NCBI RefSeq assembly: GCF_964194025.1
Contig: NC_134477.1
Coordinates: forward strand, 60,512,001-60,576,000
From: Convolutriloba macropyga
Lineage: Eukaryota
DNA: 64,000 nucleotides
Direction of reading: 5' to 3'
Below the pieces are notes generated by a model. That model had not been told where the DNA came from. It made no database searches and saw only the letters and a program-made list of their open reading frames with translations. Position numbers and translations under genes: made by a program. Positions 1 through 64,000 of this stretch are shown here, piece after piece. Each line of letters starts with the position of its first letter. The first letter of the stretch is position 1.

Positions 1-1
1 A

Positions 2-796
2 CTTAATACAACAAAATTAGGTTTAATTAGAATATCGGTTTATAATTCAGTGTTTAATGTGAATAGAAGAAATAATCAATTCTTAAATGCTAGTACTGTT
101 ATAGATGATGCAGCTTTACCCCAGGCTCTTAGTTCTGACCCCAGCTCTAACCCTAACCCTAACTCTACCTCAAGCCCAAAGATCACATCTGTTCTTAATT
201 ATAATTATAAAGGAATTCCATTGCTATACTCAACTATTACACCGGGGGCATATGAGTTAACTGACATAGCAGAATTAATAAAAGAAGAAACTAATGATAA
301 AGTTATAATAGAACCTGATAAGAATACGATGAAATGTTTAACTGAAATAAAACAGGGAGCAATTAGTTTTGATGTAGAAAACTCAATAGCCTTATTACTA
401 GGATTTAGAAAAATAGTTTATAAAAAAGTTAAATAAACATCTCAGAAAATTGTTGATATTATGGGTTTTAGTACTATTAACATTCATTGTAATGTGATAT
501 CTGGTGTTAAAGATAATGGGAATAACACAGACATACTCTTTACTTTTACTCTAACAGAACCACCAGGTTACTTGATAAATATTATACCAACTAATATCTT
601 GTATCAAAATGTAACTAAAGATAGAATAGAATATATAGAGTTTCATATTAAAGATGAGCATGGAAAACCTATAGACTTTAATGATGATGTATTAAGTTTT
701 ACTTTACATCTAGTGTGTTTAGCAGACCGAAGGTCTATTTGTTTTAGATATAAACTTAAACTTAAACTAAACTACAAAACTCTCCGATCCCAATAA
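2..796 (+). pseudogene. Minor capsid protein (penton), 5' end outside window, in-frame TAA at 434-436
   Basis: ORFs 50-436 and 461-796 are in one frame. Motifs YNSVFNVNRRNNQF, LLGF and INIHCNVISG..NG..DILFTF..PPGYLI..P..ILY..IEFHIKDEHGKPIDF..FTLHL are typical of Polinton/adintovirus pentons. Confidence 0.7.
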
Positions 797-2205
797 ATTC
801 TAAGTTTACTATTAATATTTTTATTTTTAGTTATATCAATGACAATATAATTATAAGGCTCTTTCCATACCTTATTACATATAATAGCAAAATAATTATA
901 ATTAATTTCAACATTATTAAAAAAATCTTGATGTGTCGATGCTAGGACTTTACCTCTTTGTTCAAATGATTTAAATAGATTGCAATTCTCTCTAACACTC
1001 TGCCTATCCAGAGAGAGAACAGGTTTTGATTAAGATATATCATATTACAATTATTATGTCTACCTCTACAAAAGTATTCATTAATAACTGGTTCTCTGGT
1101 TCTAACATCATCGAATATCATTAGTTTCTTTAAATCTTTGGGTAGTTGATCGGGAGATTGTAAATCTTTTATATCTTTAATAAATTCTATATCTGCTTTA
1201 TCGTTTATCTTCTCTAATCCATTGTATTGATCACCAGTAGGTCCAATGATGTATAGCTTATCAAAGTATATACTAGCTAGAATTAGTTTTTTTAATAAGA
1301 ATGTCTTACCACATTCACTAGGACCAGATATTATACATCTGAAGTTATCTGGGAATGCGGCTTCAGTAATTATATCATCATCATTTAGCCACGATTTTAG
1401 ATCTTCATTTACATTTACAGATATATTATTAGTTGGACTATTAATAATGCTATTACTAATGCTATTACTATTAGATTTACTCCTTTGATGTTTTTCATCA
1501 AATAGATATATAAAATTATCATCTGCGAAGCAGGTTCCCTGATCATCATTATTATCATTATCTTTATTATTATCATTAACATTATCATTATCATTCTTAT
1601 TATCATTATTATTATCATTATTATCATCTGCAAAACAGGTTCCCAGATTATAAATATCAATGGCATTATCAATGACATTATCATTAACATTATCATTATC
1701 CTTATCCTTATTAGCAAAGCCACTTTGTAGATCCTTTTCCTTATCCTTATCCATATCTTTATCATTAACACTATCTTTATCATCACCTCTACTACATTTC
1801 AAACAAGAAAACTCATTATATATTTCTGGATATTTACATTGATTAACTAGAATATTTAAAGCACTCTTAATTCTAAATCCTCTATCAATAAGATAGATCA
1901 TGTAAAAACAATAAGCCCCACAATAAGATTCATCATATTGTTGTATTCTCTCATTAGAGCCTAGATCAAACTATTTTTTCTAAAAATAATGGTGGGGTCT
2001 CAACACCAAAACTATCAAAGTAATATGTTGGACCGCCTTCTCTACTTATAACTAGAACCCAATGTGTACCAACAGTTAGATGTAGATTTATAATAATGTT
2101 AGAGTTATCATCTGTGATATTATTTGGTTTCTCATCTCTCATTACTATCTCAATTGGTGTTAGACTTATATCTTTTCCTATGTCCTTTATTCTGATATTA
2201 CTCAT
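772..2205 (-). pseudogene. Adenain-like cysteine protease fused via a D/N/K-rich linker to an A32/FtsK-like packaging ATPase (frameshifted)
   Basis: GTHWV..YYFDSFG (1966-2205). After a frameshift near 1967, QQYDESYCGAYCFY runs in frame into ORF 942-1901, which has Walker A GPSECGKT, Walker B LMIFDD and RGRH. The shifted C-terminus ICNKVWKEPYNYIVID ends at the stop 772-774. Confidence 0.75.
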
Positions 2206-2293
2206 AGCATTATTATCAAAATTAGATTTATTATTGAATTCCTCAAAAGTTAGGATGAGCGTTTTTTTATGATAAATTATTAAAGTTATTTAT

Positions 2294-2396
2294 CTAAGTC
2301 TAAGTCTAAATCAAGCCTAAGTCTAAGTCTAAGTCTAAGTCTAATTATAAGTCTAAGTCTAAGTCTAATTCTAAATCTAAATCTAAATCAAATCTA
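2294..2396 (+). repeat. (TCTAAG/TCTAAA)n hexamer tract in the divergent intergenic region
   Basis: Direct reading of the sequence. Confidence 0.85.
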
Positions 2397-2524
2397 TATT
2401 TTATATATGAAAATGGAGACAGGTAGCGTAGTTTTTTTTATTTTTAATATTTATAATTTGTTTTATAATATATAACTCAATACCAAGTAATTATACAAAA
2501 CTAGAGGAAGGCTTTGGTGGATTT

Positions 2525-4220
2525 ATGAATAGGAGTCTAGTTAGATTTGAATATGAAAAGTCACCATTACATACGATTGTTTATGGTGGAACTGGTACAG
2601 GCAAAACATATTTTTTTAGGCAATACTTAAAATTATACTCAGACCAAGACCAAGATCAAGTCAAGGACCAAGATCCGCGAAACGGTTACACCGATCAAAA
2701 CCAAGATGGCGAAGCATGGTCGGAGACCCATCGAGACCAAGATCGAGACCAAGATCAAAACCAAGATAAAGCCCAAAACCAATCTAAAAATATAGTTATA
2801 GTATGTGAAGATGATAGAGACTGGATAGATCCCGAGTCTAATAAGTTTTATACTGGGTTTAATAAATTTGATATAAATATGATCACAAAAAATAGTATGC
2901 ATAAATTTCAAAATTGTGTAATAGCACTTGATGATATGGGCGATAGGTTAAATAAAGATATAACTTATTATTTTAGTGAGGGTAGACATTATAATATTCA
3001 AATGATTGTAATGGGACATAAACCAGCTCAAATTGTTAATACAGCAAGAATGAGTTGTGATACTATTTAGTTAACCAATTATAATGGACCTGGTCTATTT
3101 AAAAATTTTAATGAGATATAAAAATGTGAACATGACTTTAGTAAAATAATCAGTGAATTAAATAGTAACTATTATAATCATACAGATGGAATGTCAGATG
3201 GGCTTCATTATGGTATAATTAAATATAATAGGAAGGAAAATACTTTTATTATTATTAATAGCATTAGAACAATGATATATGATTCAAGAGTTGGTTTCCT
3301 TGATTTAAATGCTCTTAGTTTAAAAGATAAGTTAGAAAGAGAAGATATAAATAAACTTATAGCATATATGAAACCACTCATGATAAATGCTACAGATAGA
3401 AATACTATTAATCATGATAATTATCAGTTTTATTTTGATAAAATTCTGACTTTAAATAATATTAAAATTCCGAATGATGTTTTAAGAGACGATTAAAGCA
3501 ATTGGTTTAAAGCAATTATCAAATATTGGTGGAATTATAAGTTCGATCTTAGTTATAACTAGTTATATTTATCCTAATGCAGTATTAAAAACTGTTGGAC
3601 ACGTGGCTATGGGTGCAAGCAATATGTTGAATAGAGTAAACACTTCGGTTAATGTTGGATATGGAGAAGATCTGGGAACCAGTTACACTGATATGCTAAG
3701 CAGTTGAGGAACCAAGACCGAAGGTCCTTCCACTGATCTGGGAATTGATCTACAAAATGATTACACTAATGGAGAAACACGGACAAAGTCCGATCTGGGA
3801 AATGATCTAAGAAGCGGTTACACCGATATAGGAACAGGCTCTGTCTATGACAAAACAAACGATTATTATATTTTAAAAAACATTTTAGTTAATAAGGCAC
3901 GCAAACTTATTGCACCCTTAGAAAAAATCTGCGAAGCAGTTTCACTGATAGAAGAAGAATATATATATGAAGAGATGGGAGTTTTCAATAGAAAGGTAGG
4001 AAGGTTTTTTAACAAACTATATATAAAAAATGAAGAATTTAGAGAAGAGATTATGAAATTGTTAGAGATAAAAAAGAATTAGACCTTCATTTGATTTTAG
4101 ATAAGAGATGTAAAACTAATACACTCAATACGTTAGGAAATGAATGTTTAGCAGAGTGTATCACATCTAAAGAGAATACTAAAGATTTAATTGAAATCAT
4201 GGCTAAGTATTTAACTGAGT
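2525..4220 (+). pseudogene. Second A32-like packaging ATPase with long C-terminal extension, several stops/frameshifts
   Basis: Walker A GGTGTGKT, DQ-repeat insert, Walker B VIALDD, EGRHYNI. ORF 3191-3496 is in the same frame after stops, and coding-like sequence continues to about 4220 (end approximate). Confidence 0.65.
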
Positions 4221-4269
4221 GAAAATGATTAGAAGTAGCTTAGCCAAATATTATAATTTTACCTATTAT

Positions 4270-5076
4270 AAATGCTTTTAACATGTTTAGAGTGTAACTA
4301 TAAATACGGAAACGTTGCTTGTTCAAACGATCATTATTAATCATGTCAAACAGATTAATCATGTCAAAAAGATAAAACAGATAAATGTATGTGTGGCAAT
4401 ATAATACTAAGTGCTATTTGTGCTAATAATTTTTTCCATGGGGTTGTTCATTAAAACATGAGGCTAGCTCCAGTTCTAATTCTAATTCTAGTTGTAATTC
4501 GAATTCTAATTCTAATTCTAGTTCTGGTTCTAATTCTAATTCTAATTCTGGTTCTAATTCTAGTTCTAATTATAATTCTGGTTCTGGTTCTAATTCCTAC
4601 CCTAAGATTGCCCCCAAGCACTAACCTTGCCCCTAGCACTAACCCTAGCCCCAACCCCAACTCAAACCCAAGCCCAAGCTCAGAAGTATTAACTAGATGT
4701 TGTAATATAATATTAACTAAAGTGTAATTATGTAAAACCACTAGTTGATTTTGATGAGAGTAAGTATACATGTAGAAGTTGTACTTCAGCTAAAGTTAGT
4801 TGTCCATATTGTGCTTCTGTTGTGAGATATGATGGAATAAGGGCTCATGTAAAGAAACAACATCCAGATGTAGATATACGTAAAGGATTTAGTAGAAGCA
4901 TATTAGATAAAAGACAAAGTCCTAGAGCTGTAAGTCCTTTAGTTATTGTCCAAACAGAGGAAAGTTGTTCGTGTAAATATTATAATATTGTATCATTTCT
5001 TATTAATAATGGGATAAATATAGAAAAAATAAAAGAAAATATATATTTATTGAAGAGTATAGATAATTTGAAATAA
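4270..5076 (+). pseudogene. Cys-rich / C2H2 zinc-finger protein remnant with S/N/P low-complexity insert
   Basis: YTCRSC..SCPYCASVVRYDGIRAHVKKQH (CxxC-x12-H-x4-H) reads into ORF 4822-5076. Upstream Cys clusters are interrupted by stops. Confidence 0.5.
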
Positions 5077-8000
5077 AAGTATAAAAAATTTTTAAAAAAA
5101 TCAAAAAAGAGTGATTCGCTCTTAAAGAGTGAAAAGGGCGATCTCCCTACTCAGGAATCACCCCGAAAAGAGTGAATCGCTCTTAAAGAGTGAAATTTAA
5201 AATATTAGCAAAATTTAAAAAACTTTTTACACGGCGGTCTCACTAGTTTTATACTAGTATCTGGGATACGTTCACCGGAGTCGGTGGGGATAGAACCCGA
5301 ACTATCCGTCTGATAACGGTTAATTACCAGCTTAACTCGACACTAGTGGTTTGCACTAAGTGAGACAAGAAATGATAGATTTAAAATATAAAAGAAGTGA
5401 ATATAGAGCTAATATATAGTAGTAGAAAATACAGGGAAATCAACAAACAGTAAAATTTGACCCAATTCGACATACGCGTTTAGCGTTTGCAGAACGGGTC
5501 AAATTTTTGCTGGTGGTTGATTTCCCTGTATTTTCTACTACTATTTTTGTCAATTGATGTTCGGATCATTAGGAGGAGATTAGTTTGAAAAAAGTCTATA
5601 TATGTTGTATTTACAAACGGATCATGCATTGGTTGGTTTTAACAGTTTAAACTGTAGCTCTTGATAGTAAAACTTTTCCAAAAGCAAATGAAGTGACTAA
5701 GGAAATTATTTAGCTCCTCTGAAAAATTTTATTTAGCTCCCTGCAATCAAATTTAATTCCAACGTTCGTTGAGGTAGCTCAGTGATATCCGTATTGAAGA
5801 TAAGACATAGTTTTCAAATTGTAACCAACCATTGGAATATGGACTTGCAAAAACACTAACAAACAAAACTTCTTGTAATCAAAATTTGTAAAAAAAAGTT
5901 TAAAACAGAGAATAGAAATAAATAATATGTCTTCCGTGTTTTTTACTGGTATTTACTGAATTGACTTTTGAATAGACTATCTCGCTAGCTTTCTGGCTTA
6001 TTCTGACTTTCAAAGAAGTCCAATTGGCTGACTAGAAACGAACTTAAACTATCTTTGTCGCTTTGATTGCCTAAAATGACATTGACTGTGGATCTTTGGA
6101 CAAAGTTTTCTTGCCATTGCGGAAGCGGAGGTTTTCTAGGAGAATTTACAATTTAATTGAGAGCCATTGTCTTTAAAAGAAAATTTAACAACCGGGAACA
6201 GCAAAGAATAAGGAAAAATTTCATTGTTAATACTGCTGGTATTATTTAGCTGTCTTACAAAAACACAAACATGAAACTACAGTGCAAGTTGAAGTATTGT
6301 TGTTTATGTTTTTCCAAGGTTTTTGTAACCAAATGCATTTCCATGTTATGTCGGCAATCATATTTCCCACGCGTAAAAAAGTGCAATCCTTTCGCTGGCG
6401 GTTCAAGCCTAGCAATAAAAGTGTTGGCCCCAAGCTAACAAATTCTGGTCTCAAGGAGACGGGTTGTAACGTGGCTCTTAAGGTAGTTAGTTTATTCTTG
6501 TAAAAGCATCATTTTTGCCCCAAAACTGGTGGATTTTCAAAGGAATTGACTTATTCTCCATTAATTGTCACAGATTTTCTGGAAAGATTCTGGAAAGAAA
6601 AAATCGACGAAAAACGTTTGTCTTTGTGATTAAATAATTTGTTTGTTACGATTTAACCAGAATTTTTCCAAATTTTTAGTCAATTTAAATTTAAACAATA
6701 TTAGCATTTTTTTAAAATTTCTAACGTGTTACTCGCAACTTTTTGTTCTGTTCGGAATTGCTGGTTAATGTGCTAATTTTCCTGAAATTTTTCCCCTGAA
6801 CTATTTGAAAAGATTCCTTCAAATATTGTGAGACAATTTTACTTTTAATTAGAGTTCGAAAATTCAGAAATGAGGCTAGCTCCAGTTCTAATTCTAATTC
6901 TAGTTGTAATTCGAATTCTAATTCTAATTCTAGTTCTGGTTCTAATTCTAATTCTAATTCTGGTTCTAATTCTAGTTCTAATTATAATTCTGGTTCTGGT
7001 TCTAATTCCTACCCTAAGATTGCCCCCAAGCACTAACCTTGCCCCTAGCACTAACCCTAGCCCCAACCCCAACTCAAACCCAAGCCCAAGCTCAGAAGTA
7101 TTAACTAGATGTTGTAATATAATATTAACTAAAGTGTAATTATGTAAAACCACTAGTTGATTTTGATGAGAGTAAGTATACATGTAGAAGTTGTACTTCA
7201 GCTAAAGTTAGTTGTCCATATTGTGCTTCTGTTGTGAGATATGATGGAATAAGGGCTCATGTAAAGAAACAACATCCAGATGTAGATATACGTAAAGGAT
7301 TTAGTAGAAGCATATTAGATAAAAGACAAAGTCCTAGAGCTGTAAGTCCTTTAGTTATTGTCCAAACAGAGGAAAGTTGTTCGTGTAAATATTATAATTT
7401 TGTATCATTTCTTATTAATAATGGGATAAATATAGAAAAAATAAAAGAAAATATATATTTATTGAAGAGTATAGATAATTTGAAATAAAAGTATAAAAAA
7501 ATTTTTAAAAAAATCAAAAAAGAGTGATTCGCTCTTAAAGAGTGAAAAGGGCGATCTCCCTACTCAGGAATCACCCCGAAAAGAGTGAATCGCTCTTAAA
7601 GAGTGAAATTTAAAATATTAGCAAAATTTAAAAAACTTTTTACACGGCGGTCTCACTAGTTTTATACTAGTATCTGGGATACGTTCACCGGAGTCGGTGG
7701 GGATAGAACCCGAACTATCCGTCTGATAACGGTTAATTACCAGCTTAACTCGACACTAGTGGTTTGCACTAAGTGAGACAAGAAATGATAGATTTAAAAT
7801 ATAAAAGAAGTGAATATAGAGCTAATATATAGTAGTAGAAAATACAGGGAAATCAACAAACAGTAAAATTTGACCCAATTCGACATACGCGTTTAGCGTT
7901 TGCAGAACGGGTCAAATTTTTGCTGGTGGTTGATTTCCCTGAATTTTCTACTACTATTTTTGTCAATTGATGTTCGGATCATTAGGAGGAGATTAGTTTG

Positions 8001-9283
8001 AAAAAAGTCTATATATGTTGTATTTACAAACGGATCATGCATTGGTTGGTTTTAACAGTTTAAACCGTAGCTCTTGATAGTAAAACTTTTCCAAAAGCAA
8101 ATGAAGTGACTAAGGAAATTATTTAGCTCCTCTGAAAAATTTTATTTAGCTCCCTGCAATCAAATTTAATTCCAACGTTCGTTGAGGTAGCTCAGTGATA
8201 TCCGTATTGAAGATAAGACATAGGTTTCAAATTGTAACCAACCATTGGAATATGGACTTGCAAAAACACTAACAAACAAAACTTCTTGTAATCAAAATTT
8301 GTAAAAAAAAGTTTAAAACAGAGAATAGAAATAAATAATATGTCTTCCGTGTTTTTTACTGGTATTTACGGAATTGACTTTTGAATAGACTATCTCGCTA
8401 GCTTTCTGGCTTATTCTGACTTTCAAAGAAGTCCAATTGGCTGACTAGAAACGAACTTAAACTATCTTTGTCGCTTTGATTGCCTAAAATGACATTGACT
8501 GTGGATCTTTGGACAAAGTTTTCTTGCCATTGCGGAAGCGGAGGTTTTCTAGGAGAATTTACAATTTAATTGAGATCCATTGTCTTTAAAAGAAAATTTA
8601 ACAACCGGGAACAGCAAAGAATAAGGAAAAATTTCATTGTTAATACTGCTGGTAATATTTAGCTGTCTTACAAAAACACAAACATGAAACTACAGTGCAA
8701 GTTGAAGTATTGTTGTTTATGTTTTTCCAAGGTTTTTGTAACCAAATGCATTTCCATGTTATGTCGGCAATCATATTTCCCACGCGTAAAAAAGTGCAAT
8801 CCTTTCGCTGGCGGTTCAAGCCTAGCAATAAAAGTGTTGGCCCCAAGCTAACAAATTCTGGTCTCAAGGAGACGGGTTGTAACGTGGCTCTTAAGGTAGT
8901 TAGTTTATTCTTGTAAAAGCATCATTTTTGCCCCAAAACTGGTGGATTTTCAAAAGAATTGACTTATTCTCCATTAATTGTCACAGATTTTCTGGAAAGA
9001 TTCTGGAAAGAAAAAATCGACGAAAAACGTTTGTCTTTGTGATTAAATAATTTGTTTGGTACGATTTAACCAGAATTTTTCCAAATTTTTAGTCAATTTA
9101 AATTTAAACAATATTAGCATTTTTTTAAAATTTCTAACGTGTTACTCGCAACTTTTTGTTCTGTTCGGAATTGCTGGTTAATGTGCTAATTTTCCTGAAA
9201 TTTTTTCCCCTGAACTATTTGAAAAGATTCCTTCAAATATTGTGAGACAATTTTACTTTTAATTAGAGTTCGAAAATTCAGAA
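4458..9283 (+). repeat. Recent tandem duplication, 4458-6869 and 6870-9283 (about 2.41 kb unit)
   Basis: Near-identical copies (about 9 substitutions and 2 homopolymer indels by eye), spanning the Polinton end and the host flank. Confidence 0.95.
5418..5542. repeat. Terminal inverted repeat/foldback AGTAGT...ACTACT (125 bp)
   Basis: 27-bp perfect and about 46-bp imperfect arms: AGTAGTAGAAAATACAGGGAAATCAAC / GTTGATTTCCCTGTATTTTCTACTACT. Second copy at 7831-7955. Confidence 0.9.
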
Positions 9284-12200
9284 AGAAGCAAGCATGACCA
9301 GCAGCTAATGGTTTTTATACCAAAACTTTTACAGTAATTATATATTGAGAATCACAGCCAAAAATGTAGCTTTGAGGTTGGGAAAAACAGTCTGAAAATG
9401 TACCTAGTGAAAACGGTTGCATGATGCACCGATCTTTTTTCGTTTTACTCTGTTCTAGAAACTCAAACTTTTATTACAAATTATCAAAGTTATAGTGAAG
9501 ATAAAATCAGATTATAAAAACTTAAATTGTGAAAAATATCGATCACCTAATAATGAACCAAGTTAAACAGTGTGTATTTTCAAAAATAGAAAACTGTAAT
9601 TTTTTTTACCTTTTTGTTGAGGTAGCTATTTGATATCCGTTTTAAACATAAAACATTGCTTCCAAATTTTAACCAACAAATGGAAATGTAGACTTGCAAA
9701 AACACAAACAAACAAAACTTATTGAAATTAAAATTTGTCAAAAAAAATCAACATAGAGAACAGAAGTGATTAAAAAATCTTCCGTGATTTTCAATGCTTT
9801 CTGATAAGAATAAAAAATACAGTTGGTTAAGCTTGAAACGAAAACACTAATGTACTCAGTCTTCGGACACAAATTTCAATTCATTCCGGACGATTATATT
9901 GGTACAAAGGTACAACTCTAAAAACGCTTGAATGGATCTCTCAAAACTTTTCTGCAAAAACGAGAGCTTCAGTGAAAATCTTGTGGTACTGTTAAAAAGA
10001 CTGCTTTGCTAGATTTATGATTTATTCTCACTTTCAAAGAAGTCCAAATGGCTCGCTAGAAAACCTAAAAAAACCATCTTTGTCTTCTTGTTGTCTTATA
10101 ATCATTTCTTGGCAGTGAACCTTTGGACATAGTTTTTCTGCCGCTGCAGAAGCGGAGGTTTTCTAGGAGAATCTACAATTTGGTTGAGATCAATTGTTTT
10201 CAAATGAATCATAATATATAAAAAAACAAAGGTTGAAAAAATATTGATCGCCTCATATTGGAACAAACTAAGTAAACATATAAGAATGTCGGACGAATAT
10301 CTTTCAAGCAACCGGAGAAAAATTGGCTTGGGTAATACCCAGATGTCACTAAGAGGTGCTAGAGTTCGTGGTCATGGGTGACTGGAGCGGGGGTGGGGTC
10401 AAGCGATGATGAAGGTTGTTGAGTTGGGAGGTCTTAACGAGAGGGGAGTTCAAATTGGCAGGTCTAGGAGGTTGGACTTTGGATATTTTGGTATGTGTTG
10501 AAGTGGGGGTTGAGCTGAATGCGTTAGGGATGAGTGGAGATAGTGTTACTGAGGGGAGAAAAGGGGTGTTTAAAAAAAGATTAAGAACCGCCCTTCATAC
10601 CAAAAATTTGTCTACTCAAAATGATTTTGATGAATTTAACTCTTCAAGACAAGGCTAGGCTTAGGGCTCTCAGAGAATTCAATGCTATTTACAGAAGAAG
10701 GAGTCCTAATACTACAAAGAGTTAATGAAAAATGAAACAAAAACAGTTTCCGTGAAAAATTCAACTTCTCATGGTGTTTTTAAATCTGGAGTTTTAATAT
10801 TTAAAGCTAGCGTTTCAGTAGTTCTCTGTCTTTTTGAGACAATTGTGTCGAATTTTCGAATAATTGAGATAGATTTTCAGATAATTTTGCAATCGATGTT
10901 CAGAACGTTTGGGGGAAAACTTTTGAAAAAAAGCTGCCAGTGGATGAAGCATTGGTTGGTTTTAGCAGTTCTTAAAGTGACTTATATGCTTTTTGTTTAA
11001 AAAAAGTTTTACAATTAGTTCATCATACAAAAACACAAATAGAATTATTCTCCACAAACAAATGACAATTCATTCAAGAAAAATTTATCCCAATAAAGAT
11101 TTTAAAATGCGCCATGAAACTCTAAAAACATCTGACAATTTCTTTTTCCTTTCTGCAAACAAGAGAGCGGAAAAAATTTTGCAGTACTTTTGAATCGACT
11201 AGCTCGCTAGTTTTATGGCTTTTTCTGACTTTCAAAGAAGTCCAATTGGCCGGCTAGAAAAGACCTTTAACTTTCTTTGTCATTTTGTTTTCTCAAAATA
11301 ACTTTTTGACGGTGAATCTCCGGACGAAGTTTTCCTGCTGTTGCGGAAGTGGAAGTGTTCTTAGAGATTCTACAATTTTATTGATATCAATTGTTTTCAA
11401 TAGAATAGTTCACAATCAGGAAAAGCAGAAGAAAAGAAATAGATTGTTAGAACTGGGGCATTATTTAACTGTGTTAAAAGAATACAAACGTGCAATTTCA
11501 GTGCTAGTTGAAGTAGTATTGTTGTTGTGGTTTCACGGTTTGTAACAAATTGCCTTTCACTGGTATTTACGCAATCAGCTTTACGCAGGAAATTGACTTT
11601 TTCTCTTTCATTATATACTGTTTTTTTAAACCTTTTAAAAGAAAAAATCAAACAAAAACGCTTGTCTTCTACAACCCAACAGACAACTATAACAGACATC
11701 AGTGTTTCAGAGAAGCAAGACGAGAGAAGCACAAGTGGAGAAGTGACAGAGGAATTGAAGCTGGTGACAAGACGACCTGAGAAGTGGAGAGACAGGCAAC
11801 TGACGAAGGAACAAGACGAAGGAGTGAGACCAGAAGCAGTAGCCCTTGCTTAGGGAGTATGAGAGGTGCCTTGAAACCTTACCAGTAGCCTAGTAAATCA
11901 TCCGAAAAGTTGCTGGTGAGGTGAATTGGTGCCTTCTTTGCTTTTTTTCTTGGCGTAGGCTAACTTAGTGATCCCCTAGACCACACCGGATTAGCACCCC
12001 GAAGCTGGCACAGCTCCCCATAAGACTTTTTTCAAATATAGGATAAGTGTTTTTGCAACTTTCAACATAGAATAAAGGTTACTGCAACTTTTAAGTTTTA
12101 TAGAACAAGTGTTTTTGCAACTTTTTAACTTTTATAAAATAAACGTTGTTGCAACTTTTGACTTTGCCTTTTTCAGAGCAATAAAAACTAAATTGAATTG

Positions 12201-12293
12201 TTTAGATATATTCTGACTACCGGGACGCCGGTTAATACGAACAAAATATTAACCCTCCCTAAAACCTCCGAAAACTGCCCCCAGGCCCAAAAC

Positions 12294-13663
12294 ATGAAAA
12301 ATCATTTAGACCGCGACTGCGTGCAACCGCAAACAAGCACCCCCTTCCGTCCCCCCACAAACGACCCATATGAACCGACCCTATCTGACGAAAGCATAGA
12401 ATTGGGTCTAGAGATAGATATGGTCCCAAATCCACAAAATGAAAATGGTACCACTTTTTCTAACACCCGAAAACGGGCCCTTGACGCAGGTGAAACAACC
12501 GAAGCCGCTAGTAAACGCCCTAATGTAGAGCAGCAAAAAGTAAACACCGATAACCAACGAATTGTTTACATTAATTTTGAGGGAGAGAGACCTCGGCTAG
12601 CTACTTTTGCCAACACCATGAACAAACTTACTAAACAAAGAGAACCGGGCAGTGTAAGAGAAATGCCAATGAGAAATGGCGTCTCCATAAAACCTAAAAA
12701 TAAAGAAGCATCGAAATTGCTTACAACACAGAACATCATACAAGAGTTTCAAAAGAAAGAAGTAAAAATTAACTCTAACAGCAACAAAAGCCGAGAAAAA
12801 GTAACTCCGTGCTTTGTAGTCACAAAAGTTTCGCTAGATGTAAGCCTAAACACAATTAAAGAACAACAAGATGAACAAGGAATCAAATCGGAAAAAATAT
12901 TTAGGGTCAAAAGCAGCGTTACAAACCAGGAAACAAGACTAGTTACAGTCCTTACTAAAGAAGAAAACCAAGCAAAAAAAGCAATCACAAATGGGGTAGT
13001 ACTGTGCCTACAAAAATTCAAATGTGAACAATCAAAACAACAACGAAAAGTAGTGCAATGCTTCAAATGCCAAGCACATGGTCACATAGCAGCAAACTGC
13101 GATAACATGCAAAGATGCCCAATATGTGGTGGACACCACCACGTCAAAGATTGAAACCAAAATGAACTTTGCTGCGCAAATTGCATTGAAAAGCACAGCG
13201 CTGCCTATAAAGGTTGCCAAAAGTATAAAGAAGCAAAACCAAAAGCACGCGCTGCTTCATATGCAGAGGCCCTCAAAAATAAACCAGAGAACAAGGACAA
13301 AGAAAGAGCGCAAAAAATAGCAAGTGATGCTCAAACACAAATCAAAAACAATCTCCAGAGCATGCTATAGAGTCACTTTACCAAACTAGAAAACAAAATT
13401 GAACAAACAACAAAGATTGCAAATGAACAACTTAGAATCGACCTCCAGAGTCAAATCGATCAATTAAATATAAACCTGCAAAATACAATAAAAATAAATA
13501 AAAAACGAGAGAAAATATTAGGAAAACAGTCATGGAGGACGTCACAAGAGTGCGATGTGAATTTTTAAAAGACAACAAAATAACAGTAGATGAGGTGAAA
13601 ATGAGACACAAACTAAATAAACTCAGTGAGAACAGAACTAAAAACCAGAACACCCACCACTAA
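12294..13663 (+). pseudogene. LINE ORF1 (Gag-like nucleic-acid-binding protein)
   Basis: Three knuckles CFKCQAHGHIAANC, CPICGGHHHVKD[TGA] and CANCIEKHSAAYKGC are in frame across the TGA at 13152-13154. Further stops downstream; end approximate. Confidence 0.85.
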
Positions 13664-13723
13664 GAGAAACAACAATTTGAAACAACTTCAAAATCAAAAC
13701 GGTATAAAACAAAAAAAAGCAAA

Positions 13724-16405
13724 ATGATTGAAAAACAAAAATCACAAAAAAACACTTATATTCACGCAGCTAAACTGTCGCGGACTAAATAAAAACAAAA
13801 TAGAAATATGAAATATATTGGAAAAAACCCAAGCTGACTTAGCCTGCCTGAACAAAACTCACTTAGGTAGGAAAGAACAACCAAAACTAGAAGGATATAA
13901 CCTAGCAGGAAACACTAAAGACAGCCGCTTAGGATCTGCAATCTACATCAAACACCGATTAAATTACGAACTTATAGAAACAAAAACAGATAAATCAGAG
14001 AGCAAACTAACACAAGAATGTATTACAAAAAAAGTACTTGGATTCTACGTAACAAACATCTAGGTATCACCACATTTAGAAAAAAGAACGGACCTAATCA
14101 CAAAAATAGCAAACAACGAAGCCCACTTAATCACTGGTGATAATAATGTAAAACATCCAATGTTTGGAGCCAATGATCTAACCACTAACAGATTGGGAAA
14201 ATTAATTGAACAATGGCTTGGTGAGGAAAACTATATAATACTAAATATTTATGATTGCACACACAAAGATGGTGGAACACTAGATGTACACCTAGCCAAC
14301 CCTAAACTCACAAGCTTATTCGATAATTTTTATGTCTTCAACGAAAGTCCTAGTGATCACTACCCAAATGTTAGCACCTATAACATAGACAAACCAATCG
14401 AGTCACACAAAAAAGTTAACTGGCAAAAGTACAAAAATCACATCTTGCATAATTCAGATGACCTAGATAGAAACATAACAAACAAAATGAACTTAGAAGA
14501 AATCATAGACAAAATTACACAAAAAATTCAAGCTGCATACAAATAGAGCATATATGTTAACGAACACATAGCCACAAACCATCAAATCAATAAACTGACA
14601 AGAGAAAAGCATAAGTTAGAAAGAAATAGGAACAAACTGAGAAGAAACGACGAAAGAAATACAACCCAACACCAAACAATATGCAATAAGATTAATATAC
14701 TGACAAAAGAAATAAAAAGAATAAGTAAAGAAAACACAACAAGACAACAAATGAAACTAATTGACAAACTAAACCAAGCAAAGAAAGGCAGTTACTTCTG
14801 GAAAGCTGCAAAAATTTTACTCAACCAAAATCAGAAAAACAACGAACAATTACCATTGAATAATCAGGAAGCTGCAGATGCATTCGCTGAAAAACTAAAA
14901 ACAACAATGAAAACAAACGAATCAAAACACATAAGGGAAAAGATCACGAGAAAAATATTTCACTGAAAATAAGAGAAACAAACTTTAAGGCAATCAAACT
15001 AAGTGAAGATGAATGGAAACACACAGAAGTAAAACCTTCAACTCTCAAAAATATATTAGGAAATCGTAAAAATACTGCACCAGGACATGACGGAATAAGC
15101 TATCAAATGATAAAACATTTACCATTAAAAACCTTAGAAAACATAGCACAAACAATTCAAACATCATTACAATTAGGACATGTACCAGCCCAATGGAAAA
15201 TTTCAACCATAACCATGATACCAAAAGTAGGAAAAGATCACAAAACTTTAAAAGGATACAGACTATTATCATTAATATTTTGCCTTGGAAAACTGTGCGA
15301 GAGCATTGTAAACAAACACCTGGTAAACCACTGTGAAAAATTAAACCTGTTCGGTGATCAACAAAGTGCCTTCAGATCTGGCAGATGCACAACAGATAAT
15401 CTTCTAACGCTAACAGGAAAAGCAACAACAAGCTTTAAATGGAAAGGTGCCACAGCTGCTGCATTTTTCGATGTAGAACAAGCTTTTGACTCAGTATGGC
15501 ACGAAGGTATCTTATATAAGCAAATTGAGATTAAAATACCATGGCTGATCACAAAATGGACTAGCAGCTTCCTAAGTAACAGAAAAATTAAAGTAAAATA
15601 CAACCAAGCACTTTCCAAAAGTTTCACAACCGAAGCAGGGGTCCCCCAAGGAAGCATTATAAGCCCAATCTCGTTCAATGTGTATGTAAGCAAACCAAAA
15701 TGTAAAGATACGTCAATTTCACAATATGCAGATAACATCGCAATATACTACACACATGAAAAACAAGAAATAGCTACTAAACACTTACAAATCGCAATTA
15801 AACACTTAGAAAAATGGTGCGAAAAATGGAAAATAGTCCTCAACGCGGGAAAAACAATATATACCATCTTCACTAGACAAATACTGAACACAAATCTAAG
15901 ACTAAGTTTAGGGTCAGAAGACATCAACGTCAGCAAAGAAGTAAAATTTCTTGGACATGATCTCAATTATAAATTGACTCGGACAAAACATGTAAACAAA
16001 ATAGTCGCAAAAATGCAACAAAGAATGAACATGCTAGGACACCTAAAATCAAAAAACATAACACCTAATTTTATCATGTACCTTTATAAAACAATGGTAA
16101 GACCACTATACATGTATGCAAATGCAGCCTGGGCAAATGTAACAAAAAGTGATCTCAACAAGATACAAAGAGAACAAAATAAAGCCATAAGACTTGCATA
16201 TAACCTACCAATGTGGACAAATTTAGATGAACTACATCAAATAGGAAATTTAGAAATAGTGAGCAGAACAATCCAAAAATTAAGCTCGGAATACCTTGCA
16301 AGGACCATAAAACGAAATAAAAACAGTAAAAACATAACAGAAAAACATTTAATAACTTGGAGCCAGGTCAAAATGTTTCAAACTCATTTGCAAAACATTC
16401 TATAG
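13724..16405 (+). pseudogene. LINE ORF2: APE endonuclease plus reverse transcriptase, disrupted
   Basis: QLNCRGL, TGDNN, GTLDV and SDHYP (APE); WK..IPKVGK, Q.AFR, FFDVEQAFDSVWH, GVPQGS and YADN (mutated YADD) (RT). Confidence 0.92.
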
Positions 16406-18550
16406 GTGGATGCGGATGTCTTGGTGTATGACTCGAGGCAGGCGTTAGCTGAAGCCACTAAAAGGGAAAAAGAATAAAAACCTACAAAATTAGGGAAAAA
16501 TTCAAAACAAAGCTGGATGCGGATGTCTTGGGGTATGACTCGAGGCGTTAGCTGAAGCCATTCAAAGTGATAAAGAATAAAAACAAACAAAATTTGGACA
16601 AAATTCAACTCAAAGGTGGATGCGGATGTCTTGGGATATGACTCGAGGCGTTAGCTGAAGCCACTAAAAATGAAAAAGAATAAAAACAAATAAAACGAAA
16701 AAGAATAAAAACAAACAAAATCTGGACAAAATTCAAAACAAAGGTGGATGCGGATGTCTTGGGGTATGACTCGAGGCATTAGCTGAAGCCACTAAAAGCG
16801 AAAAAGAATAAAAACAGAGGAAAAAAATCTGAACAAAATTCAAAACAAACGTGGATGCGGATGTCTTGAGGTATGACTCGAGGCGTTAGCTGAAGCCACT
16901 AAAAGTGAAAAAGAATAAAAACAAACAAAATTAGGGCATAATTCAAAACAAAGATGGATGCGGATGTCTTGGGGTATGACTTGAGGCGTTAGCTGAAGCC
17001 ATTCAAAATGAAAAAGAATAAAAACAAACAAAATTAGGGCATAATTCAAAACAAAGGTGGATGCGGATGTCTTGGGGTATGACTCGAGGCGTTAGCTGAA
17101 GCCATTCAAAGTGATAAAGAATAAAAACAAACAAAATTTGGACAAAATTCAACTCAAAGGTGGATGCGGATGTCTTGGGATATGACTCGAGGCGTTAGCT
17201 GAAGCCACTAAAAATGAAAAAGAATAAAAACAAATAAAACGAAAAAGAATAAAAACAAACAAAATCTGGACAAAATTCAAAACAAAGGTGGATGCGGATG
17301 TCTTGGGGTATGACTCGAGGCATTAGCTGAAGCCACTAAAAGCGAAAAAGAATAAAAACAGAGGAAAAAAAATCTGAACAAAATTCAAAACAAACGTGGA
17401 TGCGGGTGTCTTGAGGTATGACTCGAGGCGTTAGCTGAAGCCACTAAAAGTGATAAAGAATAAAAACAAACAAAATTTGGACAAAATTCAACTCAAAGGT
17501 GGATGCGGATGTCTTGGGATATGACTCGAGGCGTTAGCTGAAGCCACTAAAAATGAAAAAGAATAAAAACAAATAAAACGAAAAAGAATAAAAACAAACA
17601 AAATCTGGACAAAATTCAAAACAAAGGTGGATGCGGATGTCTTGGGGTATGACTCGAGGCGTTAGCTGAAGCCACTAAAAGCGAAAAGGAATAAAAACAG
17701 AGGAAAAAAATCTGAACAAAATTCAAAACAAATGTGGATGCGGATGTCTTGGGGTATGACTCGAGGCGTTAGCTGAAGCCACTAAAAGTGAAAGAGAATA
17801 AAAACAAACAAAATTAGGGCATAATTCAAAACAAAGGTCGATGCGGATGTCTTGGGGTATGACTCGAGGCGTTTGCTGAAGCCAATCAAAATTAAAAGGA
17901 ATAAAAACAATTAAAATTTAGACAAAATTCAAAACAAAGGTAGATGCGGATGTCTTGGGGTATGACTCGAGGCGTTAGCTGAAGCCATTCAAAGTGAAAA
18001 AGAAAAAAAAAAACAAAATTTAGGACAAAATTCAAATCAAAGTTGGATGTGGATGTCTTGGGGTATGACTCGAGGCGTTAGCTGAAGCCATTCAAAATGA
18101 AAAAGAATAAAAACAAACAAAATTAGGACAAAATTCAAAACAAAAGTGGATGCGGATGTCTTGGGGTATGACTCGAGGCGTTAGCTGAAGCCATTCAAAA
18201 TGAAAAAGAATAAAAACAAACAAAATTAGAACAAAATTCAAAACAAAGGTGGATGCGGATGTCTTGGGGTATGACTCGAGGCGTTAGCTGAAGCCTTCCA
18301 AAATTAAAAAGAAAAGAAACAAACAAAATTTGTACAAAATTCAAAACAAAGGTGGATGCGGATGTCTTAGGGTATGACTCGAGGCGTTAGCTGAAGCCAT
18401 TCAATATGAAAAAGAATACAAAACAAACAAAAATAGGACAAAATTCAAAACAAAGGTGAATGCGGATGTCTTGGGGTATGACTCGAGGCGTTAGCTGAAG
18501 CCATTCAAAATGAAAAAGAATAAAAACAAAGTTAGGGTAAAATTCAAAAA
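16405..18550 (+). repeat. Tandem array of 20 conserved ~52-nt hairpin units separated by A-rich linkers (LINE 3' UTR)
   Basis: Unit GGTGGATGCGGATGTCTTGGGGTATGACTCGAGGCGTTAGCTGAAGCCAYT; periods about 103, 108 and 127 bp. Confidence 0.92.
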
Positions 18551-18668
18551 ACACACTGCCCGGGCTAATCTCTGGTTAGAATTTTTTTTGATTTTTTTTG
18601 CGCTAACATATATGTATGTGTGCCTGGATGCCTAATATGTAAAGAACTGATGGACCTCGCATCAAGAA

Positions 18669-19345
18669 TGATCAGTGTGGGAGACTAGACTGATCATGGG
18701 AATCAGTGTAGGTCTTGAAGCTGATCTAACCCCAGGGTACCAGTAAGGGAGGGCAGCATGATCACGGTAACCATGCTGTGGCCTCGATACAGACCCACAC
18801 TCTAACAACACATTGTATTTTTTTATAATAATAAAGGACACTACAACTCAAAATATAGAATAAATGACACTATAATAAAAAATAGAATAAACTAAAATAC
18901 AGCTAGCTTTCAACTTAGAATAGAAAACGATGCAATATCTATATAGAATAAACGACACTGAAACTTTGGACTTTGAACATTCAATAAGGCAACCAAACAG
19001 GCTACCACGGAATTACTAAACTTGTTCTAACCACACCATCCAAGAGGGGAAAATTGAATTCTAACTTAATTTTTTTTGTTTTATTTTAGCGCGCCTCTAC
19101 AGACCGCAGAAAGAAAGGACCGAAACTGCTGATGACTGATCAGTGTGGGAGACTAGACTGATCACAGGAATCAGTCTAGGTCTTGAAGCTGATCTAACTC
19201 CAGGGTACCAGTAAGGGAGGGCAGCATGATCGTGGGAATCATGCTGAGGCCTTGATACTGGCCCCATACTCTAACTCCAGGGCACCAGTAAGGGAGGGCA
19301 GCATGATCACGGGAACCACGCTGAGGCCTTGATACTGGTCCCACA
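18669..19345 (+). ncRNA. Five related ~60-65 nt hairpins (family B) in LINE 3' UTR, putative structured RNA
   Basis: Upper stems CTAGACTGAT/ATCAGTCTAG and CAGCATGAT/ATCATGCTG; loops CATGGGA, CACGGTA, CACAGGA, CGTGGGA, CACGGGA. Confidence 0.6.
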
Positions 19346-19429
19346 CTCTGTTCTCGCTTGGGAACAACCACTCACCCCCGCAAGGGCGAAAATAACCGCC
19401 TCAATAAGAGGTAAAAACTACAAGCCTTT

Positions 19430-19626
19430 GTACTCTCAGTGCACGGGCCGGCTGCTCGTCCTCTGAAACGGAGGGCTTGCTGTCGGTGGTGCACTGGGAG
19501 TGCATCTCTTTCTCTTTCTCACTATAAACATCAAAACCAACAACAAGTCACCGTACTCTGAGTGCACAAGCCGGTTGCTGGTTCTCTGAAAGGGGGGGCT
19601 GGCTGCCGGAGGTGCACTGGGGGCGC
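19430..19626 (+). ncRNA. Two ~74-nt hairpins (family C) in LINE 3' UTR
   Basis: GTACTCTCAGTGCAC...GTGCACTGGGAGTGC basal stem with (G)AAA apical loop, at 19430-19503 and 19553-19626. Confidence 0.55.
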
Positions 19627-22600
19627 CTCTCTTTTTTCCTTCTTCTTTTTGTTTTCTCTTTGTCTCTTCCCTCGTTATTCTTCCCCACTCCTCCACTCCT
19701 CCACTCTCTCCCTACTCCTCCACTCTACTCCTCCACTCCTCCACTCTCTCCTCCACTCTCTCCCACTCTCTCCCCCCACACCCTCTCTCCTAAACTCCCT
19801 CTAAAACCACCTTCCTGAAACCCCACGCCCCCTCCGTTCTTCCCCAAAACTCCATAACCAAATTTTCCATCCAAACCAACCTCCCTGCCTCCTTTCCTCC
19901 AGACATGTACCCAATATAACCACAAAAAACCAACGAAAATACCAAAACCAAATGCAAACCAAAGTGAAAGCGCGGTTTAAAAGGTGGTGTAAACTAACAA
20001 CTAAGAAATCGCAACTACCAGTTCACTGCTAATTGAACACATTAATAATAATAATTATAATCAAACAAAAACGCTTGTCTTCGTGGTTAAATATTTTGTT
20101 TGATATTTTTAGCAGACTTTTTTCAAACTTTTAAAACTGTCAATTTAAACTTAAACTATGTAAAAAGCTAGTTTTACGGATTTTTCTGACTTTCAAAGAC
20201 GTTCAATTGGCTGGCTAGAAAAGACCCTCAACTATCTTTGTCCTTTTTTTTGCTGAAAGTGAATTTTTTTACGGTGAATCTGCGGATGAGTTTTATGTTG
20301 CTGTTGGTGAAGCGCATTTTTTCTAGGAGAATCTGCAATTTGATTGACATCAATTGTTTTTTAAACAATATTTCAGATTCAACAACAGCAAAGAGATAGA
20401 AAATGAACACTTTTGAAACTGTCTTATATTTATCTAAGTTACGTAGACACAAACAGCCAAAAATATTTTTTGTCCTTTGTTTGCTTAAAATGACTTTTTG
20501 ACGGGTGGACCTCTGGACGAAAATTTCCTGCAGTGGCTGAAGCAGAGGTTTTCTAGGAGAATGTACAATTTGATTGAAATCAGTTGTCGTCAGAAAAGTT
20601 TTCATAATCAGGATCAGCAAAAAAACTAAAATTGGAGAAATTGGTGCTGATATGATTCTTTTTAACATAAGCACACTCATTCAATCTATTTGCTAGTTCA
20701 TGCAGTATTGTTGTTGTACTTCCTCAGTTTGTAACCAACTGCGTTTCCCCGTATGTAAGCAGACACATTGACCACGCATAAATCAAGTGCAATCCGTTCA
20801 ATGACAATAGGAGCCCAGCAAGAAGGGTATAGCCCATAGCTAACATATATTGCACTCAAGGTGGTGGGATTTAACTTAGCTCTTGAAGGTTTTAGTTCAA
20901 CCTAAAATCAACATGATTTTTTGCCCCAAACTTGGTGGATTTTAATAGGAATTGACTCATTCTCGTTTAGTTATCAATGATTTTCTCGAAACTTTTTAAA
21001 GAAAAAATCGAGGAAAAACGTTTGTCTTGATGGTTAAACTTTTTCTTGATACATTTTTAGCAGATATTTTTCGAAATTTTAGTAAAATTAAATTGAAACA
21101 ATGTAAAAATTGATAACAATTTTTAAGATTCTTTAAGAGATAAAACAACATTTTTTGGAAGTGCTAAATTTCCTCTACATTTTTTCATTTTTCCCAAGCC
21201 TTCCAAAGAATTCATTCAGAAATCGTGAAGACAATTTTACTTTTAGTTAGGGTTCGAAAATCCAGAAATAAGCTAGCATTAACAGCAGTCAACGGTTACT
21301 ATACCAATAATTTTACAGACAGAGCAACTAATTGTTATCCTATCAAACCGTTAAAGTATATAAACATTGAACACCCCAGTCAAAACTGTTTGCAGACATT
21401 TTTGCTTTGAGGTTGGAAAAATAGTGTAAAAATTGTACCTAATGAAAACGGTTGAATGCCAAAACGGTCTTTTTTCATTTTTTTTCTGTTCTGGAAACTC
21501 AACTTTCCATTACAATTTATCAGAAGTTTAAATTGAAGATAAACTCAGGCTGCATAAAAAATTAATGGTTGAAAAAATATCGATTGCCTAATATTGATAC
21601 AAGTTAAATAAACATAATCGAATAATGTGGGGCGAATATCTTTAAGCAAACCGCAAAATGTTGGCTTTGCTGCTAAGTGGCTGTCACTTAGTGATGATAG
21701 AATTTGAGGTCGGGGCTGAGTGGAGCGGTGTTGGTAAGAATCGATGATAGCTGGGACTTTAGTTGGTATGCCTGAATGAGAGGGTGTCAAAATTGACAGG
21801 TCCAGGAGCTTGTACTTAGGACATTTTGGTGTGTGCCGAGGTGGTGGTTGAGTTGAATGTGTTAGGGATAAGTGGAAATAGGGTTACTGAGGGGAGAAAA
21901 GGGGTGTTTAAAATTAAAATTTATGAACCGCCCTTCATATCATAAATTTGTCTCCTCAAAACGATTTTGATGAATTTAACTCTTCAAGACTGGCAAGGCT
22001 TAGGGCTCTCAGAGAGTTCAATGCAATTTACGGAAGAAGGAGTCCTAATACTACAAAGAGTGCAATGAAAAATGAAATAAATTCAATTTCCTTGAAAAAT
22101 CCCATTGTGTTATCATGGTGTTTTAAAATCTGGAGTTATAATATTTAAAGCTAGGATTTCAGTAGTCTTCTGTCTTTTTGAGAGAAAATTGTCAAGTTTT
22201 CAAAGAATCAAGTCAAGTTTATCGATTTTTTGTCAATCGATGTTCAGAACGTTAAGAGGAAAACTGTTGAAAAAAATCTAAATCTGTTATAACTGCCAAC
22301 AGATGATGCGTTGGTTGGTTTTAGCAGTTCAAACTTAAATTCTTGTTATGTAATTTTTCTTCAAAGGACACTTAATTGGATCTAGATTATTTTTAACGTT
22401 CTGAAAAATTAGCAAATTTCTACAATTTCAACAGTTTTATAAAATTTTCTGATTTTTTAATGTAGACCAGTGATATCTGTAATGAAGATGCAAAATAGCT
22501 TCCAAATTGTATCCAACAGTTGAAATTTGGACTGGCAAATACACCTACAAACAAAAGCAGTTTCAAAGTTGGTTCATATTGAAACAGAAACACATATAGA

Positions 22601-24083
22601 ATCAGTCTCTGCAAAAAATGACAATTCATTCCGCAATATTTTATCGGAAGAGATGTTTTGAAAAGCACAAGGAAAATCTAAACACATCTGATTTTAACTC
22701 TTTTTTCCTTTCTGCAAAAATGAGAGCGTAAAAAGTCTTGTAGCTCTTTTAAACAGACTAAGTCGCTAGTCTTAGGACAAATCTTGACCTTCAAACACGT
22801 CCAATTGGCTGACTAGAAAACACCCGGAACTATCGTTGCCTTTTTGTTTGCTTAAAATGACTTTTTGACGGTGGATCTGCTGAAGCGGAGGTAATGTACG
22901 AGAATCCAAAGTTTAGTGGATAGCATTTGTCCTCAAACGAATAGATTGCCGGAAAATAGCTGCCGTTGGTTCCAATAAGCATGCTTGGGATTGAAAGATT
23001 AAAAGATATTAAAAAATAATTTTGTACTAAAACTTTTTAAGTCCGATTTATTTTGATGGCATTTCGTAGTTGAACATACTTTTGTTTCTTAGAGAGAGAC
23101 TACAAGGCTACTGTAAATACCAATAAGCATTAGGTATGGTAACTAAGACTTATATGAACGACGTTCAAATAGCGGACATCTAAAATTGGGCTTTATGGGT
23201 TTATCCCGTTTCTAAATCTGACTTCAATTTTTTATACTGACTCTGTTCATTTTGAATTGCTTTGCTGAGCAACTGATGTTCGAAATCACTTTTGGCAGAA
23301 TGAGAGAAGAGAGAAACTAGCCTAGAGAAGTCAAAAAGATTTCACGCAAAATGTTGAAAAAGCGGCAAAATGAGGAAAAGCAAAACATTTTTTTTTGTTC
23401 GACGAAGTAAAAAACATAGCAGGACAAGTCCTGAAATATAATTTGAAGAATTGAATAAAAAACTCAGACGTACTCCACGTGACCAGCAGATTAATTGAAA
23501 AATGCCAGCGAGAACGCAAAAATCATCTCAAGAAATTGAGAAACTAAAAGATTCAAAACTAAACAAAAACATACTCATTGCTAAAACTTTTGAAGCTTAT
23601 AAAACTAAGGTAAATTTTTTCCCTATATAAATACCTATTTGAAAATTATGTTCAAACCAGTTTTTGTATCTGAAATCGTTCCAGTATTTTATCTGCAAGA
23701 CCTGAAAAATATTCATTGGCCTTTAACTCAAAAATGAACAAAAATTTTAAGATATAAAGGAATCAATTGCAAATTATAAAGAAATGTTGCTGAAAATCGT
23801 GATATAAATACCTTCAGAATCATTTCTGTGTCTCTAGGGGCTATCCAGTAACCCAATTCCAAGCTGTAAAACTCATTGGCTCATAGATCGATAGGCATTA
23901 ATTTTTAGAAAAATTTTCAATCTTCAAAAATAGAAATTCGTTCTATTAAATGTTGAAAGCCATTCATTTGCCCCCTAGCAACTATTTAATAAAATACTGT
24001 AAAACCCTAGATGAGGTTACCTGGCTACTGAGGCAAGAGAAAATAAATAAAATACAAATGTTTTCAAAAAATTGAAAAAAAAA

Positions 24084-25480
24084 GCAAATTCTATCAATAA
24101 AGCTTCTAAAAGAGCAAATCTTAAATTGTTGGAGAAAATTCTATTAAATCTAAAACCGTGCATTACCTTTTTATCAGAATGCTGAAGAGGTTTTCTTGCA
24201 CTTGAGAATGGACGAATATCGAAAACTGACAAAAACGTTAAGAAACCCTAAAAAAGTTGCAGATTTTATCGAAAAAATTCTGAAATTCGAGAGATTAAAA
24301 GATTAAAAACCATTCCATTGTTACTAGAAACTACGCAGCGCCCTAATAACAAACCTCAAGGAGGATTGCCTGGTCCCTGAAAATGAAAAAAATTAAAAAT
24401 GATTAAAGTTTTCAAAAACATGAAAAAAATGCGTACTTTGTCCAAAAAAATTGCTAAAATTTGTGTTATTCAAAAGTTGAAACCTATTCCATCGCACTTA
24501 AAAATTTTTGAGTAAACTATTATCAAACCGGTTTTGAGATTTTCTGGCCCCTGGGACTCAAACAACTTGAAAAATGACAATAATTGTCAAAAAATATGAA
24601 AAAAATTGCAAGTTTTGTCTAAAACTCAGGATGGCAAAAAGTTGAAAACTATTCCATTACCATCAGAAACTATGCAGTAATGTATCATCAAACCCTGTAT
24701 CAAACCCTAGAGAAGGCTTCGTAACTCCTAGGGCTAAAAAAATCAAAAAATGACAAACATTTAAAAAAAAAAGAAAAAAAAATGCAAATTCTATCAATAA
24801 AGATTCTAAAAGAGCAAATCTTAAATTGTTGGAGAAAAATCTATTGAATCTAAAACCGTGCATTACCTTTTTATCAGAATGCTGAATAGGTTTTCTTGCA
24901 CTTGAGAATGGACGAATATCGAAAACTGACAAAAACGTTAAGAAACCCTAAAAAAGTTGCAGATTTTACCGAAAAAATTCTGAAATTCGAGAGATTAAAA
25001 GATTAAAAACCATTCCATTGTTACTAGAAACTACGCGGCGCCCTAATAACAAACCTCAAGGAGGATTGCCTGGTCCCTGAACATGAAAAAAATTAAAAAT
25101 GTTTAAAGTTTTCAAAAACATGAAAAAAATGCGTACTTTGTCCAAAAAAATTGCTAAAATTTGTGTTATTCAAAAGTTGAAACCTATTCCATCGCACTTA
25201 AAAATTTTTGAGTAAACTATTATCAAACCTGTTTTGAGATTTTCTGGCCCCTGGGACTCAAACAACTTGAAAAATGACAATAATTGTCAAAAAATATGAA
25301 AAAAATTGCAAGTTTTGTCTAAAACTCAGGATGGCAAAAAGTTGAAAACTATTCCATTACCATCAGAAACTATGCAGTAATGTATCATCAAACCCTGTAT
25401 CAAACCCTAGAGAAGGTTTCGTGACTCCTAGGGCTAAAAAACTCAAAAAATGACAAACAATTTCAAAAAAAAAATAAAAA
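24084..25480 (+). repeat. Tandem duplication, about 700-bp unit, two copies
   Basis: GCAAATTCTATCAATAA... recurs at 24084 and 24784 with near-identical continuation. Confidence 0.9.
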
Positions 25481-27512
25481 AAAATTCAAAAAATTGGTAT
25501 CAATTTGTGTGTTTCGTTTGTAGTACCAAAACATATAGCTCATAAAATGATCATAACAAGCAATTTTGTCTCACAAAAGGTCTTCATCGCCTTCTAAAAC
25601 TTCAACATAAGTCTAGGCAAAAAACTTGAAAAACTGTCATTCCTCCTAAAGTCACTCCTAAAAATGACCTTTTGACATTAAATTAATGCCATTCCAGCAG
25701 CTGCACCACTATAAGCACTTGAAGGACTACTAAAGCCCACTTTGGACCTCCAATGAAACTTAATGCCCGCTGGGCTTTACCTATTTATCTCGTTTTGAAA
25801 GACCAAAGTCATTGAAAAATGTGAGAACACATCTTAAAAAACAAAAAAAAACACAGCGCACCAATACATTTCAATTTCTTTGAATTGTAAAAAATAGGAG
25901 CGTCATAATAGCCGGCTGAGAACATGAGGGCGGCTATTAAACAGCAAAGAAGAGAAAGATCAACATTGCTCAAACTCGTGCAATTTTAATCTGTGTTACA
26001 TAAACACAAACATGTATTCTCAGTGCTAGTTGAAGTAGTATTTTTGCTGTACTTCCTCGGTTTGTAAGCAATTGCATTTCCCAAGTATGTAAACAATCAC
26101 ATTGCTCAGAATTTAATTAAGTAAAATCCACTAGCTGGTTGTTCGAGCCCAGCAACGAAGATTGCGCTCAAGGGAGCGGGGTTAACATCGCAGCCAAAAA
26201 ATTTTGTAGACATTTTTAGGTTTCAGGTTGGAGAAAAATTGTCTGAAAATCATACCTAATGAAAGCGGTTGCATGATCAACCGATGTTTTTCCCTTTTTT
26301 CCATTCTAGAAACTCAGAAATTTATATATCGGAAACATAGTTTGTAGCTGATTTAATACTGTCCCTCATTTTACGTGTTCTATCAGTTGAAGTTTACTTC
26401 AGGAGATGGGTAAATGTTTGCACCACAAAGATGAATAACTTGATCTACAATCTTTTTTCTTTCAATTGCTTTTTTTACAAGATTGAAAGAAATACATTCT
26501 CTTATTCGGGCAGAATACCGAATACTTTCATAGTTCAAAGGACACTTCATTTTATTTAAAAAGTTAGAAAATGGAAAAACACTAATAGCCGAACAAAGAA
26601 ACAAGTTAAATAATCATAACCAACTACCGTCGCTAACAAACTACCAGGAGCTTGGACTTATGTTTTGGGGATTGGGGGAGGCAGGGGGTTGAGTTGAGTG
26701 AGTGCGGCGTGTGTGGGGATAGGGTTACTGAGAAGGGGATTGGTGTTGTTCAAATTTTAAATATTACGAACCGCCCTTCTTGCCATAAAATTGTCTCCTC
26801 AAAAAAAGTTTTAATGATTTGCACTAATACAGACCGTCAAAATGTAAGGCTTTCAGAGAATGTAACTACTTCCGGGCGTGCTTGTTTTTTCGTTTTCGAG
26901 GACAAAACTCAATTGGGTCAGATGAAAAATTAGCCAAGCTTCATATTGTAATAAACGGAGCACAGGATATTTATAAAATCTGCAAACCTCGATTGTGAGC
27001 AAATAAAAAGTTCTATTTATAAGTATAATAATACAATGGAACTTGAAAGGAAACAATTTCTTAAAAAATTGCAATCACTTCCATGGCAAAGTTTTAAATT
27101 TGAAGCCAGCGTTCAGATAGTATTCTGTCTTTTTGATAGGAAAGTTTCGAGTTTTCAAATTAAAATCAAGATGGCAGTTCAGATCATTTCTGTTAATCGA
27201 TGTTTCGAACAAAAGTTGGGAAAATTTGAACAATTTGTCTACATTTTTTTGTACTTATCAATGGATGATGCATTGGTTGGTTTCAGATAAAAACACAAAT
27301 AAAAACACAGATAAAAAAATTGATTGTGTTCATTTAAAATTTTTTATCAATTTAATCAGATATTGTTTGAGGCATTTCCCCGATATCAGTTCTGAAGATA
27401 CAAAATAATGTCCAATTTATATCCTTCAGTTTGAGATTGCTATTGCATATACACTAACAAACAGTTTTTTGAGTTCAAATGTCTCTTGAACATTTTATCA
27501 TAGAGAGAAAAC

Positions 27513-27674
27513 GGATCATTTCCGTTTGTTGCCCCTAGTACGTTATGCGGCCCCAGTTACAGAATATGCGGCATTAAATAGTAAGTCATTAGGTGAAAAT
27601 ATGGCACATGCGCATGAGGAGTGCAAATAATGTGCGCTCACTAAGCTAGGGGTGGGCACAAACGCAAAAAGTCC
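27513..27674. mobile_element. MITE, GG...CC termini, 8-bp TSD (Merlin-like)
   Basis: TSD GAGAAAAC at 27505-27512 and 27675-27682; imperfect TIR GGATCATTTCCGTTTGT / ACAAACGCAAAAAGTCC. Confidence 0.8.
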
Positions 27675-30010
27675 GAGAAAACATGAAAGAAATGTCTTCC
27701 ATTTAGAAAAATTTTAAATTTTTGCAATTCTTTTTGATTAAAACTCATTTTATAGATTTATCTTTGAACAAAAACACATAGAATCAGTCATCTGCAGAAG
27801 TTGAAGCTTAAGAAAACACCTTGTACTAATTTTGAATGGACTGGCTCGGCTCACCAGATTTGTGACCTATTTTGACTTGCAAAAACTGTCTGGCCATGAA
27901 GAAGCTTGTTTAAAAATAGAAAAAACTAACTTTGTCTGTACAATGAAAAAGGCAGAGAGCAAATTACCGACATCTAAAAGGATGAAGATGAAAGCTTGAA
28001 ATTGACTTTAGTTGTCAAACTACACTTCACAATGAGATCCAAAAAACCTGCAATTTTGGAGAAAAAGTTATAAACGGAGGAGGCTTATATAGGGTATTTA
28101 GATTAATTTGGGAAATATTTTATTTTAAAGTGTTAATTTTTGAAAAAAAGATTTCTATTTATTGATATTTCGTCCTTCAAAAACTTATGAAGCTTTCCAA
28201 AAATTTGAGGACCATCTTTAAGAGATAAAAATTGTCAACCTACGTTTTCTAGGCTGCGTTTTTCCAGCAAAAAGATTACAAAAACCAACTACTGATGTAC
28301 TACGCTTGCGGTTGCTCTTGATATACGAAAACGTATATCAAGTTATGGTCTTTTTCTTGTAAAAACTCTGGCTTAAAGAAATTGATGCCATTTTTAGATT
28401 TCAGAAAAGATTTGAGAAATGTACATTTTTGTTAGGTTTTTTACTCTGAAATCGTTCAAGCAATATATGGTGCAACTAATTAGCATCAGCTTTGAAGATA
28501 CACACGTTGTCAATAATGTTCCCATATTAAAAGTTTGCAAAAGCAATAATCAAAAACAAAACGTATTAAGACAAAGGTTCATTTATAGATTTTAGAAAAC
28601 TATGCACTTCCAATGTGTTTTAAGAATAGCTATCAAATTCTTTTTTTCAATAAAAACCACTTTTCGGACCATTCAAATTCACTCTTTTTCAAGCTATATT
28701 TTATTAAACCTTCCAATAAATGAAAAAAATACACAAGCAAATGTTGATTTTACCCAATTATCGATTCCAAAACATCCCATTTATGTATTTAACGACCATT
28801 TATGTATTTAACAATTCCAAAAAACTGATTTCCGAAGATACTTTTTCGACAAAAATGCAACTTCTGATGCAATTGTCAATGATAATTGCACTGATTTGAG
28901 GTTGGACCAGCACTCCTGTCGTCAATCTTTTGATTTGATCTCGCAATAAATTAATGAAAAATTGAACAGTTACGAAAAGTAATTTTTGAAAGCAAATGTA
29001 ACATGAAGGTTTATGGGGTATGGGAAATCTAAAGAAAAGTACAGACAAACCTGAGGTAAGCTAGAACATCAGTTTGAATAGATAACTCTATTAGCCAACG
29101 CGCAGTGAATTTATTTTTCCCCAATACTTGTGAAAAAGGTTCAAATCTATTGACAAAGCTTTTAGAAACGTACTACTGAAGTTGAGCTGTCATGGCAACT
29201 TTAACGCCAATTAGGGGCGCAAAGTGTTTGCTAATTGCAAATAGTTGACATGTTCAACATAGCAAATTGTGTACTTCCTCGCCTGGCTCCTTCCAAGCAT
29301 TCTTGCAGAAAGATATGATTGCTGCCAAAAGTAAATCAAACTTATACAGAAACGAGTATGGTAAAGACAGGATTAAACATGAGCGAATGATCAAGCTTTT
29401 GAATTTTTTTTTTAAAAAAACAAACACATCTAAGACGGCTACATGCCTTAAGCGCGCACTTTTACATTTAGAAGTTAGTGAGAATGCACTAAGATAAATT
29501 CAAAAATTTGTAGTAAAAAAACATACGAATGAAGGTTGGAAGCGGAATTTCCGCTCTGTCAAGGACACTGTGACTTCTCGTTAACAAAAGCCCGGCATTT
29601 CAAAACAACTATTGTCAAAACCTGACGGAAGTAGTCGACTTCTCAAAAACCTTTTATAGCAACAAACAAGCGAAACAAAACGAATCAAATTTAATTTTAC
29701 TTTAATAATACACAATCAAAATATTCCTAAGCATCCCCTCAATCCCAACACAATTCATTAACATTTTTTGGCACCCAACAAAACAGCTTCGAAACCACAC
29801 CTAAAGCTAAGTATTGTTTTTAAAAAAAAACATACATTCTCCAATGAGCTAAGCCGATGTGCACCATGATTTTTTTCAATGTTTCAGAATATCCAAATAT
29901 CAGAAAATAGAATTGTTCATACAATGGTGGGGTAACTACACAAAAAGACACAAAAAGACAAAGATAAAGATTGCAACATTCAGAATTTTATCGATATTTA
30001 ATTTCGCTTA

Positions 30011-31590
30011 TTGCTTTTCGGTTCTTCTGGTTTTTTACCCACCCCGAGGATCCCCTTCTGGTTGGTCGTTTCCCCAACCCCCCACTTGCTTTTCGGTTCT
30101 TCTGGGGTTTTACCCACCCCGAGGACCCCCTTCTGGTTGGTCGCTTCCCCAACCCCCCACATGGTTTTCGGTTCTTTTGGGGTTTTACCCACCCCGAGGA
30201 CCCCCTTCTGGTTCGTCGTTTCCTCAACCCCCCACTTGCTTTTCAGTCCTTCTGGAGTTTTACCCACCCCGAGGATCCCCTTCTGGTTTGTCGTTTCCCC
30301 AACCCCCCCACCCCCACTTGCTTTTCGGTTCTTCTGGGGTTTTACCCACCCCGAGGACCCCCTTCTGGTTGGTCGCTTCCCCAACCCCCCACTTGTTTTT
30401 CGGTTCTTCTGGGGTTTTACCCACCCCGAGGACCCCCTTCTGGTTGGTCACTTCCGCAACCCCCCACTTGGTTTTCGGTTCTTTGGGGGTTTTACCCACC
30501 CCGAGGACCCCCTTCTGGTTGGTCGCTTCCCCAACCCCCCATTTGCTTTTCGGTTCTTCTGGGGTTTTCCCCACCCCGAGGACCCCCTTCTGGTTGGTCG
30601 CTTCCCCAACCCCCCACTTGCTTTTCGGTTCTTCTGGGGTTTTACCCACCCCGAGGACCCCCTTCTGGTTGGTCGTTTCCCCAACCCCCCACTTGCTTTT
30701 CGGTTCTTCTGGGGTTTTACCCACCCGGAGGACCCCCTTCTGGTTGGTCGCTTCCACAACCCCCCATTTGCTTTTCCTTTCTTCTGGGGTTTTACCCACC
30801 CCGAGGACCCCCCTTTTGGTTGGTCGTTTCCCCAACCCCCCACTTGCTTTTCGGTTCTTCTGGTTTTTTACCCACCCCGAGGATCCCCTTCTGGTTGGTC
30901 GTTTCCCCAACCCCCCCCACCCCCACTTGCTTTTCGGTTCTTCTGCGGTTTTACCCACCCCGAGGAACCCCTTCTGGTTGGTCGTTTCCCCAACCCCCCA
31001 CTTGCTTTTCGGCTCTTCTGGGGTTTTACCCGCCCCGAAGACACCCTTCTGGTTGGTCGTTTCCCCAACCCCCCACTTGCTTTTCGGTCCTTCTGGGGTT
31101 TTACCCACCCCGAGTACCCCCTTCTGGTTGGTCGTTTCCCCAACCCCCCCCCACACTTGGTTTTCGGTTCTTCTGGGGTTTTACCCACCCCGAGGACCCC
31201 CTTCTGGTTGTTCGCTTCCCCAACCCCCACTTGCTTTTGGTTCTTTTGGGGTTTTACCCACCCGGAGGACCCCCTTCTGGTTGGTCGTTTCCCCAACCCC
31301 CCACTTGCTTTTCGGTTCTTCTGGGGTTTTACCCACCCCGAGGACCCCCTTTTGGTTGGTCGTTTCCCCAACTCCCACTTGCTTTTCGGTTCTTCTGGGG
31401 TTTTACCCATCCCGAGGACCCCCCTTTTGGTTGGTCGTTTCCCCAACCCCCCCACTTGCTTTTCGGTTCTTCTGGGGTTTTACCCGCCCCGAAGACACCC
31501 TTCTGGTTGGTCGTCTCCCCAACCCCTCGCCTTCTTTCCGGTCTTTTTGGGAATTTTACCCGCCCCAAGGACCCCTTCTGGTCGGCCGTA
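30011..31590 (+). repeat. 60-bp C-rich minisatellite (about 26 copies) in BEL 5' leader
   Basis: Unit TTGCTTTTCGGTTCTTCTGGGGTTTTACCCACCCCGAGGACCCCCTTCTGGTTGGTCGTTTCCCCAACCCCCCAC-type sequence repeated tandemly, followed by GGTAGGTATT short repeats to about 31860. Confidence 0.9.
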
Positions 31591-31933
31591 TTGATAAATT
31601 CCGGCTTTCGGTAAGTATTGGTAGATTCAGGCTTTTGGTAGGTATTGGTAGGCTCCGGTATTTGGTAGGTATTGGTTTTGGTAGGTTTTGGTAAAGACGG
31701 CCTTTGGTAGGTATTGGTAGGCTCCAGTATTTGGTAGATATTGTTTTGGTAGGTATTGGTAGGTTACGGCTTTTGGTAGGTATTGGTATTTGGTAGGTAT
31801 TGGTTGGTTCTAACACTCATAGGGCATTGATATCGATAGGTTTCAGTAGGTTCCGGCATTAAAAACTACTACTGTTACCACCAAACATTCCTGATTTTAC
31901 TCGGTTTGTCTGAACTACTCTGACTTCTCATTA

Positions 31934-34900
31934 ATGGTTGAGACGCGGTCAACCTCAAACAATGCAGTGCCCAAAATGAGTACCAGTTCATCCGATTCCC
32001 CAGATGGAGCAATGTTAACTCAACAATCCACTGGTACATCAACAGCAATCAAGTCAAATGAACAGAAGCGTTTGGAAACCTCTAAACTTATGATCGAAAA
32101 TGACATAATACATACTGACTACCTGATCACTGCTATAGAGTCCTCAGAAGATATCGAAACTTTAGAGGAAACAGCTAATGAAATTAGGGAAATTCAGCAG
32201 AAGCTTGAACCAGTTTTCATTGACCTAATCAGTGGCTTGGAGCCTGATGAACAAGATATTATGTCCAGAGAACACAGTCGTTTGAAGATAGAAATAAAAC
32301 AGACTCTGACACTATTCCGAAAACACGCTAAAGAGACAAAAAGGCCTCTCCAGCAAACCTCATCTGGTTGATTACCCTTGAACTCCAATGAGAACATAGA
32401 AACACATGACAACACCTTGTCACATTTACAACAACGCCGGACTCATTTTGTCTTTCACGAAACTCTTTCGACTGATCACACCGCTCAAAGCAATACGTCA
32501 GCGCCTGCTGCAAATTCGCGTTTTGTCAGTTATGGTTATACTGCACCCGGTGGTACAACTATACCTGTCAACAACATCTCATACACCTCAAATTGTAAGA
32601 TGTCAGCTGCACCCTGCAGTGCATCTCAGCAATCGTTCTCAACTTTTCCTTGCGGATTTCCCTCAACTGATAGCAACTCACTTGGACAAAATAACTTTTT
32701 TCCATTAACACAGCCAAGCTTCAGTAATATTCCTAACACATCAGTTACGCAGATGCCATTTGCACCTATACACAGTGCCTGAATGTCTACTTGCTTTCAA
32801 AAATCCGTCCCCAAGTTACATGCGGACCATTTTGATGGTGATCCAATAAGCTGGATGAAATGGTACAGCTTTTTGCATGCTACAATTGACAGAGCACCAA
32901 TGACATCTTCTGAAAAAATGATTCACCTACAATCACTATTAACAGTTGAGGCAAAAGCCCTCGTCGACGGCTATGGTTGCAACGGTGACTTATACGCTTC
33001 AGCACTTCATCGCCTTCAGGAACACTTTGGGAATCCAAAGCGAATTGTAAACGCTTTCCTTGAGAAACTGAATAGATTCAAATCACCCAATTTATCCCAT
33101 CCAGAGAGCTACACACACTTCTTTTCCTTTGACAATGGTGGATACCTTTCAGCAATTAGGCTTCGTTCACGACCTCCATTCAACTACCAACCTAAATGTG
33201 ACGCTAGCAAAATTGCCCAATCCCGTACGCCTTGAGTGGAACAAATTTGTGTTAGGAAAGGACTTCCAGCAACCATCTCTACAGATACTTTCTGACTGGC
33301 TTCTGAACTACTCCAAAGCGTGTCGAGATTTAAACTCTAGCCTCCAAACTTTTCAATCAAGCCACGCACAATCGTCTGGGAAAATTTCTCCGAGTGTACA
33401 AAACTACACTTCAGCTACAAGTGGATGGAAAGCTAATCAATATAAACAGTCAAATAGCAGTTCTAGCAGGAACTTGACAGTTGAAGGCAGGCAACCCCCT
33501 GTGAAACTTTGCCCAAGCAATGAAAGTTGTCAATTCCTATACAAATGTACCCACTTCCAAGCTCTCCCAGCAAGCATTCGCAGAGAGCACATCAGAAAAC
33601 TTAGATTATGTTTCAACTGTTTTGAAAACCATCACGTAGAAGAGTGAACTTCCAAAAACTTTTGTCGAAACACCACACTCTATTGCACGATAGTTTCGCT
33701 ATTAAGTCAGGTTCAAAAAAGTCTAATGTGAAAACTTTAAAATTACAAGGAACAGGACAGGTAGCCGTTGTTCCTGTACAACTCAAAAACGGTAATGAAG
33801 TTTTGGATACTTATGCCTATTTGGACAATGGTAGCTGCCAAAGCTTGTTGCTGAGGTCAACTGTAACAAATCTGAATTTAAACATGAATACCATTGGAAA
33901 AATGCCAATTAGTAGCTATCATATGACTAAATAAATTGATTGTGCACCTGTGAAACTTCAAATTAGACCCTTACAAGGGGAACAGGCATTCGAACAAATA
34001 GACGTCGTCGCCGTTCCAGATCTCAATATGTCACCCGTTGATACAAAGAAACTGAATCGCCTCTGTGATTCCTTTGAACACCTCAACCATATATGTTTCC
34101 CAGCCATAGGGGACGATAATGTTTCCATCAATCTCGGAATTGACAATCTAGATCTGATACACTACAAACAAATAGTTAAAGGACCCAAGAATGCACCATG
34201 GGGAGTTGAAACCCAACTTGGTTGGACATGCGCTGGAAAAACTGACTTAATCCCACATGATTGCAATCCAGTTCAATTCACTCAGCTAAACAGCCATCCT
34301 AATATGGACAACAGTATTTTCAAGTTGGTCTCCGATTGGATGAAAATTGAAAACTTAGGCATAGCATCATCCAAGAAAGCAATGTCTAAAAATAACAAAA
34401 GAGCCCTTGATATTTTAGAAAATACCACTAAACTCGTCAATGGTCATTATGAAGTTGGACTTCTCTGGAAAGAGAACGCCGATCTCCCAAATAACAGATG
34501 GCTTGCGGAGAAACAACTTTATCAGCTCAACAATAAACTTTCAAATCATCCAGAATTAAAGCAAAAATACGAGGAAACGCTTGAAAAAGACTTGCAGAAC
34601 GGCTATGTCACAAAAATTAAACAAATTAAAGAACAACCAGATGAAGAGACTTCGTTCCTTCCTCATCATCCCGGGACTAATGAGAACGAACCTGGAAAAG
34701 TACGCCGTGTCGCTAATGCATCAAGTGTGTTTCAAGGTCAGTCCTTAAATTCTAATCTTGTGAAAGGTCCAGACTTGCTGAGCAATCTTACCGGTGCAAT
34801 TTTCAGATTCCGGAGAGCAAATCAGTGCTTTCCGCTGATATTGAACAAATGTTCATGCAGGTTAAGGTAGCTCCCGAAGACAGAAAATTCCTACGCTTCC

Positions 34901-37584
34901 TTTGGAACAATGATGGTCGTATTAAAACTTACGAGTACACCAGTCACATTTTTGGAGCCACAGATTCACCATGCATTGCCTCATATGCTTTGCGAAAAAC
35001 GGCTCGTGACAACGAAGAACAGTTTCCAGATGCTCTCAAATTTGTAGAACGCAACATTTACATGGATGATCTCTATGTTTCCACAAATTCACTCAAAGAT
35101 GCTCAAAAAAACTGCAGGGAATGAGAAAAGTTCTTTCTAAGGAAGGTTTCAACCTAACCAAATGGAATTCAAGCAGTCCTGAATTTCTAAATTCAATAGA
35201 ACCTAAAATAAGGTTACATCCAGACAACGCTCTCCCTCAGTACCAAAATGTACTTGGCTTACCATGGAACGCAGCATTAGATTGCTATGTCATTGAATGT
35301 AAACTACTTCAAAAAATCCATATTTCAGGCAACGTAGCTCAAAGAGTATTACTCAAGTTGGTGGCGTCTTTTTTTGATCTCCTTGAGTTCATAGCGCCTC
35401 TAACAATTCGTCTACGAAAAGTTTTACAAGCCGTCTGGAACCATGGTCCAAAATGGGACAAACCCCTTTTACTCGATAACATCCAGGATTTCAGTAGTTT
35501 AAGGGAAGAAACTCCAACATTTAAGGTCATCGAAATTCCTAGGAATTATTTCCTAGATAAAACTATTAGCTCAATTGAGCTTCATACCTTTACTGGCGCT
35601 TCGGAATACGCTCTATCTGCCGTCTCGTACATGCGAATTGAGTAATCGGAACGATCGATCTCCGTTAAATTTGTTATGGGCAAGGCTCGTGTAGCCCCAA
35701 TAAAAAAGATGACTATCCCCAATCTGGAATTGCAAGCCGCTGTGTATGGAGCCCAACTAGCCCAGTTTATAAAAGAAGAACAAGATATAGAATAGTCAGA
35801 TTGTGTTTTTTGGTCTGACAGCACTACCGTCCTGTACTGGCTGAGAACACCTGAAATGCGCCATTGAATATTTGTTGCAAATGGAATAGCCAAAATTCTA
35901 GATGTCTCCTCCACTTTCGGTTGGAAGTACATTTCAAGCACAGCTAACCCTGCAGATGATGGAACTCAAGGATGTACCGTTGAGCAAATGACATCAAAAT
36001 CTCGATGGATTTCAGGACCGTCATGTTTAAGTCAAAAAAGATCTGAGTGGCCAAAACAGGAAATTTTGCATGCTAAACAAGTAAAGGTTGTTTCGTTTTC
36101 TTCAGTAAACTCAACTGTATCAAACATTGTCGACGCGACAAGATTTAGCAGTTGGAACAAAATAATACGTGTGATAGCAGTCTGTATTCTTTTTTCGGAC
36201 AAATGTTGGAAAGGCAACGCAGAAATGAAGTTAGCACATTACATTAGAGCTTATCTGCACGTTATGCACAATATTCAAAAACAAGATTTTCAATCAGAAT
36301 ACATGTTGTTGAAAAAAAGACTTGAACTTCTGGTACTAGCCGATTGAAAGATCACCTTTCCTAGACGAGAACAACCTAATATGAGCACGTGGTCGCTTGA
36401 CAAAAGCAAGTCTTTTGATGACCGCTCGTCATCCCATAATACTTGACGGTAACAATGCTGCAGTTAAACTGCTGGTACAACACACACACGAAATTAATTG
36501 TCATTGTGGTCTCGAGCAGACTAAAAACACTCTCATGGAATACTATTGGATACTTTGCTGAAGAGCAGTTGTTAAACAGACTATACGCCACTGTTTGCCA
36601 TGTCGTAGAATGCTGCAAGATATTAGCACCCTCCAGATGGCTGATTTACCCGAGGAAAGACTACCCAGGAAAAATCAGTTTGTATTTGAAACAACTGGTC
36701 TCGATTTCATAGGACCCTTTCATGTTAAAAACAATGGCAGGTTATCTAGCCGATATATTTTGCTCTTCACCTGTCTTGTTGTTAGAGCAGTACATCTTGA
36801 AGTTTCGAATGATCTCACAACAGACTCTACAATCAACTGCATCAGGCGTTTTGTTAGCCGCAGAGGAAAACCCAACAAATTCGTCTCAGGTTGTGGCAAG
36901 TCTTTTGTTGGTTCAAACAACGCTCTGCAATCTAGCATCGCAGAACTGAAAGAATCAAAATTATTTGCAGCTAAGCTACATCTATTGAATGTGGAGATAG
37001 ATTGGAAATTTAATCCCCCAGCTGCTCCCCATTTCGGTGGAATTTTGGGAGAGAATGGTACACATTTTTGAACTATCACTTTACAAGGTCATTGGTTCGA
37101 GAACTTTAACTGACGAAATTCTGAATACAGTTTCTTGCGAAATAGAGGCAAGCATGAACTCCAGGCCTCTCACAAATGTTCCCTATGATATAAACGACCC
37201 CTTACCACTGACACCAAATCATTTTCTCCTAGGTCGTTCATCCATTAACTTGTCTCCTTGCGTCTTCATTGGTAAAGAGAAGAATCTTTCAAAAAGTTGG
37301 CGTTCATCACAACAAATTGCAACTCTTTTTTGGAATCGCTTCCTACGGGAGTATTTACCAACTCAACAAGTACATTGTAAATGGCATAAGACGTCGAAAA
37401 GTTTACAGGTTGACGACTTGGTATGGATTCTAGAAGATTTCACCCCTCGTGGCCTCTGGATTTGGCTAGAGTCATTCAAGTTTTCCCTGGCACAGATGGG
37501 ATTGTCCGATCAGTTAAGTTGAAGACGTCTTTCGGAGAACGCATTAGACCCGTTGTGAAACTGAGCAAAGTTTTCGCAGAATGA
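31934..37584 (+). pseudogene. BEL/Pao gag-pol polyprotein, multiple stops/frameshifts
   Basis: FDGDPISW..W (gag), LCFNC..H, YLDNGS (protease), SADIEQMF..HIFGATDSP..YMDD (RT), LHTF.GASEYA..KARVAP..LELQAA (RNase H), GLDFIGP..FTCLVVRAVHLE..APHFGG.WER (integrase). Confidence 0.93.
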
Positions 37585-38677
37585 AACCCAAAGTCTCTTC
37601 AAAGATAGGAAATTTAGGGACAACAGTTTGCCCTTCTAAAGAAAAAGTGGCTGCTCAAACTTTCATGGCTTCTGATCAACACGTTACACCCTCTTACGTT
37701 CTGGATTGTCATTTACAAACCAGCAGATCGATTCATCACATATTTATGTTACATTGATCATCCCTTATCACCAGCCCATTTCAACATAATATTGGTTTTA
37801 TTTTCTCGCAGGTCTTAGACCCACCCCTCTTACTTTCTTTTGACAATGGAGGTATTTTTTGTTAGTATTTCCGATTATTGATTTCGTTGGCTCGTTTTTG
37901 CGAACCACCAGCTTTAATTTGTACCCTTACTTTTCATTACAGTCAATTTTTATTTTACTTCTTGTTTCAACTTTACGGATGATTCAACACGCTGCAGTCC
38001 GAAAGTTTTATTCTTTCTTTGCAATCCTGCAAATGGGGCCGGCGATGTCAAGGACATTGTGACTTCTCGTTAACAAAAGCCCGGCATTTCAAAACAACTA
38101 TTGTCAAAACCTGACGGAAGTAGTCGACTTCTCAAAAACCTTTTATTGGAACAAACAAGCGAAACAAAACGAATCAAATTTAATTTTACTTCAATAATAC
38201 ACAATCAAAATATTCCTAAGCATCCCCCCAATCCCAACACAATTCATTAACACGCTCCAACTGTTTTTAAATGCGATAGAGAGCAGCAGAAAGATTGTCA
38301 AAGAGGATTGATCGTGACTGAAGTTGAGAGATGAAAGGGAAAAATCATTTCATAAAAAAACACGCGCTTTGAAGCGATATTTGTGGCACTCCGGAAAACC
38401 AAGAAGAATTTGTCAAAACCCCATTTTGAGATTAATACAGTGGCAGGTGAGCACTTAAATCAAACCAACTATTCTGCTTGACAAGTTTTACATCGGATCA
38501 ACTCGGTTGATTTGATTTAATTGGTACGATTTGAAAAAAATTGAGTTAAAATTACTCATAGATAGCACTGCCATCCAACAAACGTTAGGGACATTAGGGA
38601 AGTACAAATGTTCTGGGTCAGAATAATAGCTGTTTAAATTATCTAAAAAACGCACAGTTCTAAAAGCAAACATGCGC

Positions 38678-39400
38678 TACTGGCCGCTACATGTAAGCCG
38701 AAACCAGACCATGAGACAGGTGATATATTTGAGAAAGGTGACCACGTTAAAGGTGATATGACCATCCACCCCCGAATTAGAAGAATCTGACGATATTGAA
38801 AACATTACTTGAGCAGAAGCTTGTGTTGACAACTATGAGATAAAAAGTGCTCATAGCTGTCAACGCCATCCAAAAACCGTTAAGGAATTGAGGAAATTAA
38901 AATTGTTCTGAGTCAGGATAAAAAATGTTTGCATTATCAAGAAAAATGCAAAATTTGGAGTGCAAACTTGAGCTATTGGCCGCTACATGTTCACTGAAAA
39001 CAGATCATGAGACAGGCGATATATTTGCGAAAGGTGACCATGTTCAAGGTGATATCACGATCCGCTTCCGAATTAGACGGATCAATCGAGAGCGGTTCTT
39101 GATTCGGGAGCGGATCGTGATGTCACCTTGAACGTGGTCACTTTTATCAATTATATCGCTTGTCTCATGATCTGTTTTCAGCTTACATGTAGCGGCCAAT
39201 AGCGCATTATTGCCTTCAAAACTGCACCTTTTTCAGTTCTGATATCACCATGAATATGGTCACCTATCCCAACTATATCGCTTGTCTCGTGATCTGCTTT
39301 CAGATAGCCACTCAACAGATCACGAAACAGGCAATATATTTGGGAATGTTGATCATGTTCAAGGTGATATCACGATGAGCTGCAGATTTAGAAGGATCAA
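38678..39400. repeat. Cluster of direct and inverted copies of a ~100-bp unit, with a long foldback at 38972-39203
   Basis: Arms GCTATTGGCCGCTACATG...CCGAATTA (38972-39077) and TGATTCGGG...CATGTAGCGGCCAATAGC (39100-39203). Partial copies at about 38678, 39240 (inverted) and 39315. Confidence 0.85.
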
Positions 39401-40315
39401 AGATTATCGAGCTCTGTACTTGAGCAGAAACTCACTTTTATGATGAACCAAATCTTCCTCAAAATAAACAAATGATTGGACAAAATCCAATTTAGGACTA
39501 CACGTTCCTGAGTAAACTCTACAATTATGGAACTCAAGCCGCTCAAGAGAAAACTGGACAGATAAACCAATGTAAAATTTTACAAAAGCAACCTATTCAG
39601 TTAGAAACCTGGAAAAGCTGGTACTCAGAGGAATATTCAGATGGAAGTAGTCAACGTTTTGAGATCAATGCGAAAAGGGAAATGCTTGATGCAAAATTGA
39701 AGGACCGAGAATGCAACCAAAAAACATTTTTCTATGCGACGCCTCCACAAACATTAACGTAAACGCAAACGCTTGTGTAAATACAGTTCTTTTCAAGACT
39801 AACCACGTTGTAACAATGAGGCTCAGCAGGGCTCACTTTTCCTAGAACTCACGCCCGTCAATGCCATCTAACAAACGTTACGGAATTGAGAGAAAAAACA
39901 AGGTTCTCTTTCATGCTGATCATTGTTTGCGTTGTCTAGAGAAATGCGTATATCTAAAAGCAAACATAATAGAAAACACCAGTATAATAGAAAAAAAAAC
40001 TTCAAGGCCAAACAGGAAGGCTCGAGGTTTTACCAGCATGCTCTAATCAGAGTTGCTGAAAATAAATTGGGCTCGAACAAAAAAAATTCATCACTAATTA
40101 GAAGAAACTTTCACATTGAAAATATTGTTTGAAGTCAATTCCAACTTCTGATGAGGCAAAGTGCATCTTTACATAAATGCACAATTTTTTCTGTGGAAAT
40201 AACTAAAGACATAGCACAGCAAGGAGTCAAATTCCACCTGGGTATCACTCACTCAAAACAGTTGAAATTTTATAGGCGGAAGCAATACCTTTGCCTGTTT
40301 GTGGTCTGAAAATAG

Positions 40316-40490
40316 AAATTTTTGCATTTTTGCCGAAACTTTTTCGCCCCCGATTAGATAAAATGTTTTGTTATGTATCAAATTACTGTAATAAGAAAAG
40401 ATTTTAAGTGGAAATTTTTGCATTTTTGCCGAGCCATTTTTGTCCCCGATTAGATAAAATGTTTTGCTATTTATCAAAATACTGTAATAA
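40316..40490 (+). repeat. Short tandem duplication (about 96 bp x2)
   Basis: AAATTTTTGCATTTTTGCCGA...CCCGATTAGATAAAATGTTTTG...TACTGTAATAA occurs twice. Confidence 0.8.
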
Positions 40491-41449
40491 ACATAACCGA
40501 CTAACGTCGGGCGAATTAATCTCAAACGGCCGGCGAGCGGTTGGCTTCGTCAGTATCTAGCCACCGGGGGGGGGGGGGGGGGGGGTGCACCGGGGGCTGA
40601 TGGGGGGGAACTGGGTTGGAGGGGGGGGGGGGCAACAGCGCGGTGGGGGTGACGGCAATAGTGGGGGTGGGGGTCAACAGGGGGGGGGGGGGTCTCAACC
40701 TCTACGAGCCGCCCTTCACACCATATGTATAAGTATAAGTCTCCAAAACAGTTTGAGCTGAAACAGAGCTGAAAGGCTCTAATAGCACTTAATGCCCGCT
40801 GGGCGCTACCTGTTTATCACGTTTTGAGGACGGAAAGTCAAACGCGTCAGACGAAAAATCGGTCAAGCGAAATATCGCATAAAAAAAGACCGACAGGACT
40901 AATATAATTGCTACAAACTTCGTTTGAGAGCAATTAAAAAGAACTTGTGTGGCCGAATGAAAAAAGTAAGCCTTCTGTGCTGGACGACAGAAGAGATTAG
41001 ATGCAGTGCTACAAATTTTTGAGAAAGAATAGGATCTTCTAATGAGCTATTCAATGGACAGCTGAATGAGCTGTTCATTAGAGCATGAGCAACCCACAGT
41101 AAAAACATTTAAATGTTTGCAGTCAGAAAAGTTATAGAAACCTGGAAAAGTAAATGAATTACTGAAGCCCTGTTATAGGAGCTAGAAAGTCATCCAAAAT
41201 GGGACCAAATAAGTGAAAGTGCAGATCGTTTCCTTCACTGTACATGGCTAAAATGTCCTGTTCGGCTCAGAGAGGACAAACGAAAACGACTCAAACTTGA
41301 GTTGATTAAATAAATTATTAATATCAATTATGTTCTAGTTTTGCATTTAAGATGTAGAATTGGAGACGTTTTTGGTTTGGGCAGGTTTAAATTTAATAGC
41401 AAAGCTACAAACCACCATCAGGGAAAGTAGGCGGAGGCAAAAACATTAT

Positions 41450-43290
41450 TTCAAAAATTCGTTTGTATGAGATTTGTTTCTTCTGGAGGTCCCAGAAGAA
41501 CACCCTTGTGGCCTATTACACAGTAAATCATAATGTTGAAATATGGCACGTGCGTTTGGGGGATGAGGGTGCAGATAATATGCGCCCACTAATCTGGGGG
41601 ACACAAACGAATTGATCTAATTGTTTGTCGCTCAAATTGCACCAAATATAAATTTTTGAATGTCTACCCCATCAGGAGCACCCAGTTTTGTCAATTTTGT
41701 AGATTTCCGGGAAAGTCTGACGAGGAATGAAAAGAAAACTAGGCTCACCGTGTTGGCTAACCTTGGGTTAACTGTTGAAATTCTATCACTTTGTGCTCTG
41801 TAAACAAAAATTTATTGCATGACGTGATAAATCGAGAAGCCTTAACGTCAAGTCAGTTTTTCAAGATATATTGCCAAGAACTATTAATCATCAATCAGCA
41901 GAGTTATTGTAACTTACATAGAAAATTCAAACGTGCGCGATGTTCCTGGAGACAAATTCACCTGGGCGCAAATAGGTTTATACTCTGGTTTCCCAAGTAT
42001 TTTTATGCCACCATTTACAAACTAAGTGTTGTTATACGACACGTAACAATTTAAAAAATGTTGAGCGCCTCTGGTTCGTGCAAAAAATGGGTCTTTCCTT
42101 TTACATCCCTCTCCCAGCTTCGTGGTCAGATAACCCATAGCCCTCTCAATCATGGTAACGTTATGTACCCCCGTTGGAGAACACGTGCCATTACATAGTA
42201 AAGGATTTTGTAAACATATGGCACGTACGCTTGGGCGTTACAATTAACATGCACCCACTTCAACTCGGCGGGGAGGCGTCACAATCGAAAAAGATCCGGT
42301 TTGTGAAACGCCTTTTTTGGCGTGTTCCCGGGTTTTTTGCCAACTTCCTGACTGTTTTTCTCCATTTTTCTCTTTTTTATTTAGACTGTCACCTCTTGGC
42401 CAAGACGAACACAAAACAGACGCATAAAAAATGAAAAGTTAATGATTTTTAATCAGTAATAAAAATAAATTGACACTTAAACTTGCCCAGTACTCAAATT
42501 AACTTGGCGTTAGATCTGTGCGAACAAATAATGAGATCCATTTTACATCTGACTCTACAAGCAGCTCACCTGCCCTGTGAGACGTTTTTGAATACACACC
42601 AACCGGTATCGGCTTTTAAATGCACCTAAATAAGATCGCTCGGATGTTTTCCGTTTGTCCCCCCCCCCCCCCCCCAGTACGTTTTGCACCCCCAGTTGCA
42701 GAACACGCGCTGTCGTATAGTAAATCATTATGCAAACATATGGCACGTGCGTGTAGGGGGTGCAAATGATATGGATCCGCTAAGCTGGGGCGGGGGCACA
42801 AACAAAAGATCGCATCTCTCTCTTGTGGGATCAAGGTGCTTCTGAAAACTGAAAATTGAATGATTTTTCCGTTTTTTGGGTGTTTCGATTCTGAAGCCAA
42901 CACTGACATCATATTATATAATGATCCGACCTTCGTACATTGTAGTTGTTTCTCTGTCGTGTTTAAATTATCGTAGAAAGTGTAGCCTACACTTTGCCTG
43001 CATTTTCAAAACGTTATTACTAGACAAAACTTACCAGTTTTGGGTCTTTCCATTGCAAATCACTGTAAAAACACAGCCCCGATATTATGAATTTTATCGG
43101 ATCGGATCTTTCCGTTTGCGTCACCCTATATTTTAGGGCGTATTTTAATTGCAGCCCCCCCCCCCGATGCACGTGCCATATGTCTACAAAAGGTTTTTGT
43201 GTGTAATAACAGGTGTTCTATAATGGGGGGGGGGGGGGTTGCGAAAAACTCATTGGGGGGGGGGGGGGCTTCTACAAACGGAAATGATCC
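41450..43290. mobile_element. Additional diverged copies of the GG...CC MITE family (about 41450-41617, 42090-42297, 42642-42812, 43103-43290)
   Basis: Shared ATATGGCAC(G/A)T(G/A)CG core and GGATC..TTCCGTTTG / CAAAC..AAAGATCC-like ends. No clear TSDs. Confidence 0.6.
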
Positions 43291-43345
43291 GAAATTGTTA
43301 ATAGGGGAGCATTTTAGCTTTTAGCTCCTGTTGAGGAGGCTGTAG

Positions 43346-43507
43346 GGATCTATTATGTCCCCCCTCCCAGCTAAGTGAGCATAAATCTTCTATGACCTCC
43401 AGAGGCGCACGTGCTATTTTGCTACATAGTAACGTGCTATAAAAGAACATATAATTTGTAACTGGGGGTCATACAAAACACTGGGGGGGGGGGAACAGAA
43501 TAGATCC
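43346..43507. mobile_element. MITE (related subfamily), TSD GCTGTAG
   Basis: TIR GGATCTATTATGTCCCCC / GGGGGAACAGAATAGATCC; GCTGTAG on both sides. Related copies at about 44858-44949 (truncated) and 63885-64000. Confidence 0.75.
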
Positions 43508-43534
43508 GCTGTAGAGGAAAGACACAAAGCATCA

Positions 43535-44230
43535 CTACCATAGATGCGTATTCGTGTTGGCGAACCAGAATTTGATCTGATCGTCGACTGCAGTGGGACT
43601 CGATTGAATGATAAACCAAGGTTGGCCCGTAAAGGACGAATAATCTGTAGATGTTCCCGGAAAAATAAATGTGTCCTCTTCCAGGCTAATTTTGGAAGCA
43701 CAAAAACCGAATTCGAATAAATGGATCTGGCTAAAAATAGAGAGCATCAGCGGATTATCGTCCATTCCATATAAATCAATTAACTGAAGTTGTTGCAGGC
43801 TGGATGAATGCGTGTCCAAAATAGGCTGAATATCGCTCAGCAGTAACGACCGAACATTCGAAATCATGACAGATTCATACACCACTTTTTCAGACCCGAT
43901 AGAGGCCGTTGCCAAATTGGCGACACTGTCAATGGCCGAGTCGCTAATTTCTAGTCGCCACTTTTTGGTGCCAGAATGTGGGGCATCGATGATAACGTCT
44001 TTGTTAACTGTTTCGAAATTTTTGTTCCTAATTACCACATCCTGACAGTTGTTGTTGTCTACAATAACTCGATTTAAAGCTGGTAAGCCCTCAAGCCTAA
44101 TGCATTTACACGGGCATCCTGGCTTTCCTGGCCAATTGTCGTTGTCAGTCTCACATTCGAATTCTTGTTGTGGAATAACAAGGGAAAAATAAACAACCAA
44201 AACAAAAAAGAGCGAAAAATAAAATTCCAT
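43535..44230 (-). CDS. Probable host gene (first exon) encoding a secreted or cell-surface protein, possibly with an LRR-type ectodomain
   Basis: 231 codons open, N-terminal hydrophobic signal peptide, CPCKC..C cap-like motif, LxxLxL (LQQLQL). A possible GT donor overlaps the TAG. Confidence 0.55.
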   Translation of the reverse strand: MEFYFSLFFVLVVYFSLVIPQQEFECETDNDNWPGKPGCPCKCIRLEGLPALNRVIVDNNNCQDVVIRNKNFETVNKDVIIDAPHSGTKKWRLEISDSAIDSVANLATASIGSEKVVYESVMISNVRSLLLSDIQPILDTHSSSLQQLQLIDLYGMDDNPLMLSIFSQIHLFEFGFCASKISLEEDTFIFPGTSTDYSSFTGQPWFIIQSSPTAVDDQIKFWFANTNTHLW

Positions 44231-44471
44231 ATCATTCAGTCAGTAGAAAGACGAAGTCATCATCCAAATGCTTTTCACACATCAAACATATTTCCGTGAA
44301 AAAAACGCACGTCAGCAAATTGCGAGTGACTTCAAATTAAACTAGTGTCAGCAAAAAGTAATACAAATTTGAAACTCATTCATTATCTACTTTGCGTCGA
44401 CACAGGTCAGTATCAAGTTCAAACCACAAGTTCTATAATTGATTAGACCTCAAATTGCGACTGAACTGAGC

Positions 44472-44614
44472 GGATCTTTTCCGTTTGTGCCCCCCAATGA
44501 GAGGGAACGTGTCATTACACACTAAATAATAATGTAAAAATATGGCACGTGCGTCTCGGGTGCAAATGAGATGCGCCCATCCTAAGCTTGGGGGGACACA
44601 AACAGAAAAGATCC
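44472..44614. mobile_element. MITE, 143 bp, 8-bp TSD (Merlin-like)
   Basis: TSD AACTGAGC at 44464-44471 and 44615-44622; TIR GGATCTTTTCCGTTTGTGCCCCCC / GGGGGGACACAAACAGAAAAGATCC. Confidence 0.85.
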
Positions 44615-45301
44615 AACTGAGCAGCGTAGCTAAAGCTGGAATGTCATCTCTTATTCTCTAATAAATGAGAATAAAATGATTTGATATACTGTTTAGATAA
44701 TGGTCAACCAGCAAGTTTCACTATTTCACTATAGTGCTCCCTAAAGTGTATTTCAGTTTTGCGGCATTGGGTAAAATTATTGGTTTCTAGTCAGCCAAAA
44801 AAAGTTAAACACTGGTCGAATGAGTCAAATAAATGACGACACAGGCACAGAAAAACGGTATCTAATCTGTTCCCCCAAGTGTTTTTATGACCCCCAGTTA
44901 CAAATTATATATTGTTATATAGCACGTTATTATGTAAGAAAATAGCACGAGTAGCATACGTAAATGACGTGTATCAGTATATAGGGGGGTCGCGCACTGT
45001 AGAAAAACGACCCCCCTCATTTTTAACTGAAAATTCTAAATTTCAAAAGTTTTTAGAAATGATCCTAAATCAAGAAGATCCTAGAGCCCTCAATATATAG
45101 GGGTCCACGTAGTGTAAAAACGATCCCCTCTAAATCTTTGAATGTCCCCCTAAAATTTTTTCAGAAAAGCGCTTGGGCGCGATGGGACAATATATGAAGA
45201 CAAAATCAAAACATGAGTTTGGAAAAAACCGTCTGGCAAGATCATTTTTCATATTGCAGTTACAGTAAACAGACGTCAAGCAAAGTCGATCAACCGTTCA
45301 A

Positions 45302-45580
45302 ATGAGTACTCGAGTTACGAGAGACGAAATTGATGGGGATATTACAAACTTGGTTTTTGATGATGGAAACCGAGAGAGACCTCCATGGCGTTGCTGTTCC
45401 AATACCGTAGTCCCTCGACCAGAGATCTTTTTCTTTGTTCAAGTGAGTATTATAGTGCTCATGATTAGCCTTTGTTTCGCCATGCATTTCTTGATATCAG
45501 AAAGTTGTGAGGAGAAGTCAATTTGGATTGCACTGCTTTCAAGTCTAGTTGGTTATATCTTGCCAAATCCTAAATTATGA
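45302..45580 (+). CDS. Small two-transmembrane-helix protein of the Polinton
   Basis: 92 aa, two hydrophobic segments, C-terminal WIALLSSLVGYILPNPKL; ATGA overlap with the ATPase. Confidence 0.7.
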   Translation: MSTRVTRDEIDGDITNLVFDDGNRERPPWRCCSNTVVPRPEIFFFVQVSIIVLMISLCFAMHFLISESCEEKSIWIALLSSLVGYILPNPKL

Positions 45581-46281
45581 ATAAAGTCATTCTCACCAAC
45601 GATAGGATCTTCATGGCAGTTGTAGGCCCAAGTGGTTCTGGGAAAACCGACCTAATATTCAACATGCTGCAAGGTAGGTCTTTCTACCGAGCATTTCCAA
45701 AAATTTACTACTTCTACAAAGACTTCCAGGACACGTTTACAGCTATGCAACAAAAAATACCACACATCAAGTTCATCAAGTATTCCGAATGGGATATAAC
45801 AAAAAAGCTTTCGGACTGTCTGCTCATTTACGACGACTCAAGCGAGGAAATTTTCAACGACAAAGAATTCATGAAAATAGCTACGTCAGGAAGACATAGA
45901 AAACTTAATGTGATCTACGTCAAACACAACTTATTCCAACAGAGCAAGTGGTCATGAACAATTGACCTAAACACCACTCATATAATTTTATTCAAATCCC
46001 TGCGTGACATTCAACAGATTGAATACCTTGGAAAACAGTTGAACTGTCTCCAATTACTCAAGGACGCATACAAATTAGCAACAACTCAGCCCTATGGACA
46101 TTTAATCATTGACCTGGATCCGAAAACAGGTCAAGGTTTACGATTTTTATCTCAACTCATTGGCCCCGAACCATCAATTTTCTATATTCCTTCGGAGGAA
46201 GCCGTTGTTACGAATGAAAAGGAAAAATTTGCTTATGCTCAAGCAGTGGGCAAAAAGCACAAACAAGAACTCCATCAATGA
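45577..46281 (+). pseudogene. A32/FtsK-like genome packaging ATPase, in-frame TGA at 45955-45957
   Basis: GPSGSGKT, LLIYDD, SGRH, IDLNTTHIILFKS.RD..QI, PYGHLIIDL. Confidence 0.9.
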
Positions 46282-46528
46282 ATCCAAACTAGTTAGAGAT
46301 AGCGACTTCATTTGGTTTCTGAGTGATTGTGTGATGAACGTACTCTCTGGAGTTGTACCAGTCAACAAAAAGGAACTGAAAAAAACTGAAAAAGTTCTGC
46401 GTCAACTTTCGAACAGGAAAGTAGGGAAAACGGAACGATTAAAATTTATTCAATCTTCCTCGGGCAACAATCTCATTCAACTCATAGCATTACCCTGCAT
46501 TGAGTATCTGGAAGAAAAAGCATACTGA
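46235..46528 (+). CDS. Small basic Polinton protein (putative virion/core component)
   Basis: FL.DCV.NVL.G.VP...K..LRQL pattern and position after the ATPase. Start approximate. Confidence 0.5.
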   Translation: MLKQWAKSTNKNSINESKLVRDSDFIWFLSDCVMNVLSGVVPVNKKELKKTEKVLRQLSNRKVGKTERLKFIQSSSGNNLIQLIALPCIEYLEEKAY

Positions 46529-47228
46529 AGAGTTTGTGTTAATACCTAAGCAGATGTGTACAAGAGAACAACCTCATATATCTCAATTACTCAGCAACAA
46601 AGATGTTCACAACCCAGCTAAGCAGATATCGCTTCTCCAAAGAAACAGGTCACCATCAGCTCCCCCTACCTCGCAACAGGATACAGAGCAACAAACTAAC
46701 GCTTCAATAGATGATACAAGTACAATAAACGAGTCTAATGAAAAATCATTTATGATAGACAACACATCAGCTGTCAGACAAGGAGTGTTGAATGATATTA
46801 AAATCTTGAAAGGGATAAAATTTAAAGGAGCGAGAAAAATACTGGAGATAATAGAAGAATCCAATTCTGTGTTTTTGGAATCATCAATGAGATTGATTAT
46901 CAAAGGATCAAATACAGAAGTTCTTGCTGCTACATTTTTTTACAATCTACAGCAAACCATTTGTACACTTTCTTTCGAACAATTCAGTGTATTAGCGCTT
47001 CTCGATATTGGTTCACATTTGACTTGTAACACCTACGCCAAAAAGTTTCTAAACTTATCATCTGAAGAGAAACTGCAATTTTTGGAATATGAGTCAGACA
47101 AGGAAATTGATTCAAAATCCTGCAGAAAAAAAGCAAAAGCTTCTGACAACGATGAGGGAAGCTTTGGAGAGGCAGAAGAGGAACTCAAACCAGCCAGCCT
47201 CTGGCAAAATTACTTCCTTTCAAGCTAA
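46500..47228 (+). CDS. Polinton hypothetical protein
   Basis: 242-codon ORF between the core-like gene and the integrase; function not recognisable. Confidence 0.5.
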   Translation: MSIWKKKHTEEFVLIPKQMCTREQPHISQLLSNKDVHNPAKQISLLQRNRSPSAPPTSQQDTEQQTNASIDDTSTINESNEKSFMIDNTSAVRQGVLNDIKILKGIKFKGARKILEIIEESNSVFLESSMRLIIKGSNTEVLAATFFYNLQQTICTLSFEQFSVLALLDIGSHLTCNTYAKKFLNLSSEEKLQFLEYESDKEIDSKSCRKKAKASDNDEGSFGEAEEELKPASLWQNYFLSS

Positions 47229-48138
47229 ACAGTTAGAGAAATTGTACACGAAAGGCAGTGCTGCATTTGTTAGCATTGCTAATTTAAAGAAGGCTAGTGG
47301 TTTTACCAGAAGCAAAATTGTTCGTTATCTTCAGTCGAAAGCCCCCTACACGAAATACAGACAATTCAGGAAAAGTTTCCCCCGACTGAAAGCTGTTGCA
47401 TACAGAATAAACGAAATCTGGTCTGTCGACGTTGCCTATATGGATAAAGTAGCCCAATACAACAATGGCGTAAAGTATTTGTTAGTGGCTGCGGATGTTT
47501 TATCGCGTTACTTACGAGTTCAACCAATGAAGGCTTTATATGCAAAAGATGCTGTTGAAGCGTTCAAAAAAATGATCGAGAAGAAACAGCCAGAGAAAGT
47601 ATGGACAGACAAGGGATAAGAATTCAAAGGCGAGTTCAAAAAGTTTTGTGAGAAGAAAGGAATTAATTTATATACAACAGAAAACGAAACCAAGTCGGCA
47701 TTTGCAGAGAGGAACATTCGATCGCTTAAAAACATTATTTACAAATATTTGGAGGAAAAATGGACTTGGACGTATATTAACGATTTGCCCCAGTTTGTAA
47801 ATACAATAAACAGTCGTGTTAACCGGGTTACCCAATTAGCACCTAATAAAGTGTTCAAAAAACATGAACCATTTTTAATATCACTTGCTTTAGACAGCAA
47901 CAAATACAAACCAAAATACGAAGAAGAAGACCTTGTTCGGATTGCAAAGCGCGACAAAAATTTCAGAAAAGGTTATAAACAAAGCTACACAGACGAAGTT
48001 TTCACAGTACTACGATTGGCTACAACAAGTCCACCCACATACATTCTCATTGACGCGAACAACGTTAAAATCCTAGGGAATTTTTATGAACCGGAATTGG
48101 TACAAGTTGATGTGTTGAAAACTGAAGAAGAGCAATGA
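47089..48138 (+). pseudogene. Retroviral-like (rve, DDE) integrase, in-frame TAA at 47617-47619
   Basis: WSVD, KYLLVAADVLSRY, TDKG*EF, KSAFAERNIRSLK, FRKGY..EVF, FYEPEL. Confidence 0.92.
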
Positions 48139-48986
48139 GTTCTAACAGCGATGAGTTTACTATTGACTTGATTTCGAACGCGTCGATGGAAACTTTTAAT
48201 GAGAACACTATGGCATCATTTCGGAATCAATTATCCCAACCGATCCAACTGCAAGGAGAATGGCAAGTGGCGTTGACTTCACTATCTTTTCCATCAAAAA
48301 TCAATAACGTAAACTCTGGAGAAATTGTTGTTTACACAAACCCAAGGACCGAGACCGATGAGTCGAGAAATCAATCAGGGCAAAACAGAAAAATTCGGAC
48401 AGGTATTTACAACAGTTGGGAAAATCTAGTCACAGAAATTGTTCGCATTGCAAGTTTGAAACAGTTCGATCGCAGATTCGACAAAGTCACACAAAAACTC
48501 ACGTTGACATTTGGGAAAAACGAAGGATTGTCATTCCAAGACAATGAAATTCCCAGCATTCTTGGTTTTAAAGGCACGCCTGACCCTTCACATAGCGGAT
48601 TTGTGCATATCGGTTACATAAAAAATGTGGAAAATGGAAATCCGAACGCTCCTAACAGACATTTAGCCAACTTCCCCGTCGATATAACGTGTGGCCCACA
48701 GCCTATTTTTGTCTACATCGACATTATTGAATATCAACACATGGGTGACTCGCGGGCACCCGTTCTCAAAATCATTGAGTCGGAAAGACGTCTAAGAAAC
48801 GGTAGCCTCAACCCCGTGACACCTGTTCACCATAAAAACCTCACAAACTTGGATTACAAGCGTTTACTTTCAAACAATATCCAGAACATCAAAGTCGAGC
48901 TGAGAAACGAGACCGGGAAACTCCTACCTTTCACTGGAATCGGTGAGTTGTCGTCAGTCTTAAATATCAGAGAACAAGCTAACTGA
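48135..48986 (+). CDS. Minor capsid protein (penton)
   Basis: F.IDLISNAS..F..NT..SF.NQL..PI.L.GEWQVAL, ILGF, IFVY.DIIEYQ..GD..AP.L, I.VELR. The C-terminus is probably frameshifted. Confidence 0.85.
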   Translation: MSSNSDEFTIDLISNASMETFNENTMASFRNQLSQPIQLQGEWQVALTSLSFPSKINNVNSGEIVVYTNPRTETDESRNQSGQNRKIRTGIYNSWENLVTEIVRIASLKQFDRRFDKVTQKLTLTFGKNEGLSFQDNEIPSILGFKGTPDPSHSGFVHIGYIKNVENGNPNAPNRHLANFPVDITCGPQPIFVYIDIIEYQHMGDSRAPVLKIIESERRLRNGSLNPVTPVHHKNLTNLDYKRLLSNNIQNIKVELRNETGKLLPFTGIGELSSVLNIREQAN

Positions 48987-49342
48987 TGGAAGCCTACTAT
49001 AGTAATCAAGCATCCAATTCAATGCCCCATTTCTCAGGAAATTACAGACAAAGAGGAAGTGGATTCGGCGCATTAGCTGCTGGTATTGGACGAGTGGCTT
49101 TACCCTTAGCTAGAAGAGTTATCTTCCCAGCAGCGAAAAAAATCGGAAAAGAATTGTTAGTGCAAGGTGCGCCAGAGTTATTAGAATTTGCAACAAAGAA
49201 GAAATCAGCGAAGCAAGCCCTGAAGAGTACAGTTAAAAAAACAGCGAGAAAACAAATCGGAGGGTCACTTCAACGTGGTCGAAAAACAGACTATCGCAAA
49301 AGTTCAACCTCGAAGAAAACATATAAAAAATATCTACCATAG
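48986..49342 (+). CDS. Basic core/DNA-condensing protein with adenain-type cleavage motifs
   Basis: YY..QA, QRGSG/FG, amphipathic helix, QIGG, K/R-rich tail. Confidence 0.65.
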   Translation: MEAYYSNQASNSMPHFSGNYRQRGSGFGALAAGIGRVALPLARRVIFPAAKKIGKELLVQGAPELLEFATKKKSAKQALKSTVKKTARKQIGGSLQRGRKTDYRKSSTSKKTYKKYLP

Positions 49343-49409
49343 AAAAGAATCATTTCTCAAAAAGTGAACCATCAAAGTAGTCGATCGGATTTCTTCTCTA
49401 AAGTGAAAA

Positions 49410-50706
49410 ATGCGTACTAACATTGTTGTTCCCACAGAGGCTACACACAGCTCACTCGACTTATTCGAAAAACCTCCTCTGCTGGTTAAATTTGATCAAT
49501 CTTTCGAGCAAAAAACTGGGCAACTTTACTCACCCATTGGATCTTTGTTAGAGTTTGAAATAGTCGGTGACAGAAATTATTTCATCGACTTGCAGAAAAT
49601 TTATCTGGAAATCAAACTTCTAGTTGTTCAAAGTAATGGAAACGATTTTCGCTTCACCACGGGAGATGCCAACAATAGTGACACACCACATTTGGTGAAT
49701 AATGCTTTGCATTCGCTTTTTACTGATTGCTCAGTGTCAGCAAACGGCATTAAAATTTCTTCCGCCAATGGTCACTACGCACACAAAAGTTTCATTGAAA
49801 CAGAATTTTCTCATGGATCGGATGCAAAAAAAACCTGGCTGAAATGTCAAGGATATGATTATGAAGCAGACCCAACAGTTGTCCCAGCCGCTACAATCAC
49901 AGCTCGACAAGAAACTGTTAGAAGATCTGCTCAACTCATACTGTACGGAAAAATTGCTACCGATTTCTTTTCATGCGAGAAGCATCTAACGAGTGGATTA
50001 ACGCTGCAAATTTCGTTCCGACGATCACAAGATGACTTTGCAATTGTGAGTGAAGACGGAGCTAAACATTATAAAATTAAAATTGATGAAGCAAATTTGT
50101 TCGTGCGAAAAATGACGGTCTCGGACAATGTGGTGGGAGCAATCGAGAAAACACTTCTCAAAACACCTGCAATATATCGCTATAATGAAGTTATTTCGAA
50201 AGCTTTTCTAGCAACAGCCGGGTAACAGAGCTGGAAGCAGGAGGATATTTTCACGAAAGAACCTATTCGTAGACTAATAGTTGCCATGTTCCGCAGCGAT
50301 CGGTACTAATACGCTCAATCCATTTTCATACCAGAAATTTGATTTGAATGAGATAATAATTTACCGTAATGGGTTCGCCACAGCTGGTGCACCAATGTCA
50401 ACAACTGAAAATAAACGACTACACTACAACTCAATGGCTGCACTAGCTTATGTAGAAAATGGTCACGGGGTAACTCTATCTGATTTTCCTAATCATTACA
50501 TTATGATGGTTGATCTCACCAGCACTCAAGAAGCCACACATGATTTTATTCATCCGGAGTTAACAAACTCTTCATTATCTGTGGAACTCAAGTTCGGTGC
50601 TGCGTTGCCGCGCAACATTGAAAATTTATTTCTCGGGGAGAAATGCTCAACAGTTTATATCGATTCTTTGAGAAACGTTTCCAAAAACGCTCTTCCTGTA
50701 GTCTAA
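49410..50706 (+). pseudogene. Major capsid protein (double jelly-roll, PY/hexon-like), stop at 50223-50225 and a frameshift
   Basis: SSLDLFEKPP, EFEI.G...FIDL, NNALHSLF, NPF.YQKFDL, DLT, VELKF..AL. Confidence 0.9.
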
Positions 50707-51158
50707 TGGATGAAGATAAAATATTCAAATTGACTCTACAATCAGGTCGCTTGATGTTTAAAGTTAACGGTGTTTATGCAGCTGACAATTTCCCCTTGCA
50801 CATGCCAACGAACTCATTTGCTATCGTTAACGCATCACCAGCCTCTTCACCTGGATCTCCTTGGATTGTGCTTGCAAAGAGATATGCCTACCCAATAACA
50901 TACTTTGCCAACCCGCTGGCATTACCTCTCTGTTCATATAAACACATATCAGACCGCTTTCGACAAATCACTAATGATAGCATTTTAGTGGACCTCATGG
51001 ACAGACGTGACTCAAACAAACCCCTACAAAGTGCAGACTCTCAAATGTGTGGACTCTATTGCATTTATATTGCTCATTATGTTCTCAAAGATAATTTTTC
51101 ATTCATTCCCGATATCAATGAAATTCAGCTGTTGTCGTTTATAAAACACATGAAGTAA
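50706..51158 (+). pseudogene. Adenain-type cysteine protease, catalytic His and Asp mutated
   Basis: GVYAAD.FP, IVN....PGS[P]W, YFA[N]P, LQS..SQMCGLYC. Confidence 0.85.
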
Positions 51159-52669
51159 ACAATTATACACGCTTTATTTTTAGTTAGGACGATGACTCAC
51201 TAACCAATACTTCACCTTCATAAAGAACTAAATTACCCCTCTCCTGGAAAAAAAACTAAACCGTTCGACTATGACAAAAACGTTGATGGCTTGTAAACAA
51301 ATTCAAGTTCTTCATACTTGTGTTGCTGGCTTGTAAACAAATTCTTTAGATTCTTGTCTGGACCCGAGTGCGCTATGTAAACAAAAAAAAACGCTACTAG
51401 GTTGAATTGCGTCACTGTAACGCGATGCCCCCCCACTGACAAAAACAAAAAAAGACACAGCTTGCTTGCATCCGATTGGTCAATCAACTTATTGAAAGCG
51501 GGGTCCCTCGGACTGAAAAATTACTCATTGCTTTCTGCCTTACACTTTGCGTTCAGTTGATTTAAACTTGATACATTTTTGTCACTTCTAAACTTTTTAA
51601 TTAATCTTTCCTTTCACTGTTACTGGCTTACAGCAACAATCAATTTTGTGGGATGGGGCAAGCCAAGTGCGAAATTTGTCATAAACTACTGGCAAATAGA
51701 AGAACCGTTCGTCGACATCGGAAAGAAGTGCATAAGATCTGTCCTCAAGCAAACTCATTCGAGTGCACTGAATGTGGTTTCACCACGAAAAGCCTGTATG
51801 AGCTAACAGGACACATGACTGTGCAGCATGAGGCGATCAGTCCACGATACTGCATATACTGTCCTGAATGTTTTCCACGTGACACTGATTATCTCGAGCA
51901 CATGAACACTTTCCACGGTCTTCCAGCTTGGAGTGTAGATGCAAACAACCTACAGGACTCAGGCATCATACCAAGCGAACGTGCCTTCGGCGAAAGTCTA
52001 TGAGATTACCGTCGGGTCAAGAGACGTTGATCTGTTGCACGTTATTCAGCTAAAACGCCGAGAGATTGGAAACATTGTTAACATTAGTGTTCAGCAACAC
52101 TCACAAATTGTTCAGTTCAACTCAGTTATCAATCTCGTGAAACCCATCCAAACCAATGACGATGTATCATCAAGCCAGCCCGATAGAATTTCGGTTCATG
52201 TTGCATCAAAAATGGAACGAGTGGATTTCGGTGGTCTTGCAGATAAAACCTTCCATTCAATGGTAGAACAGATGCTCCTAGCGCTCAACCATTTTGCTTC
52301 CCATGGCAGCGGTTGGACTTTCGACCAAATTGTCAACATTGAAATCCGATTAGCAAAAGCTAAACTGATAAGGGCATCGTCATTTTTAGCGCTTCCAGGC
52401 AAACTAGCGCGCACATGCTCTCTACTGTATATCAGAAACCGAGATGACGATAATTGTTTTCTGTATTGCTATACTGCTGCCTACCATTTGAAGTTTGGCC
52501 CTCGACTTCTTCCTCCTGGTGCACCTTCACGCAGAATGACCAGCCCCGTAACATATGGACCAGACAACCCGCTTGCAAAACAAGCAGATGGTGTGTTTGA
52601 CATGCCTATGGGCTTCCACCAGATGACTCGCTTTGACGAATAAATTAAGGTCTGCGTCAACGTATTTCG

Positions 52670-52783
52670 GTAAGTTAAAAATCTTTCTGTTGGAAAAACA
52701 TTAAAACTAAAAAGAAGAGTATGGCACAAAAGCAAATGAGAAAAAAAAGATAAAAAACTAAAAAATAACATCGAACATTTTAG
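52670..52783 (+). other. Spliceosomal intron 1 of pPolB (114 bp)
   Basis: GTAAGT...TTTTAG. Splicing restores VNVFR/YAEKGLIPFRVSK..LLLL..HYVLI; the intron is A-rich with an in-frame stop. Confidence 0.85.
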
Positions 52784-55372
52784 CTACGCTGAAAAGGGAC
52801 TGATACCATTCCGAGTTTCCAAAAAACAAAACTGTGAAGTCAATCTGGACCTTCTTCTCCTTAGCGACGGTCAAATGTATCACTACGTTTTAATCCTGCA
52901 ATCTCTTATTCATAAAGTCAAGGAACGAGTAGTTAGAACGGATAATCATATTTGTAGAAACTGTTTTCATGTTTGCACCTCAAAAAAACGATACGAAAAA
53001 CATTTAGAACTTTGCTGGAAAAACAAACCAGCAATCGTGCGAATGCCAAAAAACACAACGTTTGTCTACAAAAAGTTCCAGTCGAGTTGGTTTGCTCCAA
53101 TTGTTGGCCTTTTTGACTTGGAGTCTATAATTGAACCTGTCTCAGGATGTCGGAACAACCCAACGAACTCAGAAACAACAACAATAGAAAAACATAAACC
53201 GTGCTGCTATGCAATGTTGTTTGTTGCTCAGAACCAAACTGAACCGTTTCATTTTGAATGTTTGACAGGTCCAAAGGTCATGGAACAATTTAGAAACCAT
53301 AGCAAAACGATTTTACAGCGTTAAACAACAACACAAATTTTTCTCTGGCCAGCCTCCCATTGCGAAAGAAGATGCCGTCGATTGTTGGATATGTGAAGAA
53401 CCATTGGAACACAGTTTGAATAACCCGACAGTTCTAGATCATTGTCACTTCACTGGAGAATTCCTCGGATGGGCGCATAACACTTGTAACATCAACAGGA
53501 GGTTTCTGAACTATATTCCACTATTCGCTCACAATCTCTCAAACTACGATCTTCGCCATGTAATTCTCGCTCTCCAGGGTAGCAGCATGCGAAATACTGT
53601 ATCAATTGTTCCAAATACAGATGAGAAATTTATAGCTCTGGAAATTGGGGTTCTAGTCTACAACCGTCAGGACAAAAATGGAGAAATGAAACCGGTGTAT
53701 GAGTATATCAGGCTACTCGACCGATTTCGTCTCATGGCCTCATCATTGGATTCTCTAGTACAAAACTTACCCTCTGATCAGTTCACTTTGCTAGAACATC
53801 ATTTTAAGGATTGGCCAGAAAGTTCGGTGCAATTGCTGAAACAGAAGGAATTTTTCCCCTATTGTTACATTGATAATTTCACTAAACTGAAAGAGACCAC
53901 ACTCCCACCACGAGAAAAGTGGATGAATAGTCTCCAACAGTATCAAGTGAGCGTTACTGAAGACGAGTACAAACATGCGCTGGAAGTTTTCGAGAAGTTT
54001 CAATGTGAAACAATTGAAGATTACTATAGTCTATATCTCAAAACTGATGTGTTCCTTCTAGCTGCAATTATGCTCTGCTTCCGCAAGGTGTGCTACGAAA
54101 CATACGGACTGGATTGCTGTCAGTACTATACCGCTTCCAATCTCTCTGTTGTTGCTATGTTAAAGTTATGTAAAGCGCATTTGAGACTCCTAAAAGAGAG
54201 AGAACAATTTGATATGGTGGAAGGATTGATCCGTGGTGGCGTAAGCTCGATTTACAATAAGCGGCTGGCGGTGGCGAACAACAAAGATCTACCAAATTTC
54301 AACCCCAAAGCACCCTCAACCTTCATAGTGATGATTGATGCAAACAATTTGTATGCGGGCGTTATGGAAAAATTCCCATTGCCACTAAACAATTTTGAGT
54401 TTACAGATGGAAACTGGGATCCAGAAATTGAAAAAGCGTTCATCCAAAGCGTGCTGGAGACACCTGACGATAGCGACATTGGCTACATATTAGAAGTGGA
54501 TTTGTCGTACCCAGTTGAACTTCATGATCTTCATTCAGATTTTCCGTTGGCCCCAACAAAACAGAAAGTTGATGCATGCTGGCTGGGTAACTATCAGGAG
54601 GAGCTTCTGAATGATATGCAGATGAATGCGCCGCCATCGAGTAACAAATTGATCCAGACCTCGTTCCCCAAAAAAAACTACATCTTGCACTATCAAACTT
54701 TGAAACTCTACGTTCAGTTGGGGTTAAAAGTGGAAAAATTCCATCGATCCCTTGCTTTTAACCAGTGAAAATGGTTAATGCCATATGTAAAGTTGAACAC
54801 TCAGAAGCGAAAACAGGCCAAAAACAAGTTAGAGGAAAACTTTTACGAGCCAATGGTGAACAGCATATTCTGGAAAACATGCGAGGGGAAACGCAATCGC
54901 ATAAAAGTAAAACTGGCTCGCAGTGAAAAGGAGACAATGAAATGGACCAGCGCTCACAGCTGACGTCGTTCAAAATTATTTGATGAGAACTTGGCAGCGA
55001 TAAGCTTGAACCAGACTGAAATAGAGTGGGATAAGCCAACTATCGTTGGTGCTTGCATCTTAGATCTTTCAAAGAAATTCATGTACGACTTCCACTACAA
55101 TACAATGAAGAAACACTTCAATTGTAAACTACTGTACTCGGACACGGACTCTTTTGTTTATGAAATTTTCTCAAACGACTTCTTTGCAGACTTGAAGCGC
55201 AAGACTGCAGTGAAAGACCTCTTGGATTTCTCAAATTTTCCGACTAATCATGAGATGTACGATCAAAGCAACGCGAGGCTGACACTGAAATTCAAAGATG
55301 AGATGGGAGGCAAGATGATTTCCGAAATTGTGGGGTTGAAACCGAAGCTGTATTCCACCAAGCTGGCAGATG

Positions 55373-55548
55373 GTTAGTCAACTTTTTTTCAAAACCTAAA
55401 AAAAGCCAAAAAATAACAAAAAAGCAGAATGAGTAGAGAAAACCCGGATAAAAAGTAAGAAAAAGAGAACTAGGATTAGATTTCCAAGAAAAAACGAAAG
55501 AAAAAAAAGTGAAAAACAAAAACTAGAATGCTTGAAATTCTATTTTAG
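55373..55548 (+). other. Spliceosomal intron 2 of pPolB (176 bp)
   Basis: GTTAGT...TTTTAG. Splicing restores KLYSTKLAD/VLAKHSAKGV in frame with ORF 55575. Confidence 0.85.
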
Positions 55549-56439
55549 TTCTTGCAAAGCATTCGGCTAAAGGTGTGACGCAAGACGCCAGGCGCGTGAT
55601 GACACATGAATTATACAGGCAAGTTCTCACAGGAGGAGAAACTGTTCGGCTTCTCAATACAAGAATTGCGTCGAGCAAACACCGACTAATGACAATCGTG
55701 TACAACAAGAAGTCACTCTCCGGATACGATGACAAGCGGTTTATTTTAAACGACAAGATCACAACTCTACCATTTGGCCACCACGCTCTGCGCGAGGAAA
55801 AGTTCATGCGCAACGTAGTACAGGATCCAGATTGGGGTTGGAGTGATGAGGAAGAAACTGTTGTACACGTTGCCGAGTCACTAACGCCAGAAAGTCAACC
55901 GCCTACTCAAAACACAGGCCCTTCATTGTCGGCAGAATTCTGGTCTTCCCCTGATCCCGGTCTCAACCAGCGTGTTTACAGTGACGATGAGCTTGAAGCG
56001 GACATTGCAGATTTTGCAAATCTGACTCAAGTGATTGAGGATGAAATTGAAAGATGTTCTTTTATAGACGATCAGGCTGCTGAATCAGGTTCGTCGCCTA
56101 GTCTTCTAGACCCAAGACCAATATCCCCCATTCATGTTTCTACTAACTGTACAACACAAGAGCAACCCATCAACCATCCCGGACCCTCAAAAAGTATGAA
56201 AAAGTGCGTAAAACGAATGCTGGAGCTGATATAAGACGATGAATCTATCAATGTAGTTAGAATAAAGAATTGGAGAGTGGTACAATTTGACTCTGATAGT
56301 GATGACAATTAATTTCTGTGAAAGAACTCTTTGCTTTAGTTTTGTGGTTTGTGTTCTGTTTTTCAAAAAAACTCCGCTTGATGGAAATAAGAAATCTTTT
56401 TGACTCGAGTTATAGAAAAATTGTATAATATAAGTATTT

Positions 56440-57875
56440 TAAAGGTCCCGCATAGGCAGTTGATCATTTAATAACTATGTCATTTTTGTCCTCAGTACAT
56501 TCAATCCATAGTATAAGTCTATCAAAAGCTTTTACAAAACAAACTGATCAGTTAATATATAAGTCATTTTGACCTGAGTACCTTCAATCCATTGTATAAG
56601 TCTTTTAAAAGCTCCCACATAAGCAGCTGATCAATTAATAACGAAGTCGTTTTTATCCTCAGTACCTTCAATCCATTGTATAAGTCTTTTAAAGGCTTCC
56701 ATACTAGTAGCTAACCAATTGATAACTAAGTCATTTTTAACCTCAGTACCTTTAATGCATATTATAAGTCTGTTAAAAGCTCCTACAATACTAGTTGATC
56801 AGTTACTAACTAAGTCATTTTTATCCTAAGTAACTTCAGTCCATAGTATAAGTCTATCAAAAGCTCTTACAAAGCAAACTGATCAGTTAATATATAAGTC
56901 ATTTTGTCCTGAGTACCTTCAATCCATTGTATTAGTCTTTTAAAAGCTCCCACAAAAGCAGCTGATCAATTAATAATTAGGTCATCATTGTTATCCTCAG
57001 CACCTTCATTCCATTGTATAAGTCTTTTAATGGCTTCCATGCTAGTAGCTAACCAATTGATAACTAAGTCATTTTTATCCTCAGTACCTTTAATGCGTAG
57101 TATAAGTCTTTTAAAAGCTCCTACATGACTAGTTGATCAGTTATTAACTAAGTCATTTTTATCCTAAGTACCTTCAGTCCATAGTATAAGTCTTTCAAAA
57201 GCTCCCACAAAAGCAGCTGATCAATTAATAACTAAGTCATTTTTATCCTCAGCACCTTCATTCCATTGTATAAGTCTTTTAATGGCTTCCATACTATTAG
57301 CTAACCAATTGATAACTAAGTCATTTTTATCCTCAGTACCTTCAGTCCATAGTATTAGTCTTTTAAAAGCTCCCACAAAAGCAGCTGATCAATTAATAAC
57401 TAAGTCATTTTTATCCTCAGCACCTTCATTCCATTGTATAAGTCTTTTAATGGCTTCCATACTAGTAGCTGATCAATTGATAACTACGTCATTTTTCTCC
57501 TCAGTACCTTCAGTTCATAGTATAAGTCTTTTAAAAGCTTCCACATAAGCAGCTGATCAATTATTAACTAAGTCATTTTTGTCTTCAATGCCTTCAGTCC
57601 ATTGTATAAGTCTTTAAAAGGCTTCCATACTAGAGGCTGATCAATTATTAACTAAGTCATTTTTATTCCCAGTACCTTCAGTCCATAGTATAAGTCTTTT
57701 AAAGGATCCCACATAAGCAGTTGATCAATTATTAACCAACTCATTTTTATCCTCAATACCTTCAGTCCATAGTATAAGTCTTTTAAAAGCTCCCACAAAA
57801 GCAGCTGATCAATTAATAACTAAGTTTTTTTTGTCCTCAGTGCCTTCAATCCATAGTGTAAGTGTCTCTAAAGCT
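56440..57875 (+). repeat. 84-bp tandem repeat, about 17 copies
   Basis: Unit GCTGATCAATTAATAACTAAGTCATTTTTATCCTCAGTACCTTCAGTCCATAGTATAAGTCTTTTAAAAGCTCCCACAAAAGCA with alternating variants. Confidence 0.9.
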
Positions 57876-58559
57876 TCATCGCTATCACATGAAAATGATA
57901 AAAAAAAACCTGCGTGTATATTCGCAAACAAAACTCTTCTTTGTCAAGAAAAAAAATAGGAATATGTTCATAGTTACCTCTGTAGATCATCTGAGTTAAT
58001 TGTTGCAATCTATCAAAATCTACCCTCCAGCTGATCTAAGTGTCTAAGTGAGCTCAATGAGTGTTTGTGAATAGTCGTGTTTGGTTTAAAGTTTGTGAAC
58101 TGGTGCCGTCTAATTTTCGCAATAGGGTTCCTCTAAACCAGCAAGGTCCGCTTCTCAATCATTGCACATAAGTTGCCGAAGATAAGAAGGCAAGGAGTTT
58201 ACTGGCGTCAAGCGAGTACAGTTCCTGCTACTCTTCAGACTGTTTATCTCAAGACTTGGTACTCCAGACAAGATATTAAAATTAATTCCCAATATATACA
58301 GAATTTATCAACAAACAAAAATATAAAGGTGAGCAACATCAGAAGTTGGTGATGAAATAAAACGCCATAAGACAAGGAGGAGAGTTTTGAAATAAAAAAC
58401 CCAAAAAACCGGTCAAAAGTGTGTACAATTCAAAAGCACTAACTGGATTTTTCCTTTTCATCACTCGGCTCCCAAATTGCTCTCCTCGTTGCTCTCCACC
58501 TTGCTCTCCGCTTTGCACTCCTTTTTGCTCTTCACTTTGCACTCTGCTTTGTTCGGCCA

Positions 58560-59660
58560 CAAAATTTTCACCAATACACTTGATATGTAAAAGTTGAAAC
58601 TCGGTTAGGTAACCAGCAGGTAGCTTAGGATCCAATACATAAGTTATTTTTCACCAATACCCTTGATATTTACAAGTTAGAACTCGCTTATGTAACCAGC
58701 GGGTAGCTTAGGATCCAATACACAAGTTATTTTTTTATAATACTTTTGATATGTACAATTTAAAGCTCGGTTATGTAACCAGCAGGTAGCTTAGGATCCA
58801 ATACACAAGTTATTTTTCACCAATACTTTTGATATGTACAAGATAAAGCTCGGTTATGTAACAAGCAGGTAGCTTAGGATTCAATACACACGTTTTTTTT
58901 ACTAATACTCTTGATATGCATAAGTTAAAACTCGGTTATGTAACCAGCAGGTAGCTTAGGATTCAATACACAAGTTATTTTTTAACAATACTCTTGATAT
59001 GTACAAGTTAAAACTCGGTTATGTGACCAGCTGGTAGCTTAGGTATCAGTGTACAAAAAATTTTTATCGATACTACTTCTTGATTAAAGTCAAAGCTCAA
59101 TTAGGTACCGCTTGGATAGCTAAGGTATCAAAACACCTAAAAACCTAAACATCTAAAAAGTAGTTTTTTAATCTTACTTTTTTAATGAAAGTCAAAACTG
59201 ACTTAGGTGCTACTTGGGTAGCTTAGTTATCATTGCAAAAGTTCTGGGTTATTACTACACCTTAGTAAAAAAGTCAAAACTCGATTAGGTACCGCTTAGG
59301 TAGCTTAGGTATCAAAACACAAGTTCTTTTTCACTATTACCCCTTATTAATGAAAGTCAAAACTCGATAAGGTACCACTTGTGCAGTTCAGGTACCGATA
59401 CACAAGTTGCTTTTCATTATTACTTCTTATTGATGAAAGTCAAAACTTGATTGGGTACCACTTGGGTAGCTTAGGTATCAACACACAAGTTCCTTTTCAT
59501 TTTTAACTCGCCTCTTGTTGATAAAAGTCAAAACCTGATTAGGTACCACTTGAGTAGCTTAGGTATGAATACACAAGTTCTTTTTCCTGATTACCTCTTA
59601 TTGATGAAAGTCGAAACTCGATTAGGTACCGAGCAGCAAATTTAGAGCTCGGGTATCGAT
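58560..59660 (+). repeat. About 83-bp tandem repeat, about 13 copies, two subtypes
   Basis: AAACTCGGTTATGTAACCAGCAGGTAGCTTAGGATCCAATACACAAG... grades into AAACTCGATTAGGTACC..GGTAGCTTAGGTATC... Confidence 0.88.
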
Positions 59661-59885
59661 GCAAAATTTTCTTTCCTATATTCTGTGTTTTGAAGAACGT
59701 TAGAAGTTGAAAAGGTACGGAAAAAACTAAATAAGAACTGATGTTTGCCAAAATAGGTGGTTTTCAAGAAATGAATTAGGCTATCAATGAAAGAAGGCAG
59801 TGACCAGACTATATAAAGCAAGAGTATACGAACAGTCAAAGTTTTTGTAAAAATGCGAGCTGTAAAAAGTTTTTGAGCTTTGTAC

Positions 59886-60413
59886 TCAAATTTGTTTGGT
59901 TTCGCTCTGTTTTTTCAAAACTTTCCGCGCCTTCACTGCAGCTTTCCGATCGAAAGTCAGTTCTTCTTTGATCCATTTCAGCTGTAGATTCTCTGATTTG
60001 CCGATGATTAGTTTTTGAACTATGGAATCCGCAGCGTTGTAGTATTTTTTCGCATCTTCTCGAATCTTCTTGTTTTCACGATCCGATTTTTTTTTCAACT
60101 TTTCCGCTTTTGCTAGTTTCAAGGCCCCGGCATTGTAGTATATTTTAGCCTAATTGTACATCTTTTCCTAGTACTTGCACTTGGAACATGCAGTTTCCAA
60201 TGAAACTTTTTTCGAGGAAACCGACCGGACACAAAGGTTATCGGATACAGAAAACACACTACCAGTTTCTTGTACAGGGGGCGAGTTCTCCATTTCATCC
60301 AATGAATCCAGCACAATGACCTCTGGTATCTTTTTTTGTGTTTCAGGGAGATCATCAAACACAATCATTTCCGACCTGAAGAGAGTGTTAACTTTTAAGT
60401 ATCCTAATGGCAA
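59886..60413 (-). pseudogene. Hypothetical K-rich protein remnant
   Basis: ORFs 60168-60413 and 59886-60122 are in the same frame, separated by two stops; CSKC motif and a helical K/E-rich C-terminus. Confidence 0.35.
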
Positions 60414-63400
60414 CCTTAATCCATGGGAGAACTACATAATCAAAAAATCCTTCATTCTATCAACAAATAGAGTCTGCATGGCTCAAGTAAACAATAACAG
60501 ACCTCGTCGTTTTTTCTACCAGCCTAAATTTCATTCACCAAAACCCCATTGATTATACTTTTTTACTTACGGCATAGAGTTCTGTTCCATTGTTGTGTCT
60601 GACTTTCTTTTGAAACCAGTCTTAAAAATACTGCTGCTGATCGTGTTGCCCTGCTGCCAAAAAGTTTGACAAAAATTGGCATTTTTAAATCAACATTATT
60701 ACTGAGCTGGTTCGATTACCAATTTCTTAAATTTATCCAGTGGGTTTGAGCTCAATTCAAATCAAGTTATGACAATATCCCTTTTCCTTTTCTTCTTTTC
60801 CTTTGCCCCTTTACCCAATCCCCTTTTTCTTTTTTATAAAGCAAGTTATTTGTGCTTTAAATTCAGCTTGAATCTATCTTTCTGTTCTTTACCTTAAGAG
60901 AAATGCCAATTCTTGTTTTTTTTCCAGTTACTGTTCTCTGCGTTGGTACGGTAGATTTGTAGAATCAGAAAAGCAAAATAGAAACTCAAAGTACTCAACA
61001 AAAGATTCTGGATAAGTGTAAGGGAAAACTGAAAGTAAAACAGTTAGGTTCAAGAAACATGAGATTGAAACTTGACTACAAGCTGACAATTGATTTTGTG
61101 ATAACCCGGACTCCAGATTTGCTCATCAGCTGGAGGTAATAAAAGTATGTCTGGACTAGAGCGTCTCCCCGGGGGACATTGTTTTTTACTAATTTCTTTG
61201 ATGTTGAGGAATTGATTTGTTTCAGTTATAATAACAATAAAAACTTGCATTTTTTAGCTCCCATCTTGACAAAAATTACTGGGCCGGTAGGCTTCTGGTC
61301 TGTTTACAAGCTAGTCATCACACGTAACAATTCCCATTTTTTACAAAGAAACTAAATCAAAACAATTTCAAAGCCACAAAATGCGTGATAAACCCCAAAT
61401 CAATTAGAGACAAATAGGTATTACATTGGCCATTCTCTATGCGATGAGTAATGTCTGTATGCAGCTTAAATAATAGCTGGACAATAAAGGAGTGTTAAAA
61501 CAAATGCGTAAAGTAGCCAGACAATCAGTGCAAGCGAATAAGTTCAAGCGAGAAAGAATTTGGAATAGTCCCAGAATGCCGAAGGTTAAAATGCCGAAAT
61601 TTTAAAAGGGTTTTAAAATAAGCTGAAAAATAAGAAATAACATCCCCCATTTAAATTTAAACCGTTTAAAAAATTTTTTAAAATTTAGAATTTTCGGCCA
61701 ATATCAGCAACAACACCAATAAAAACAACAATAATAAAAACAACATCAAAAAGAACGCCAAGCCTACCCAAAACAAATACCACCATTAATAAAATTGAAT
61801 CTTAAACTAAGTCAGAAACGAGTTCCAATCTTAGCTTGATAAGTTTATTAACTAGCGCAAAAACAGAACAATCACCTAATACTTCAAAAACTGTCATTTC
61901 CAACTAAAAACTTCTTGAATTCTTCAAAGGAGATAACCTCTATGAGTCTGCATACCTCTGTGAATAAAAGTTCGACTGCAGTTGAAACAACTAGAATGAC
62001 TGAACAAAATCAAACAACAACTGGAAAAGAACATTTATTCACAATTTATATGAAATCGAGACCGTCTTCAGAAAATAAAGACAAAATTGTAACAACTTCA
62101 AAAACTCAATCCCCGGAATAAGAACGTTTCCAAACGTCTGCTAATAGTGATCGAACAAAAACATCTCGACAACAGAGGACTTACAAAAGTCGTTCGTGGG
62201 AAGTGCCTAATTTGGTACTTGACTACGGCCTTGAGAAACAAGAGAGTTTTGAGGCCAGTTCTTTCATGATTCCAACAATATTTGGTAAGAAAATAAAACC
62301 GCTGATATTCCTGCACCTCTATGGCCCTTGTCTTTTTTACAACTAGTTACTGATTTCAACCACGCTAGCCTCATTCACGTTAGTTCACAATATGAGGTTT
62401 TCTGTTGACTGTACATTGGAAATTAACAAATTTTGTAAAGAGGAGGCTCGTTAATGTGCCATGACCCATAATGTTCCCACTCCGCTAATCCACAATCTTT
62501 TCACATTTTTCAACCAGTTGAAGCAAAGATAGACGGCCTCCAAAGGCGCAAAACAAATTTTATTGAAACTTTGATAGATTTTGAAAAAGGACAGACATCT
62601 AAATGAAAAGCGAATTCATACCAGTGAGAACCAGCTGCATTTTGTCACTAGATTGAAAACATTAACAAATGAAACGGCAGACATCATATTGACTCCAAAG
62701 GAATTTCTCAAGTAGAAAACAAAAATAATTACCTCAAGTGAACAACCAATTTTAACAAAAAACAAACAAAAAGACTCAAAAATCCAAATTTTTACCATAT
62801 TTTGCACTATTTCTCACACTGTAATAATGTCTTTTAAGATAGAAGTGGCCTCTAACTAATTTCGATTATCTTTTGAGTTTACAATTCAGATTTATAGGTG
62901 AGTAAAGAAGTCCAAAAAGTTTCCTCTAAACACATTTATAAACCAAAACGCAGTAGGCAAAAACATATCAAAGAAATTACCCAAGCTATGTAATCACGAT
63001 AAAATGAAAAATCGACTTGCAAGCTAAAAACTTAACCAAAAAAAACCAAAAAAGGAACATAACAACAGAAAAATTCAAATTTTTGTCTACATTTTTGCTG
63101 AGCCAATTTTCGCCGGTTTTTACATGTTCGATTAGTCTACAATATGAAAAGGCATCTAGTTTGAGATATGTTCAATTATTGACATATATAAATTCTAATA
63201 AATGAGGTTGGAGGCACCAAACAAAAATGAACAGAAAAGCAGTCAGAAATTACAAAAGAATTAAACCGATAGAAAAAAAAATAGTTTCAATTCAGAAAAA
63301 CAATATCTTATTAAATCCAGTTTTTGACTAGTTTTTTTGCCATCACTGCGATTTATTAAACCTTCCATTACTCTGACTGTATCAAAATAAAACTCAGAAC

Positions 63401-64000
63401 TTTAACTAATTGTTCGCTAAAACAAATAGTTTGAACGCTTATAATTTTTTATATATATATATATATATATATAAAAAAAGAAATTTTAAAAATTTTTTAG
63501 AGAGTACTGGAACATCAGCAACTCCTTTCAGTAAAAAGCAAAAGGGAAAAACAGATCAAGTTGTTTAAATATTACACAAGCTATGTAATTACAAAGCAAT
63601 CAATGATTGAAGTAAATTATGTTTATCCTTGAAACGTTTTAAAAAAATTGCTCTAGCAGTTTTGTTATCGATCCATATAGACAACGAAGTAAAAAAAAAC
63701 AGAAAAACTCCCGAAATAAACTCCAATCTCTTTTGATAATTTTGATGCTAGCCATTATAACCTCAAGCTGAATTCTGAAAACAAAAACCAGTAAGCACAA
63801 GAACACAATCAGATGAGAGTAAGAAGCGAGAGATTGCTAAAGAGATTAGTTTACGACTCAATAAAATTTCGAGGACAATTTTTGGTTCTATTCTATTGTG
63901 CCCCCCCCAGTGCTCTTTACAAATTGTATGTTGCTATATAGCAAGTTCTTTTTTACAAACATAGCACGCGCGCCTGGGGGCCGTAATAGATTTATGCCCA

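What the first reader, a model, noticed from the sequence alone, without database searches (positions are those of the whole stretch)
772..2205. Polinton maturation protease apparently fused to a packaging ATPase
The catalytic Cys segment of the adenain protease (QQYDESYCGAYCFY) continues with no stop into MIYLIDRG..., then through about 150 aa of D/N/K low-complexity linker into an A32-like ATPase. The only break is a frameshift inside the protease. In Polintons, adintoviruses and virophages these are normally separate genes. Inference: a protease-motor polyprotein, possibly self-cleaving, could couple DNA packaging to capsid maturation.
Basis: partly seen in the sequence, partly recalled or inferred. 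Interest (0 to 1): 0.7.

Follow-up and report, generated by a model that had tools for sequence, protein, structure and literature searches.

The report
Polinton protease fused to packaging motor

Summary
The fusion is real and belongs to the family; it is not a stop lost in this dead copy. The window copy is broken twice (in the protease and in the ATPase), not once. Among 101 distinct genomic copies, 52 read without a stop from the catalytic Cys into Walker A, and 20 of these to the ATPase end. The other breaks are scattered, with no shared stop and no conserved internal Met. Five lineages (protease identity down to 47%) keep the join with different linkers of 40-264 aa, so the D/N microsatellite came later. 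Shared linker indels keep the frame, and both domains show dN/dS near 0.3. Predicted folds match clan CE proteases and the viral packaging ATPase B204. Self-cleavage is not supported: no Gly-Gly or Gly-x-Gly site is conserved in the linker. The element also carries a second, divergent ATPase with a hydrophobic N-terminus (120 of 120 loci). No fusion turned up outside this host (weak searches), and no RNA run was available. The scan had not noted this fusion before, only zinc-finger-ATPase fusions. Verdict: new variant of a known kind; the coupling mechanism is inferred.

The parts
772..2262 (-). Protease-linker-ATPase fusion gene (this copy broken by two frameshifts and lacking the family's start codon)
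1969..2262 (-). N-terminal part of the adenain/Ulp1-type (clan CE) protease, with catalytic His 2062-2064 and Asp 2014-2016
   Evidence: fold of the domain from another genomic copy:
1966..1970 (-). Frameshift 1, inside the protease
1815..1967 (-). C-terminal part of the protease: Gln 7 residues before catalytic Cys 1920-1922, then the closing helices
1415..1815 (-). Linker, stop-free: Cys-rich start, D/N hexamer microsatellite (about 1515-1790), non-repeat Ser/Asn part. Length varies between copies (40-264 aa)
772..1415 (-). A32/FtsK-HerA packaging-type ATPase: Walker A 1302-1325, Walker B 1107-1118, RGRH 1056-1067, sensor Gln 1026-1028, stop 772-774
1011..1020 (-).
2432..3496 (+). Second, divergent A32-like ATPase, head to head with the fusion gene. 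Hydrophobic N-terminal helix and D/Q repeat insert; broken by a stop in this copy
2..718 (+). 3' part of the penton-like (minor capsid) gene, tail to tail with the fusion gene. MCP, core-like gene, integrase and pPolB lie to the left of the window

Best explanation
This Polinton (Maverick) family encodes its adenain-type protease and its canonical A32-type ATPase in one reading frame kept open by selection, and it likely makes one protein in which a flexible tether of free length brings the protease to the assembling capsid together with the packaging motor, probably without a programmed self-cut. Shown: one ORF in many copies and in five lineages; catalytic and motor motifs present; purifying selection on both domains; in-frame linker indels; no other protease gene in the mapped element. 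Inferred from Polinton and virophage biology: the ATPase would oligomerise at a vertex and pump DNA, and the protease would cut Gly-motif virion proteins such as the core-like protein with GxG repeats. The linker acts as a spacer and not as a structural bridge, because its sequence and length (40-264 aa) are free. The window copy itself is a dead insertion.
For: Own genome: 1576 first-look candidates. Of 30 loci picked on the protease-end DNA, 28 had both motifs; 16 of 28 are open from Cys to Walker A, 21 of 28 have an in-frame distance, and there are 25 different lengths. Of 120 loci, 14 were duplicates and 5 lacked the Cys motif; of the 101 left, 52 are open to Walker A and 20 of these to the ATPase C-terminus. 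Breaks in the rest fall from Cys+6 to Cys+350 with no common stop. Met occurs in the last 100 aa before Walker A in only 6 of 52 linkers. Older lineages keep the join with unrelated, mostly non-repeat linkers: L044 (47% protease identity, 70 aa from Cys to Walker A), L074-type (117 aa), L135 and L116. Fused proteases form one clade (98/95) and fused ATPases one clade (100/99), sister to the stand-alone 200-aa P0147. Gaps shared by 2 or more copies in the non-repeat linker of the older lineage: 5 of 5 in frame, against 1 of 6 private gaps. In the young lineage 40 of 48 post-repeat segments and 8 of 9 recurring length classes are in frame. Pairwise dN/dS is 0.30 for the protease and 0.32 for the ATPase over 17 open copies. 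AF2 pLDDT 78 and 92; best matches are clan CE proteases (adenovirus protease Z 8.4, rmsd 3.0, 116 aligned) and STIV2 B204 (E 2.5e-8; Z 15.2, rmsd 3.0, 169 aligned).
Against: No RNA or protein evidence of expression. The loci were top-scoring hits, biased towards intact copies; pairwise dN/dS values are not independent; the 5 shared gaps may be only 3-4 events. Codon-position bias in the old linker was uninformative. A hexamer repeat keeps frame without selection, so only the non-repeat indels count. Topology problem: in mavirus the protease must be packaged inside the capsid while the ATPase may sit outside (PMC6048507, passages), which argues for a cut somewhere. A second ATPase (dN/dS 0.49) could be the real motor. 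Pfam does not call either fused domain above its cut-off; identity rests on motifs, relatives and predicted folds.
Confidence: 0.55

Rival explanations
1. Polyprotein: the ORF is translated whole and then cut, by its own protease or another one, so that protease and motor act separately.
For: Catalytic His, Asp, Gln and Cys are kept. GG occurs in 17 of 52 linkers (SRGG 10, QGG 6, DGG 1). Mavirus protease cuts GG|X and GX|G and must be inside the capsid (PMC6048507, passages). A long disordered linker would be easy to cut.
Against: 35 of 52 linkers have no GG and only 3 have GxG; no site is shared between lineages; the older lineage's linker has none conserved.
Confidence: 0.2
2. Fusion of convenience: an early loss of stop and start joined two neighbouring late genes. 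The frame is kept only because the ATPase has no start of its own, and the tether adds no function.
For: Linker sequence and length are unconstrained and accept microsatellite growth, as do other genes of the family. The fusion was seen in one host only. The sister ATPase P0147 stands alone.
Against: It has persisted since lineages now 47-50% identical split, with no split lineage among 101 copies. This does not separate it cleanly from the best explanation.
Confidence: 0.15
3. Division of labour: the second, membrane-anchored ATPase is the DNA pump, and the fused ATPase serves as a docking or regulatory subunit for the protease.
For: The second ATPase is present head to head in 120 of 120 loci, including the oldest lineage. 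It hits Pox_A32 above the cut-off and keeps Walker A, Walker B and GRH.
Against: The fused ATPase has the full canonical motif set and groups with standard Polinton ATPases. The second one sits on a very long branch, has His at the sensor-Gln position and weaker constraint (0.49 against 0.32).
Confidence: 0.07
4. Two proteins are made from the locus by splicing or non-AUG internal initiation, and the open frame is incidental.
For: Cannot be excluded without RNA. Earlier AI notes describe introns in other Polinton-like ATPase genes (unchecked leads).
Against: Shared non-repeat indels keep the frame, which an intron or untranslated spacer would not need.
Confidence: 0.03
5. Artefact: a stop was lost in this dead copy, or the assembly is wrong.
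For: This copy is degenerate, with two frameshifts.
Against: Dozens of independent insertions and five lineages share the join.
Confidence: 0.01

Closest known systems
Polintons/Mavericks/adintoviruses (Polintoviricetes), PRO and ATP genes
   Same: Full gene set mapped beside the window: pPolB, rve integrase, double jelly-roll MCP (PF21738), penton-like gene, protease, A32 ATPase.
   Different: PRO and ATP are one ORF here. They are separate in L104, L107, L109 and the second Polinton of this window. In vertebrate Mavericks they lie in different modules on different strands (PMC8097293, passages). This family also has a second ATPase.
Mavirus virophage protease MVP and ATPase MV15
   Same: Clan CE maturation protease and FtsK/HerA ATPase, both found in virions; MVP cuts GG|X and GX|G (PMC6048507, passages).
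   Different: Separate proteins there. The MCP seen here has no C-terminal Gly-Gly extension, so the substrate is more likely the GxG-bearing core-like protein (inference).
STIV/STIV2 B204 genome-packaging NTPase
   Same: Top structural match of the fused ATPase domain.
   Different: Stand-alone archaeal virus protein, about 18% identical.
Other passengers on Polinton ATPases and proteases: C2H2-ATPase (P0261), rve-ATPase (P0302), zinc finger-like N-terminus plus acidic linker plus protease (P0300/P0301)
   Same: Both proteins tolerate added domains through low-complexity linkers.
   Different: None joins the two morphogenesis enzymes.
TP-vOTU-pPolB polyprotein of Polintons (PMC11161782, passages)
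   Same: Precedent for a cysteine protease fused to another core enzyme in these elements.
   Different: A different protease (OTU), on the polymerase, with predicted processing.

Membership tests
Polinton/Maverick | Protein-primed family B polymerase | tested here: inconclusive
   A long pPolB-like ORF lies left of the window, named from motifs recalled; the C-terminal piece scanned had no Pfam hit at E 0.01.
Polinton/Maverick | rve integrase | tested here: met
   PF00665 E 2.3e-5 (below the curated cut-off) on a family copy; 38-39% identical to the L104 integrase; homologue next to the window.
Polinton/Maverick | Double jelly-roll MCP and penton | tested here: met
   PF21738 E 3.9e-23; penton-like gene 28% identical to the L104 penton.
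Polinton/Maverick | Terminal inverted repeats and 6-bp target duplication | not tested
   Ends were not delimited; the right end of this copy is tandemly duplicated.
Adenain/Ulp1-type (clan CE) protease | His-Asp-Cys triad with Gln 7 residues before Cys | tested here: met
   Aligned with the L104 protease; window positions. The spacing rule itself is recalled.
Adenain/Ulp1-type (clan CE) protease | Clan CE fold | tested here: met
   All 28 rows with Z of 5 or more are clan CE-type proteins; adenovirus protease Z 8.4. This does not tell adenain from a deubiquitinase or deSUMOylase.
Adenain/Ulp1-type (clan CE) protease | Cleaves virion precursors after Gly motifs | not testable with these tools
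   No activity data.
A32/FtsK-HerA packaging ATPase | Walker A, Walker B, Arg finger (GRH), sensor Gln, second Arg | tested here: met
   Alignment with stand-alone Polinton ATPases, several of which hit PF04665.
A32/FtsK-HerA packaging ATPase | Fold of a viral packaging NTPase | tested here: met
   B204 is the top hit in both searches.
A32/FtsK-HerA packaging ATPase | Translocates DNA into capsids | not testable with these tools
   No activity data; a second ATPase exists in the element.
Self-cleaving viral polyprotein | Conserved site for its own protease between the domains | tested here: not met
   0 of 52 linkers with [MLI]xGG, 2 with [MLI]xGxG, 3 with GxG, 17 with GG at unshared places. 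Non-canonical sites were not tested.

The most novel reading that the evidence does not exclude
A Polinton lineage has rebuilt its morphogenesis module: a tethered protease-motor protein sets one protease per motor subunit at the packaging vertex, so that DNA entry and capsid maturation are physically coupled, and a second, membrane-anchored ATPase partners with it. That would be a two-motor vertex not described in the jelly-roll virus papers searched.
Probability: 0.2. Interest if true: 0.75.

Novelty: new variant of a known kind. Interest (0 to 1): 0.5.

Why it matters
How Polintons package DNA and mature their capsids has never been observed; the papers read say no virions have been seen. 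A natural, selected fusion of the two morphogenesis enzymes suggests that they act at the same place and time. It also gives a single protein in which to test where the protease acts and whether the motor tolerates a large N-terminal load. It matters for annotation too: pipelines that expect separate pro and atp genes will mis-score this very abundant family and may take the second ATPase for the motor.

Tried and rejected
RNA: no RNA holder was listed for the gene. Contigs of four unlabelled runs were too short to span the breaks or the linker. Complex prediction of the protease domain with the ATPase domain: no answer, score 0.00, alignments not used; no evidence either way. ESM Atlas was unavailable.

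Search for the fusion outside this host found none, but the searches were weak. The 120 proteins listed and most top hits look like copies from the same organism (P0256 is 100% identical to a G000 locus), so they are not independent support; only 150 of 1680 hits were listed. A distant protease searched for longer proteins gave 2 hits, neither with an ATPase. An ATPase profile searched only proteins over 503 aa and gave 1 hit, rve-ATPase. Viral contigs gave no relative of the fusion and one standard Polinton. Metagenome contigs gave 8 loci: 2 show a separate protease on the other strand, and in 6 no protease was detected, several being short. PDB sequence searches were uninformative.

Literature: ten searches; three aimed at fusion or two-ATPase phrases returned 0 papers. 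Term passages only were read in PMC3671162, PMC11161782, PMC4028283, PMC8097293, PMC6048507, PMC12220804, PMC11131425, PMC12721341 and bioRxiv 10.64898/2026.10.13.758929, 10.64898/2026.06.19.733378 and 10.1101/2023.08.22.554363. For PMC8502044: passages, section 7 and a term search of its one held supplement (0 hits). None mentions a protease-ATPase fusion. Kapitonov and Jurka 2006, Pritham 2007, Repbase entries, genome-map figures and bioRxiv supplements were not seen and could show it.

Rejected: stop loss in a dead copy; the microsatellite as the origin of the fusion (older lineages lack it); a conserved self-cleavage site.

Full report
Observation. The minus strand of window 945-1970 is one 342-codon open frame. 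It runs from the protease segment with the catalytic Cys (1920-1922) through a D/N-rich linker to Walker A, Walker B, RGRH and the sensor Gln of an ATPase. Shuffles of the frame give open runs of 40 codons on average and never over 102. The family ORF starts about 19 codons upstream of 2205, where this copy lacks an ATG. This copy is dead.

Context. The gene lies in a Polinton with the order pPolB, PZ-like, integrase, two small genes, core-like gene, MCP, penton-like gene, protease-ATPase, second ATPase, C2H2 gene. Where genes were recovered, the same order holds in the diverged lineages at L144, L146 and L148. The genome is 1.18 Gb. An earlier AI note calls it an acoel worm; I did not test this.

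Is the fusion native? A DNA search gave 1576 candidates, 40 scored and 30 fetched. Of these, 28 had both motifs: 16 are open from Cys to Walker A and 21 have an in-frame distance, with 25 distinct lengths. Pooling four searches gave 120 loci, of which 14 were duplicates and 5 lacked the Cys motif. Of the remaining 101, 52 are open to Walker A and 20 of these to the C-terminus. The first stop in the others falls anywhere from Cys+6 to Cys+350, with no shared stop at the protease end; a few of these have a mutated or deleted Walker A and not an early break. Only 6 of 52 linkers have a Met in the last 100 residues, so the ATPase has no start codon of its own. These loci are top hits and lean towards intact copies.

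Age and selection. Older lineages have the same join with unrelated linkers: about 117 aa from Cys to Walker A without repeats (L074 type), 70 aa in L044 (47% protease and 50% ATPase identity), and two further types in L135 and L116. Fused proteases form one clade (98/95; L044 is on a long branch). Fused ATPases form one clade (100/99; L044 was too fragmented to include), sister to the stand-alone 200-aa P0147. The fusion therefore arose once and before the microsatellite (inference). Pairwise dN/dS over 17 open copies is 0.30 for the protease, 0.32 for the ATPase and 0.22 for the arm before Walker A; pairs are not independent. In 12 copies of the older lineage (2 more lacked anchors), 5 of 5 shared gaps are in frame against 1 of 6 private ones, though these may be only 3-4 events. 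In the young lineage (102 loci, 45 without anchors, 48 distinct segments), 40 of 48 non-repeat segments and 8 of 9 recurring lengths are in frame. Hexamer repeats keep frame by themselves and were not counted as evidence. Codon-position bias in the old linker was flat.

Domain identity. Pfam does not call either fused domain above its cut-off. The protease aligns with a Polinton protease at His, Asp, Gln and Cys. Its model (pLDDT 78) matches clan CE proteases, including adenovirus protease (Z 8.4, rmsd 3.0, 116 aligned), but bacterial deubiquitinases score as well or better. The ATPase keeps all motifs of stand-alone Polinton ATPases, and its model (pLDDT 92) best matches the viral packaging NTPase B204.

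Mechanism. Shown: one ORF under selection, with a linker free in length and sequence. Not supported: self-cleavage. Mavirus protease cuts GG|X and GX|G (PMC6048507, passages), but no such site is conserved in the 52 linkers. The MCP ends without a Gly-Gly tail, while the core-like protein carries GxG repeats, so it is the likelier substrate (inference). I favour an uncut tether that brings the protease to the capsid with the motor (0.55). The main objection is topology: in mavirus the protease is packaged inside and the ATPase may be outside. Hence a polyprotein cut at a non-canonical site gets 0.2 and a fusion of convenience 0.15. The second ATPase is as old as the fusion (120 of 120 loci). 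It is hydrophobic at its N-terminus, has His for the sensor Gln, is less constrained (0.49 over 27 copies) and sits on a long branch. It may be a partner or, less likely, the real pump.

Comparison. Protease and ATPase are separate in L104, L107, L109 and the second Polinton of this window, and lie in different modules in vertebrate Mavericks (PMC8097293, passages). No fusion outside this host was found, but the searches were weak or crowded by same-host copies. Ten paper searches and passages of twelve papers showed no mention (listed under Tried and rejected); Repbase and genome-map figures were not seen. Other passengers on these enzymes exist, which lowers the surprise somewhat.

Verdict. 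A real, selected, lineage-wide fusion of two core morphogenesis enzymes in a known kind of element: new variant of a known kind, interest 0.5. The bolder reading, a coupled two-motor vertex, has probability 0.2 and would merit 0.75.

Noticed in passing
window 2432-3496 (+); P0299: Second, deeply divergent A32-like ATPase, present in 120 of 120 loci. N-terminal hydrophobic helix (Kyte-Doolittle 2.36), His at the sensor-Gln position, variable D/Q insert (96-155 aa from Walker A to GRH), own long clade. One paper search for two-ATPase Polintons found nothing.
   Followed up: partly
L032:8696-10000 and L031:1-3711 (left of the window): The same element's polymerase gene holds an Asn-Thr hexamer repeat of about 4 kb that stays in frame. 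In-frame microsatellites also sit in the second ATPase and the zinc-finger gene.
   Followed up: no
window about 1800-1830 (-) and homologues: A Cys or small Cys cluster just after the protease's last helix is kept in all five lineages (ECFCLxC, ECC, KCLGC, NCLG). It might bind metal or act like the Cys-bearing activator peptide of adenain (recalled, untested).
   Followed up: no
window 4450-about 9000: The right end of the element, with the C2H2 gene and a 62-nt-arm hairpin at 5416-5544, is tandemly duplicated at 2412-bp spacing, 99-100% identical in the stretches shown.
   Followed up: no
window about 44200-56200: A second, unrelated Polinton with separate ATPase (45574-46281) and protease (50622-51158), integrase, penton, MCP and pPolB; used as an internal control. 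Its ATPase also has His at the sensor position.
   Followed up: partly
window about 12200-16400 and 31900-37500: Degenerate LINE-like element (zinc knuckle, endonuclease, reverse transcriptase) and a BEL/Pao-like LTR element, named from recalled motifs; 29850-31700 is a GC-rich tandem repeat.
   Followed up: no
P0300, P0301, P0302: Other Polinton fusions in databases: zinc finger-like N-terminus plus acidic linker plus adenain (P0300, P0301), and integrase with ATPase (P0302).
   Followed up: no

What the first reader, a model, noticed from the sequence alone, without database searches (positions are those of the whole stretch)
16405..20058. A LINE carrying a 3.65-kb 3' UTR cassette of at least 27 structured RNA hairpins in three families
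The 24-bp TSD and tail show that the whole region was inserted with the element. More than 40% of the element is non-coding 3' UTR, organised as hairpin family A (x20), B (x5), C (x2) and then a pyrimidine-rich tract. LINE 3' UTRs usually carry at most a single recognition stem-loop. Hypotheses (inference): a retrotransposon-borne pre-miRNA/siRNA cluster; multimerised RNA localisation signals analogous to the Drosophila I-factor/Jockey stem-loops used for oocyte transport; or a decoy array titrating host RNA-binding or silencing proteins.
Basis: partly seen in the sequence, partly recalled or inferred. Interest (0 to 1): 0.8.

Follow-up and report, generated by a model that had tools for sequence, protein, structure and literature searches.

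The report
LINE with long hairpin-repeat 3' UTR
This is a dead, full-length copy of a jumping gene (LINE) whose whole family carries an unusually long tail region built of repeated RNA-hairpin modules, one of which behaves like an unstable minisatellite; it is real and uncommon, but what it does remains unproven.

Summary
A full-length, degenerate APE/RT LINE lies at 11670-20058, between an exact 24-bp target-site duplication. Its 3' UTR is 3.65 kb, 44% of the element. It holds 20 units of about 103 bp (A), five B hairpins of two types, two roughly 31-bp C hairpins, a CT-rich tract and a short repeat tail.

The cassette is not a one-off. About 35 other copies in this 1.18-Gb genome, down to 81% RT identity, show the same module order, with 2-22 A units.

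Fixed wobble pairs on the sense strand outnumber A.C mismatches 15:1, against 97:74 among rare variants. The A core folds far better in sense than in antisense (-22 versus -5.5 kcal/mol). Both points suggest sense-RNA hairpins kept by selection. There is no two-sided covariation and no Rfam match, and no RNA run was found.

The A array is also an unstable DNA minisatellite:
- At least 8 of this copy's 20 units come from block duplications (96-100% identical) that postdate insertion.
- One locus holds core matches across 12.6 kb.
- The start of the array at the stop codon is specific to this copy.

The family's likely RT-recognition signal is a separate 10-bp terminal stem-loop next to a variable microsatellite tail. 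The A hairpins are too short to be pre-miRNAs.

My verdict is a new variant of a known kind, of moderate interest.

The parts
11646..11669 (+). 5' copy of the 24-bp target-site duplication
   Evidence: An exact 24/24 match to 20059-20082. These are the only two matches in the window at up to 3 mismatches, and shuffles gave 0.
11670..12191 (+). 5' UTR, full length, with 29-34-bp tandem repeats at 12030-12159
   Evidence: Other copies match from query base 2-3 onward. TRF finds the repeats. The first 31 nt occur once in the genome, so they are not the host spliced leader.
12192..13154 (+). ORF1 (320 codons, one CCHC zinc knuckle), ending in TGA in frame with ORF2
   Evidence: Pfam zf-CCHC, E = 3e-4.
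13155..16405 (+). ORF2 remnant with APE endonuclease and reverse transcriptase, broken by at least 5 stops and one frameshift near 14891-14963
   Evidence: Exo_endo_phos_2 at 1.7e-9 in 14064-14543, and RVT_1 at 5.9e-35 in 15107-16405. No RNase H match was found.
16405..18530 (+). A array: 20 units of 103 nt (variants of 107/108 and 128 nt). Each unit has a 49-nt conserved core and an A-rich linker (63% A). The core is an 11-bp hairpin with 5 G.U pairs and a 6-nt loop, enclosed by short outer helices.
   Evidence: TRF, the repeat finder D2 and folds. A 35-nt part of the core has 550 genome matches, and the reversed control has 0.
16486..17668 (+). Zone of block duplications inside the A array (16486-16785, 17030-17329, 17369-17668)
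   Evidence: The blocks are 99% and 96% identical (D1). Units 1, 6 and 9 are 100% identical and units 2, 7 and 10 are 97-99% identical. The copy's terminal RT branch is 0.056.
18531..18639 (+). Junction after the array, poorly conserved
   Evidence: 70-86% identity to young copies and not detectable in old ones.
18640..18800 (+). B module 1: Ba hairpin at 18683-18716 and Bb unit at 18723-18800 (inner hairpin 18754-18778)
   Evidence: Folds. Direct repeat D4 is 90% identical to 19134-19264.
18801..19099 (+). AT-rich spacer with 29-bp repeats, present in only a few copies
   Evidence: Found only in the window copy, C1:83.9M (69%) and C8:1.85M (79%). TRF finds repeats at 18830-18891.
19100..19350 (+). 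B module 2: Ba hairpin at 19150-19183 and two 77-nt Bb units at 19193-19269 and 19270-19346
   Evidence: TRF gives period 77 x 2.0. Ba and Bb are 87-95% identical across subfamilies.
19351..19425 (+). Conserved linker (iC) with three small hairpins
   Evidence: Fold z = -2.05. 83-94% identity across copies.
19426..19506 (+). C1 hairpin: 31 pairs, a 5-nt loop and 7 G.U pairs
   Evidence: dG -55.1, z -7.9, against -31.3 for the antisense strand. 92.5% of cells are paired across 47 sequences.
19549..19630 (+). C2 hairpin, a paralogue of C1
   Evidence: dG -44.1, z -3.4. D8 shows 80% identity to C1.
19631..19900 (+). CT-rich tract, the least conserved module
   Evidence: GC skew -0.54. 59-68% identity to other copies. 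It carries a (CT)n microsatellite in one old copy.
19901..20044 (+). Conserved 3' end. Positions 20012-20035 are a mutated copy of the family's 10-bp terminal stem-loop.
   Evidence: The majority sequence of 16 copies (the window's own included) folds as a 10-bp stem with a UUCA loop, -12.8 kcal/mol. The window copy carries 2 substitutions that break it.
20045..20058 (+). Short tail, ATAATAATAATTAT
   Evidence: Other copies carry different short tandem repeats at this same position.
20059..20082 (+). 3' copy of the target-site duplication

Best explanation
The window holds an old, dead, full-length copy of a lineage-specific APE/RT LINE family. In this family the multi-kb modular 3' UTR is part of the element itself. 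The order is: A units, Ba/Bb hairpins, two long C hairpins, a CT tract, a conserved end with a terminal stem-loop, then a variable microsatellite tail.

Shown:
- The architecture is shared by all mapped subfamilies.
- The hairpins are sense-strand-specific.
- In the lineage that was copying itself, wobble pairs were tolerated but A.C mismatches were not.

Inferred: the hairpins act in cis on the element's own RNA. The terminal stem-loop is most likely the RT-recognition signal. The A, B and C hairpins are most likely extra protein-binding sites for RNP assembly, stability or transport, for example for the CCHC ORF1 protein. The A array would then be a multimer of one such site, spaced by A-rich linkers.

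Shown: the A copy number is not fixed. It ranges from 2-4 units in old subfamilies to 4-22 in young ones. It also changes at the DNA level after insertion, as in a minisatellite. At least 8 of this copy's 20 units were added in place, and one locus has grown to about 12.6 kb.
For: Family-wide cassette:
- RT, A, B and C/end matches are collinear at many loci.
- About 35 loci map as RT, A x n, B, iC, C x 2, CT, end, with n = 2-22.
- Old subfamilies keep 2-4 A cores and both C hairpins.

Sense-RNA signal:
- The A unit folds with z = -2.4 to -3.7 in sense and +1.2 in antisense. The A core alone gives -21.9 or -24.3 in sense against -5.5 or -8.7 in antisense.
- C1 gives -55 in sense against -31 in antisense.
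- Fixed stem states are 15 G.U to 1 A.C (binomial p = 5e-4). Rare variants, mostly post-insertion, are 97 to 74 (Fisher p = 0.003).
- The only two fixed changes in the 49-nt A core between subfamilies both turn a Watson-Crick pair into G.U.
- Core divergence between subfamilies is 2 of 49, while the RT nodes differ by about 0.08.

Terminal signal: a 10-bp stem-loop lies 9 nt before copy-specific microsatellite tails.

Minisatellite behaviour: near-identical blocks in this copy and core hits over 12.6 kb, mostly at multiples of about 103 bp, at C8:1849781-1862396.

Lineage-specific: one distant relative (42% RT identity) has no array after ORF2.
Against: - There is no two-sided compensatory change. 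For the C hairpins, every measure equals the shuffled controls.
- In A, pair-preserving transitions are not clearly more frequent than disruptive ones once the two subfamily-level changes are set aside.
- The Ba and Bb hairpins are strand-symmetric palindromes, so they could equally act as DNA.
- The youngest copies carry anything from 4 to 14 A units. A large copy number is therefore not needed for transposition.
- The G.U excess could partly reflect a strand-biased mutation process, such as A-to-I editing of double-stranded RNA or CpG decay, rather than selection.
- No RNA or small-RNA data, no protein-binding data and no Rfam family are available.
- All sampled copies are at least 2.7% diverged.
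Confidence: 0.5

Rival explanations
1. The A array is a neutral minisatellite (VNTR) that hitch-hikes in a tolerant 3' UTR. It arose by slippage or unequal exchange, its hairpin is incidental, and only the terminal stem-loop matters to the element.
For: - Copy number runs from 2 to 22 with no threshold among the youngest copies.
- Block duplications occurred in place.
- One locus has a 12.6-kb expansion.
- There is no covariation.
- Linker length and sequence drift freely.
Against: - Every copy down to 81% RT identity keeps at least 2 cores.
- The 49-nt core changed at only 2 positions between subfamilies, both to G.U, while the linkers diverged.
- Folding is strongly asymmetric between strands.
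- Fixed G.U to A.C is 15:1, against 97:74 among rare variants.
Confidence: 0.27
2. The hairpins are precursors of small RNAs. The C1 and C2 hairpins would be Dicer or Drosha substrates giving miRNA-like or siRNAs, either for the element or for the host defence against it.
For: C1 and C2 have 31-pair imperfect stems about 80 nt long, the size of animal pre-miRNAs. They are kept as a pair in all subfamilies.
Against: - The A stem is 11 bp and the B stems are 9-14 bp, which is too short.
- The C terminal loop is only 5 nt.
- No Rfam miRNA match was found at E up to 1.
- No RNA run exists to check.
Confidence: 0.08
3. The array works as DNA. It would be a row of binding sites for a host DNA-binding protein, giving insulator, enhancer or chromatin effects, like the Su(Hw) site array of gypsy.
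For: A conserved 49-nt core alternates with variable AT-rich spacers, and the loop and unpaired core positions are as conserved as the stem. The Ba and Bb hairpins are strand-symmetric palindromes.
Against: The wobble asymmetry and the sense-only folding of A and C have no meaning for duplex DNA.
Confidence: 0.07
4. Each A unit is a cryptic poly(A) site: AAUAAA in the linker, followed about 33 nt later by the GU-rich core. The array would then end most transcripts early and separate translated mRNA from the full-length template.
For: The array holds 23 AATAAA hexamers, and the core that follows each is G/U-rich.
Against: AATAAA turns up in 48% of shuffled linkers and is absent from the linkers read in two of three old-subfamily copies. 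Full-length and 5'-truncated insertions all carry the complete downstream cassette, so read-through is the rule.
Confidence: 0.04
5. The repeated hairpins are RNA transport or localisation signals, as reported for the I factor and gurken, multiplied to give stronger germline targeting.
For: The only support is the presence of several sense-strand stem-loops in a LINE RNA.
Against: No match was found to any curated RNA family. From my own knowledge, the I-factor signal is a single stem-loop inside ORF2, not a 3' UTR array. This could not be tested here.
Confidence: 0.04

Closest known systems
Stringent-type LINE 3' ends (eel UnaL2, zebrafish ZfL2; L2/CR1-like elements). This comparison rests on my own knowledge.
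   Same: A conserved short stem-loop lies a few bases before a short tandem-repeat tail. The element has APE, RT and an ORF1, and makes TSDs.
   Different: Those elements have short 3' UTRs with that single signal. Here about 3.5 kb of extra hairpin modules lie upstream of it. The tail repeat differs between copies and subfamilies.
Tandem repeats in retrotransposon non-coding regions that vary in number and seed satellites: plant Ogre/Tat 3' regions (PMC7004042, title and abstract) and the SVA/LAVA VNTR domain (PMC4432496, title and abstract)
   Same: The array sits inside the non-coding part of the element. Copy number differs between insertions. Arrays expand in place to much larger sizes.
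   Different: This host element is a LINE in an animal. Each unit carries a conserved, sense-specific G.U-rich hairpin, and the array is followed by three further hairpin modules.
Drosophila telomeric LINEs HeT-A and TART (PMC10088271 lists them; their multi-kb A-rich 3' UTRs are from my own knowledge)
   Same: A non-coding 3' region of several kb makes up a large share of the element and shows A-rich periodicity.
   Different: Those elements form head-to-tail telomeric arrays without TSDs. This family is dispersed, with a 24-bp TSD and 5'-truncated copies.
Retroviral packaging stem-loops bound by CCHC nucleocapsid (a works-like comparison only, from my own knowledge)
   Same: Several short sense-RNA stem-loops with G-rich apical parts occur in an element whose ORF1 has a CCHC knuckle.
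   Different: No homology exists and no binding has been shown. Here the stem-loops sit in the 3' UTR and are multiplied up to about 20 times.
Another LINE of the same genome with four same-fold hairpins between ORF0 and ORF1
   Same: Repeated hairpins lie in a non-coding part of a LINE in the same animal.
   Different: That is a different family, the hairpins lie in a different position (5' side), and there are far fewer of them.

Membership tests
APE-type non-LTR retrotransposon (LINE) | Reverse transcriptase domain | tested here: met
   Pfam RVT_1 at 5.9e-35 in 15107-16405.
APE-type non-LTR retrotransposon (LINE) | Apurinic-type endonuclease upstream of RT | tested here: met
   Exo_endo_phos_2 at 1.7e-9 in 14064-14543.
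APE-type non-LTR retrotransposon (LINE) | Target-site duplication, with dispersed and often 5'-truncated copies | tested here: met
   An exact 24-bp TSD. At least 42 RT matches and many tail-only matches lie on many contigs.
Stringent-type LINE 3' recognition signal | Conserved stem-loop directly upstream of a short tandem-repeat tail | tested here: met
   A 10-bp stem with a UUCA loop lies 9 nt before copy-specific repeats. It is intact or nearly so (at most 1-2 substitutions) in most of the 16 sequences compared and is mutated in the window copy.
Stringent-type LINE 3' recognition signal | The stem-loop is required for reverse transcription by the element's own RT | not testable with these tools
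   This needs a retrotransposition or RT-binding assay.
Animal pre-miRNA cluster | Hairpin stem of roughly 30-35 bp with arms of about 22 nt | tested here: not met
   The A stem is 11 bp and the B stems are 9-14 bp. Only C1 and C2, with 31 pairs, reach this size.
Animal pre-miRNA cluster | Discrete small-RNA duplexes from the arms | not testable with these tools
   No RNA run holds the sequence, and the runs found are DNA contigs.
Curated RNA families (Rfam 15) | Match to a covariance model | tested here: not met
   0 matches at E up to 1 over 11000-21000 on both strands.
Conserved RNA structure by covariation | Compensatory changes on both sides above control levels | tested here: inconclusive
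   For the C hairpins, 92.5% of cells are paired, but 4 pairs with double changes compare with 4.7 in shuffles. The A core is almost invariant. Power is low because all sequences come from one family.
TE-borne VNTR / minisatellite | Copy number varies among insertions and arrays expand in place | tested here: met
   2-22 units among loci. Blocks inside this copy are 96-100% identical. Core hits span 12.6 kb at C8:1.85 Mb.
HeT-A/TART-type telomeric LINE | Head-to-tail terminal arrays without TSD | tested here: not met
   The copies are dispersed and internal, and this one has a TSD.

The most novel reading that the evidence does not exclude
The A array is a selected, multivalent RNA scaffold. 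Each unit offers a G.U-rich hairpin for an element protein such as the CCHC ORF1p, plus an A-rich linker that could hold poly(A)-binding protein. A LINE that ends in a microsatellite instead of poly(A) would then carry its own internal substitute for a poly(A) tail and a packaging platform. Growth from 2-4 to 10-20 units would have helped the young subfamily spread.
Probability: 0.15. Interest if true: 0.65.

Novelty: new variant of a known kind. Interest (0 to 1): 0.4.

Why it matters
If the modules are real cis-acting RNA elements, this family would show that a LINE can stack many structured signals upstream of its usual terminal stem-loop. It would also show that one of those signals can be multiplied like a minisatellite. 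That would give a natural dosage series, from 2 to 22 units, for asking how LINE RNAs recruit proteins.

Independently of function, the family is a clear animal example of a retrotransposon-borne repeat that keeps expanding in the genome after insertion. One locus already spans about 12.6 kb, which is one route by which satellites are born. The finding also warns annotators that part of such a 'UTR' may postdate the insertion.

Tried and rejected
- **Rfam scan.** Scan at E up to 1 over 11000-21000: no match.
- **RNA evidence.** Two run searches found only DNA-like contig sets. Read laying confirmed DNA: contigs run across the 3' junction into unique flank, at a depth of about 65 in run X1 against thousands inside the repeats. 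It says nothing about expression.
- **Covariation.** The count of structure pairs on 47 C hairpins gave values equal to the shuffled controls. My own tallies for 284 A units gave only a weak, non-significant excess of pair-preserving transitions.
- **Core conservation test.** Testing whether the A core is more conserved than RT by identity to the window copy is confounded, because the core used as query equals the family majority. An earlier version with loose gap costs gave meaningless values near 100% and was discarded.
- **Spliced leader.** The element's first 31 nt occur once in the genome, so this idea is rejected.
- **TSD as an artefact.** The flanks do hold a dispersed 75-80% repeat, but the 24-mer is unique to the two junctions, so this idea is rejected.
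- **Clade assignment.** Homology search, Pfam and the Atlas gave only generic RT names.
- **Literature.** Five literature searches ran and one paper was opened. I found no description of this family or of a comparable LINE 3' UTR.


Full report
**1. What is there**

The 24-mer AATCAAACAAAAACGCTTGTCTTC occurs exactly twice in the window, at 11646-11669 and 20059-20082. It occurs in no shuffle. It brackets an 8389-bp element at 11670-20058.

The flanks contain an unrelated dispersed repeat at 75-80% identity. The 24-mer is unique to the two junctions, so it is a true target-site duplication.

The element has these coding parts:
- A 5' UTR that other copies share from base 2-3, so this copy is full length.
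- An ORF1 with one CCHC knuckle.
- An ORF2 with an Exo_endo_phos_2 endonuclease and an RVT_1 reverse transcriptase.

ORF2 is broken by at least five in-frame stops and one frameshift. In an RT tree of 28 copies, the window copy sits on a terminal branch of 0.056, and the shortest terminal branch is 0.027. The sampled family therefore looks old and inactive.

**2. The 3' UTR**

From the ORF2 stop at 16405 to the tail there are 3654 nt, 43.6% of the element.
- TRF finds a period-103 array at 16404-18530 with 19.7 copies and score 1883. The repeat finder finds 20 copies.
- Each unit has a 49-nt core and an A-rich linker that is 63% A.
- The core folds as an 11-bp hairpin with five G.U pairs and a 6-nt loop, inside short outer helices. 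dG is -21.9 kcal/mol in sense and -5.5 in antisense.
- Downstream lie two B modules. Each has a Ba hairpin (13-14 bp) and one or two 77-nt Bb units with a 9-bp inner stem. These are two structural types that share a GAUC-RYGGGA-AUC top, and they fold equally well on both strands.
- Next come a conserved linker and two paralogous C hairpins of 31 pairs. C1 gives -55.1 kcal/mol with z -7.9, and C2 gives -44.1 with z -3.4. C1 antisense gives only -31.3.
- Last come a CT-rich tract (GC skew -0.54), a conserved end and the tail.

**3. Is it family-wide?**

Yes.
- The genome (1.18 Gb) holds at least 42 RT matches at 79-93% identity.
- A, B and C/end matches lie collinear behind them.
- I merged the fetched loci into 35 segments. 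Mapping the window's modules on them gives the same order, RT, A x n, B, iC, C x 2, CT, end, in every copy that reaches that far. This includes subfamilies at 81-84% RT identity.
- The A count is 2-4 (once 7) in the old subfamilies and 4-22 in the young one.
- A 35-nt piece of the core has 550 matches in the genome at up to 2 mismatches. Read backwards as a control, it has none.
- The one more distant relative examined, from another assembly at 42% RT identity, has no tandem array after ORF2.

The cassette is therefore specific to this lineage.

**4. Part of the array postdates insertion**

- Inside the window array, block 16486-16785 is 99% identical to 17030-17329 and 96% identical to 17369-17668.
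- Three 128-bp units are 100% identical to each other, and their neighbours are 97-99% identical.
- If the 0.056 branch is mostly post-insertion decay, two blocks both present at insertion should now differ by roughly 11%.

The blocks, at least 8 units in all, were therefore added or homogenised in the genome afterwards.

At C8:1849781-1862396, exact core matches are spread over 12.6 kb, mostly at multiples of about 103 bp. That is a satellite-like expansion of one insertion's array. I could not fetch that DNA.

The array's start at the stop codon is also specific to this copy. In 21 of 25 other copies read at this junction, ORF2 ends in TAA; nearly all copies of the young subfamily then carry a ~70-nt A-rich leader before the first core. 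Here a deletion joins them and creates a TAG stop.

**5. Evidence for and against RNA structure**

There is no two-sided covariation.
- On 47 C hairpins, 92.5% of cells pair, but every measure equals the shuffled control.
- The A core is almost invariant.
- Pair-preserving transitions in A are only weakly more frequent than disruptive ones.

There is, however, a strand-specific signal.
- Counting each position once, the family majority has 15 G.U pairs and one A.C mismatch in the A, C1 and C2 stems (binomial p = 5e-4).
- Rare variants at Watson-Crick pairs, which are mostly decay after insertion, give 97 G.U to 74 A.C (Fisher p = 0.003).
- The only two fixed changes in the core between old and young subfamilies both turn a Watson-Crick pair into G.U.
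- The core differs at 2 of 49 positions, where the RT nodes differ by about 0.08. Linker length and sequence changed freely.

This pattern is what selection on a sense-strand RNA fold would give. A strand-biased mutation process acting on double-stranded RNA could mimic it.

No Rfam family matches. No RNA run was found, and the runs that hold the sequence are DNA.

**6. The terminal signal**

Across 16 copies, the last conserved bases form a perfect 10-bp stem with a UUCA loop (-12.8 kcal/mol). This lies 9 nt before a short tandem repeat that differs between copies: units such as GATTTGC, ATTTC, ATTTG, AATC or, here, TAA-like. This is the layout of stringent-type LINE 3' ends (from my own knowledge) and is the likeliest RT-recognition element. 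In the window copy two substitutions destroy it. The A, B and C modules are therefore additional to the usual signal, not a replacement for it.

**7. Reading**

The best-supported account is a family-wide modular 3' UTR of sense-RNA hairpins kept by selection. I infer that it acts in cis on the element's RNA, in protein loading, stability or transport. One module, A, is a copy-number-unstable multimer.

The size of the array is not critical, because the youngest copies carry 4-14 units.

The rivals, in order of weight, are a purely neutral minisatellite, small-RNA precursors (only C fits by size), a DNA-level protein-binding array, tandem cryptic poly(A) sites, and localisation signals. On the poly(A) rival, AATAAA is frequent in the linkers but is expected in 48% of shuffled linkers.

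**8. Novelty**

Tandem repeats in non-coding parts of retrotransposons that vary in number and seed satellites are known (PMC7004042 and PMC4432496, titles and abstracts). So are LINEs with multi-kb 3' UTRs, namely HeT-A and TART (from my own knowledge; PMC10088271). I found no description of a LINE with this stack of four hairpin types, or of this family.

Earlier notes of this scan call the genome an acoel worm and report a smaller hairpin array in another of its LINEs. I did not check either of those.

My verdict is a new variant of a known kind. It is real, family-wide and moderately interesting, and its function remains open.

Noticed in passing
window 13152-13154: ORF1 ends in a single TGA and ORF2 continues in the same frame (frame map; sequence, D12).
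   Followed up: no
window 12030-12159 and 18830-18960: The 5' UTR's 29-34-bp tandem repeats and the 3' UTR spacer's 29-bp repeats both contain an ATATAGAATAAA-like motif. The spacer is present in only a few copies. It may have been copied from the 5' UTR.
   Followed up: partly
G000:C8:45226580-45235430 (L071, L072): A 2086-bp unit, 97% identical between copies, holds a 5'-truncated tail of this LINE (B to end) plus about 1.2 kb of flank. It is repeated at least 3-4 times in tandem, which is a segmental tandem duplication.
   Followed up: partly
G000:C8:1849781-1862396: A-core matches extend over 12.6 kb behind one insertion, a satellite-like expansion. The sequence could not be fetched.
   Followed up: partly
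window 9975-10209, 11173-11406, 20151-20357, 20451-20587, 22749-22930: A dispersed repeat at 63-81% identity flanks the LINE on both sides. It is an unidentified short repeat family into or near which the LINE inserted.
   Followed up: no
G000:C9:7200892-7208399 (L021, L025): Two old-subfamily copies (87% and 83% RT identity to the window) lie head to tail about 3.3 kb apart, each with its own short A array and tail.
   Followed up: no
window 772-5542: Earlier first-reader notes place a Polinton here, with a protease-ATPase fusion and a terminal foldback. I did not examine it.
   Followed up: no
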